52,528 nt of DNA from Polyangiales bacterium (GCA_038231275.1 JBBRLQ010000044.1:1-52528), one strand, 5' to 3'. Positions 1 through 52,528 are shown, counted from the stretch's first letter. A program made the numbers and translations. The notes: generated by a model from the sequence alone, not told the origin.

Positions 1-2194
1 CATGTTGCTTCAGGCAACGGCCGATTCGTTCGGTGTGCCGGTCACGCAGTTCGCCGACGTAGCCTTCAAAGCGGAGCTCGCGCCGAAGTTCAGCTACGGC
101 TGCGCCGTCTTCCTCGACACCGATCGCGTGAACTTCCAGAAGGAGGGCTTCTCGAAAGAGGAGATGCTCGCCGGTCTCGCGCAGGTCCTCCCGAAGAACG
201 TGTGGCAGTACGTCGTGCAGATCCCGCGCATGGCGTCGCTCGGGAAGAAGTTCGTTCTCCAGGGCGGCACGCAATACAACCTCGCGGCCGTCAAGGCGCA
301 GGTCGACTACATCAAGGAGCGCGTGCCGGAGGCCGAGGTCTTCGTGCACCCGCACACCGGCGAGGCCGGCGCGATCGGCGCGGCGATGGAGACCCTGCGC
401 GTCGTGAAGCGCAAGGGCACCTCGACGTTCATCGGCATCGAGTCGGCGATCGCGCTCGAGTACACGAGCAAGAACGACGAAGAGACCGTCTGTCACTTCT
501 GTCCGAACGAGTGCAAGCGCACCTTCATCGACACCAAGCGCACCGACGGCTCGTCGTCGCGCTACATCGCCGGATTCTCCTGCGAGAAGGGCACCGTCGA
601 GAGCAAAGACGCGATGCTCGACCTCGTCGAGGAGCGGAAGAAGCTCGCGGCGCAGTTCCCCAACATGGTGGACTACGAGGCGAAGCGCGCGTTCATGCAC
701 GTGTACGACTCCTCGCCGATGCCGGCCGAGGGCTCGCCGCTCAAGGACGTCGTCATCAAGAAGGGCATCTTCGGCGCCAAGCGCGTCGAGATCACGCGCC
801 CCTTCACGCGCTCGACGCCCGAGGCGTGGGCCGCGCGCAAGAAGATCCGCATCGGCATCCCGCGCGTCCTGAACCTGTACTCGACCGGCCCGTGGTTCCG
901 CACGTACTTCGAGGCGCTCGGCCTCCCGAAGCAGAACGTCGTCTTCAGCGACGAGACGACCGAAGAGATGTGGGTCGAGGGCGGGAAATACGGCTCGATT
1001 GACCCGTGCTACCCGAGCAAGGTCTCGCAGGCGCACATCCACCATCTGCTCTTCGAGGCGCACACCGACAAGCGCCCGCTCAAGTACATCTTCTTCCCGA
1101 TCCTCACGCACGTGCAGAACTTCGTGAAGGACACGATGGACAACTCCTCGTGCCCCATCGTCGCGGGCGCGCCGGAGGTCATGAAGGCCGCGTTCACGAA
1201 GGAGGTCGACTTCTTCGCGACGCGCGGCATCGAGTACTTGGACCCCGCGCTCTCGTTCGTCGAGCCGACCTTGATGGCGAAGCGGCTCTTCGACATCTTC
1301 GGCTCGCGCCTCGGCATCACCGAGGACGAGAACGACTTCGCGTGCAAGCAGGCGTGGATCGCCCTCAACGCGTTCGACAAAGACGTCGAGCACAAGGGCC
1401 GCGCCATCCTCGAGACCGTCGAGGCCGAGGATCGCGTCGCCATCCTCATGATCGGCCGCCCGTACCACTCGGACCCGGGTCTCAACCACGGCATCCCCGA
1501 GGAGTTCCAGGTCCTCGGCTACCCGATCCTGAGCGTCCGCTCCATCCCCAAGGATCGCGAGTACCTCGATCGCTACTACAAGGAGGAGCTCGAGAAGGGC
1601 ATCATCAAGACGCCTCTCGAGCTCAATCACGTGTGGCCGGAGAACTACTCGGTCAACAGCGCGCAGAAGGTCTGGGCCGCGGCCTTCGCGGCGCACCACC
1701 CGAACGTCGTCGTGCTCGATCTCTCGAGCTTCAAGTGCGGCCACGACGCGCCGGTCTACGGCCTCATCGACTCGATCATCGAGACGAGCAAGACCCCGTA
1801 CGCCGCGCTCCACGACATCGACGCGAACAAGCCCAGCGGCAGCATCAAGATCCGCGTGAAGACGTACGCCCACGCGCTGCGCCTCCACGAGGAACGCTTG
1901 CAGGATACACGCAAGCGCAAGGGCGAATTGGTGCGCAAGATCGACGAGAAGCGCCTCCAGCTCCTCGAGCTCCGCAGGGAGCAGATCGCCGCGCGTCACC
2001 AGACCGATCCGGCCATCGAGAAACAGATCGAAGAGCTCCGCGTGAAGCTCGCCGCCTACGAGGCGCCGCCGGCGCCCAAGGGCGATCCTGTGCTCACGCA
2101 AAACATCGTAAAATTGGGCAAGAAGACCGCCAACGGCATCGTGCGCATCGAGGAGCCTCAAGTACGAGCCTCCCTCGAGGCGACCGGGGAATGA
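1..2194 (+). CDS. 5'-truncated CoA-activase (BadF/BadG/BcrA/BcrD ATPase) + DUF2229-type protein; PlsA-like
   Basis: ASKHA activase motifs (GCAVF, LQGGT, GAIGAA), CHFCPNEC, GIPRVLN, DPCYPSK, SCPIV, GRPYH, SFKCGHDA; runs off the window start. Confidence 0.85.
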   Translation, partial: MLLQATADSFGVPVTQFADVAFKAELAPKFSYGCAVFLDTDRVNFQKEGFSKEEMLAGLAQVLPKNVWQYVVQIPRMASLGKKFVLQGGTQYNLAAVKAQVDYIKERVPEAEVFVHPHTGEAGAIGAAMETLRVVKRKGTSTFIGIESAIALEYTSKNDEETVCHFCPNECKRTFIDTKRTDGSSSRYIAGFSCEKGTVESKDAMLDLVEERKKLAAQFPNMVDYEAKRAFMHVYDSSPMPAEGSPLKDVVIKKGIFGAKRVEITRPFTRSTPEAWAARKKIRIGIPRVLNLYSTGPWFRTYFEALGLPKQNVVFSDETTEEMWVEGGKYGSIDPCYPSKVSQAHIHHLLFEAHTDKRPLKYIFFPILTHVQNFVKDTMDNSSCPIVAGAPEVMKAAFTKEVDFFATRGIEYLDPALSFVEPTLMAKRLFDIFGSRLGITEDENDFACKQAWIALNAFDKDVEHKGRAILETVEAEDRVAILMIGRPYHSDPGLNHGIPEEFQVLGYPILSVRSIPKDREYLDRYYKEELEKGIIKTPLELNHVWPENYSVNSAQKVWAAAFAAHHPNVVVLDLSSFKCGHDAPVYGLIDSIIETSKTPYAALHDIDANKPSGSIKIRVKTYAHALRLHEERLQDTRKRKGELVRKIDEKRLQLLELRREQIAARHQTDPAIEKQIEELRVKLAAYEAPPAPKGDPVLTQNIVKLGKKTANGIVRIEEPQVRASLEATGE

Positions 2195-2208
2195 AGGGAA
2201 CGACGAAC

Positions 2209-4065
<1,857 letters not shown>

Positions 4066-4211
4066 GACGACTCGCGTAAACTCTCCGCGGAAGGGGCGGA
4101 TATTATGGGCATTTGTGCATCACCCATTCGGGTGACGCACTGCCCGGCGCGCCCTTTCGTCCAACGGGAGGAATCGGTAACGTCCTTCTTCTCGAAAGAA
4201 AGGGAAAATCC

Positions 4212-5423
4212 ATGCTTCACGCGCGCATTCTGGGCGGCCTCGGCATCGCATTCCTCCTCGCGGCTTGTTCGAGCACCACGACGAACAACGGCGGCGTAAC
4301 GCAAGACGGCGGGAGCTCCGGCGACGGTGGCACGGGCGGCGGCGCGTTGTCGTTCAAGCCGTCGAACATCGACCTGACCGGCTGGGACCTGTCCCAGATC
4401 GGCGACGTCGACCTCAGCGGTACCAACTGCATCATCGACGACGAAGCGGCCGAAGGTCTCACGTCGATCCTCTGCGACACCAACAGCGGCGATCACGTCG
4501 TTCACAAGATCGTGACCCTCGCCGACCAGAGCAAGATCTCCATCTACGTGATGAAGTCGCTCCGGATCGAGCCGTCGACGAGCCTCTCGCTGAGCCGCGG
4601 CCACCTCCCGATCGTCCTTGTGACGACCGGCTCGATGGAGGTGCTCGGATCGATCGACGTCTTGGCGGGGCTGGTCGGCGGCGCGTTCAACAGCGGGATC
4701 CCGATGGAGCTCGGCAAGGGCTCAGGCGCCGGCGGCGGCACCGCGGGCGACTCGACGGGCCTGGCGGGCGGCGGCGGATCGTTCTGCGGCCTGGGCGGCA
4801 AGGCGGGCACCATCACTGGCGCGACGCCCGGCACTGCAGCGCCGGCGCCGACCGCGGCCTACGGAAACGCCACGCTCGTCCCGCTCACCGCGGGCTCGGC
4901 GGGCGGAAACGGCGCGCTCGTCAACGACGGGCAAGGTGGCGGCGCAGTGCAGCTCGTGGCCGGCACGTCCTTCAACTTGCATGCGGGAGGGCACATCAAC
5001 GCGGGCGGCTCCGGAGGCACGTTCGGCGGGACGACCAAGCAGTCGTCGGGTGGCGGCGGCAGCGGCGGCGCGATCCTCATCGAGTCGCCGACCGTGAACC
5101 TCGACGGCGCGGTCGGCGCGAACGGCGGCGGCGGCGGGCAGGGCAACGGCGACACCGGCGACGACGCGAAGGCCGACGTGATCGCGAAGGGCGGACACAA
5201 GGTCGCTCCCGGTGCGGCCGGTGATCCTGCGGGTGACGGCTCCTTTGGGGCGGCGCTCAACGGCGGAGACGGCCCCTCGTCGCCCACCTTCAGCGCGGGT
5301 GGCGGCGGCGGCGGCGCGGGTCGCATCCGCGTCAACACGACGTCGGGCGCCGCGACGATCACGGGCGCGATCTCGCCGGCGGCGGGCAGCGCGTGCTTCA
5401 CGCAGGGCAAGCTCGCGAGCTGA
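4212..5423 (+). CDS. glycine-rich secreted lipoprotein
   Basis: Signal peptide with lipobox LAAC; Gly runs alternate with short strands (GGGAVQLVA, GGSGGAILIES, GGAGRIRV). Confidence 0.8.
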   Translation: MLHARILGGLGIAFLLAACSSTTTNNGGVTQDGGSSGDGGTGGGALSFKPSNIDLTGWDLSQIGDVDLSGTNCIIDDEAAEGLTSILCDTNSGDHVVHKIVTLADQSKISIYVMKSLRIEPSTSLSLSRGHLPIVLVTTGSMEVLGSIDVLAGLVGGAFNSGIPMELGKGSGAGGGTAGDSTGLAGGGGSFCGLGGKAGTITGATPGTAAPAPTAAYGNATLVPLTAGSAGGNGALVNDGQGGGAVQLVAGTSFNLHAGGHINAGGSGGTFGGTTKQSSGGGGSGGAILIESPTVNLDGAVGANGGGGGQGNGDTGDDAKADVIAKGGHKVAPGAAGDPAGDGSFGAALNGGDGPSSPTFSAGGGGGGAGRIRVNTTSGAATITGAISPAAGSACFTQGKLAS

Positions 5424-5468
5424 GGAGATCGCAGCGTATCGAAGCGCCCTTGACGCGGGGCGCGACGG

Positions 5469-6422
5469 TCAAAACTCCACGCGAACGCCGTCGGCAGTGG
5501 CGGCGATCGCGCGGGGCTTGCTCGGTACGACGAACACGAGAACCGCCGCCGCGACGAGGCCGACGCCTCCGACGATGAACGCGACGGTCGAGACGTTGCC
5601 CGCGCTCTTCGCCTGATCGATGAGCGCGATGCCGTCGGCGTCGCAGCCGATCGCGTCGCAGTGGGGCTTCGAGTCGTCGAGCTTTCCCCGCGCGCGGAGG
5701 CCAAAGACCGTGCCCACGCCGACGCCCGCCACGCCGACCACCAGCGCCGTTGCGATCGACGCCGTGCGCCAGGCCGGGCTCTTCGCCTCCACCATTGGCG
5801 GGGGGAGGGGACGCTCTTCTTCTTTCTCCTTCGGTCGCTCGGCCACGCGCGCAGGCTCTTCGGCGTCGAGCGCGGGAATCGTCACCCGGACCGTCGCGCC
5901 CGCGGCCGCGGTCACCTGGGTGGACCATGGACGCTTCCCCGGGGCGCGGGCCCGAACGACCCGGCGGCCCGGATCGATCGGCACGAGGCCGCCGCCACGG
6001 AGCGAGAGCGCCTCGCCGTCTACATCGACGACCAGCCCTTCTGCCGCCGCGGGATCCATCTCGACGATCAACTTCGCGACCTTCCGCTCGACGCGCCCCG
6101 CGAGCTCACGCGCCGCCCGCTCGCGATCGCCTCGACCCGCGTCGCGTGCCATCGTTGCCGCGCGCTCGTACACCGCGAGCGCGTGCGCGAGCTGCCCTTG
6201 CTTTTCGAAGCACCCGCCGAGGTTCAGCATCGTCCCGAGGCGCGGCGCGATGCGAAAGCTCTCTTCGAGCTTCGGGCACGCCGCCGCCAAGTCTCCCTTG
6301 TCCATCAGCGCGCGACCCTCGCGAAATAGCGCGTCCGCGCGCGTCGTGTCGGCGGGAGGCGCCGCGCGCGCGGAGGACGCGAGCAAGCACGCAGCGAGGA
6401 CGACGGCGAGGCGCGGTCGCAT
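5469..6422 (-). CDS. TPR + PEGA-like exported protein with C-terminal hydrophobic hairpin
   Basis: Signal peptide, ADALFREGRALM..ACPKLEES..LNLGGCFE TPR, beta domain (VRARAPGKRPW), two hydrophobic helices around a C-x4-C loop. Confidence 0.8.
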   Translation of the reverse strand: MRPRLAVVLAACLLASSARAAPPADTTRADALFREGRALMDKGDLAAACPKLEESFRIAPRLGTMLNLGGCFEKQGQLAHALAVYERAATMARDAGRGDRERAARELAGRVERKVAKLIVEMDPAAAEGLVVDVDGEALSLRGGGLVPIDPGRRVVRARAPGKRPWSTQVTAAAGATVRVTIPALDAEEPARVAERPKEKEEERPLPPPMVEAKSPAWRTASIATALVVGVAGVGVGTVFGLRARGKLDDSKPHCDAIGCDADGIALIDQAKSAGNVSTVAFIVGGVGLVAAAVLVFVVPSKPRAIAATADGVRVEF

Positions 6423-6425
6423 GTC

Positions 6426-7892
6426 TCAGTCCGGGGTCACCGGCAGCTCGGGACCTTTGCCACCGCCCCCGCGCGGGCGGCCCGTGGGCTTCGTCCCTGG
6501 CGTCGTCCCTTTCGACGTGGGCTTCGTCGTGGGGATCGGGTCGACCGTCGCCGCCGCGCTCGGAGTCGGAGTCGGAGTCGGAGTCGGAATCGGAGTCGGA
6601 GTCGGAGTCGGAGTCGGAGTCGGAGTCGGAGTCGGAGTCGGAGTCGGAGTCGGAGTCGGAGTCGGAGTCGGAGTCGGAGCCGCCGCGACAGTGCCTGCGG
6701 CTCCGGTCGCGAGGTCCGTCTTCGGATGCGCCGGCCTCATCAGCACCACCGTGATCACCGCGAGCACGAGGGACAGCATCACCCCGCCGGCGATGAGCCT
6801 GCCGTACGGCGGCCGCGGCTCCTCTCGATCGGGCGTCGCCACGCCGAACTGGCTCGCCGTCTGCTCGAACGGGCGCGGTCGCTCCGACGGACCGGCCGCG
6901 CGCGTCGCCGTCGGTGCGGGCATGGGCATCTCGACGGTCGGTGCTTCGGGATCTGTCTTGCGCGGTCCCCCCGGCCTGGACCCCGCGGTCGCGATCGTCG
7001 TCTCGAACGGCGCCGCCGCGCTCATGCGCTCGAACGTCCACCGCGCGCGCGGCGGAGCCACCGACAAGAGGCCCTGCGCCACGCCGTGCACCGTAGGAAA
7101 GCGATCGTCGCGATCCTTGGCGAGGCAGCGCCGCACGACCGCCGCGTATGCCTCGGGGACGCCTGCGAGAGGGAGCGGCTCGTCGCGCGAGATCGAGTAC
7201 ATGAGGCCCGCGAGGTTGTCCGCCTCGAACGGGTGCCGGCCGCTCGCGAGGTAATAGAGGACGACGCCGAGCGACCAGATGTCGGTGCGTGCGTCGACGT
7301 CCTGCGGCGACGCGAGCTGCTCGGGGGACATGTACATCGGCGATCCGAGGAGCGACGCCGCCGCCATCGCCGAGTGCGTCGCCTCCTCGCCGCGGCCGTG
7401 CGCCTTCGAGATCCCGAAGTCGATGATCTTGACGGAGGTGTGCCCGGACGCGTCGCGCGTGAGGAAGAGGTTCGACGGCTTCACGTCGCGGTGTACTACG
7501 CCGTTCGCGTGGGCGTCCGCGAGGCCGTGGCACGCCTGGATCACGAGCTCGGCGGCCTCCGCCACGGCGCGTGGCCCGCTCTCTTTCACGAGCTCGTCGA
7601 GGCGCGAGCCGCTGAGGAGTTCCAGCACGATGTACGGTTCGAGCGGAGAGAGGGCCCCTGCGTCGAGGACGCGCGCGACGTGCTCGCTCTTGAGCCGCGC
7701 GATCGTCCGCGCCTCTTTGAGGAGGCTCGCGACAGCGCCGGGATCGGCGGTGGCGTCGGTGTGGACGAACTTGACCGCGACCAGTTGCGCGAGCTGCAAA
7801 TGGGTGGCGGCGTACACGATCCCCATCCCGCCGCGCCCGACGACGTGCTCGAGGCGGTACTTGTCTGCGATCACGTCGCCGGGGCCCACCAT
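6426..7892 (-). CDS. Ser/Thr protein kinase with TM helix and Pro-Thr stalk
   Basis: [37 protein letters not shown]; start after GAGGA. Confidence 0.93.
6561..6680. repeat. (CGGAGT)~20 tandem hexamer encoding (PT)n
   Basis: Near-perfect tandem array read directly; one internal variant unit (Ile). Confidence 0.95.
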
Positions 7893-7956
7893 TCGTCGGT
7901 CCTCGAAGTATAAGGACGTTCCTCCGGAGGCGCCACGTACCGGTATTTCAGCTACT

Positions 7957-8844
7957 TCAGAGTCCGCAGCAGCGAATTCCCAGGTCGAAGAACGTGAGGG
8001 AGCGCGGGCCGACGAAGACCGTGTTGCACGAGTCGTTGGCGAGGTTGAACGAGCCTCCGCCGAGGAGACACATGTCGTTCGACCGCGTGGCGGCGTCGGC
8101 GCGATCGCAGCCGTCGAACCATTCCTGCACGTTCCCCGCCATGTCGAAGAGCCCGCCGAACCCCGCATCGCACGTCGCCAGGGTCGCCGGCGGAATGGGC
8201 GCGCCGGCCTCGCGCTCGATGCCGTTGCACGATTTCGCGTCGAACGCGGTCCCGTACGGGAAGCCGCGCAGGCCGTCGTTCGAGCACGCGTAATACCACT
8301 GGCTCGTCGTCGATCCCCCCTGGTTCGTTTGCAGAGGACCTCCCGCGCGCGCGCCGCACACGCGCTTGCCAGCCCACTTGCAGTACGCGGTGGCGTCGCA
8401 CCAGTCGACGAAAATGACCGGGAGCGACTCGGTGCCTGCCGCCGGCGGCCACCCGCTCGCCGGAACGAACGACGTCTTGAACGCGCAGTCGGCGCCGGCG
8501 GAGGCGACGGTGGGATTCGACGCGAGGAACGCCAGGTACTGCGCCCGCGTCACCTCGGTCGAGTCGATGCAGACCGTGCCGGAGAGCACCATCGTGGGAC
8601 CGGCGTCGCTCGGGCACGGAGAGCGCGCGTCGATCGCCGCGTCGTTTCCCGCGTCGACCGAGGCGTCGGGCGGGACTCCGTTGCCGTCGGGGCGCGTGGA
8701 GTCCTCGGTCGACGCGTCGTGCGGGACCTCGACGACCCCGCTGTCGTCGGGCCGAAGCGGGCGATCCTCGACGCCCAGGAGGCCATTGCACGCCGCCGCC
8801 GTGATCACGGACGCAAACGCGACGAGGACCAGGATGCGCCGCAC
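7957..8844 (-). CDS. FGE-sulfatase/SUMF1-domain lipoprotein
   Basis: Lipobox [46 protein letters not shown]. Confidence 0.88.
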
Positions 8845-8850
8845 GCCCGT

Positions 8851-8856
8851 AGTCTA
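8851..8856 (-). promoter_or_regulatory. -10-like TAGACT 6 nt before GTG 8844 (leaderless-type)
   Basis: Spacing recurs at several other genes in the window. Confidence 0.55.
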
Positions 8857-8924
8857 CCTCACGAACCGCCGCCGAGCCGGCCTCGGCTCACGGGGCGCGC
8901 GGCGTGAGGCCTTTGAAGACTCGC

Positions 8925-10130
<1,206 letters not shown>

Positions 10131-10178
10131 ATGCTCGGGTTACCACGACATTGTTTCGTGTGCTAAGGATTGTTGCGC

Positions 10179-11546
10179 GTGACCGACAAAGTCCAGCTCT
10201 CCAAGGTCCCGAAGGACGTCTTCGGCCTGTGCGACAAGCTCCGCGGCGCCGGCAAGCGGAGCTGGATCGTCGGCGGGTGCGTGCGCGACATGCTCCTCGG
10301 GCGCGAAGTGGCCGACTGGGACCTGTGCACCGACGCCACGCCCGACGAGCTGATGAAGATCTTCCCGCGCGCGATCCCCACGGGGATCGAGCACGGCACG
10401 GTCACCGTCGTCGTGACCGGCAAGCACTACGAGGTGACGACGCTGCGCGGAGAGACGACGTACTCCGACGGTCGTCGCCCCGACGCGGTGCACTTCGTGA
10501 GCGACATCGCGGCCGATCTCGCGCGCCGCGACTTCACGTTCAACGCCGTCGCGATCGATCCGCTCGACGGCACCGTCATCGATCCGTGGGGCGGTCAGAA
10601 GGACCTCGCGGCGCGCGTGCTGCGCGCGGTGGGCGATCCGCTCCAGCGCTTCGGTGAGGACGGACTGCGCGTGCTTCGGGCCGCGCGCTTCGTGGCGACG
10701 CTGGAAGTGGAGCTTGATCCGGCGACGCGCGCCGCCATCGGCCCGACGCTGGGCACCTACCGCAAGGTGAGCCACGAGCGCATCCGCGACGAGTGGGTAA
10801 AGGCGATGAAGGCGCGCCGGCCGTCGCGCGCGTTCGAAGTGATGAGGGACACCGGCATCCTCGAGGTGACGTGCCCCGAGCTGCTCCTCGGCGTCGGGAT
10901 GGAGCAGAACAAGTACCACGTGTACGACGTGTGGACGCACGGCATGGAGTGCATGGACGCGTGCGCGGGCGATCCCATCCTGCGCATCGCGGCGCTCCTT
11001 CACGACGTCGGCAAGCCGGCGACGCGCGCGATGGGCGAGAAGACGAAGGACTGGACCTTCTACGATCACGACCGGATCGGCGCCGAGATCGCCGATCCGA
11101 TCTGCCAGCGCCTGCGCTTCTCCAACGACGAGCGCGCGCGCATCACGCACCTCGTTCGAAATCACCTCTTCCACTACACGAACGAGCTCACCGACGCCGG
11201 CGTAAGGCGGTGGGTGCGGCGGATGGGGATCGAGCGCCTCGAGGATTTCTACGCGCTGAACGAGGCGGATCTGCGCGCAAAGGGGACCGAGGGACCCACC
11301 GACTTGAGCGCGCTCGCGGGCTTGAAGGCGCACGTGGCGAAGGTGCTCGCAGAAGGGGCCGCGCTGTCGACGCGCGATCTGAAGGTGAACGGGCGCGATC
11401 TGATGCAGGAGCTGGGGCTCGCGCCGGGGCGGATCCTCGGCGAGCTGCTCGAGGGGCTGCTCGAGGTCGTGACGAACGATCCGACCCTCAACGAGCGCGA
11501 CAAACTGCTCGCGAAAGCCCGTGAAATGGTAGCGTCGCGCACGTGA
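10179..11546 (+). CDS. cca: class II tRNA nucleotidyltransferase with HD domain
   Basis: VGGCVRD..DWD, RRDFTFNA, EDGLRVLRAARF, LLHDVGK; start TTG 10170 or GTG 10179. Confidence 0.88.
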   Translation: MTDKVQLSKVPKDVFGLCDKLRGAGKRSWIVGGCVRDMLLGREVADWDLCTDATPDELMKIFPRAIPTGIEHGTVTVVVTGKHYEVTTLRGETTYSDGRRPDAVHFVSDIAADLARRDFTFNAVAIDPLDGTVIDPWGGQKDLAARVLRAVGDPLQRFGEDGLRVLRAARFVATLEVELDPATRAAIGPTLGTYRKVSHERIRDEWVKAMKARRPSRAFEVMRDTGILEVTCPELLLGVGMEQNKYHVYDVWTHGMECMDACAGDPILRIAALLHDVGKPATRAMGEKTKDWTFYDHDRIGAEIADPICQRLRFSNDERARITHLVRNHLFHYTNELTDAGVRRWVRRMGIERLEDFYALNEADLRAKGTEGPTDLSALAGLKAHVAKVLAEGAALSTRDLKVNGRDLMQELGLAPGRILGELLEGLLEVVTNDPTLNERDKLLAKAREMVASRT

Positions 11547-12988
11547 GAGCGGCAAAATTCGCCCTTGCGTTGGCGGCGTTCACGGTGACGGGCGCGGCTG
11601 CGCACGGCGCGATGGCCCAGTCGCCGCCGGCGGCTCCCACGACCATCGCGCTGGGCGACTGGCAGCTCGCGCCGACGCTCGAGGTGCGGACGCGCGGCGA
11701 GGTCCGGCGCGATCCGGTGGAGCTCGGCGGCAGCGACGTCCTCGGCGGCGCCGGCCCGCGCGTGCGTGACGCGTGGGGTATCTTCGAGCGCGCGCGCCTA
11801 GGCCTCGGCGCCGAGCGCGGCGCGTTGCGTGCACAATTCACGCTTCAAGACGCCCACGCGTGGGGATCGCCGTCGCCGATCGGTGTCCTCGGCACGCGCA
11901 GCGCGTTCGCGCAGATCGGCGCGCACGAGGCGTGGGTCGAGGCGCGCACGGCGAGCGCGCGACCCTGGTTCCTGCGCGTCGGACGGCAGGCGTTCGCGTG
12001 GGGGGATGGACGCCTCCTCGCCGCCGCAGATTGGTCGCCGGTCGGTCGCTCGCTCGACGCTGCGCGCGCACACGCCGCGTTCGGGATGATCGACGTCGAA
12101 GCGTTCGCCGCGATCCTCTCGTCGCCGACGCCGCTCGGCGTCTCCGCCGGCGACACGTTCGGCCCGACCGCCGCCGGCGCCGAGCTGTACGGCGCGCAAG
12201 CCGCGTGGCCGATCGATCCGCTCCTCCGCGTCGAGCTCACGGCCCTCGCGCGCGTCGCCCGCGGCTCGCACGTCGCGACCGACGCCGCCCGCTTCTCGCA
12301 GGCGCGCGACTCCGGCGAGACATACACCGCGAGCCTGCGCGCGAGCGGCGATCACAAGGGCTGGAAGTACGCTGCCGAGGGCGCTTACCAGCTCGGCCAC
12401 GCAAACGGCGGGAGCTTCGGCTCGGACGGCGCCGATCGCCGGGCGTTCGCGCTCGCAGCGTACGGCGGCAAGACGCTCGACGCGCTGGTGTGGACTCCGA
12501 CGGTCCGCCTCGGGGGGAGCTACGCCTCGGGCGACGACGGCGGCACGACGTACAAGCAGTTCGACCCCATCCTCCCGGATCTCCACGTCTGGCATGGCGC
12601 GATGGATGTGTTCTCGTGGTCGAACATGATCGAGGGCCACGCGAGCGTGTCGGTCGTGCCGTTCACCGACACGCAATTCGGCGTCGAGTACCGCTACGCG
12701 CGGATGGCCGAGTCGGGCGGCGACTGGCTCGGCGGCTACCTGAACGCGATCGGCCGCGCGCCGCAGTCGCAAAGCGCAGAGCTTGGGCACGAAGTCGACG
12801 TCGGCCTCCGCGTCCGCCCATGGACGCCCCTGGAGCTCGCCGCCGGCTACTCGCTCCTCGCGCTGGGCGACGGTGCGAAGGCCGTGATGTCCGCGCAGGC
12901 CCGAGGGCGCTTGCAGGCCGACGGGACGTACGCGCCGGCGGACTTTGCACACTACACGTATTTGATGGGGACGCTGTACGTGCCGTAG
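11543..12988 (+). CDS. alginate-export-family outer membrane beta-barrel
   Basis: Signal peptide; RVGRQAF.WGDGRL, SLDAAR, YASGD, LGHEVD; GTGA overlap with cca. Confidence 0.8.
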   Translation: MRAAKFALALAAFTVTGAAAHGAMAQSPPAAPTTIALGDWQLAPTLEVRTRGEVRRDPVELGGSDVLGGAGPRVRDAWGIFERARLGLGAERGALRAQFTLQDAHAWGSPSPIGVLGTRSAFAQIGAHEAWVEARTASARPWFLRVGRQAFAWGDGRLLAAADWSPVGRSLDAARAHAAFGMIDVEAFAAILSSPTPLGVSAGDTFGPTAAGAELYGAQAAWPIDPLLRVELTALARVARGSHVATDAARFSQARDSGETYTASLRASGDHKGWKYAAEGAYQLGHANGGSFGSDGADRRAFALAAYGGKTLDALVWTPTVRLGGSYASGDDGGTTYKQFDPILPDLHVWHGAMDVFSWSNMIEGHASVSVVPFTDTQFGVEYRYARMAESGGDWLGGYLNAIGRAPQSQSAELGHEVDVGLRVRPWTPLELAAGYSLLALGDGAKAVMSAQARGRLQADGTYAPADFAHYTYLMGTLYVP

Positions 12989-12993
12989 CCTTC

Positions 12994-13023
12994 GACCCCG
13001 ACCCCGACCCCGACCCCGACTCC
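12994..13023. repeat. (GACCCC)4 + GACTCC between convergent stop codons
   Basis: Read directly; minus strand has four GGGG tracts. Confidence 0.9.
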
Positions 13024-13026
13024 GAT

Positions 13027-13632
13027 CTACCCGCCCCACCGCCGATTCGGCCCGACGTCCGCGTGCACGAACCAGTCGTGCTCCTGCGTGTAGACGCCGA
13101 CGCCGCCGTCCCAACCGAGCGCGCGGATCTCCCTTTCGAGCTCGCGCGGGTCGACGCCGCGCTCTTCGTTCGTGGGGACGATCCGGAAATCGACGGCGTG
13201 GCCAAGTGAATGTTGGCTGTGCGACGCGACGTGGTGGCCCTTCTTGCGCATCATCTCGTTCAGCTTCGGGCTCCGGAAGCCGCTCACGAGTTCGATGCGA
13301 ACCGCGTTGCCGGCGTCGCCGTGGCGCTCGGCGAGGCGGCGCAGCAGATCGAGGAGGCGCGGGTCCATCTCGTGCGACGAGCCGGTCACGCGATCGGCGA
13401 GGAGCGCGGCGAACCGCTCGGCGGGTGGCGACGTGTCGTCGAGGAGGACGCGCTCGTCCGTGTGCGTCTGCACCAGCGTCGCCAAGAGCGGCGCGCGCGC
13501 GGCGTGCGCAGCGGACTTGCGCGAGGCGAGGCCCATCCCGTGCGGCACTGGGCCTTCCGCGGCGGTCACGCGCGCCACGAAGGCGCCGGCGAGCGCGGCG
13601 ATCCCGACGGCCACGACGAGGCGCATTTCCAC
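13027..13632 (-). CDS. YcbK/DUF882-like (M15A) zinc peptidase
   Basis: MDPRLLDLL, SGFRS, SQHSLGHAVDF, GGVGVY, FVHAD; GTG 13632 lies 6 nt after TAGACT (alternatives 13638, 13626). Confidence 0.85.
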   Translation of the reverse strand: MEMRLVVAVGIAALAGAFVARVTAAEGPVPHGMGLASRKSAAHAARAPLLATLVQTHTDERVLLDDTSPPAERFAALLADRVTGSSHEMDPRLLDLLRRLAERHGDAGNAVRIELVSGFRSPKLNEMMRKKGHHVASHSQHSLGHAVDFRIVPTNEERGVDPRELEREIRALGWDGGVGVYTQEHDWFVHADVGPNRRWGG

Positions 13633-13688
13633 GTGCACAGTCTAGCGCGGCCGTGCGGGAAGGCCGAGCTCTCGGCGACGTTTCCGCG

Positions 13689-16082
13689 TCAGGGCCGCCG
13701 CGGGTCGAAGCGGGAGCGCATGCCCTCGAAGAGCTTCGAGAACGTGTCGTCCACGAGGTGCGAGCCCTTCGCCCACGCGCTCGTGCGGAAAGGAAGCGCG
13801 GACTCGAACATCATCCACAGCGACTCGTCGTGCAGGCGATGCGGCCCCTCCGCCTTCTCCTCGCTCAGGTCCCAGATCGCGTCGTACGTCGACGTGGACA
13901 CGCCGTGCGACGTGAGGAGGGGCGTCAGGAAGGTGCAGCCCGGATCGTAGCCGTGCGACGGATGCGGGGTCGCGATGACACCGTTGATCTCGCTCGCCGC
14001 GTTGCGGTGCATGAACGGCGGCCGGAAGCTGTGCTCGAGGACGTCCCACCGCCCCGGGAAAATGACGAAGTCGGCAACGGCGCGGCCGTGATCGTCGAGC
14101 GGCGCGGTGAGCACCGTGAGGATCGACGGATCGGGGTGATCGAATTTGACCGATCCCATCGGGCTGAAGAGAGACAGGTCGTACGAGTACGGGACGTGCG
14201 CGCCGTGCCACGCGACGACGTCGAAGGCCGAGTGCTCTTGCGTCGCCCCGAAGAGGTTCCCGCCGAGCTTCGTGATGAGCTGGAAGCCGTCGGGGCAGAG
14301 GCGATCCTCGTACGACGCCGTCGGCGCGAGGAAGTGGCGCGCGTCGGCGAGGCCGTTCGAGCCGATGGGGCCGCGCTCGGGGAGGCGGAGGCGGCGGCCG
14401 TACACCTCGAGCATCCAGCCGCGTCCTTCTCCCTCGGCGAATCCGACAGCGAACTTGATCGCGCGCGGAATGATCGCGATCGATCCCGGCGGGACGCGCA
14501 GCCACCCGAGCTCTGTGCGGAGCTCGAGGGTGCCGCTCTGCGGGACGAGGAGCAGATCGCCGTCCGCGCTCGAAAACGCGCGATCGATCATGTCTGCGTT
14601 CGAGGCGTACATGTGCACGAGATAGCCGGGACCCGACGTCGGATCGCCGGCGCCGCCGAGCGTCGCGAGCCCATCGACGAAATCGATGCGCGCGGGCGCC
14701 GCGGGGATCGGCATCGGTCGCCACCGCGTCCGGTTCGGGGTCACCGCCTCGAGCGGAGACAAGAACGCGCCAGGCGCGAGCGGCACCAGCTCTCCATGCG
14801 AAAACGCTGCGCGGACGCGGTAGAGCCACGCGCGCGAGCTCTCGGCGTTGCGAACGGTGAACGGCGTGCCGTTGACGAGCTCGGGGACGAGCCCGTACGG
14901 GCTCAGGCGCGGCGCGTTCTGCCGTCGGGGGAGGGCGCCGGGGAGGGCTTCGGACTCATGGGTCCCACCAAATCCGGGCTGCGTGGCGAGGCCCTCGGGC
15001 CCACGAAGGGTCGAGGTCGAGGTCGAGGTCGAGATCGGAGCGAAGGCCCGCTCGATCATCGCGGTGAGAGACGCCCGCTCGAGCGCCCGCGGACGAAGCT
15101 CCGAATTGGCCAGCAGTGCGTCCACGACGCGCGGGATGCCCTCGTGCGGCATGCCTAGCGCGCTGAGGCTCGTCGCGACGCCGGTCGCGCGCGCGAGCTG
15201 ATCGAGCGCCGTCACCGGGTCCACCACGCCAAGCGCCCGCGCGAGCGCGCTCATCGCCTCGGGCGCCGCCTCACGATGAAACCGCACCACGTGAGGCAGC
15301 ATCGCGGCGTGCGTCTGCGCGTGCGGCAGATCGAACATCCCGCCGAGCACGTGGCAAATCTTGTGATGGAGCCCTGCGCCGGAGTCCGAGAACGCCGCGC
15401 CCGCGAGGTACGCTCCTTCGAGCCCTAGCTCACGCGCCTCGGCGTCGCCCGGGTCCTCCGCGAGCCGTCGCAGGCTCGGCGCGATCAGGCCCAGCGCGGC
15501 CTCGGCGACGACGTGCGTCGCGCGATCGGCGTCGTTCACCCACAGCGCCTCGACCGCGTGCGCCATCGCGTTCCACAGACTCGGGAGCGCCACGCCCCGC
15601 GGCAGGCTCGCGACGCGATCGGGATCGTAGACGATGACGGCGGCACGAACACGCTCGTCGCTCCCCGTCCGCTTCTCGCCGCCGGCCGTCACTCCGTACA
15701 CCGCGGTCATCTCCGATCCCGAGTACGTCGTCGGCACCGCGACGATCCGAATGCTCGTCTCGAGCGCGAGCGCCTTCGCCAGGCCGATCGCGGACCCGCC
15801 ACCCAGCGCGAGCACGACATCCGCGCCGGACGCGTCGAGCGCACGTCGCGCGGCCTTCACCGTCTCGACCGGCACATGCTCACGCGCCTCCGCGAAGACC
15901 CCTGCCGCGCGATCCTCCAGCCGAGCGCTCAGGTGCGCCGCGTCCTTCACGCGCCCTGGCGTGCACACGACGAGCACCTTCGTCGCGCCGAGCTCTTCCA
16001 CGACGCCGCGCAGCTCTTCGGAGCTCCCGACGCCGAACACGATCGTGGACGTCCCGCGCCGAATCGAAAAATGCCGTGCCAT
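13689..16082 (-). CDS. hmgA: maleylacetate reductase-like / homogentisate 1,2-dioxygenase fusion
   Basis: N-half: GGGSAIGLAKA, PTTYSGSEMT, NAMAHAVEA, GLHHKICHVLGG, LPHAQTH. C-half: SEALPGALP, WLYR, LPERGPIGSNGLA, FDVVAWHG, FDHPDPSILTVLT, RPPFMHRN..SE, SHG. Confidence 0.9.
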   Translation of the reverse strand: MARHFSIRRGTSTIVFGVGSSEELRGVVEELGATKVLVVCTPGRVKDAAHLSARLEDRAAGVFAEAREHVPVETVKAARRALDASGADVVLALGGGSAIGLAKALALETSIRIVAVPTTYSGSEMTAVYGVTAGGEKRTGSDERVRAAVIVYDPDRVASLPRGVALPSLWNAMAHAVEALWVNDADRATHVVAEAALGLIAPSLRRLAEDPGDAEARELGLEGAYLAGAAFSDSGAGLHHKICHVLGGMFDLPHAQTHAAMLPHVVRFHREAAPEAMSALARALGVVDPVTALDQLARATGVATSLSALGMPHEGIPRVVDALLANSELRPRALERASLTAMIERAFAPISTSTSTSTLRGPEGLATQPGFGGTHESEALPGALPRRQNAPRLSPYGLVPELVNGTPFTVRNAESSRAWLYRVRAAFSHGELVPLAPGAFLSPLEAVTPNRTRWRPMPIPAAPARIDFVDGLATLGGAGDPTSGPGYLVHMYASNADMIDRAFSSADGDLLLVPQSGTLELRTELGWLRVPPGSIAIIPRAIKFAVGFAEGEGRGWMLEVYGRRLRLPERGPIGSNGLADARHFLAPTASYEDRLCPDGFQLITKLGGNLFGATQEHSAFDVVAWHGAHVPYSYDLSLFSPMGSVKFDHPDPSILTVLTAPLDDHGRAVADFVIFPGRWDVLEHSFRPPFMHRNAASEINGVIATPHPSHGYDPGCTFLTPLLTSHGVSTSTYDAIWDLSEEKAEGPHRLHDESLWMMFESALPFRTSAWAKGSHLVDDTFSKLFEGMRSRFDPRRP

Positions 16083-16187
16083 CGCCGCCTGCCTTGTGCG
16101 CTTCGCGCGAGCGCCTATGCTCTCCGCCCAAGCAGCAGCATAGGTGAGGAGGACGATCGTGAAGCTCCATTTCCACTATCTCCCGCG

Positions 16188-17696
16188 GTGAGCGCGTTTC
16201 CCGAGACGATCCCGGCGCTCCTCGAGTGGCGCGCCGCGCGCGAGCCGAAGCGTGCCTGGCTCTTCTTCGAGGAGGCTTCGTGGACGCTCGCCGACGTGAA
16301 GCGCGAGGTCGATCGGTTCGCCGTTGGGCTCGCGACGCGCGGCGTCGTGAAGGGGGACCGCGTCGCGATCCTGCTCGGAAATCGCCCCGAGACGCTCTTC
16401 ACGTGGCTCGCGGCCAATCGAATCGGAGCGATCGCGGCGATCCTCAACCCGGCGTACAAGCAGGCCGAGCTGGTCGGTGTCTTCCGACTCATCCAGCCTC
16501 GCATCGTGGTCACCGACGAGCATCGCGCGCTCGTCGAGGCGGCGTTCACGGAGCTCCCCGCCGCGCCGAAGATCGCGACGCCCGCAGAGCTCCCCGAAGG
16601 CGGGTCCCCGCCACGTGTCGTCGTCAAGCCGGACGACGTGTGCGTCCTCATTGCGACGTCGGGGACGACCGGCGCACCGAAAGCGGTGATGCAAACGCAC
16701 CGCGCGTACACGCTGACGGCGGAGGCGTTCCCGGCGTGGCTCGGCCTGACCGACGACGACCGGCTGCTCGCTCCGCTCCCGTTTTTCCACGTCAACGCGC
16801 AGGCGTACTCGGCGATGGGCGCGCTCGCGACGGGGTCCCTCGCGATCCAGCGAAAATTCTCGGCGTCGCGCTTCTGGGAAGAGGCGCGCGCGCTCGGGGC
16901 GACGCAGTTCAACGCGGTGGGGGCGATGATGCACATCCTGCTCCGCACCGAGGCGCGCGCGGCGGATCGCGAGCACGCGATCCGCATCTGCTACGGCGCC
17001 CTCGCGTTGCCGAAGGCGACCCACCGCGCGTTCGAGGAGCGCTTCGGCCTGGCGCTGACCGTCGGCTACGGAATGAGCGAAACGACGTTCGGCACGATCT
17101 GGCCGCTCGGCGAGGCGCCGCGCTACGGCACCATCGGACGCCTCCGCCAGCACCCTCGCCTCGGCGAAATAAACCGCGCGCGCATCGTCCGCGACGACGG
17201 CAAGGACGCCTCGGACGGCGAGGCCGGCGAGCTGTGGCTGTCGAATCCCGGAACGATGGCCGGCTACTGGAACGATTCCGCGCAATCGAACGTCGCCCTC
17301 GACGGCGGATGGCTCCACACCGGCGACCTCGTGCGCCGCGACGGGGACGACACGTTCACGTTCGTGTCGCGAAAGAAGGACGTCATCCGGCGCCGCGGCG
17401 AGAACGTCACCTCCGCCGAGATCGAGGGCGTGCTCGCCGCGTTCGACGGCGTGGCAGAGGTGGCCGTGATTGCCGTCCCGTCGGACCTCGGCGAGGACGA
17501 CATCGCGGCCTACGTGGCTCCGCTCCCAGGGCGCACGCTCGACGTGGAGCAGCTTCGCGCGTGGGCGAAGGAGCGCTTGGCAGATTTCAAGGTGCCCTCG
17601 TCGTTCCACGTCCGCGACGCCCTGCCGAAGACGGCCACGGCGCGGATCGCGAAGCATCTCCTTCGCCCCGAGCGGCCCGACCCGTCCGCGAAATAG
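16188..17696 (+). CDS. acyl-CoA ligase (CaiC-like ANL adenylating enzyme)
   Basis: TSGTTGAPK, PFFHVNAQ, FSASRFW, GYGMSE, HTGD, RRRGENV, PKTATARI. Confidence 0.92.
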   Translation: MSAFPETIPALLEWRAAREPKRAWLFFEEASWTLADVKREVDRFAVGLATRGVVKGDRVAILLGNRPETLFTWLAANRIGAIAAILNPAYKQAELVGVFRLIQPRIVVTDEHRALVEAAFTELPAAPKIATPAELPEGGSPPRVVVKPDDVCVLIATSGTTGAPKAVMQTHRAYTLTAEAFPAWLGLTDDDRLLAPLPFFHVNAQAYSAMGALATGSLAIQRKFSASRFWEEARALGATQFNAVGAMMHILLRTEARAADREHAIRICYGALALPKATHRAFEERFGLALTVGYGMSETTFGTIWPLGEAPRYGTIGRLRQHPRLGEINRARIVRDDGKDASDGEAGELWLSNPGTMAGYWNDSAQSNVALDGGWLHTGDLVRRDGDDTFTFVSRKKDVIRRRGENVTSAEIEGVLAAFDGVAEVAVIAVPSDLGEDDIAAYVAPLPGRTLDVEQLRAWAKERLADFKVPSSFHVRDALPKTATARIAKHLLRPERPDPSAK

Positions 17697-17739
17697 CCTT
17701 CTTTTACCGTCTCTTGTGGGCTACCCTCGCTCGCGAGCC

Positions 17740-18336
17740 ATGGCCGACCCGACCTCAGACGTTGAGCTCCTCCGCCGCATCGGCGCGGGCGACGCGCAGG
17801 CCGTGGGAGAGCTCTACGATCGCTACGTCGCGATGCTCATGCCGCTCTCGCTGCGCATCCTCCGCCAGCGCGCCGAGGCGGAGGACGTGGTCCACGACGC
17901 GTTCGTCGCGGTGTCCGAGCGCGCCGGGCAATACGCCGAAGAGCGCGGAACCGTCGCCGCGTGGCTCGTCACCCTCGTCCGCAACCTCTCGATCGACCGA
18001 ACGCGCCGCCGCGATCGCCGCGGGACCCTCGCGCGCGACGTCATCGCGCACGAGCCGGTCGCGCCGCCCGCCGATCCGGAGACGCTCACTTCAGACGCCT
18101 CCGAGCGCGCCAAGATCCGCCGCGCGCTCGCGCAGCTCCCCGAGGCGCAGCGCCAGACGCTCGAGGTCGCGTTCTACGAGGGTCTCTCGTACCCCGAGAT
18201 CGCGGCGCGCGAGAACGTTCCGCTCGGCACCATCAAGTCGCGCGCCGCTCGCGCGCTCGGCTCGCTCCGCGAGGCGCTCCAGAAAGAGGGCGTGAGCCTC
18301 GAGGACTTCGGCGTCCCCACCACCGGCAAGACGTGA
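17740..18336 (+). CDS. ECF sigma-70 factor
   Basis: AEDVVHDAF, WLVTLVRNLSID, GLSYPEIA..PLGTIKSR. Confidence 0.92.
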   Translation: MADPTSDVELLRRIGAGDAQAVGELYDRYVAMLMPLSLRILRQRAEAEDVVHDAFVAVSERAGQYAEERGTVAAWLVTLVRNLSIDRTRRRDRRGTLARDVIAHEPVAPPADPETLTSDASERAKIRRALAQLPEAQRQTLEVAFYEGLSYPEIAARENVPLGTIKSRAARALGSLREALQKEGVSLEDFGVPTTGKT

Positions 18337-18348
18337 AGGCGTGACGAC

Positions 18349-19194
18349 ATGACGACCATCCAGCACGACGAAGGCGCGGTCACCCAGCGCGCCGTCCCGG
18401 GGCCCGCGCTCTACTTCACTGCCGCCATCCCCGACGCGCCCAAAGCCTTCGTGGGCCTCCTCCACGGCTACGCCGATCACGCCGCGCGCTACGCCCACGT
18501 GATGGACCTGTGGGCCGAGCGCGGCATCGGCACCGTCGCCCTCGACATGCGCGGCCACGGTCGCGCCACCGGCACCCGCGGCTACTGCGCCCGCTTCGAC
18601 GAGTTCTTGGACGACGCCGCCGAGCTCTCGCGCCTCGTCTCCGATCGCGCGCGTGGCGCCGCGTCGTTCCTCTTCGGCCACAGCTTCGGCGGCCTCGTCG
18701 CCGCGCTCAGCGTCCTCGAGCAGCAGCGCGCGTGGCGCGGCCTCGTCTTGAGCTCCCCGTACTTCGGCCTCGCGATGGAGGTCCCCGCGGCGAAGATCTG
18801 GGCGGGCCGCATCGCCTCGCGCATCGCGCCGAAGCTCGGCATTCCCGCGGGCATCAAGGGCAACCAGCTCACCCACGACGCCAAGCGCGCGAAGGACTAC
18901 GAGGACGATCCGCTCGTGTTCAAAGAGGCCCGCGCCCGCTGGTTCGTCGAGGCGACCAAAGCGCAGGGTCGCGTCCTCTCCCGGGCGGGCGAGCTCACGC
19001 TGCCCCTCTACATGCTCTTCGGCACCGCCGATCCGGTCGCAAAGTGCGCGAGCGGCAAACAGTTCTACGACGCCGCCGGCAGCGCCGACAAGACCTGGGA
19101 CGGCCGCGAGGGCATGCTGCACGAGACGCTGAACGAGCCGGACTGGAAGGACAACGCGGGGAAGATCGCGGACTGGATCCTCGCGCACGCGTAG
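18349..19194 (+). CDS. lysophospholipase/monoacylglycerol-lipase-type alpha/beta hydrolase
   Basis: HGYADH, DMRGHG, GHSFGG, GTADPV, HETLNE. Confidence 0.9.
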   Translation: MTTIQHDEGAVTQRAVPGPALYFTAAIPDAPKAFVGLLHGYADHAARYAHVMDLWAERGIGTVALDMRGHGRATGTRGYCARFDEFLDDAAELSRLVSDRARGAASFLFGHSFGGLVAALSVLEQQRAWRGLVLSSPYFGLAMEVPAAKIWAGRIASRIAPKLGIPAGIKGNQLTHDAKRAKDYEDDPLVFKEARARWFVEATKAQGRVLSRAGELTLPLYMLFGTADPVAKCASGKQFYDAAGSADKTWDGREGMLHETLNEPDWKDNAGKIADWILAHA

Positions 19195-19215
19195 ACTCCG
19201 ACTCCGATTAAATGA

Positions 19216-19247
19216 CGAAGGCCCCGCGCAAGTGCACGGAGCCTTCG
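19216..19247 (-). terminator. hairpin between convergent genes
   Basis: CGAAGGC...GCCTTCG stem; C.A mismatches become G-U on the minus strand, followed by GTCATTT. Confidence 0.55.
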
Positions 19248-19265
19248 GTCAACCGAGTGAGTCGC

Positions 19266-19988
19266 TCAGGGCTTGCAGTAGCCGAGCTGATGGCCCTTCG
19301 TGCTGAACGGCGTGCAGGTGCCCGCCGCGCAGTCGCTCTGCTGGGCGCAGATTTGCACAGAGCCGGCCGCGCAGTTCGCCTCGCAGAACGTGCCCTTGAT
19401 CTTCGAGCCGAACAGCGTGCCGCACACCGGATCGCTCTGGACGGTACCGTGGAGGCAGCACGTCTGGCCGCCCGCGCACTGGAGAGTGCTGTCGCACTGG
19501 AAGGTCGCGCCGCCGTCGGGGACTGCGCAGCCCGCCGGGCCGCCCGCATTGCATGACTCGGGGCCCGTGTTGTCGTTATGGCAGCAGGTATCGCCGCTCG
19601 GGCAAAGGCACTGATCACCCTTGCACTTGCCGCCGTCCGGCAGGGGGTTGAAACCGCAGTACGGGCCGACACCACCATCGGAGGGGTGGAGGGTCGGGAT
19701 CGCGCCGCAGTCTGCGCCCGCGTCGCCGCTGGAGCCGGAGCTGCCGCTGGAGCCGGAGCTGGAGCCGGAGCTGCCGCTGCTGGAGCCAGAGCTGCCGCTG
19801 CTGGAGCCAGAGCTGCCGCTGCTGGCGCCGGAGCTGCCGCTCGTGCCGGAGCTGCCGCTCGAGCCGCTGCTGCCGGAATCTCCGCCCGGAACGGTAACCG
19901 TCTGGTCGCTGCTACACGCGGCGACGCCGAAGCCGCCCATCGTCAACAAGCCTGCCACTGCCAGGAAAGCAATCTGCCGCGTCTTCAT
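19266..19988 (-). CDS. Cys-rich lipoprotein with Ser/Gly linker
   Basis: Lipobox VAAC, (GSS)n linker, Cys-rich C-terminal domain with CC pairs. Confidence 0.82.
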   Translation of the reverse strand: MKTRQIAFLAVAGLLTMGGFGVAACSSDQTVTVPGGDSGSSGSSGSSGTSGSSGASSGSSGSSSGSSGSSSGSSGSSSGSSGSSGSSGDAGADCGAIPTLHPSDGGVGPYCGFNPLPDGGKCKGDQCLCPSGDTCCHNDNTGPESCNAGGPAGCAVPDGGATFQCDSTLQCAGGQTCCLHGTVQSDPVCGTLFGSKIKGTFCEANCAAGSVQICAQQSDCAAGTCTPFSTKGHQLGYCKP

Positions 19989-20187
19989 CGTTTCCACCTA
20001 TTTTGGATGTAGTCCCCGAACCCAAGGCGCAATCGTCTAGCACGGCACTCCCGCGATGACCACGCGCCGTACGTCGCTTTTTCGCGACAAGCGTGGACAT
20101 GTCCGGCTCACGGCCCGTTGATCACGGGAAAATGAGGGCAAATCCGCCGCTTGAGGCGGCCTCTTCTTGGCACGCCAAAGTGGCGTC

Positions 20188-21234
20188 TCAGTCACGTTTT
20201 GCAGACGATTTCGACGCCGACACCGTCGACGTCTTCGACCATGGGTACGTGAGGAGCGTGAACGTAGGGGTCACCCCCCAGGCCTCGCGGCGCGTCTTCT
20301 CCCAGGCCATCACGCGCCCCGACACGATCACCGCGGTCGTCGCGAGCGTGATGCCGGCGAAGATGTCGATGAGGTAGTGCCAGCGGAGGAACATCGTCGC
20401 GCAGATGATCTGCGACGCGAAGAACGCCATCGGCAGCCACGTGTACTTGAACGGCAGCTTGTGCCGGTAGCGGTACGAGAAGATCGCGAAGTACGTCGGC
20501 GCCGCGGTGTGCAGGCTCGGGAAGATGTCCTTCTGCGCGCCGCCCGCGTCGACGGCCTCTTTCACGAGACCCCAGAACACGCCGCCGCGGAGCTCGTGCT
20601 GGAACTGCCCGGCGAGGTGATGGTACGGGCCCCAGCCCGGCACCAGCATGTAGACGAGGTGCCCGGTGCAGAACACGATGAAGATGCCGAAGCTGAAATG
20701 CGCGAGCATCTCCTTGTCGCGCGCCGCCAGCATCATCGGGAAGATGTGCGCGATCAGGAAGAAGAAGTACCCGAAGTAGAAGAACGCGAACCACTCGGTG
20801 GTCACCGGCGTGACGAACTGATCCCAGGCGACGCTCGGCTCGACGCCGAAGACGCGCATGTCGAACGCGAGGATCGAGGCGTCGACGGATCGCTCGCTCA
20901 CCGCCGGCAAGATGGTGCGCAGCTGGAAGTAGGAGAGGAAGACCGCCAGGAAGACGGACATGCGGTAGACGAGGCCGTTGGCAAACGACCCGTGCTTGAG
21001 AATGCCGCCACGCGTGAGGGCGACGGCGACGGCGAAGACGCTGAGGTCGACCGCGACGAGCTGCGCGCTCTCGGCGCGGCCGTGCCCGGTGCCAATCGCG
21101 AGCGCGAAGAGCAGGAGCCCGAAGTAGAGCGCGATCCACCAATCCTGCGCGCTCATGTTCTTGATGAGCCGCGTCGTCCACCCTTCGGCGGTCGGGCTGA
21201 ACGTGGCGTCGCGGTGGAGGAGCTGTTGGGTCAT
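20188..21234 (-). CDS. PAP2 superfamily membrane protein, inositol-phosphorylceramide-synthase-like
   Basis: Multiple TM helices; FD..VFG, VPGWGP, FPSLH, HYLID. Confidence 0.82.
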   Translation of the reverse strand: MTQQLLHRDATFSPTAEGWTTRLIKNMSAQDWWIALYFGLLLFALAIGTGHGRAESAQLVAVDLSVFAVAVALTRGGILKHGSFANGLVYRMSVFLAVFLSYFQLRTILPAVSERSVDASILAFDMRVFGVEPSVAWDQFVTPVTTEWFAFFYFGYFFFLIAHIFPMMLAARDKEMLAHFSFGIFIVFCTGHLVYMLVPGWGPYHHLAGQFQHELRGGVFWGLVKEAVDAGGAQKDIFPSLHTAAPTYFAIFSYRYRHKLPFKYTWLPMAFFASQIICATMFLRWHYLIDIFAGITLATTAVIVSGRVMAWEKTRREAWGVTPTFTLLTYPWSKTSTVSASKSSAKRD

Positions 21235-21385
21235 CGCGTTCGTAGAGGGCCGTGCAAGACTCCGGCCTGTCACCAAGCTCGGCGTTGTCGCTATGACATC
21301 GCGCAGGGACCGAGGAAAGGCGAAATCGGGCGCGAACCACGCTGCGCAGTGCGAAGGTCGGTTTACGCTCGTGACGGACGGCGCG

Positions 21386-21703
21386 TTACACGTCGACGGG
21401 TACAGGACGTATGCGGAGGAGGCCGAGGCCCGGTCGCATCTTCGCCTGACAGGCGAGGCGGCGCTTCTTCGGGTCGTCGCCGAAGACATCGAGGATGTCG
21501 AGCTCCTCGTCTTCCGGGGGCATCAGCTGGTCCATTCCTTCGAGGACGTCGACGCGGCACGTGCCGCAGCTCGCGCTCCGGCAGGAGAACGGAACCGGCG
21601 TCGGGTTGTCGTCGCAGAGATCGACGAGCTGGCCTCCGTCTTTCGCATCGAGGGTCACGGACGCGCTGGGGGCTTCGAGGGATTCGATGACGACCTTGGG
21701 CAT
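21386..21703 (-). CDS. 2Fe-2S ferredoxin
   Basis: FSCRSASCGTC ... RLACQ. Confidence 0.92.
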   Translation of the reverse strand: MPKVVIESLEAPSASVTLDAKDGGQLVDLCDDNPTPVPFSCRSASCGTCRVDVLEGMDQLMPPEDEELDILDVFGDDPKKRRLACQAKMRPGLGLLRIRPVPVDV

Positions 21704-21741
21704 GTGCGACGAGGCTCCGAGGCGCGGACTTTGGTACGGCT

Positions 21742-22953
21742 TCAGCCTCGGCGCAAGAGGAGCGCGTGCTCGCGGCGAGGCGCGTCGTGGAACGCCGGCG
21801 TCGTCGCGGTGTGGAAGTGCGGACGCGTCTGCGAAGCGCGCGCGATGGGGCGGAACCCATGCTCGCGCGAGACGTCCTCGACGATGTCGTCGGCACGCAG
21901 CGCATGACGACCGACGGCGGAGTCGGCCATCAGCAGCACCATCGGCTCACCCTCGCGCAGCACGCGAGCGGCGGCGTCGAAGAAGCGCCCGAGCTCCTCT
22001 TCCCAGAACGCCTGCGCGCGCGCCCCTTCGAGCCCCGTGTAGCGCCGCCGCGCGCCCATCTCCGCGCGCTCGAATCCGCGCGAGTCGAGGTCGAGCCAGC
22101 GCAGGCGCAGCTCGTGGTGCGCGACGTAGTCGTAGGTCGCGGCGTAGGGCGGCGACGTCACGATGCACGTCGGGCGCTGCGGGTGATTCGCCTTCGTGAG
22201 TGTCTTCAGCTCCGTCGCGTCGTCGAGATCCACCTTCGACGTCGGCGGCGGGCTCGGGAGCGCGCGGCGAAAATCGGTGAGGCGCCGAGTCCACTCTTCC
22301 GCCTTCCGGATGAAGAGCTTCGCCGGGTATCCCGCGCCGATCCGTCGCCCTTCCGTCTTCTCGGACGTGTCGCCGCGCTTGCGACTGAGCTTCACGAGGA
22401 TGGCCGAGAGGACGAGCTCGAGATCGGCGCGCGCGGGTTCTTTGATCTCGCGAATTCCCGCGCGAATGGAGTCGAGCTCGAGGAGCACGTGGGGCTCGAA
22501 CAAGCGCACGTCCTCTTCGATGAAGCGCTTGGACGCGCCGGCCTTCGCTTTGCGACGCGCATCGGCGTGCGCAGCAACCACCCGCGCGGCGGCGATCATG
22601 CCTTCGAGCTCCACGTCGTCGCGCACGCGTGTCTTCGCGCGCGCGAGGCGGACGGCGAGCGGATTGATGTCGGTCCCCACTGCGCCACGTCCCGCCAGCA
22701 TCGCCTCGACGAGCACCGTGCCCGAGCCGCAGAACGGATCGAGGACCACGCCCTTGGGCTTCGCGAACGCCTCGACGAGCCGCGCGCCGGTGAGCGGGTG
22801 CATGCGCGCGGCGTAGGTGTGGAAGCCGTGGACGTGAGAGCGGTGCTCCTCCTCGTCGGCGCCGACGTCGAGCGCGTAGGCGAGCGGGGCGGCCTCTTTC
22901 TCGTCGCCCCCCGTCGCGACCACGCCGCCGATGTTCGTCAGGGATCGCTTCAT
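21742..22953 (-). CDS. SAM-dependent amino-methyltransferase (m4C DNA MTase or TRM11-like)
   Basis: HGFHTYAARM, DPFCGSGT, GTDINP, TSPPY; ATGA overlap with the upstream gene. Confidence 0.82.
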   Translation of the reverse strand: MKRSLTNIGGVVATGGDEKEAAPLAYALDVGADEEEHRSHVHGFHTYAARMHPLTGARLVEAFAKPKGVVLDPFCGSGTVLVEAMLAGRGAVGTDINPLAVRLARAKTRVRDDVELEGMIAAARVVAAHADARRKAKAGASKRFIEEDVRLFEPHVLLELDSIRAGIREIKEPARADLELVLSAILVKLSRKRGDTSEKTEGRRIGAGYPAKLFIRKAEEWTRRLTDFRRALPSPPPTSKVDLDDATELKTLTKANHPQRPTCIVTSPPYAATYDYVAHHELRLRWLDLDSRGFERAEMGARRRYTGLEGARAQAFWEEELGRFFDAAARVLREGEPMVLLMADSAVGRHALRADDIVEDVSREHGFRPIARASQTRPHFHTATTPAFHDAPRREHALLLRRG

Positions 22954-23585
22954 GCGCGCTTCGCTCGCTTGGCGGAGTCGGAGTCGGCGTCGGAGTCGGC
23001 GTCGGCGTCGGTGACGGCGTCGGGCTTCGGCACGCGAAAGCGTACGCTGCCGTCGTCGATGTCGACGCGGAGCTCGTCGTGCGCGGCGAGATCGGTGAGG
23101 AGCTCGTCGGCTTCGGCTTCCTCGATGCGCATCTGACGCGCGAGGGCCGCGGCGGTGGTTTGCCGCCCGTCCGTCGCGAGGATCGAACGGACCGCCTGGC
23201 GCCAGCCTTCTTTCACCGCGTCGTCCGCGTCTTTTCGGCGTTTGCCCGCGCGCGCCGACGAACGCCACGCGAAGAGGAGGAAGAGCGCGCCGACGACGCC
23301 GACCACGACGCCGAGCGTCGGCACCGCCGTCCACAAGAGCGCGGCCATTCCGCTCGTCAGCGCGCCGGTCATCGCGAGGGCGATCGCGCCCGCGCTCCAG
23401 CCGAACGCGGCCGTCTGCGCCACGCGTGCGCGCGCGAGCGGAGCGTTCTTGCCCGACGAGCCCGGCACTCGCGGCCCACCGCACACGCCGCAGACCCACC
23501 GAAAGCGGGGGCTCGCGACCATGGTCGTCATGCCGCCGCAGTGCGGGCAGAGCGACAGCTCGGGGGTCGGGCTCGGGCCGTTCAC
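22950..23585 (-). CDS. hypothetical membrane protein: Zn ribbon, 2 TM, possible winged helix
   Basis: CPHC..CGVC, two hydrophobic helices, TAAALARQMRIEEAEADELL. Confidence 0.7.
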   Translation of the reverse strand: MNGPSPTPELSLCPHCGGMTTMVASPRFRWVCGVCGGPRVPGSSGKNAPLARARVAQTAAFGWSAGAIALAMTGALTSGMAALLWTAVPTLGVVVGVVGALFLLFAWRSSARAGKRRKDADDAVKEGWRQAVRSILATDGRQTTAAALARQMRIEEAEADELLTDLAAHDELRVDIDDGSVRFRVPKPDAVTDADADSDADSDSAKRAKRA

Positions 23586-23633
23586 CCTTCGGTGATTAGC
23601 ACGACCCGCGAGGCGGCCTCGGGTTCTCCCGTC

Positions 23634-24338
23634 TTACGGCCGAACGACGGACGTACCGGGCGGCGGCGTGAAATTGAACTGCTTCGCCTCGACCGGCTCG
23701 TTCACCTTCGGGTTCACGAAGTCGAAGCGGTTCCGGTTGCCCTGGCCGTCGAGCACCATCACGCGGCGCACCTGGAACGTGTTCGCGTCGACGTAGAAGA
23801 GCACCTTCTGGTACGCGGGCGTCGGCTGCTTCGGCGTCCCGACGAGGACGAGCCCGCCCGGGAAATTCATCTGCTGGCCGTTCATGACCTGAAAGTCGAA
23901 CGTGTCGCTGAGCTTGCCCTGGCCGGTGAGAAACGACAGCGCCGCGGGGTACTGCGACTTGTCGACCTGCTGCTCGAACATCTGGCGGTTCTGCGCTTCG
24001 TAGACCTTGAGCGTCGTCCCGTCGGACACCACGCGGTTGTCCTTCGGCTCGTCGTAGATCCACTCCATCTTGCCGGGCTTCGAGAAGGTGACCTTGCCCT
24101 TGCTCGTCTTCTTCTGGTTGTACGCCTTGACGAAGAACTCCTGGGTGAACTCGCACTTGAAGGAGGTGGTGCGGTCGTAGAACGTCTGCACCTTGCCGAC
24201 GACGTCGTTCACGGCGGGGAGCGGCGCGCTCGCGGCGCCAGCTGGCGCAGGTGCGGGGCCATCGGCGCGCGAGTCTTTCGCGACGAGCGGCGACGTGCAC
24301 GCGGCGACGAGCAGGAGGGGGAGGAGGAAGCGGCGCAT
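23634..24338 (-). CDS. lolA: outer membrane lipoprotein carrier LolA family
   Basis: FTQ, GKVTFSKPGKMEWIY, VVSDG, VLDGQGNRN; alternative starts 24353, 24359. Confidence 0.85.
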   Translation of the reverse strand: MRRFLLPLLLVAACTSPLVAKDSRADGPAPAPAGAASAPLPAVNDVVGKVQTFYDRTTSFKCEFTQEFFVKAYNQKKTSKGKVTFSKPGKMEWIYDEPKDNRVVSDGTTLKVYEAQNRQMFEQQVDKSQYPAALSFLTGQGKLSDTFDFQVMNGQQMNFPGGLVLVGTPKQPTPAYQKVLFYVDANTFQVRRVMVLDGQGNRNRFDFVNPKVNEPVEAKQFNFTPPPGTSVVRP

Positions 24339-24418
24339 GGGGCGGGTCTTCATTGGCATGTACACGCGGGGGTTCGGTTTATTCCAGAACGAAGGAGCGG
24401 TCGACCGCTTATGCATCG

Positions 24419-24979
24419 TTAGACGGCCTTGGTGCGACGACGATGGACCCCTGCGCCCGCCGCGCGCAACAGCTCGGAAAGACGGGGGTTCGCGGCAGGG
24501 CCGTTCGGCTCGAGGATCGAGTGCTGGAGCGCCGTGATGGCGATCGCGAGCGCGTCCGCGGCGTCGGATGGCGGGACCGTCGCGAGGCCGAGCAGCGCCC
24601 GAACCATCTGCGCGACCTGGGACTTGTCCGCGCGACCGCCGCCCGCCACCGTTCGCTTCACGCGCGCGGGCGGATACTCCGCCACCGCGAGCCCTCCGCG
24701 CGCGCACACGAGCAGCGCGACGCCGCGCGCGTGACCGAGCTTCGACGCCGCCTGCGCGTCCTTCGCGAAGAAGATCGCCTCGACGCTCGCCCGCTCGGGC
24801 GCGTGCGCCATCACCACCGCCACGAGCTCGCGCTCGATCACGACGAGGCGCTCGGCGAGCGGGTCCGCTTCGTTCGCGCGAATCACCCCGTGCGCGACGT
24901 GACGGAGGCGCGTGCCGATCTTCTCGACGACGCCCCACCCGAGCCGCCGCGTCCCCGGATCGATCCCGAGGACCCTCAC
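24419..24979 (-). CDS. ruvC: Holliday junction resolvase
   Basis: LGIDPG, LGHARG, GRADKSQV, DAADALAIA. Confidence 0.96.
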   Translation of the reverse strand: MRVLGIDPGTRRLGWGVVEKIGTRLRHVAHGVIRANEADPLAERLVVIERELVAVVMAHAPERASVEAIFFAKDAQAASKLGHARGVALLVCARGGLAVAEYPPARVKRTVAGGGRADKSQVAQMVRALLGLATVPPSDAADALAIAITALQHSILEPNGPAANPRLSELLRAAGAGVHRRRTKAV

Positions 24980-25003
24980 GTCGGCGCGCCCGTCGTTTGG
25001 CTC

Positions 25004-25753
25004 CTACGCGCCAATGCGCGCGAGCTCTTCGTCCGAGATGTCGAAGTCGGCGTAGACGTTCTGCACGTCGTCGTGGTCGTCCAGCGTCTCCACGAGGTTG
25101 AGCGCGACCTCGGCGTCGCGCCCGCTGACGGGCTTCTTGTTCTTCGGCAAAAAGACCAAGCTGCCCTTCGCGCCCGCGATGCCGCCCTTCTCGAGCGCTT
25201 CGAGGACGACGTTGAGCTGGTCCGACGGCGTCGTCACTTGCCACTCGTCGCCCCCGCCTTCGTATTCTTCTGCGCCGGCTCCGACCGCCAGCTCCATGAG
25301 CTGGTCCTCGTTCGTGTTCGGCTTCGGGATGAGGATGAGGCCCTTCTTGTCGAAGGCCCAGCCCGCCGCGCCGCCGCCGCCGAGGAGGCCGTTGTGCTTC
25401 TCGAAGATCTTTCGGATCTCGGCGACCGTGCGGTTGCGGTTGTCGGTCATGCCCTCGACGAGGAAGAGCGTTCCGCTGGGGCCGGAGCCCTCGTAGAGGA
25501 CCTCTTCGTACGCCGCGCCTTCGAGCTCGCCGGTGCCGCGCTTGACCGCGCGCGTGATCGTGTCGCCGGGCATCGCGTTGCCCTTCGCGTGATCGATCGC
25601 CTTGCGCAGGCGCGGGTTGCCGCCAGGGTCGCCGCCGCCGAGTCGCGCCGCCACCGTGAGCTCTTTGATGAGCTTGGTGAACATCTTGCCGCGCTTGGCG
25701 TCGAGTGCGCCCTTCTTGTGCTTAATCGTGGCCCATTTGGAGTGGCCGCTCAT
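25004..25753 (-). CDS. yebC: YebC/PmpR family protein
   Basis: MSGHSKWATIKHKK, YEG.GP.G, TDNRNRT, DDVQNVY. Confidence 0.96.
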   Translation of the reverse strand: MSGHSKWATIKHKKGALDAKRGKMFTKLIKELTVAARLGGGDPGGNPRLRKAIDHAKGNAMPGDTITRAVKRGTGELEGAAYEEVLYEGSGPSGTLFLVEGMTDNRNRTVAEIRKIFEKHNGLLGGGGAAGWAFDKKGLILIPKPNTNEDQLMELAVGAGAEEYEGGGDEWQVTTPSDQLNVVLEALEKGGIAGAKGSLVFLPKNKKPVSGRDAEVALNLVETLDDHDDVQNVYADFDISDEELARIGA

Positions 25754-25863
25754 GGTGTGCCTCTAGCGCCGCACGCTAATCGCGAGCGGGGCACTTTTCA
25801 ACGTCTGCGGCACGGGCGCGGCGTTCTTCAGCAGGTGGGGCCGGGCGTGGCGTCGGGGAGGCG

Positions 25864-26427
25864 TCAGGTCTTCACGCGTTCGTGCTTGTCGGGCACCGGG
25901 GTCGGGTGCTCCTTCATCCATTTGACCGCGCGACCGACGCGCGACTCGCTCGCCGGATCCTCTTCGCAGCGGCCGGAGGTGTAGCCGGCGAGCCTGTGGC
26001 GCAAGGACATGTGCTTGCACATGCTGAACGACTCGCGAATGAGGTGGAGGCCCGCGGCGACGCACTTGCCACGATCGTCGATGAGGTCTTTGGCGGACCA
26101 GCCCTCGAGCGTCTTGCCGTGCACTTGGATTTGCATGATGCAGATCGAGATGCCTTTGTCGCCGCGCGCGCGGCCTTCGTCGACGTCGGCGCGGAAGTGG
26201 CTCTCGAACGACGCGATCGACGCGACGAGCAGCGCGGTCTGCGTGCGGCCGTCCTCGCCGGCGAAGAGCGGGACCTCGCTCTCGTCGAGCGCGACCTTCG
26301 CGATGTCCGTGGCGATCGCCTCGTAGCGCGCGAGCGCGGTCGCTTCGCCTTCGCGGTGATGCACCTTCGTGGGCATCCACGAAATCATCGCGGTCAAAAG
26401 GTAAGCGGCAAGGGTGGCTGTGCTCAT
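25864..26427 (-). CDS. putative lysozyme-like/lytic transglycosylase-fold protein
   Basis: IASFESHF (catalytic ES-like), SICIMQI (GLMQI-like), LAGYTSG (AYN-like). Confidence 0.55.
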   Translation of the reverse strand: MSTATLAAYLLTAMISWMPTKVHHREGEATALARYEAIATDIAKVALDESEVPLFAGEDGRTQTALLVASIASFESHFRADVDEGRARGDKGISICIMQIQVHGKTLEGWSAKDLIDDRGKCVAAGLHLIRESFSMCKHMSLRHRLAGYTSGRCEEDPASESRVGRAVKWMKEHPTPVPDKHERVKT

Positions 26428-26674
26428 GGGGTCGCGCTTCGCAAGCAAGACCCTGGCCCAAACCGCTGAACGCCCGTTACGTTCAACCGAGAGGTCGCCG
26501 AGATCAGTAGCGTCTTTTTGCGGTTGGCATACCGAGACGGGCGGCGTTTCTGCGCAGGTGTACAGGGTCTACGCCCCTCGTACCGACACGTAGGCTGTGG
26601 TCCTGCGCCCCCAGCGTTTCACCCGTGAAATTGCGGCAGCGCAATGTTGAAAGGCGACGCCGAACGGAACGCGA

Positions 26675-29600
26675 CTAGCTCGCGGGCCTCACGCGCGTGC
26701 TGGCGAGGAACGCGTCGTCGGTCTTGTGCGCGTCGGCGACGAACGCGCCGTACTTGTCCTGCGCGATCGTGCCGGTCGTGATGCCGAGGACGAACTCCTC
26801 TTCGATCACGTTGCCGGTCACGCTGATCTTGCGACCCGCCTCGATGCTCGAGCCCTTCGTGTCGAAGGGACCGGGCGTGCGCACGACGCTCGCGCCCGGT
26901 GGGAGCTCGACGCGGCGGTGCGCGTGGTACTGGATGGCGTGGCTGATCGCGAGCGCGTTCTCGCGCGCGCTGCGGCTCGCGTAGGTCGCGCCGAGGGTCG
27001 TCACGAACGGGCGCGGGAACATCGTGTGGATCGGATCGATGCCAGGAAGCACCCACGTGCGCGCGGCAGCGGTGCCCTCTTGCTGCGCGTAGCCGGGGAT
27101 CGAGAGATCGGCGCGAAGGGCCACCTGCCACGAGCCCTCGCTCGAGGAGAGCTGCACGTCGTCGATGTTCGCGTACGGCACCCACGCGAGGGCGACGCCG
27201 CGTAGGGCCTTCTGGCGCTCGGCGCCGACGATGCGGACGAGCGCCTCGGCGAGCTCCTGCGCCGCGCGGCCGCGGAGGAGGACCGTGAGCGAGCCGCGCG
27301 CGTCACCCTTGGGGTCGACGGCGAGACGAATGTCGACCTCGTCGCGCTCGCCCTCGCCACCGGCGCTCGGCAGCGGCGCGATGCGTCCGTCGGCGTAGAG
27401 CGCCGCGCGTCCGCGAAGCTCGGGAGAGACGCGCCCCGCGGGGAGCGGCGGGCCTTGCACGTCGGCGTCGATCCATACGTCCTTGCCCTTCGCCGGATGC
27501 GCGATGGCGAGCGGATGCATGAAACGGCCAAAATGTGGGGGAAACGCCGGATCGGCGCTGAACGGATCGTTCTCGGCGACGACGACATCGACCGGAACAC
27601 CGAGCTCCCGCAGCGCGCGCGCGACGAGCCACGTGCGGCTCCCTTCGCTCGACGTCACGATCGTTCGCGCGGTCATCTGCTGCGGCCCATCGGAGCCGCC
27701 GGCGTCGAGCTCGATGAGGACGCCTGGCGAAGACTCCTTCACCGCTGTGCCGCTCGCTTCGACCACCGCCTCGACGATGCCCTCGGGCCCCGGCTTCTTC
27801 GCGGCGGCCGCGACGGTGCGCGCCCACTCTCCGATCTCCGGATCGTGCTCGTCGAGCGCCGCGAGCGTCTCGCGGAGTGCGCCGCCTACGTCCGTCCACT
27901 CGGCGGTGCCGAAGCTGACGCTCACGCTGCGGTCCATCTTGGGCACGCCGTCCTCGAGCCGGCGCACCGGACGATCGGCGAGTGACCACGTGAGCACGCG
28001 CGTGCCGGAGTCGTTTTTCTCCTGCGGCTTGCCGAGCATCGGGTGGCTCCACAAAGAACCACGCAGCCCCGCGGGGAGTCGCAGCTCGACGCTGGCCTGA
28101 TGCACCGCCGTGCGATCGCCGAGCAAGTCGGGCGTGTCGATGCCGACGTTGCCGGTGTCACCGGGGAGGGCCCACCCTTCGTAGATCGCCTCGACGCAGT
28201 CGCCTTGTTCGAGCTGCGACAAGTCCGCGTGGCTCTGCGCCGCGTGGGGCGTGCGCTCGGGGCTCAAGATGCGCCCGTCCTTCTTGAGGACGCGGCGCCT
28301 TAGAACGCGCATCACGTCGCGTCCGGAAAAATCGGGAGGCGTCGCCTGCGCGTTCTCCTCGACGTCGGTGGTGCCGCTCACGCGCCGCACGTCGTGCAGG
28401 ACGTAGTGCATGAGGCCGCTCGTCTCGACCTCGTACCGCTCGGTGTGGAGGAGGATCGCGGTCGGCGCGCTCGGGAGGATCGGGCTCTTGCGATCGTCCT
28501 CGGCGACCTTCTCGCTGAGGCCCTCGAGGGGCGCGAGCGGATCGTCGCCGAGGGCGCGGAGGAGCGTCGGGATGACGTGCGGCGCGTCGCGCGCGGTCAG
28601 CGCGGCGGCGAGGAGAGCCTTCTTGTCCTTGGGCAGATCGCTCGCGAAAATCGCAGTGAGCGTGCGCTCGCCGGGGAGCATGCGGCCGAGGAGGCGCGTC
28701 GCCGTCTGCGTGTCGCCGGCGGCGATCGCGTCGCGGAGGGAGACGGCCAGATAAATGTCGAGAGCGCCGAAGACGCCGCGCAGGCGCTCGAGCTCGGCCT
28801 CCGCGCCTTTGCGGTCGCCGCTCTGCCAGAGCGCGTCGTGGCAGTCCATCGATGCGCGGTTTGCTCCGCCTTGCGTGTCGCACGCGTAGGCGACGAGCTC
28901 GGCGCCGGTCCGCTCGAACGTCGCGCGCCCCGCGTCGTGGAGGAGCGAGGCACCGTCCAGCGGCCCCTTCGCGCGATCCCACGCGGCGCGCGCGCGATCG
29001 AACAGGCCCTCGCGTCCGCTCGTGGCGGCGTCGAAGACGTCGTAGAGGGGGAGCGCGTTTGGTCCTGCCTTCGCGCGATGCGTATCGAGATCGACCAGCG
29101 CCTCAATGCGCGCCTCGCTCTGTCCGCGACGCACGCCGGCCAACACCGCGTGCGCGATGGCGGCCTCCCACGACGTCGGCGACGCCTCGAGGACGCGCTC
29201 GTACGCCGCGCGCGCACGTTCGGCGCGATGCACCTGCGAGAGATCGCGCGCCGTCTCCACGGCGCGCGCGTACACGAGCGCCATCTCCGGCGGCGCGTTC
29301 GGGCGGGCGGCGTCCTTCGCGAGGACACGCTCCGCCGTTCGTCCGTCTCCCATCGCCAATGCGCCGGCCGCGACCGCGACCTTCTCGTCGTCGGTGCGCG
29401 GCGTTGGATAGACGATCGCGGTGCTCGTCGTCGCCTCTGCGGTCGCCGCGTCGCCGGCCTTGGGCGCGTGCGCTTCGAGGGGCTTTCCGTGCGCGTCCCA
29501 CGCACCGATCTGCACGACGTCGCCCTCGGTGTCCATTCCAACGCGCGCGACGATGCGCAGCGTGCCGGCCTTGCTGTCGACGCGTGCAAACCGAGCGACG

Positions 29601-30397
29601 TCGCCGCCGCCGAGCTCGTACGGACGATCGAGGACCACGCGCCCCCCGACCCGGAGCAGCGCCGGTCCCGTCGACCACAGCCCAACGCCGATCGTTCCCG
29701 CCTTCGGCACCTTCACGTCGACCACGACGTCGCGCACGCCGCGCAGCGCGCTGGCCGCTCCAAGATCGAGCGAGCAGCCGCGATCGTGCACGATCGCAGG
29801 CGGGAGCACCGTGCCGAAGGGGCCGGGCAGCGACGTGCCGCTGGGGATTTTCGCGTCGAATCGTTCCAGTGGATCGGGCGACGTCAGACCCGTCACCGGC
29901 GCCCACGCCATCGGTCCGAGGATCGTCGCCTCGCGCGCGCATCCGCTCGCCGCGCGCTGCTTGGCCGCCTCCGCCGCATCACCGCGGTGCTCGGCGAGCT
30001 TTTGCTTCGCCCGCGCGACGAGCCCAGGAACGAACGGATCGTCGGCAGTCGTGCGCAGCGCGCTGCCATCGTTCTTCGTCCGGAAGAGGAGCGCCGTGTC
30101 GTACCCCACCTCGCCGAGCCCGCTGACGTGTCGGAACACGAGCGAATCGAGCGCTGCCATCACCACAGGGAGCTGGTAGGCATCCCCCGACGACCGCCCC
30201 GCGAGATCGAGTGCCTTCAGGTAGCGATCGAGCGCGTCGCCCGGCGTTCCCGTGGCCTCGGCGCGCATCGCCGCGAGGAGCGGCGTCGTCAGATCGCTGT
30301 GTCCGGCGGCGCCAGGCGTCTTGGCGTCGTGTCCGCCGCACGCGGCGGCGGCGAGGGTGAGCGTCGCGAGCGCGACTCCTGCGATGGCGCGCTTCAC
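26675..30397 (-). CDS. large lipoprotein with TPR, DUF3857-like and degenerate transglutaminase-like domains
   Basis: Lipobox AAAC; LEQGDCVE, SEGSRTW at the usual GDC position, FMH, WIDAD; GTGA overlap with the upstream paralog. Confidence 0.75.
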   Translation of the reverse strand: MKRAIAGVALATLTLAAAACGGHDAKTPGAAGHSDLTTPLLAAMRAEATGTPGDALDRYLKALDLAGRSSGDAYQLPVVMAALDSLVFRHVSGLGEVGYDTALLFRTKNDGSALRTTADDPFVPGLVARAKQKLAEHRGDAAEAAKQRAASGCAREATILGPMAWAPVTGLTSPDPLERFDAKIPSGTSLPGPFGTVLPPAIVHDRGCSLDLGAASALRGVRDVVVDVKVPKAGTIGVGLWSTGPALLRVGGRVVLDRPYELGGGDVARFARVDSKAGTLRIVARVGMDTEGDVVQIGAWDAHGKPLEAHAPKAGDAATAEATTSTAIVYPTPRTDDEKVAVAAGALAMGDGRTAERVLAKDAARPNAPPEMALVYARAVETARDLSQVHRAERARAAYERVLEASPTSWEAAIAHAVLAGVRRGQSEARIEALVDLDTHRAKAGPNALPLYDVFDAATSGREGLFDRARAAWDRAKGPLDGASLLHDAGRATFERTGAELVAYACDTQGGANRASMDCHDALWQSGDRKGAEAELERLRGVFGALDIYLAVSLRDAIAAGDTQTATRLLGRMLPGERTLTAIFASDLPKDKKALLAAALTARDAPHVIPTLLRALGDDPLAPLEGLSEKVAEDDRKSPILPSAPTAILLHTERYEVETSGLMHYVLHDVRRVSGTTDVEENAQATPPDFSGRDVMRVLRRRVLKKDGRILSPERTPHAAQSHADLSQLEQGDCVEAIYEGWALPGDTGNVGIDTPDLLGDRTAVHQASVELRLPAGLRGSLWSHPMLGKPQEKNDSGTRVLTWSLADRPVRRLEDGVPKMDRSVSVSFGTAEWTDVGGALRETLAALDEHDPEIGEWARTVAAAAKKPGPEGIVEAVVEASGTAVKESSPGVLIELDAGGSDGPQQMTARTIVTSSEGSRTWLVARALRELGVPVDVVVAENDPFSADPAFPPHFGRFMHPLAIAHPAKGKDVWIDADVQGPPLPAGRVSPELRGRAALYADGRIAPLPSAGGEGERDEVDIRLAVDPKGDARGSLTVLLRGRAAQELAEALVRIVGAERQKALRGVALAWVPYANIDDVQLSSSEGSWQVALRADLSIPGYAQQEGTAAARTWVLPGIDPIHTMFPRPFVTTLGATYASRSARENALAISHAIQYHAHRRVELPPGASVVRTPGPFDTKGSSIEAGRKISVTGNVIEEEFVLGITTGTIAQDKYGAFVADAHKTDDAFLASTRVRPAS

Positions 30398-33300
30398 TTC
30401 GTCCCCCGCACGTCCGCGCCCGGCTGGAGCCGCACGCCTTTGTGGAGGAGCGAGTCCATGCGCTGAATCCACGCGCGCCACGCCGGGTATTTGTCCGGCG
30501 GAATCAGGTCGAGATCGAACACCACGTTCCTCTTGATCACGACGACGCGAGGATCTTTCGCGTCGCGGGCGAACTCCAGGTGGGCTTTGCCGAACTCGCC
30601 GCCGTTCTCGTCGCCGCCGGGCGGGAGCTCTCCCCAGTGGAAGCCCGGCGGCGCGACGACGCGGATCGTGCGGTTGTTGTGGCTCGGCGCGAAGAACGGC
30701 GGGAGGCTCACCGGCTGCGTGCGCACCACGAGCGGCGCGATCTGCGACGCGAGCGTCTGGCTCGGCGAGATGGGGACGACGAGGTCCCCTTGCTCGTGCC
30801 GCGCGAGCCCGTCGGAGTGCGCCTTGTAGCCGACCTTCGCCTGGCCGCCGGGCAGGTCGCCGTCGAAGTCGACCTTCTTGTCGACCTCCACCGTCGGAAA
30901 CCACCCGCCAACGAGGTTGTCCTCGACGTACTGCATGCGCCCGTCCGGCTGCCCCGCGTACGTGCGCAGCCAGAACGCGCCGTCGCCGGTGTGACGCTCT
31001 TCGCCGACGAGATCGCCGGAGCCGTCGCCGTGCAGCGTGATCGTCCAATTCACGTCGGCGCCGTGATCGTCGGGCGAGCTCGACGGCAGGCGCACGATCT
31101 CGGCGGGCCCGTCCATGCGCAGCGCCGTCGCGCGGGCGTCCATCGACGGGATCGGGCCGAGGCGCGATTGCGGGCTCGTCGCGTCGAGGTAGGTGCCTCC
31201 ATTCGGGCCGGGGAGAAATGCGATGCCGTGATCGAACATCGGGATCGCGGTGTTCTTCGCGAGGACGACCGACGGCATGTTCGTCATGCGCGTCTGCACC
31301 ATGACCTCCTGCGCCTCGATGCCGACGCTGCGAAGGAGCGTGATGAGGAGCATCGCCTTGTCGTCGCAGTCGCCTTCGCGACGCGCGAGGAGCTGCTGCG
31401 GACGGTTCGGGAGCCACCACTCGCCGGAGACGTAGTTCACGTAGCGGATCTGGTCGGCGACGAAGTTGAAGAGCGCGCGGAGCTTCTCGTCCTTCGTGCG
31501 CTTGCCCTTCGTGAGCTCGGCGGCGAGGCGCCGCACCTCGGCGTCGGGCTCGGTGAAGCCGCGGATCGCCTCGGCGTACCAGGTCCGGAAATCGCCCCAC
31601 GACTTGAACGTCGAGCCGACGACCACCGGCACGAGCTCGCTCATCTGCGGCGCCAGCGGCTCCTCGGGGATGACGACCGGCTTGTCCCAGACGAGCTCGA
31701 TGATGTGCCGGCCGTTCTCGTCCTTCTCGGTGCGCTTCTGCGCCTGGCCGTTGATGACGTCGACGTAGAGCGGGTGCGACGTCGGCGCGATGATGACGTC
31801 CTGGTTGTAGAGGAGCGGGTGCGTACTCGGCGCGCCGGCGTAGTCGAGGAAGTAGAACGGCGCGTCGCCCCGGCCACCGACGGCGGTGCTCGTCCAGTTG
31901 CGGATCGCGACCTCGACGACGTCACCGGGCGCGAGATCGGGCCAGCGGATCCGCGGACGTCGCCCTTCGTTGTGCTCCTCGGTCGGGAACGCCGTGCCGC
32001 CGTCCTTCCGGTACACGCGCGCGCGGAGGATCTCGGTCAAGTCTCCCTCGGCGGGGATGTCCTCGAAGAGCTCGTTCTGCGTGCGCGGCGCGATGACGAT
32101 CTCGCGCGCGTAGTGAATGAGCTGCGAGACGCGGTTGTCGGGCTGCATGATGACCGCGCGGAGAAAATGCAGATCGCGCGCGGAGACGTCCTGCGCGCCC
32201 TTGGCGAGCGCACCTTGGCGACGCGCGAGGATCGTCGCGATCGGCGTGATGTACTTCTCGTCCTCGCGCGATTCGGGCTCGGCGTCGGCCGCCGCGCGGA
32301 GCTTCATCTCGGCGCGCGTGCGGGCGTCGCCGGGGGAGAGCTCGCGCGCGCGACGGAGCGCGGCGAGGACGGGCGAGCCGGCGCCGCGCGCGGCCTCGGG
32401 AACGAGCGCGATCTCGTCGGCGAGGCCGGTCCACGTGTCGGGCCGGTTCGGCGCCCATTCGACGAGCTTCGCGAACAGCGCGCGGGCCACGTCGTGCGCG
32501 CCGGCGCGGGAGACGTCGTGCGCGATGCGAAGCGCCTCGTCGGCGTCGTCGAGACTGCCGTCGAACACGAGCTTGGCGGCCTGGACCACGCCCTCGCGTC
32601 CGGTCTGCGAGCGCGCCGCGACTAGGTGAGAGCCGGCGAGACCGCGCCGCGCGAGCTCCTCGCTGGCCTCGAGCGCGAGCTTGGGATCGTACGCGGCCGC
32701 GGCGACGACGAGATCGCTCATCATCGCGTTCGGCGCGGCCTTTGGATTCGCGCGGAAGAACGCCGTCACGTCACGCAGCGATTTGGTGCGCAGCGCGTCG
32801 GTGCCGAGCCCGTCGTCGATGTGCGCGCGAATCAGCACGGCCTCGGCGTCGCTCGCCTCGAGCTTGGCGCCGCGCATCGCGGCCATCGCCCAGTCGACCA
32901 TCTTGGCGGTGAGGTGCTCGGCGATGATGCGGCGATCGACGAACGCCCTCGTCTTCGCGTCGTTCTCCTTGGCGGAGCGATCGCGCGCGAGGTTCAGCCA
33001 GCCGCTGCGGTTCGCGCCGGAGGGGGCGACCCAGCCGGCCATCGCGAGACGATCGGCGTCGAGATCCTTCTTGCGCGTGAGCGCGTCGAGCAGGCCCGGC
33101 GCGCGCGGGCTCTTCGCGTCGTCGGCGCCGCCGAGCGTCCGGAGGACCACGGCGTCGAGCACCTGCTCGGGATCGGCGCCGGCGTCGACGACGAGCGCGC
33201 GCGACAAAGGCGTCGACTCTTTGCTTACGCGCGTCTTGCCGGCCGGCGCGAGGCCGCGCAGATCGGGGCTCGTCTCCAGCGTGAGCGGCTCGCCCTTCGC

Positions 33301-34140
33301 GTCCGTGAGGCGCATTCGAACGCGTCCCTCGTCGGGCAGCGCGCCGGTGCAAATTTTCGCCCAAATGACGTGATTCCCTGCCGTCGCGTCCACACGACCC
33401 GCGAGCCGATCGAGCGTCGCCTTTGTCGCGATCTCGTCGGCGCGCCCGATCTCGAGCGCGTCGAACATGAGCCGCACGCTCCCGGTCGCCGCGAGGTGCA
33501 CGACGATCGGCTGCGCCTTGTCGACGGTGACGCGCGACGCGACGATCGAGCAGCTCTCCCGTCGCGGGTGAACGAAGAGATCGAGCGGCACGCCGCGCGC
33601 GGTGACGTACGACGCCGGCAGCGCGCGCCACGTGACCTCCACGGTGCCCCACGAGTAACCCACCTTCTGATCCGAGAACGTCGCGCCCGGCGCCTCGGGC
33701 CCTTCCTTCGCAGCGAGGCCGCCGCCGGTGTCCCGGAATGGACCGAGCAGCGCCATGCCCGTCACGAGACCGCGCGCGCGATCGGCGCTGCTCCCGGCGG
33801 CCGATCCCTCGTCGGCGGCGAGCGCGCGCGCGGCGAGCTTTGCTTCTTCGCGAACGTCGGCTGCGAGAGAGGTGACCTCGCCGATCTCCTCGAGCACGCG
33901 CCGCGCCTTTCCGTAGGTGCCGCGCGACTCGAGCGCGCCGATTGTCGCGATGGCTGCCAGCACGTCGCGCTCGGTCGCCTTGGGCGCGTTCGCGCGCGCT
34001 TTCTGCGCGTCGATCATCGCGTCCGGGGTGACCTCGGTCCACCGAGGACCAGCGACGGCGGCTCCGGCGTGCGGCACGCCGAGGGCGAGGGACGAGAGGC
34101 CCGCGAGGGCACCGAAGTACGCGAAGGTTCGTCGGCTCAT
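30394..34140 (-). CDS. secreted TPR + DUF3857 + transglutaminase-core protein
   Basis: Signal peptide; LAPGDVVE, IRY, REGDCDDKA, FDHGI, YLDAT triad. Confidence 0.87.
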   Translation of the reverse strand: MSRRTFAYFGALAGLSSLALGVPHAGAAVAGPRWTEVTPDAMIDAQKARANAPKATERDVLAAIATIGALESRGTYGKARRVLEEIGEVTSLAADVREEAKLAARALAADEGSAAGSSADRARGLVTGMALLGPFRDTGGGLAAKEGPEAPGATFSDQKVGYSWGTVEVTWRALPASYVTARGVPLDLFVHPRRESCSIVASRVTVDKAQPIVVHLAATGSVRLMFDALEIGRADEIATKATLDRLAGRVDATAGNHVIWAKICTGALPDEGRVRMRLTDAKGEPLTLETSPDLRGLAPAGKTRVSKESTPLSRALVVDAGADPEQVLDAVVLRTLGGADDAKSPRAPGLLDALTRKKDLDADRLAMAGWVAPSGANRSGWLNLARDRSAKENDAKTRAFVDRRIIAEHLTAKMVDWAMAAMRGAKLEASDAEAVLIRAHIDDGLGTDALRTKSLRDVTAFFRANPKAAPNAMMSDLVVAAAAYDPKLALEASEELARRGLAGSHLVAARSQTGREGVVQAAKLVFDGSLDDADEALRIAHDVSRAGAHDVARALFAKLVEWAPNRPDTWTGLADEIALVPEAARGAGSPVLAALRRARELSPGDARTRAEMKLRAAADAEPESREDEKYITPIATILARRQGALAKGAQDVSARDLHFLRAVIMQPDNRVSQLIHYAREIVIAPRTQNELFEDIPAEGDLTEILRARVYRKDGGTAFPTEEHNEGRRPRIRWPDLAPGDVVEVAIRNWTSTAVGGRGDAPFYFLDYAGAPSTHPLLYNQDVIIAPTSHPLYVDVINGQAQKRTEKDENGRHIIELVWDKPVVIPEEPLAPQMSELVPVVVGSTFKSWGDFRTWYAEAIRGFTEPDAEVRRLAAELTKGKRTKDEKLRALFNFVADQIRYVNYVSGEWWLPNRPQQLLARREGDCDDKAMLLITLLRSVGIEAQEVMVQTRMTNMPSVVLAKNTAIPMFDHGIAFLPGPNGGTYLDATSPQSRLGPIPSMDARATALRMDGPAEIVRLPSSSPDDHGADVNWTITLHGDGSGDLVGEERHTGDGAFWLRTYAGQPDGRMQYVEDNLVGGWFPTVEVDKKVDFDGDLPGGQAKVGYKAHSDGLARHEQGDLVVPISPSQTLASQIAPLVVRTQPVSLPPFFAPSHNNRTIRVVAPPGFHWGELPPGGDENGGEFGKAHLEFARDAKDPRVVVIKRNVVFDLDLIPPDKYPAWRAWIQRMDSLLHKGVRLQPGADVRGTK

Positions 34141-34390
34141 GAAGGTCTGAAACGTCTACTACGCTCGGCATGGACTAAGGAGCAGAAGTCAGGCGCGTGG
34201 CGTGTGATCGCGGTGAGCACAGGGACGGCCAGGATCCGTCGAGGGTGGATCCTTCTCGCTCCCCGGTTGACCGCCCTCGCGAGTGCTCGCGCGTGGCTCC
34301 GTCGTAACTCGTCGAAACTCATATCAACGCACGTTGGCCTACATCGTGCTGAAGAGGTCGGTACACCCCCCTAACCGGAGAACCTTCACC

Positions 34391-35212
34391 ATGAACCTCT
34401 TCACCCGCGCCGCCGTCCTCGCCGCTACTTTCGGTGCCATCGCCGCTTGCACAGTGACCTCGACGACCAGCGGGACCTCTGGAGGGACCAGCGGGAGCTC
34501 CGGCGCCACCTCCGAGCAGCTCAGTCGCTGCCACGGCGGGTGCGACAAGATGAAGTTCTTCCAGTGCAGCTCCGCCGCCGAGCTCTCCAGGTGCTACTCG
34601 GACTGCGACTCCGCGCAGCCCAAAGCGATCGACGTCTTCATCGCGTGTGCCGATAACTCCATCTGCGATCCGGCCTGCCGCACCAACATCACGCCCGCCC
34701 CCACCGGCTCGAGCAGTGGCGGATCCGGCGGCGGTGGCGCGTCCGCGTCGTCGTGCCAGACCGCATGCACCAAGCTCATCACCACGTGCAACCTCCTGCC
34801 GGTCGGCCAGATGCAGCCGTGCCTCGATGCCTGCACCAAGAACGGCTACCAGTACCAAATCGACTGCGTCGCGAACACCGCGTGCGGCGACATCGCATCG
34901 CGCTGTGGGGGCTCGACGACCGGCGGCGGGAGCAGCGGCAGCACGTCGGGCGGCACGAGCAGCGGCGGCAGCAGCGGCAGCACCTCGGGCGGCAGCGGCG
35001 ACGGGGGAGCGTTCGATCCGGGTCTCTCGCAGTGCCAGACCAACTGCGACTTCCTCCACACGCGCCAGTGCCTGACCGCCACCGAGCAAAGCACCTGCCG
35101 CTCGGCCTGCGCATCGGTCACCGGCGCGAAGCGCGACACGTTCAACGGTTGCGCGAACGGAGCCGCCGACTGCCCGGCCGCGCACGATTGCTTCGCGGTC
35201 TACACGCAGTAA
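34391..35212 (+). CDS. Cys-rich lipoprotein with three helical Cys repeats
   Basis: Lipobox IAAC; three C-x3-C...C-x3-C units joined by Ser/Gly linkers. Confidence 0.8.
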   Translation: MNLFTRAAVLAATFGAIAACTVTSTTSGTSGGTSGSSGATSEQLSRCHGGCDKMKFFQCSSAAELSRCYSDCDSAQPKAIDVFIACADNSICDPACRTNITPAPTGSSSGGSGGGGASASSCQTACTKLITTCNLLPVGQMQPCLDACTKNGYQYQIDCVANTACGDIASRCGGSTTGGGSSGSTSGGTSSGGSSGSTSGGSGDGGAFDPGLSQCQTNCDFLHTRQCLTATEQSTCRSACASVTGAKRDTFNGCANGAADCPAAHDCFAVYTQ

Positions 35213-35269
35213 CGGCCGAGCCGCTCCGGCGGGAGGCATAGTACGGGAGGCATAGTAGAAGAGGAGGCG

Positions 35270-36169
35270 ATGGGGCCTGCCTCGACGAAGAGCGCCGCGT
35301 GTGGGGGGATCCTCCTCTCCGCGGCGCTCTTTGCGTGCCGGCGTACACCGTCGCTCGAGACCGACGCCGCGATCGCGGCCGCGCCCGATCCGGTCGTCGC
35401 GGGCATGGACGCTTCGTTGGGCGGCTCCGGCGTTGGTTCTGCCACCACGACACCCGCCGAGCGCGAGAGGCTCGACGCCGGTGGCGATCTCCTCGAGCTC
35501 GCGGTACCGGGCTACGAGGATGCCTTCGTGTCCGCTCCCAACGGATCGGTGGGGGCGCGTCCTGTCGTGGTCGCGCCCCATGGCGTCGGCGACCGGCCCG
35601 ACTGGCAGTGCAACGAGTGGCGTCGCCTCGTCGGGCCGACGGCGTGGGTGGTCTGCCCGCGCGGCATCGTCAGCGAACGCTGGACGACCCGCGGCGACAC
35701 GCGCTGGACCTGGCACGGACCTCCCTACATGAAGAAGGAGATCGAGGCCGCCGTCGTCGCGCTGTACGAGCGGTTCGGCGAGCGCGTCGACGTGACCGGG
35801 ATGGTCTACGGCGGCTTCTCGTATGGCGCTGCGAACGGCGTCGCGATTGTGGCCAAAGAGGCGTCGCGCTTCCCCTATGTGGTGCTCACCGAGGGCGGCG
35901 CCGACCGCTGGACCGTGGACCTCGCGAAGGACTTCGTGAAGCACGGCGGCAAGCGCGTGCTCTTCGTGTGCGGCCAGGCGAGCTGCGTCGTCGAGGCCGA
36001 GCGCGCCGCCGGGATGATCCGCCCGTCCGGGGTCGAGACGCGCGTCGAGTACGGAGAGGGGGAGGGGCACGGGTACGGCGGCGCCGTCGCGGCGAGGATC
36101 CGCGGTGCGTGGACGTGGGTAACGGCCGGCGACGCGAGGTGGGCCCTCGAAGGAGAGCGCGAGCGTTGA
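35270..36169 (+). CDS. alpha/beta-hydrolase-fold lipoprotein
   Basis: LFAC lipobox, PVVVAPHG, CPRG, GFSYG, GEGHGY. Confidence 0.75.
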   Translation: MGPASTKSAACGGILLSAALFACRRTPSLETDAAIAAAPDPVVAGMDASLGGSGVGSATTTPAERERLDAGGDLLELAVPGYEDAFVSAPNGSVGARPVVVAPHGVGDRPDWQCNEWRRLVGPTAWVVCPRGIVSERWTTRGDTRWTWHGPPYMKKEIEAAVVALYERFGERVDVTGMVYGGFSYGAANGVAIVAKEASRFPYVVLTEGGADRWTVDLAKDFVKHGGKRVLFVCGQASCVVEAERAAGMIRPSGVETRVEYGEGEGHGYGGAVAARIRGAWTWVTAGDARWALEGERER

Positions 36170-36364
36170 GGGACAGGCACCGGAAGCGACAGACGGCGAC
36201 AGGCTGGTGAAGTGGGCCACAAAAGTGAAGGCGAGCCCGTCGTGGCCTTGGATTGTTCGATGGAAGATGAGAGCCTCATCCATTGAACTAAAGCGGAGTT
36301 CGCTCTCACCCAACTGGGCAGGCGGTCAACGCTCACCCCCACGGGGGCTTTGGAGGATTTAAGC

Positions 36365-38986
36365 ATGCGAGGCTCCTGGCTTGCACTAAGCGCGGTTGTT
36401 GTCTTGGGTTCTGCGGGTCTGATCGCCGCGTGCGGTTCCAGCGGAGACCCGGCGGTGTTCACCGACGACAGCGGGGCCGGCGATGGAACGTCACCGATTC
36501 AACCCGGAGACGACAGCGGCAACATCTTCGGCGGCGACTCCTCCTCGGATGGCAGCCCCACGACGTGTACGCCAAAGACGTGTCAGCAGCTCGGCGTGAG
36601 CTGCGGCCCGCAAGGCGACGGCTGCGGCAACATCATCCAGTGCGGCGACTGCACCGCGCCCCAGACGTGCGGCGGCGGCGGAACTCCGAGCGTGTGCGGC
36701 GGAACGGCGGCGTGCATCCCCAAGACCTGCCAGCAGCTGAACGCGACCTGCGGCGCGCAAGGTGACGGCTGCGGCGGCGTCATCGCAACCTGCGGCACAT
36801 GCACCGCGCCGCAGATTTGCGGCGGCGCCGTCCCCAACCAGTGCGGCGGCCTCGCGGGCGGCGACGGCGGCTCGTGCCTCCCGACGAAGACGACCTGCGC
36901 GCCCGGCGACTGCGGGTTCATCTCCAACGGGTGCGGCAACGTCCTCAACTGCGGCGCCTGCACCGCGCCAGCGATCTGCGGCTTCGGCGGCAGCAGCGTG
37001 TGCGGCGTTCCCGACGGCGGCGTCACGTGCACGCCCAAGACGTGCGCCCAGCTCGGCGTGAACTGCGGACAGGTCGCCGACGGCTGCGGCGGCCTCACGG
37101 TCAACTGCGGCGCCTGCACCGCGCCGCAATACTGCGGCGGCGGCGGCAACAACATCTGCGGTCCCACGTCGGTCACCGGCTGCGACGGCGGCACGACTAC
37201 GCTCACCGGCTACGTCTTCGATCCGGCCAACAACCTCCCTGTCTACAACGCGCTCGTGTACGTGCCGACGGGTCCCGTGCAGCCGCCGCAGACCGGCGTT
37301 GTTCCTACGCAGTGCGGGTGCACGGCGCCGCAGGCGTACGCGTCGGCGTTCACCGGCATCGACGGCAAATTCACGCTGACCAACCCGCCCACCGGCGCCG
37401 CGGTCACCGTCGTCGTGCAGCTCGGCAAGTGGCAGCGCACGTTCACCAAGGCCATCGCGTGCGGTCCGAACCCGCTCGGCGGCGGCACGGTCGGCGCGGC
37501 CGGCAACCTCACGCTCCCCAGCACGCACCTCGAAGGCAACATCCCGCGCTTCGCCATCGACACCGGCAACGTCGACTCGATGGAGTGCGTGCTCCTCAAG
37601 ATGGGCATCAAGCAAAGCGAGTTCGTCAACCCGGTGATCAGCGGCGGCTTGCCGACGGCCGTGCAGCGCGTGCACATGTACAAGGGCTCGATCGTCAGCG
37701 GCGGCGCCGTGGTCGACGGGGCCACGCCCGGAGAGTCCGCGCTCACCGAGACGGCGTCCGTGATGAACGCCTACGACGTCGTCCTCTTCCCGTGCCAGGG
37801 CGGCGCGGGCACCTACAACGCCGCGAACGGGTTCCCCAACACCCGAACCAACCTCCTCAACTACTCTGCCGTCGGTGGGCGCTTCTTCACGACGCACTTC
37901 CACTACGATCTCCTCAACGGCAACGGGAGCTTCTCCACCACCGCGAACTGGACGCTCAACAACGGCTCGTGGGGCGACCTCTACAGCGATCCGAAGTACA
38001 CCGGCATCATCGACCAGACCTTCTCGCGCGGGCAGACCCTCGCGCTGTGGCTGAACCAGCCGATCGTCTACGGCGGCACGGCGGGGCAGATCCCGGTCGG
38101 CGTCATCCGCAACGACTTCAGCTCGGTCAACGCGCCTGCGCAGCGCTGGATGTACACGGGCGGCGGCGGCGGCGGTCCTCCGGCGAACCTGCCGATCCAC
38201 TACACCTTCGACACCCCGTACAAGGCCGCGCAGAGCTGCGGCCGCGCCGTCTACAGCGACTTCCACGTCGAGAGCGAGCAGACGAACGCCGGCACCAACG
38301 GGGCGACGTTCCCGACGGAGTGCCCGGCGGGCGCGATGACCCCGCAGGAGAAGCTCCTCGAGTTCATGTTGTTCGACCTCACGTCGTGCGTGTCCCCGCC
38401 CGCGTGCGTCCCCAAGACGTGCGCGCAGCAGGGCATCACGTGCGGCCCGGCCGGCGACGGCTGCGGCGGCGTCATCGCCTCGTGCGGCGTGTGCGTCGGC
38501 AGCCAGACGTGCGGCGGCGGCGGCCCTGGCATCTGCGGCGGCCCGGTCTGCACCCCGAAGACCTGCGCACAGCAGGGCTACAACTGCGGCAAGGCCGGCG
38601 ACGGCTGCGGCGGCCAGATCGACTGCGGCACGTGCACCGTCGCAGGACAGGTGTGCGGCGGCGGCGGCGCCAATCAGTGCGGCACCGTCTCGTGCACACC
38701 GACGACCTGCGCGAAGCTCGGCGTCGCGTGCGGCCCGGTCGGCGACGGCTGCGGCAACATCATCCAATGCGGTCCGTGCACCGCGCCGGACACGTGCGGC
38801 GGCGGCGGAACGCCGGGACAGTGCGGTCACCCCAACTGCACGAAGACGACCTGCGCCGCGCAGAACGCCACGTGCGGCCCGATCTCCGACGGCTGCGGTG
38901 GCATCCTCGACTGCGGCACCTGCGTCGCCCCCGCCACGTGCGGGGGCGGCGGCGTGTCGAACCAGTGCGGCGGAGGCATCAGGTAG
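36365..38986 (+). CDS. Cys-rich repeat lipoprotein (4+4 repeats around a globular core)
   Basis: Lipobox IAAC; eight CxPxTC..CG..xDGCG..CGxC..CGGG..CG units; core starts LTGYVFDP..PVYNALVYVP (carboxypeptidase-regulatory-like). Confidence 0.88.
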   Translation: MRGSWLALSAVVVLGSAGLIAACGSSGDPAVFTDDSGAGDGTSPIQPGDDSGNIFGGDSSSDGSPTTCTPKTCQQLGVSCGPQGDGCGNIIQCGDCTAPQTCGGGGTPSVCGGTAACIPKTCQQLNATCGAQGDGCGGVIATCGTCTAPQICGGAVPNQCGGLAGGDGGSCLPTKTTCAPGDCGFISNGCGNVLNCGACTAPAICGFGGSSVCGVPDGGVTCTPKTCAQLGVNCGQVADGCGGLTVNCGACTAPQYCGGGGNNICGPTSVTGCDGGTTTLTGYVFDPANNLPVYNALVYVPTGPVQPPQTGVVPTQCGCTAPQAYASAFTGIDGKFTLTNPPTGAAVTVVVQLGKWQRTFTKAIACGPNPLGGGTVGAAGNLTLPSTHLEGNIPRFAIDTGNVDSMECVLLKMGIKQSEFVNPVISGGLPTAVQRVHMYKGSIVSGGAVVDGATPGESALTETASVMNAYDVVLFPCQGGAGTYNAANGFPNTRTNLLNYSAVGGRFFTTHFHYDLLNGNGSFSTTANWTLNNGSWGDLYSDPKYTGIIDQTFSRGQTLALWLNQPIVYGGTAGQIPVGVIRNDFSSVNAPAQRWMYTGGGGGGPPANLPIHYTFDTPYKAAQSCGRAVYSDFHVESEQTNAGTNGATFPTECPAGAMTPQEKLLEFMLFDLTSCVSPPACVPKTCAQQGITCGPAGDGCGGVIASCGVCVGSQTCGGGGPGICGGPVCTPKTCAQQGYNCGKAGDGCGGQIDCGTCTVAGQVCGGGGANQCGTVSCTPTTCAKLGVACGPVGDGCGNIIQCGPCTAPDTCGGGGTPGQCGHPNCTKTTCAAQNATCGPISDGCGGILDCGTCVAPATCGGGGVSNQCGGGIR

Positions 38987-39166
38987 CCGAGGTCGCCGCC
39001 AGCAAGAGCGCAAGGGGCCAGGGGCGTCGTCGGTAGCGCGAGCGACCGGCGCCGCCGACGGATGGGGCAGCAGCGAGGGCGATCCGCCAGAAACGGCGGG
39101 TCGCCCTCGTTTTCTTTGGCGGTTGGTGGTAGTTCGGGACCCCTCTAATTCCCGGAGGAATTCCCC

Positions 39167-40456
<1,290 letters not shown>

Positions 40457-40510
40457 AGAAGGCGTCCGTTCCCCTCGACGGACACCTGCCCACATGTCAT
40501 ACCTTGGCCC

Positions 40511-41533
40511 ATGAAATGGGGTCGGGCTGCCTTTCTTCTGTTTTACACAGTGCTTACGGCAGCTTGCGGTGGATCGGCGCCGTCGGAAGACGCGAGCTCG
40601 GAAGACGATCTCTCGGGCACGCATCGCTGGTGCGACCCGCTCGGGAGGCGAACCCATCCTCTAGTTCTGGCCGTTGAGCCTGGCGCGAAGTCGAGCCCGT
40701 GGACGGACGCGATGGGCCAGGCCCATGCGAGCGTGCACGTCCTGCTCTACCAGATGGGCGCGGGACCGATCCTCGACGGGCTCGTCGCCGCGGCGCATGG
40801 CGGCCTCGACGTTCGCGTGATCCTCGACGCGTCGCAGAAGCCGGTGAACGACAAGTGGAAGACGCAGCTCGAAGCGGCGGGCGCGAAGGTGCTCTGGAGC
40901 GATCCGCAGTTCTCGTTCATGCACGCCAAGGTGATGATCGTCGACGGGGCGGTCGCGGTGATCTCCACCGGCAACTACGCGGCGACTCAGCTCGATGCCG
41001 AGCGCAACTACGTTATGACCAATACCGATCCCCATGACGTCGCCGCACTCGGTGCGCTCTTCGACGCCGATTTTTCACGAACGTCGCCCGATCTCTCGTG
41101 CACGCGCCTCCTCGTCTCCCCGGTGAACGCGCGCGCGCGCATTCTGTCGGTCATCGGTACGGCGAAGAACGAGCTCCTCGTCGAGTCGATGCAGCTCGCC
41201 GACGCGGACGTGCGTGACGCGATCGCCGCGCGCAAGGACGCGGGCGTCGCGGTTCGTGTGATCCTCGCCGATCCGAGCTGGATCGCCGCGAACAGCGCGG
41301 CGGCCACGTTCTTGTCGGATCGCGGGATCGAGGCACGTCGGATCGTCTCGCCAAAGGTCCACGTGAAATCGATCCTCGTCGACGGCAAAGTCGCCTACGC
41401 CGGCTCCGAGAATCTCAGCCAGACGTCGCTCGACAAGAATCGAGAGGTCGGCCTCCTCGTGACCGAGAAGGCGAACGTGGCCGAGATGCACGCGACCTTC
41501 GAGACCGACTGGGCCGCCGCCACGGCGTTCTAG
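40511..41533 (+). CDS. phospholipase D family lipoprotein
   Basis: Lipobox TAAC; two HKD motifs (HAKVMIVD..STGN, HVKSILVD..GSEN). Confidence 0.87.
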   Translation: MKWGRAAFLLFYTVLTAACGGSAPSEDASSEDDLSGTHRWCDPLGRRTHPLVLAVEPGAKSSPWTDAMGQAHASVHVLLYQMGAGPILDGLVAAAHGGLDVRVILDASQKPVNDKWKTQLEAAGAKVLWSDPQFSFMHAKVMIVDGAVAVISTGNYAATQLDAERNYVMTNTDPHDVAALGALFDADFSRTSPDLSCTRLLVSPVNARARILSVIGTAKNELLVESMQLADADVRDAIAARKDAGVAVRVILADPSWIAANSAAATFLSDRGIEARRIVSPKVHVKSILVDGKVAYAGSENLSQTSLDKNREVGLLVTEKANVAEMHATFETDWAAATAF

Positions 41534-41603
41534 CCTTCAGCTTCTGCTCTAGCCCCGCGCCGCCTGTGGTACACCTTCGCCCGAAAAACGAAGGAGTATC
41601 CCC

Positions 41604-42542
41604 ATGCCCACGCGCAAGAAGATCGGTCTGATTGGTGCCGGAAACATCGGCGGCGAGCTCGCGCGTCTCCTCGCGAACAAAGAGCTCGGCGACGTTTGGC
41701 TCTACGACATCCCCGCGAAGGAGAACTTCGCGAAGGGCAAGGCGCTCGATCTCGAGCAGAACGGCGCCGTCCTCGGCTATGACTCGCACATTCGCGGGAC
41801 CGCCAACTGGGCGGACCTCGAAGGGGCCGACGTCCTCATCGTGACCGCGGGCATCCCGCGCAAGCCCGGCCAGTCGCGCGACGATCTCGTGGCGACGAAC
41901 CTCCCGATCATTCGCGACGTCGCGAACAACGCGAAGAAACACGCGCCCAACGCGTTCACGATCGTCATCTCGAACCCGCTCGACGCGATGGTCTACGAGT
42001 TCAAGCGCGTCACCGGCTGCGCGAAGGGCATGGCGGTCGGCATGGCCGGTGTCCTCGACAGCGCGCGCTTCCAGCTCTTCCTCGCGCGCGAGGCGGGCGT
42101 CAGCGTGAAGGACGTCCGCGCGATGGTGCTTGGCGGCCACGGAGACGACATGGTGCCGGTGCTCTCCATGACGACGATCAATGGCGTCCCCGTCTCGTCG
42201 CTCATCGCGAAGGACAAGATCGGCGCCATCATCGAGCGCACCCGCAAGGGCGGCGGCGAGATCGTGAACCTGATGGGGACGAGCGCGTACTACGCGCCGG
42301 CGTCATCGGCCGTCGCGATGGCGGAGGCGTACCTGCACGACCAGAAGCGCCTTCTCGCGGGCGCGGCGTACCTGGACGGCGAGTTCGGCTACAAGGATCT
42401 CTTCATGGGCGTGCCGGTCGTGATCGGCGGCAAGGGCGTCGAGAAGATCATCGAGATCCCGCTCAGCGCCGAGGAGAAGGCGATGCTCGAGAAGAGCGCG
42501 AAGAGCGTTCAGAGCGTCGTCGACGTCGTCAAGAAGTCCTGA
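41604..42542 (+). CDS. mdh: malate dehydrogenase (LDH-like)
   Basis: GAGNIG, PRKPGQSRDDL, GMAGVLDSAR, GGHGD; RBS AAGGAG. Confidence 0.96.
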   Translation: MPTRKKIGLIGAGNIGGELARLLANKELGDVWLYDIPAKENFAKGKALDLEQNGAVLGYDSHIRGTANWADLEGADVLIVTAGIPRKPGQSRDDLVATNLPIIRDVANNAKKHAPNAFTIVISNPLDAMVYEFKRVTGCAKGMAVGMAGVLDSARFQLFLAREAGVSVKDVRAMVLGGHGDDMVPVLSMTTINGVPVSSLIAKDKIGAIIERTRKGGGEIVNLMGTSAYYAPASSAVAMAEAYLHDQKRLLAGAAYLDGEFGYKDLFMGVPVVIGGKGVEKIIEIPLSAEEKAMLEKSAKSVQSVVDVVKKS

Positions 42543-42581
42543 TCGAGAGAAGGCGCGATGCGGCGCGGGAGGGTCGAGCCC

Positions 42582-43430
42582 TCACCGCGCCGCGCGTCGT
42601 TTGGCGAGCTCGGCGTCGGTGTCCCAGAAATCGTAGGGGATGATCGTGAGCCCGGTGAAGAGGCTCCACCTGCGCTGCTGCCGGAGCGCGCCGAGGTCCA
42701 TCCCTGCGTCGAACATCAGCCACGGGCGAGGGGAGTAGGTGAGCCCGGTGAGGATTCCGGCGTCGGCCGGCGCGATGCGCGCGTGGCCGTCCGCGAAAGA
42801 GTACCCCTCGAGGATCGCGCCGAAGTCGCCGGCGAGCGGCGCCGCGAGCGCGAGCGTCACGAAGGGCTGGTAGCTGGGCGAGAGATCGAACTCCCAGACG
42901 TTGAGGCCGCCGTTGAGATCGAAGTGGAACGGGCCGACGTCTTTCGACGCGTAGCCCCAGAACGACGCGTCGTACGCGAACGGAAAGTCCGGGTGCCGGT
43001 CCCAGCTCGGAATGCTCAGCGCGGCGGACACCGCGAGCGACGGCCACAGCTCGGTCTGGTCGAGGAGCTTGGGCTTGAGGCCGATCGAGATGTCGTCGAG
43101 GAAGCGCGCCTCGCTCGCCACTTTCCCCGTGGTGAGCACCTTTCCGTTGGAGCCGACCTGGAGCTGCAGGCGCTCGAAGAGCGAGAGCTTCGCGAGGAAC
43201 GGCTGCGCGTGGACGTACCCGCCGCTCGTGATGCTCCGCGCGAGGTAGCCGGCCTCGATTTCGAGCGCGCCCGGCGGGACGAGGTCCGCCGTGCACGAGA
43301 TGGTCGGGCGGCACGGCAGGACGCGATACGTCTCGTCGGGCGGTCCGGCCTCTGCCCGGCGAGCAAACCCCAGCGCCGCAGCAAAAAGGACGAGGAGCAC
43401 GAGGCAAAAACGAGCCACCGTGTCCCACAT
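42582..43430 (-). CDS. putative outer membrane beta-barrel (MetA/phenol-degradation transporter-like)
   Basis: Signal peptide; RPT....DLVPPGALEIEAG; amphipathic strands. Confidence 0.65.
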   Translation of the reverse strand: MWDTVARFCLVLLVLFAAALGFARRAEAGPPDETYRVLPCRPTISCTADLVPPGALEIEAGYLARSITSGGYVHAQPFLAKLSLFERLQLQVGSNGKVLTTGKVASEARFLDDISIGLKPKLLDQTELWPSLAVSAALSIPSWDRHPDFPFAYDASFWGYASKDVGPFHFDLNGGLNVWEFDLSPSYQPFVTLALAAPLAGDFGAILEGYSFADGHARIAPADAGILTGLTYSPRPWLMFDAGMDLGALRQQRRWSLFTGLTIIPYDFWDTDAELAKRRAAR

Positions 43431-43464
43431 AGCCGAGGGCGGCGGGGGACGCTACGGTGTACGG

Positions 43465-43896
43465 GTGCGCCCTTCTCCCGATCAACTCCACGCGTTTCTG
43501 AAGCGCTACGCGGCGGCCGGATTTCCGTATTCGAACACGATCGTGCCGCTGCTGGATCGGACGGACGCGGCGAAGGTCGATCTCTTCGACGGCGCGTCGC
43601 TGACGGCATTGCGTGTCACGTACCGCGCGCGTGCGCGGCTGCTCGCGTCGCGCCGCCCACCGCCGACGACCGCGACGATGGCCGCCGAGGTCCTCGCGCT
43701 GTCGCGCGCGCTCGACGACGCGAGGGAGCAGCCGGTTCGCATCTGGCGGATCGCTCCACACGCCGGGCCTTCGTTCCACGTCTTCGAGCTGGCGGAGGAT
43801 CGGTGCCTCGCGGGCGTGGTTGCCTCGACGGATCACTCCGGGCGCTCGGTGATCAAGCAGGACGTGAGCCTCGGCGTCCTCTTGCTGCCGGCCTGA
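43465..43896 (+). CDS. hypothetical protein
   Basis: ORF fills the gap; GTG 43465 lies 6 nt after TACGGT. Confidence 0.55.
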   Translation: MRPSPDQLHAFLKRYAAAGFPYSNTIVPLLDRTDAAKVDLFDGASLTALRVTYRARARLLASRRPPPTTATMAAEVLALSRALDDAREQPVRIWRIAPHAGPSFHVFELAEDRCLAGVVASTDHSGRSVIKQDVSLGVLLLPA

Positions 43897-43975
43897 CCGA
43901 TCGTAAGGTGTCGCGAAACGGCCCATCGCGCGCTGCCCCTTCCGCTCAGGGGTTGACCTACCGTACGTTGGCCGG

Positions 43976-44509
43976 ATGACCTCGGGTGGTCCGCCCAAAG
44001 GAACCGATACGCGTCGCGAACCCGGGTTCGACGACGACGATCTTCCTACCGACATCATCCATCGCGATCCGAGCCTGACCGTGAAGACGCCGAAGTTGCG
44101 CCTCGGCGTGCCGCGCGCCGCGGACGAGACGGACGTTGGTGAGGCGACGCTCATGATCCGAAAGAGCAGCTCGTCGACGCTCGCGTGCGCGGCGATCCCG
44201 CGCGAGCTGTGTGCGTGGATCGAGACGAAGAGCGGACCGGCGTCCGCGCTCGGCCGCCTCGACGTGACGCAGGTGCGTACGGTGATTGGCCGCGGGCTCC
44301 AAGCCGATCTGCGCGTCGACGACACGATGCTTTCTCGCGTGCATGCCGTCGTCTTCTACACGGGCGAGGAGTTCCGCATTCGCGACGAAGAGAGCGCGAA
44401 CGGCACGCTCCTCAACGGCTCGCGCGTCGTCGAGTATGCGCTCCGTGACGGCGACGAGCTCCGCGTCGGCACCAGCGTCCTCGTCTTCCGCGTCACGCGC
44501 AGCGGCTGA
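43976..44509 (+). CDS. FHA domain protein
   Basis: IGR, SRVHA, SANGT..NG. Confidence 0.88.
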   Translation: MTSGGPPKGTDTRREPGFDDDDLPTDIIHRDPSLTVKTPKLRLGVPRAADETDVGEATLMIRKSSSSTLACAAIPRELCAWIETKSGPASALGRLDVTQVRTVIGRGLQADLRVDDTMLSRVHAVVFYTGEEFRIRDEESANGTLLNGSRVVEYALRDGDELRVGTSVLVFRVTRSG

Positions 44510-44517
44510 GCGAGCTT

Positions 44518-45498
44518 CTACTCGTAGCGCGGCAGGCGCGGGTGCTCGAGATCGATCCACTCGGCGCCGTCGGCGTCGAGGACCGCGCGATCCATCACGC
44601 CCTCGAGCTCGCGCGCGTTGCGGGGCCACTCGTGGCGCGTGAGCGCGTTCTTCGCCTGCTCGCTCAAGCGAGGCACCCGCTCCTGGAGCTGCCGCGCCGA
44701 TCGCGAGATGAACAGCTCCGCGAGCGGCACGATGTCGTCGCGACGGGCGCGCAGAGGAGGCATCGCGACCGCGAAGCCCGCCATCATCGACGCGAGACGC
44801 AGCCCCTCCGCGCGCGCCGTGAAGATGCGCCTCGGGCCGCCGCGGTGAGGCCCGAGGACCTTTTCGTGCAGCTCGCGCGGCAGCTCGTCGACGCGCTCGA
44901 AGAGGAGCGTGCCGCCCGCCGCCTCCTCGCGCGCGGCCTGGAGCTGCGCGAGATCCAGCGTGCCGCTGTCGACCGTGACCATCGGCTTCTTTGCGCGCGA
45001 CGACCGCGCGATCAGCGCGTGCGCATAAACGCGCTTTCCGGTGCCGGTCTCTCCGACGACGAGGACGTCGAGCGTGCTGGGACCGAGCACGTCGAGGAGC
45101 GCGTGCACCCGCTGGCTCTTCGGATCGACCGAGATCGGATCGACGCGTCCACGCGGCGCGCGCGAGGGCTTCGCCCGAGGCACCTTGCGCCGCTCGTGGA
45201 TGAGGAGCGTCGTGCTCCCGAGGTCGAAGGCGACGCCCAGCGGCAGGGGGCACTTTTGTCGCGGATCGAGCCGGTACCCGAGCACCGACGAGCCGTTGGC
45301 GCTCCGCAGATCTTCGACGGCGAGGCGCGGCGGCGTCCCGGGCCCCAGGTGGAGCGCCGCGTGCTCGCGCGACATCGACGCGTCGTCGAGCGCGACGTCG
45401 CACCGCGCGGCTCGCCCGAAGGTGAGCCGCCGTCGCTCCGGGAGCGGAATCCGAACGAGCCCCTCATCGGCGCTCACGAGCAAGCAGAGCTGCGCCAC
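44518..45498 (-). CDS. FHA + degenerate sigma-54-activator-type AAA domain
   Basis: [44 protein letters not shown] and C-terminal HTH absent. Confidence 0.8.
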
Positions 45499-45593
45499 CG
45501 GGCGGGACCATAATCCATCTCCCGGCGAATCAGAGCCTGATTCTCGCCGATCGGGGGCCTTCGCGGCGCCGACTCTGTGGTAGCGTCCGGCCC

Positions 45594-46804
<1,211 letters not shown>

Positions 46805-46808
<4 letters not shown>

Positions 46809-47707
46809 GCGTCCTCGTCGGCAAGAACACCAAAGTGCTCGTCCAGGGCATCACCGGCGGCGCGGGCTCGTTCCACGCCAAGCAGATGCTCGAGTACGGC
46901 ACGAAGGTCGTGGCCGGCGTCACGCCGACGCGCGGCGGCGAGAAGTTCGAGGGCAAGGTCCCCGTCTTCGACACGGTCGCGCGCGCGGTCCAAGAGAGCG
47001 GCGCCGACACGAGCGTCATCTTCGTCCCCCCGCCCGGCGCGGCCGACGCGATCCTCGAAGCGATCGACGCGGGATGCCTGCTCGTCGTCTGCATCACCGA
47101 GGGCATTCCGGTGATAGACATGATCAAGGTCCGCCGCGTCCTCGAGGCCACGCAGGCCTTCCAGCGCTCCGAGGGCAAACCCATCACGCGCCTGATCGGC
47201 CCGAACTGCCCCGGCATCATCACGCCGGGAGCGTGCAAGATCGGCATCATGCCCGGCCACATCCACAAAGAAGGCCACATCGGCGTGGTCTCGCGCTCCG
47301 GCACGCTCACGTACGAAGCGGTCGGCCAGCTCACGTCGCTCGGCATCGGCCAATCCACGTGCGTCGGCATCGGCGGCGATCCGGTCGCGGGCATGGACTT
47401 CGTCGACGTCCTCGAGCTGTTCCAGGCCGATCCCGACACCCACGGCGTCATCATGATCGGCGAGATCGGCGGCGGCATGGAGGAGCGCGGCGCGAAGTTC
47501 ATCAAAGAGAAGATGAACAAGCCGGTCGCGTGCTTCATCGCCGGCACGACCGCGCCGCCCGGCAAGCGCATGGGTCACGCGGGAGCCATCATCGCGGGAG
47601 GCAAGGGCACCGCCGCCGAAAAGATGAAGGCGCTCGAGGACGCGGGCGCCAAGATCGCGCCGACCCCGAGCGACATGGCGAGCACGCTCAAGTCGATGAT
47701 GAAATAA
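46805..47707 (+). CDS. sucD: succinyl-CoA synthetase alpha subunit
   Basis: [31 protein letters not shown] overlap. Confidence 0.97.
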
Positions 47708-47750
47708 GAGGCGGCCTGCACCGAGGCCGGCGAGGCGGTATCCTGGAGGG

Positions 47751-49124
47751 ATGATGGTTCGTAGCTTCACCGTCCTTCCCGTCTTGTTCGGCGCCGCGCT
47801 CGCCTTCGCCGCATGCAGCAGCTCCAGCTCCGGTGGCGTCACTCCGTCACCGGATGGTGGTGACGGCGGCGAGACCGTCGATTCGGGTGGAGGTGGAGAC
47901 GGCGGCACCGAGGCCGGCGGTCCGAAGCCGCAGACGAAGATCGAGCACGTGATCGTCGTGGTGCAGGAAAACCACACGTTCGACACGTACTTTGGGAAAT
48001 ACTGCACCGCCCCCACGGGCTCGAACCCGACGTGCACCACCGGGCCCGCGTGCTGCGAGGCCGGGCCCGACAAGGAGCCGTCGGGCGCGTCGCCGGCGGT
48101 CCTCGACGACGCGCTCAACGCCGCGCACGATCCCGATCACACGACGGCGTGCGAGACGAACGAGATGAACGGCGGCGCGATGGACAAGTACGTCACCGGA
48201 ACGGGATGCTCGAGCCCGCAGAATTTCGCGTACGCCGACCCCGCGCTCGTGAAGCCCTATCGCGACATGGCGGCCGGCGGAGCGATGGCGGACCGGTATT
48301 TCCAGCCCGTCGTCGGTCAGAGCTCGTCGAACGACATGTTCTTCGCGCGCGCGGGCTTCGTATTCACCGACAACGCGTTCATCCCCGCGTCGATCGGTCA
48401 CGGGTGCTCGACCGTCAGCAAGACCGCCGAATACACCGACAACACGGTGGCCGATCTCCTGGTCGCGAAGGGCGCGTCGTTCGCGTGGTACGGCGAGGGA
48501 TACAAGGCGATGGTCGACGCGAAGGGAGGTTGCCCCGACGCGCCGGCCGACTGCGCGCTCGGCGCCGCGCTCTACCCGTGCATCTACGATCCGGGCGACG
48601 TGCCGTTCCAGTTCTACCCGACGCTCCGCGACAAGCCCGAGATCATGCGCGACCTTTCGCAGCTCGACGCGGACCTCGCGGGAGGAACGCTGCCCGCGGT
48701 TTCGTTCGTCAAGGCGCTCGGCTACAAGAGCGAGCACCCTGGCCTCCAGGACAAGATCTCGGCGGGCGTCACGTTCGTGAAGGGCGTGGCCGACAAGATC
48801 GCCGCCTCGAAGGTCGCCGCGAGCACGCTCATCCTCGTCACGTTCGACGAGGGGGGCGGCTACTTCGATCACATCACGCCTCCGCTCGCCGCGGCCTCCG
48901 ACGGAAAGCCCTACGGAACCCGCGTGCCCTTGATCGCGATCGGTCCGTTCGCGAAGAAGAACACCGTGAGCCACGTCGTGATGGAGCACTCGTCGATCGT
49001 GAAGTTCATCGAGTGGAATTGGCTCGGCGACACCGGGCAGCTCAAGACGCGCGATCAGGAGGTCAATAACCTCGGGAGCCTGCTCGATCCGGCGGCGACG
49101 GGGGTGGTGGTGCCGGAGAAATAG
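47751..49124 (+). CDS. phosphoesterase (phospholipase C / AcpA family) lipoprotein
   Basis: Lipobox FAAC; QENHTFDTYFG, SEHP, TFDEGGGYFDH, GTRVP, HSSIVKFIE. Confidence 0.88.
   Translation: MMVRSFTVLPVLFGAALAFAACSSSSSGGVTPSPDGGDGGETVDSGGGGDGGTEAGGPKPQTKIEHVIVVVQENHTFDTYFGKYCTAPTGSNPTCTTGPACCEAGPDKEPSGASPAVLDDALNAAHDPDHTTACETNEMNGGAMDKYVTGTGCSSPQNFAYADPALVKPYRDMAAGGAMADRYFQPVVGQSSSNDMFFARAGFVFTDNAFIPASIGHGCSTVSKTAEYTDNTVADLLVAKGASFAWYGEGYKAMVDAKGGCPDAPADCALGAALYPCIYDPGDVPFQFYPTLRDKPEIMRDLSQLDADLAGGTLPAVSFVKALGYKSEHPGLQDKISAGVTFVKGVADKIAASKVAASTLILVTFDEGGGYFDHITPPLAAASDGKPYGTRVPLIAIGPFAKKNTVSHVVMEHSSIVKFIEWNWLGDTGQLKTRDQEVNNLGSLLDPAATGVVVPEK
49082..49103 (+). repeat. 22-bp direct repeat, copy 1 (GCTCGATCCGGCGGCGACGGGG)
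   Basis: Identical to 49790-49811. Confidence 0.92.
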
Positions 49125-49178
49125 AACGCGGCGGGCGCGCCATCGGCAGCCCTCCGGCGCGGGCACCGCGAGCCCGCG

Positions 49179-49733
49179 TCATTGCTTGGTGTACGTGATC
49201 ACCATGAGGCCGTCGGGTTGCTCGACAAATACCGTATAGGTCGATGAGGTGGCCGTGAACCGCTCGACTCGCCCGGAACTGCCAATGCCGCCGTCCGGCC
49301 TATTCGACGGCCCGCACACGAGCTGGTAGCTAATCGTCGTTCCGGCAATGGTGAACGTCGCATTCGTCCTCAACGGCGGCGCGACGGAATAATCCGCAGA
49401 CTCGACGAGGTTGCCTCGGAAGCGGAGCGTCGAACCTCCGATGAAGTAAGAGCCCGGAGGCAAGCCCCCGGAGGGAACGGGATAGGCGTGCTCTTCGGTG
49501 ACCGCGTAGGTACCGTCTTGAATTATGCCCCCGACCGGCTCGGGAGGGCCGCCATCTGGGTCACTAACGGGAATCCTCGACAGCGACAGATTCGGGACCG
49601 TATTGCAGGCGCCGTCAGCGGCTCCGCTTTCCGCATCTTGACCGCCGTCCGCCGAAACCAGCGCGGTCGTTCCGCCGCAGCCGCAAAGGACGATGAGCAC
49701 GCTCGCAAGGTCGAAGGGGACCAACGAATGCAC
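49179..49733 (-). CDS. hypothetical lipoprotein in a lower-GC insert
   Basis: LCGC lipobox-like; PVGGIIQDGTY motif; TGC-TACTTT 6 nt before GTG. Confidence 0.7.
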   Translation of the reverse strand: MHSLVPFDLASVLIVLCGCGGTTALVSADGGQDAESGAADGACNTVPNLSLSRIPVSDPDGGPPEPVGGIIQDGTYAVTEEHAYPVPSGGLPPGSYFIGGSTLRFRGNLVESADYSVAPPLRTNATFTIAGTTISYQLVCGPSNRPDGGIGSSGRVERFTATSSTYTVFVEQPDGLMVITYTKQ

Positions 49734-49789
49734 TGCCGTAAAGTAGCACAATTTTGGGCGTGCTAGACAGCCACGCCAGCGCGCCAGGA

Positions 49790-49831
49790 GCTCGATCCGG
49801 CGGCGACGGGGTCGCCGTCCCCGACAAGTGA
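49790..49831 (+). pseudogene. displaced 3'-end remnant of the phosphoesterase gene, containing repeat copy 2
   Basis: Reads LDPAATG-VAVPDK* if one G is restored, versus LDPAATG-VVVPEK* in the gene. Confidence 0.75.
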
Positions 49832-49846
49832 TGCGATGCTCGCGGC

Positions 49847-51433
49847 GTGAGGGTTGCCGCGGCGACGGTGGGTGCGGGGCCGGCCGGTCTCCTCTTCGCG
49901 TCGTTGACGCTTCTCCTCGCGGAGAAGCGAGGGCTCGCCAAGGAGGCCCTCGTGGTGCGCGTCTACGACAAGCGCGAGACGTACGCACGCACGCACCGCC
50001 TGCGGATGGCCAAAGCGGCATACCTGGAGATCCAGCGTGAGCTCGGCGACGCGCGCTTCGATCGGCTGATCGACTTCCTCGAGGGGGAGGAGTTCGCCCC
50101 CGAGGTGAACGCGCTCGAAGAGAAGCTCGTGGCCCTCCTCGTCGCGACGGGGGGCAAGAAGGAGCTGCTCGCCGTCGGGGACGGGCCCGGCGAGACCACG
50201 CTCGTGGGGTTGCGTGCGCGGCTCGTCGCCGAGGGAGTCCTCGGGGAGGGGACGCTCCTGTCGATCGTCGCGGCGGACTCCGTGCACAGCACGGTGCGCG
50301 AGATGGTGCGCGGCAACGTCGCGCCGACGCGAAAAGCTCACGAGCAGCTCGCGCGCCTGCGCGTGGAAGGGGCAGGCCTCCCGAAGCGGCTCGGCGCCGT
50401 CGAGCAGCTGCGATTGTCGCGCGTCTTGGGATCGATCGTCGACTACCGGCTCAACAAGAACGGGTTCGCCGAGGTGGATCTGTTCCTCGCGCCGGCAGAG
50501 TTCGATCAGGTGAAGGATCTCGGCGCCACGCCGCGTGCGCCGGTGCGCCTCACGAGCGCGCAGCTGGACGCGGTTCGGGCGCCGATGTTTCGCGCGATCG
50601 TCGCGCACCTCGAGGCGGCAGGGGACGACGCGCCGGCACGCCAGGTGACGCTCCAGTCGACGTTCCGCCTCGAGCACGCGGTCATGCCGCGCCTGACGTT
50701 CGAGGTCCCGGAGATTCGAGCCCGGGTCTTCTTGATCGGTGACGCCGGCCTGTCGCTGCCGTTTCAGCGCGGCATGTCGTGCCTCGCCTATTGCGCGCTG
50801 CGCCTCGCCCGTGTCCACGTCGAGCTCGCGATCGCGACCTCGGGCGCCGCCGCCGCGCCGCTGGCCGCGCGCTACGACGCGGAGGCGCACGGCGTGGTAG
50901 GGCGCGAGATCTCCATCGTCGCGAGCCGCGCGCGCCTCGTCCGTACGCTGCGCGAGATCGTGCGCCTCTCTGCGCTCCTGCCGTTCCCCATCCAGTCCTG
51001 GTGGCTACGCGTGCCGAGGAAGGTGCGCGTCGTCGATCATCTGTCGCTTTGGTGGTGGGCCAACGCCGCGGTCGCGGTAGGTGCCGCGAGCGTCGCGATG
51101 CTCGGTCTCACGGCCCACGCGGGGCGGCTGCCCGTGCTCACGTGGTGGAGCATTCCGATCGAGGTGCTCGGCGGCGTCGTCTACCACTCGGCGCTCGCCT
51201 TCGAGGGCGGCGCGCACCGGCTCGTGCGACGCGTCTGGGAGCTGCAGCTCCTGGCAGTGTTCGCGACGGGCGTGTGGGGCTGGGGCCACGAGGTCGCGTC
51301 GGCGCGGCGCTTCTTGCTCGACGCCCGGCCGTTCTGGTCGCTCGTCCTCGCCGCCGCGTTCGTCCTCGGCGTGCAGGCGTTCGAGCGCGTCGTCGCCGGC
51401 TGGTTCAAGCGCGCGGGCGTCGACTACCACTGA
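49847..51433 (+). CDS. FAD-dependent oxidoreductase/monooxygenase with C-terminal TM helices
   Basis: VGAGPAG, AADS, LIGDAG; about 4 hydrophobic helices at the C-terminus. Confidence 0.72.
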   Translation: MRVAAATVGAGPAGLLFASLTLLLAEKRGLAKEALVVRVYDKRETYARTHRLRMAKAAYLEIQRELGDARFDRLIDFLEGEEFAPEVNALEEKLVALLVATGGKKELLAVGDGPGETTLVGLRARLVAEGVLGEGTLLSIVAADSVHSTVREMVRGNVAPTRKAHEQLARLRVEGAGLPKRLGAVEQLRLSRVLGSIVDYRLNKNGFAEVDLFLAPAEFDQVKDLGATPRAPVRLTSAQLDAVRAPMFRAIVAHLEAAGDDAPARQVTLQSTFRLEHAVMPRLTFEVPEIRARVFLIGDAGLSLPFQRGMSCLAYCALRLARVHVELAIATSGAAAAPLAARYDAEAHGVVGREISIVASRARLVRTLREIVRLSALLPFPIQSWWLRVPRKVRVVDHLSLWWWANAAVAVGAASVAMLGLTAHAGRLPVLTWWSIPIEVLGGVVYHSALAFEGGAHRLVRRVWELQLLAVFATGVWGWGHEVASARRFLLDARPFWSLVLAAAFVLGVQAFERVVAGWFKRAGVDYH

Positions 51434-51453
51434 GGGGCTGCTAGACTCGGCCC

Positions 51454-52491
51454 ATGGGCGATGGGCGGAACCTGCGGCGTGCGCTCGTCCTCGCGTGCCT
51501 CGCGCATGCGGGCGGGTTCGCCGCGGTGCGTCTCGCGCCGCCGCGCCCCGCGCAGGCGGCCGCGGTGGCCGACGTCGAAGGTACGTTCTTGTCGATCGAG
51601 ACGGTGCCGGTCGTCGCAGAGCCGTCGTCCGTCACGCCGCCCGACGCACCGACCGCCGCGATCGGAGCGCTCGCGCACCTCGGGCGAGCGGGAGGGGCGG
51701 CCGCTGTGCGCGCGGGGCAGGCGGGGTCGGTGATGTCGTCGGGCGACGGAGTGGCGGCGGCTGACCCGGCCGATGCGACGCCGAACGTGCTCACGTCCCC
51801 GAACGACGAAGGATGGACCTTCCATTCGACCAAGGTCGATCTCGGCATCGACCCGAAGAAGCGCGCGATGCTCGCGGCAGGTGGGCCGGGCGCGGCCGAC
51901 GCTCCTCCCTCGCGCATCGGCGGCTCGAAGACCGGCGGCGTCGTCGAGGCGCTCGACGCCAAGGACGGCGAGAGGGGTCTCGGCCGCGGCGGTGTCGTGA
52001 ACGCCGCGATCCACGACGCGGTGCAGGCGTCGAGCGTGATGGGCACCGCCATCTTCGCCGTCACGATCGACGGCAGCGGAGCCATCCGCGTAACGGTCTC
52101 GAGCGCCAGCCAGGACGAGGTCGGCTGGGCCCGCCTGAACGAGTCGATACGCGCGAGCGTCGCCGCGCGAAAAGATCAAATCCGCATGCCCCCGTCGGGC
52201 GGCGGCTTGCGCATCGCCGTCCAGGCCGAGGCGAAGGAGCAGTTCCCGAACGGCGTGAAGCCGCAGGATCTCGGCACCAAGGGCGTCGCGAAGGGCCTGA
52301 GCGTGACCGAGACGAAGGACAAGGTCGACATCAACCTCCCGCAGCTCGCGGTCGTGCATCGCGGCAAGGTCTGCGACGTCGGGCTCTCCGCCATCCCTCC
52401 GTTCATCGCGGGCGGGTGCGATCCGTCGAACATCGGCGCCGTCGCGCAGCGCATCGTGACCGCGCGGATCGTGAGCGAGACGCGCCTTTGA
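51454..52491 (+). CDS. membrane-anchored hypothetical protein with possible TonB-C-like domain
   Basis: N-terminal TM with His, Pro/Ala linker, GTAIFAVTIDGSG; TAGACT 6 nt before ATG. Confidence 0.6.
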   Translation: MGDGRNLRRALVLACLAHAGGFAAVRLAPPRPAQAAAVADVEGTFLSIETVPVVAEPSSVTPPDAPTAAIGALAHLGRAGGAAAVRAGQAGSVMSSGDGVAAADPADATPNVLTSPNDEGWTFHSTKVDLGIDPKKRAMLAAGGPGAADAPPSRIGGSKTGGVVEALDAKDGERGLGRGGVVNAAIHDAVQASSVMGTAIFAVTIDGSGAIRVTVSSASQDEVGWARLNESIRASVAARKDQIRMPPSGGGLRIAVQAEAKEQFPNGVKPQDLGTKGVAKGLSVTETKDKVDINLPQLAVVHRGKVCDVGLSAIPPFIAGGCDPSNIGAVAQRIVTARIVSETRL

Positions 52492-52528
52492 CGGCGGACG
52501 TCGTGATTGGCGCGGCCACGCTCGCCGA

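Follow-up and report, generated by a model that had tools for sequence, protein, structure and literature searches.

A single gene on the minus strand of a myxobacterium-like genome (13689..16082 of the window, the 52,528-nucleotide stretch of DNA that was analysed) joins a maleylacetate reductase (MAR) to a ring-opening enzyme resembling homogentisate dioxygenase (HGD). Its product, P0001, runs for 797 residues from an ATG start to a TGA stop, and Pfam matches to Fe-ADH (residues 12–154, 1.9e-25), ADH_Fe_C (171–346, 2.4e-37), HgmA_N (368–636, 9.6e-91; 304 bits) and HgmA_C (638–792, 7.2e-37; 127 bits) bear out the single two-domain frame of the original prediction. That prediction had proposed a search for the architecture in other genomes; MAR joined to HgmA is found in 119 of the 119 other protein clusters listed, which are full-length homologues of P0001 at 60–80% identity, and at 17 independent Myxococcota MAG loci.

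The fusion is genuine. That it might be an artefact of assembly or annotation, or that one half might be a decayed and inactive remnant, is extremely improbable: the recurrence of the junction together with the invariance of the catalytic residues of both halves across 48 aligned fusions effectively refutes an artefact, the linker length is also kept among fusions, and a remnant is opposed by the same invariant residues and by two domains that are confidently folded in the AlphaFold model. Both halves look catalytically intact. Residues 642–650, 680–693 and 723–728, near the predicted iron site, have pLDDT values below 50 in this model (mean pLDDT 81), and it therefore gives no argument on the geometry of the pocket.

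The fusion is common in Myxococcota, and the named matches of the family come, as far as seen, from that phylum only. In the databases seen, fusion proteins go under no names other than 'homogentisate 1,2-dioxygenase' and 'iron-containing alcohol dehydrogenase', and literature searches, one of which was too loose to establish absence, found no publication on a MAR–HmgA fusion.

The two halves are connected by a linker (residues 347–368, FAPISTSTSTSTLRGPEGLATQ; 14979..15044, minus strand) that is 22 residues long in 74 of the 121 fusions compared; one stretch of it, rich in Ala and Pro, is variable, and another, LRGPE..ATQ, is conserved. The (ST)n stretch noticed originally at about 15007–15035 corresponds to an exact (TCGACC)x4 repeat encoding (ST)4 (residues 351–358; 15009..15032, minus strand); it was found in none of the 32 other linkers inspected, and residues 353–355 have pLDDT values below 50.

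Upstream, a divergent intergenic region of 105 bp (16083..16187), in which a promoter scan gave no sigma-70-type match, separates the fusion from a gene on the plus strand for an AMP-forming acyl-CoA ligase of 502 residues (16188..17696, with an inferred GTG start; Pfam AMP-binding 6.9e-70). The best NCBIfam match of the ligase, PRK06155, scores 364 bits, under the cutoff of 722. It is a syntenic divergent neighbour, with the same BLAST family present in 12 of the 18 sequences compared, and it possibly activates the product of the pathway. Three terminator-like matches were returned by a terminator scan, all inside coding sequence, with 1.0 ± 0.9 expected by chance.

The reductase half

The MAR domain, a member of the Fe-ADH superfamily by Pfam, PDB alignments and fold, spans residues 10–348 (15039..16055, minus strand). 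These residues align with three solved proteins of the MAR subfamily, HxqD (3JZD), GraC (3W5S) and MacA (3HL0), which are its best solved relatives (E 1e-81 to 4e-69, 237–278 bits), whereas other Fe-ADH structures reach about 1e-23 at best and at most 86 bits; the apparently complete MAR-like domain of the original prediction is thereby confirmed. The corresponding half of the AlphaFold model superposes on the same three structures with TM scores of 0.92–0.94.

Three local features place the domain in the MAR subfamily (cd08177), alongside its closeness to solved MARs. The dinucleotide-binding motif GGGS (residues 94–97; 15792..15803, minus strand) is shared with the MAR structures, and Asn171 within NAMAHAVE (15570..15572, minus strand), a MAR hallmark, occupies the position of the metal-binding Asp of metal-dependent Fe-ADHs; in metal-free MARs this Asp is changed to Asn or Arg (PMC5125639). 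His244 (15351..15353, minus strand) aligns with GraC His243, a match that takes chain 3w5s_A to be offset by a tag of 20 residues, and GraC His243 has been proposed as the substrate-contacting or catalytic histidine of MAR (PMC5125639). All three features are invariant in the 48 fusions. The P0001 domain resembles the MARs of hydroxyquinol and chloroaromatic pathways (HxqD, GraC, MacA, LinF and TfdF) in its full-length alignment, GGGS motif, Asn-for-Asp exchange, His243 equivalent and fold, but unlike the known MARs it is covalently joined to a ring-cleavage enzyme. Candidate substrates are maleylacetate as the free acid, its methyl ester, or maleylacetoacetate. In a tree of the MAR half, 15 fusion rows group at 97–98% support; only two of 12 MARs from triple fusions (described below) are included, as the filter required at least 300 aligned residues and most of these domains fell below it.

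The dioxygenase half

The C-terminal domain (residues 369–795; 13698..14978, minus strand) has the HgmA bicupin fold of the HGD family and is assigned, from Pfam, PDB alignments, NCBIfam, tree and fold, to a non-canonical group here called clade B. It can be aligned over its whole length with the HGDs of P. putida and humans (E ~1e-104, ~42–46% identity), its model superposes on the HGD structures 4AQ2, 3ZDS and 1EY2 with TM scores of 0.86–0.88, and HgmA_N and HgmA_C matches above the gathering score, a 2-His-1-Glu triad and the fold identify it as a member of the HGD superfamily. The His/Glu/His iron ligands first read from HRN..SE and SHG are indeed present, as His692 (HRN, human His335; 14007..14009, invariant in 121 of 121 fusions), Glu698 (SE, human Glu341; 13989..13991) and His726 (SHG, human His371; 13905..13907), all on the minus strand. 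His649 (14136..14138, minus strand), also kept in 121 of 121 fusions, aligns with human His292, which makes a hydrogen bond to the distal hydroxyl of the substrate (bioRxiv 10.64898/2026.06.02.729205), and Pro652 and Pro689 are present in the alignment as well.

Such likeness to true HGDs, with the triad, His649, Pro652 and Pro689 retained, favours the pathway originally predicted, in which homogentisate would be opened to maleylacetoacetate and the MAR would reduce this to succinylacetoacetate, bypassing the isomerase MaiA; hydrolysis, or CoA activation and thiolysis, would then yield succinyl and acetyl units. It is also in keeping with chemical reasoning, maleylacetoacetate sharing its cis-enone-carboxylate head with maleylacetate. 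We nevertheless regard this pathway as unlikely, and four properties of the domain count against it.

The first is its score of 446.1 bits with the curated hmgA equivalog profile TIGR01015 (NCBI), under the cutoff of 510.75; three other clade members score 417–475, and the controls L028 (674), L029 (676) and P0150 (579) lie above it, L028 being an hmgA inside a phhA-hppD-hmgA-fahA-maiA operon. The second is its phylogenetic position, since a tree of 67 dioxygenase domains separates 20 canonical-side rows from 47 others, including all 36 MAR-containing rows, with an SH-aLRT of 98 on both sides of the split.

The third property is the active-site lid (residues 699–712, INGVIATPHPSHGY; 13947..13988, minus strand), which alignments and motif counts show to be shorter than the canonical lid, to lack the tyrosine of G.Y[DE]AK and to end in a clade-specific residue, Tyr712. 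The lid motif Y[DEGS][AGS][KR] occurs in 0 of 145 sequences with Ser or Thr at the position of human His365, against 15 of 18 canonical sequences with His there. The lid tyrosine, Tyr350 in human HGD and Tyr346 in P. putida, is reported to bind the carboxylate of homogentisate and to shut the lid (PMC6337169, PMC11634970), and the second of these sources, a review, describes an enzyme with Phe at this position, PcMHQD2, that cleaves methoxy- and dimethoxyhydroquinone but does not convert homogentisate. The loss of the lid tyrosine is common to P0001 and PcMHQD2, and in the latter it accompanies the loss of homogentisate turnover. Tyr712 is found in 119 of the 121 fusions of about 800 residues, and other groups mostly have Phe there; it could take over carboxylate binding from the lost tyrosine, a substitution that would speak for homogentisate.

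The fourth is Thr720 (13923..13925, minus strand) in place of human His365, a proposed proton-transfer residue that is hydrogen-bonded to Glu341. Ser or Thr stands at this position in 121 of 121 MAR–HmgA and 12 of 12 MAR–X–HmgA fusions (133 of 133); six of the 20 canonical-side rows also lack the histidine, and this residue alone is therefore no criterion of substrate. Further clade-specific changes flank the ligands, with Asn700 for human Met343 and Phe718 for Ser363.

Compared with canonical HGD (human 1EY2; P. putida 3ZDS, 4AQ2 and 4AQ6; TIGR01015), the domain therefore shares the fold, the iron triad and the His292 equivalent, but differs in profile score, clade, lid and the three substituted positions, as well as in being fused to a MAR and in having no hppD, fahA or maiA adjacent. 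Judged by its sequence, the dioxygenase half of P0001 is a non-canonical HmgA of a distinct, uncharacterised clade. A tblastn search of plasmids with the C-terminal half and the stand-alone clade-B proteins P0141 and P0138 as queries returned canonical hmgA only, at no more than 47% identity.

Fused hydrolases and gene neighbours

Clade-B dioxygenases also occur in other arrangements. In 11 proteins the MAR, an Abhydrolase_2/DLH-like hydrolase and a clade-B dioxygenase form a triple fusion, with the serine motif GFSQG in 11 of 11; an ESM Atlas cluster of 116 such proteins, a phylum-level lead, is assigned to Myxococcota, and a weaker match (score 0.84, a lead only) is a cluster of 54 MAR–hydrolase proteins. 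P0140 consists of hydrolase and dioxygenase, and the stand-alone P0144 is nearest to Ascomycota HGD-family clusters of 483–484 residues, again a phylum-level lead from the Atlas. P0001 itself has no hydrolase domain by Pfam. A gene of the type-B carboxylesterase family (PF00135) lies directly downstream of the fusion at locus L003 and 5.7 kb downstream at L002; esterases are only sporadic in the neighbourhoods of the 17 loci.

The fused hydrolase could in principle be a C–C hydrolase that replaces FahA in the homogentisate pathway, yet its GFSQG motif is that of the Abhydrolase_2 carboxylesterase/thioesterase family. This family comprises esterases and is not known to include C–C hydrolases.

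In agreement with the original prediction, a six-frame Pfam scan and tblastn found neither maiA nor fahA in the window, an absence that favours the homogentisate bypass but covers only these 52 kb and, at the related loci, flanks of at most 10 kb. Across 40 best-coding and 139 other ORFs (stop-to-stop, at least 150 residues, all six frames) the window shows no Pfam domain for a GST, an FAA hydrolase or an HPPD-type enzyme, and tblastn of the window with the GSTs of relatives gave antisense artefacts only. The argument for an isomerase-free route thus extends to the window only. At 11 of the 17 related loci the divergent neighbour of the fusion is a GST, though not an orthologue of MaiA. This GST was considered as a zeta-class MaiA and rejected: with the MaiA profile TIGR01262 (cutoff 171.05) four adjacent GSTs score 50–73 bits and a non-adjacent fifth 67, against 254 for a true MaiA control to which the relatives' GST is 23% identical, and its best solved relatives are delta/theta enzymes (about 100 bits, whereas zeta 1e6b reaches 60).

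No hppD lies near the fusion at any of the 17 loci, unlike the control operon, which also tells against homogentisate. Neither a hydroquinone-forming monooxygenase nor a 3-oxoadipate CoA-transferase or thiolase was found within about 7 kb at these loci or in the window, and a survey of neighbouring genes at all 17 loci yielded no recurring pathway genes beyond GST and CoA ligase.

With conserved neighbours limited to a GST of delta/theta-like type and an acyl-CoA ligase that has no assigned specificity, with no classical aromatic-catabolic cluster around the gene at any locus and with a family seemingly confined to Myxococcota among named matches, the two enzymes might instead perform consecutive steps on another aromatic, for example in the tailoring or recycling of a myxobacterial secondary metabolite or quinone, GST and ligase belonging to the same dedicated route. 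We think this improbable, as PKS, NRPS and other biosynthetic genes are missing from the flanks, which are otherwise made up of unconserved housekeeping genes, and as a degradative route of the 3-oxoadipate type is suggested by the fusion partners, MAR and esterase.

A candidate hydroquinone module

The closest precedent is fungal. As described by Lubbers et al. 2021 (PMC8336404), the A. niger HGD-family paralogue MhdA converts methoxyhydroquinone to maleylacetate monomethyl ester, the MAR homologue NRRL3_4956 is proposed to reduce this product, and the esterase OmeA then yields 3-oxoadipate. OmeA acts as an esterase on 4-oxo-monomethyl-adipate and is of the type-B carboxylesterase family. According to the review PMC11634970, the P. 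chrysosporium enzymes PcMHQD1 and PcMHQD2 (Kato et al. 2024) have no action on hydroxyquinol; for bacteria the review names an unrelated Fe(II) dioxygenase as the enzyme that opens methoxyhydroquinone. The fungal route and the one that we infer here share an HGD-fold dioxygenase acting on a carboxyl-free hydroquinone, reduction by a MAR and ester hydrolysis to 3-oxoadipate, and each of the three fungal activities has its counterpart in a domain of the myxobacterial triple fusions. The likeness of P0001 to methoxyhydroquinone 1,2-dioxygenases such as MhdA and PcMHQD1/2 consists in the HGD-family fold and an altered lid that disfavours homogentisate. The size of the Ascomycota clusters nearest to P0144 fits MhdA (55.5 kDa with tag, PMC8336404), which is only suggestive. 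The fungal enzymes are separate proteins, whereas here two, and in relatives three, are fused; the fused hydrolase is an Abhydrolase_2 and not an OmeA-type enzyme, and P0001 lacks an esterase domain altogether. Taken together, the double and triple fusions would provide independent, cross-kingdom genomic support for the fungal reductase step, so far only proposed.

A comparable logic is found in Sphingobium, with the GST LinD, the ring-cleavage dioxygenase LinE and the MAR LinF (PMC5144681). There, too, a GST, a hydroquinone dioxygenase and a MAR lead towards 3-oxoadipate, but LinD has 346 residues against about 240 for the delta/theta-like GST. PcpC, PcpA and PcpE are a further example of a GST with a ring-cleavage dioxygenase and a MAR, and LinE and PcpA differ in fold from HGD.

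Our preferred reading, to which we give about an even chance, is that the fusion is a two-enzyme 'lower pathway' module that would convert a substituted hydroquinone through maleylacetate or its ester to 3-oxoadipate or its ester. The dioxygenase probably takes a carboxyl-free hydroquinone, for example methoxyhydroquinone, rather than homogentisate. Its Fe(II) centre would open a 2-substituted hydroquinone without an acetate side chain to maleylacetate or an ester, with methoxyhydroquinone as the best precedent and chloro- or hydroxyhydroquinone as alternatives; the metal-free MAR would then reduce the maleyl C=C with NAD(P)H to 3-oxoadipate or a monoester, and the divergent acyl-CoA ligase may activate the resulting acid for thiolysis. 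By fusion, a ring-fission product that is reactive and tautomerises would be kept from escaping by diffusion. Every activity, substrate and product in this scheme is inferred. The original proposal that ring cleavage is coupled to reduction of the maleyl double bond is thus the natural reading of the architecture, but homogentisate as its substrate is disfavoured by the profile cutoff, the clade, the lid tyrosine and Thr720; the aside that a different hydroquinone could be accommodated, given divergent residues close to the ligands, is now the better supported, and no result supports the idea of succinylacetone as a weapon.

Several observations nevertheless weigh against this reading. The clade is one without any characterised member, and the Tyr-to-Phe change of PcMHQD2 apparently sits in a lid of canonical type; P0159, with SFDAR, is likewise placed among the canonical-side rows of the tree. 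Activity on methoxyhydroquinone may therefore have emerged in a different lineage. An esterase domain is missing from the double fusion, the pathway genes named above are absent within about 7 kb at the 17 loci and from the window, the hydrolase family differs from that of OmeA, the PcMHQDs are inactive on hydroxyquinol, and the near-invariant Tyr712 and the canonical-side rows without His365 blunt the active-site argument.

The homogentisate alternative, to which the conserved adjacent AMP-forming ligase adds some support since it could activate a dicarboxylic product, can be made specific: Tyr712 would replace the lid tyrosine, homogentisate would be used, the MAR would form succinylacetoacetate, and the CoA ligase with two rounds of thiolysis would complete a thiol-independent degradation of tyrosine in Myxococcota that needs neither MaiA nor FahA. 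This version is improbable; if the bypass were true, it would be new tyrosine-degradation chemistry.

Our results provide a sequence rule that separates HmgA from look-alikes, based on the lid tyrosine motif, on the amino acid aligned with human His365 and on the TIGR01015 cutoff, and this matters for the annotation of tyrosine catabolism in metagenomes. If the hydroquinone module that we favour is correct, Myxococcota would possess a route, both widespread and unannotated, for hydroquinones that come from lignin or fungi, and it would use a dioxygenase of the HGD fold.

Reading frame, domain architecture and distribution of the fusion

The fusion gene occupies 13689–16082 on the minus strand as one unbroken 797-codon ORF, which begins with ATG and stops at TGA. 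Its product, P0001, carries the Fe-ADH and ADH_Fe_C domains at residues 12–346 and HgmA_N and HgmA_C at residues 368–792 (Pfam, E-values 1e-25 to 1e-91). An AlphaFold model resting on an alignment of 48 fusions (mean pLDDT 81, pTM 0.61), of low confidence in the interdomain linker and unreliable near the iron site, matches maleylacetate reductase (MAR) structures with TM 0.92–0.94 and homogentisate 1,2-dioxygenase (HGD, or HmgA) structures with TM 0.86–0.88. The ORF, Pfam and structure alignments thus bear out the original prediction of a single 797-aa frame with MAR-like and HmgA domains.

The predicted (ST)n linker is present as (ST)4, encoded on the minus strand by a perfect hexanucleotide repeat, (TCGACC)x4, at 15009–15032. 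Among 121 fusions the linker measures 22 aa in 74; it combines a variable stretch rich in Ala and Pro with a conserved LRGPE..ATQ stretch, and none of the 32 other fusion linkers compared contains an ST repeat. Since relatives carry Ala/Pro-rich sequence of the same length at this point, the repeat is, judged by this comparison, a recent, in-frame feature; it is probably slippage-prone.

Of 5.8 billion clustered proteins searched, 8,000 candidates were scored and 472 matched; all 119 other clusters among the matches listed have the same four-domain set (60–80% identity, 720–827 aa). Their only names are 'homogentisate 1,2-dioxygenase' and 'iron-containing alcohol dehydrogenase', and where a source is given it is Polyangiaceae, Labilithrix, Myxococcales or a Deltaproteobacteria MAG. 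When genomes were scanned, one for each species, 27 loci matched: 17 with the fusion, all in Myxococcota-type MAGs, and 10 with a match to the MAR half only. The Fe-ADH and HgmA architecture, for which the original prediction had suggested a search, therefore occurs well outside this assembly; its sharing by the 119 listed clusters and 17 MAG loci effectively rules out an assembly artefact, and we consider an artefact or a decayed gene extremely improbable.

Residues 10–348 of P0001 align with 3jzd (HxqD), 3w5s (GraC) and 3hl0 (MacA) at 237–278 bits, compared with at most 86 bits for all other Fe-ADHs against the N-terminal half. The GGGS motif, His244 (aligned with GraC His243) and Asn171, which replaces the metal-binding Asp of metal-dependent Fe-ADHs, are invariant in the 48 aligned fusions. 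PMC5125639 gives Asn in place of this Asp as a mark of the metal-free MAR subfamily. Because these hallmarks are kept, the N-terminal half looks like a functional MAR. MARs are dimeric enzymes.

The dioxygenase half compared with canonical HmgA

The C-terminal half aligns over its whole length with the HGDs of P. putida and human (∼1e-104), and the predicted His/Glu/His iron ligands are present as His692, Glu698 and His726; however, its assignment as a canonical HmgA did not hold, with 446 bits on the NCBI hmgA equivalog model against a cutoff of 510.75. Three further members of the fusion clade score 417–475 bits on this model, the control HmgA from a phhA-hppD-hmgA-fahA-maiA operon on a Sphingobium plasmid 674 bits, and two other canonical HmgAs 676 and 579 bits.

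For residue counts 170 HgmA domains were aligned, of which two fragments with an incomplete iron triad were left out. The position of human His365 is Ser or Thr in 121/121 double (MAR-HmgA) fusions and 12/12 proteins classed MAR-X-HmgA, the label for triple fusions with an additional hydrolase. Of the domains with His at this position, 15 of 18 carry the lid motif Y[DEGS][AGS][KR], against none of 145 with Ser/Thr and one of five with another residue. Operon-validated controls read GEYDAK...SLH...HGPD; the fusion reads ATPHP-SHGY...FLT...HGVS. A maximum-likelihood tree of 67 domains (24 sampled fusions plus the other classes in full, with 380 or more aligned positions) splits 20 versus 47, with SH-aLRT 98 on both sides. 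The 47-row side comprises all 36 MAR-containing rows, six rows with other N-terminal extensions (including P0140, a hydrolase + HgmA fusion) and five stand-alone proteins, every one with Ser/Thr at the His365 position, while the 20-row canonical side is free of MAR fusions and has His there in 14 rows. Clade-specific changes also flank the ligands (Met to Asn700, Ser to Phe718), and a third is Ala to Trp756. On these alignments the dioxygenase half of P0001 is not a canonical HmgA. In PDB 9pz4, a recently solved 496-aa 'homogentisate 1,2-dioxygenase', the His365 position is Gln and the alignment places no Tyr in the lid, and this may be another non-canonical enzyme of the HGD family.

According to bioRxiv 10.64898/2026.06.02.729205 and PMC4019311, HGD forms hexamers, its His292 shares a hydrogen bond with the substrate's distal hydroxyl, another links His365, proposed for proton transfer, to Glu341, and a lid of approximately residues 347–355 closes over the substrate. 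PMC6337169 describes folding of the lid in the P. putida enzyme through a homogentisate–Tyr346 interaction, and PMC11634970 reports that the lid Tyr binds the homogentisate carboxylate, that PcMHQD1/2 prefer methoxyhydroquinone and that PcMHQD2, with Phe at the lid Tyr position, gave no homogentisate conversion. The lid Tyr is lost throughout the fusion clade, which argues against a carboxylated substrate. Against a carboxyl-free substituted hydroquinone as substrate, PcMHQD2-like lids (SFDAR, as in protein P0159) sit on the canonical side of the tree, 6 of 20 canonical-side rows also have no His365, and Tyr712 (13947–13949), at the lid end in the position of human Phe357, could rescue carboxylate binding. 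This Tyr, possibly a substrate-binding residue, is kept in 119 of 121 ∼800-aa fusions, and the position is Phe in triple fusions and canonical HmgAs.

Triple fusions and the methoxyhydroquinone pathway

Proteins of 949–1,191 aa that join MAR, an Abhydrolase_2/DLH-like hydrolase and HgmA were found among the best 150 of 15,789 matches (E ≤1e-3) in an exhaustive search of representatives, as was the hydrolase + HgmA protein P0140. The hydrolase is the middle domain in 11 of the 12 MAR-X-HmgA proteins, with a GFSQG serine motif in 11/11; the exception, P0083, is a double fusion of the usual kind. The ESM Atlas cluster of a triple-fusion protein has 116 members (100% Bacteria, most commonly Myxococcota), and a 54-member MAR + hydrolase cluster (score 0.84) is a lead only. 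Double and triple fusions are intermixed in the dioxygenase tree, and the double fusion P0129 (861 aa) has a 79-aa linker resembling a C-terminal remnant of the hydrolase domain, so that gain or loss of the esterase-like domain seems to have happened repeatedly.

According to PMC8336404, MhdA (NRRL3_10111) of A. niger carries the annotation homogentisate 1,2-dioxygenase and shares 50.8% identity with A. nidulans HmgA, and the purified enzyme converts methoxyhydroquinone to 4-hydroxy-6-methoxy-6-oxohexa-2,4-dienoate, which is maleylacetate monomethyl ester; the proposed next step is reduction of this ester by a MAR homologue, and the esterase OmeA, encoded beside mhdA, yields 3-oxoadipate. The three activities of this pathway are exactly those joined in the triple fusions, namely dioxygenase, reductase and esterase; however, OmeA is of a different hydrolase family from the fused hydrolase, a point against the hydroquinone route, as is the lack of an esterase domain in P0001. 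P0144, a member of the fusion clade, is nearest to Ascomycota HGD-family clusters of 483–484 aa, near the size of MhdA, which is only suggestive. P0137 (1191 aa), an extra-long triple fusion, groups with this Ascomycota-like protein.

Gene neighbourhood and candidate pathway

In the window the fusion lies between an M15/DUF882 peptidase gene downstream (13027–13638, minus strand) and a divergent AMP-forming acyl-CoA ligase gene upstream (16188–17696), beyond which are genes for an ECF sigma factor and then a Hydrolase_4 alpha/beta-hydrolase. Only two neighbour families recur across the 17 loci and the window: the acyl-CoA ligase, which carries no specificity assignment (12 of 18 sequences; best NCBIfam match PRK06155, ∼365 bits against a cutoff of 722), and a ∼240-aa GST that the window lacks and that in 11 of 17 loci sits directly beside the fusion in divergent orientation. 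A tblastn of the relatives' GSTs gave no genuine match in the window, and GST, FAA-hydrolase and HPPD-type domains are absent from its ORFs of at least 150 aa in all frames, in agreement with the predicted absence of maiA and fahA. As a candidate MaiA the neighbouring GST was rejected, with a TIGR01262 score of 50–73 bits, below the cutoff of 171; the control-operon MaiA scores 254 bits and is 23% identical to it. LinD (GST), LinE (ring-cleavage dioxygenase) and LinF (MAR) form a second precedent, after the A. niger pathway, for the logic of the hydroquinone route (PMC5144681). The best solved relatives of the neighbouring GST are delta/theta-class enzymes. PcpC/PcpA/PcpE are a third precedent in which GST, dioxygenase and MAR are combined.

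Esterases near the fusion are sporadic across the 17 loci: a PF00135 carboxylesterase directly downstream in L003, another of that family at a distance of 5.7 kb in L002, and in L012 an Abhydrolase_1 that follows 1.2 kb downstream. Further GSTs occur near the fusion at L007:12313–13386 and L011:3090–4202, one a ∼350-aa GST_N_2 + GST_C_2 protein, a domain pair of glutathionyl-hydroquinone reductases, and the other a fusion of a GST with an ABM monooxygenase domain. An acyl-CoA dehydrogenase gene (8925–10139) lies 3.5 kb downstream of the fusion in the window; the stretch from it to the fusion, which includes a CCA-adding enzyme and a porin, is common only to the window and its close relative L005, as are the ECF sigma and Hydrolase_4 genes. 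A partial gene for a BcrAD/BadFG + DUF2229 'CoA enzyme activase' lies at the left edge (2–2194). From 26.6 to 30.4 kb (∼3.8 kb) there are only very long ORFs that match no Pfam family and whose codon-position GC pattern is atypical, one spanning 1749 codons stop to stop (26675–31921, minus), adjoined by a 1254-aa ORF with a transglutaminase core (30394–34155, minus). A central-metabolism block at 39149–47704 encodes isocitrate dehydrogenase (39149–40456), a PLD-like protein (40457–41533), malate/lactate dehydrogenase (41553–42542) and succinyl-CoA ligase beta (within 45426–46808) and alpha (within 45584–47704), interspersed with FHA-domain and sigma-54-activator genes.

HGD-type C1–C2 cleavage converts homogentisate to maleylacetoacetate and, by chemical reasoning, a hydroquinone with OH, OCH3 or Cl at C2 to maleylacetate, its ester or an acyl halide. 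The most likely mechanism, to which we give about an even chance, is that the Fe(II) dioxygenase domain would open a carboxyl-free substituted hydroquinone, the MAR domain with NAD(P)H would reduce the maleyl double bond to give 3-oxoadipate or its ester, and the neighbouring CoA ligase may activate the resulting acid. Upstream and downstream pathway genes are not nearby, which counts against this route; no locus of the 17 has FAH, HPPD, PcaIJ, thiolase or flavin monooxygenase within ∼7 kb. A route dedicated to some other aromatic or secondary metabolite seems to us quite improbable. The reductive bypass of the original prediction, from homogentisate through maleylacetoacetate to succinylacetoacetate by the fused MAR without MaiA, could be served by the same CoA ligase and hydrolase, but we regard it as unlikely.

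Our literature searches did not find the MAR-HgmA fusion described, the broadest being too loose to prove absence. The enzyme families and the pathway logic of the hydroquinone route are known; what is new is the fused form and its HGD-family clade, undescribed in this phylum.
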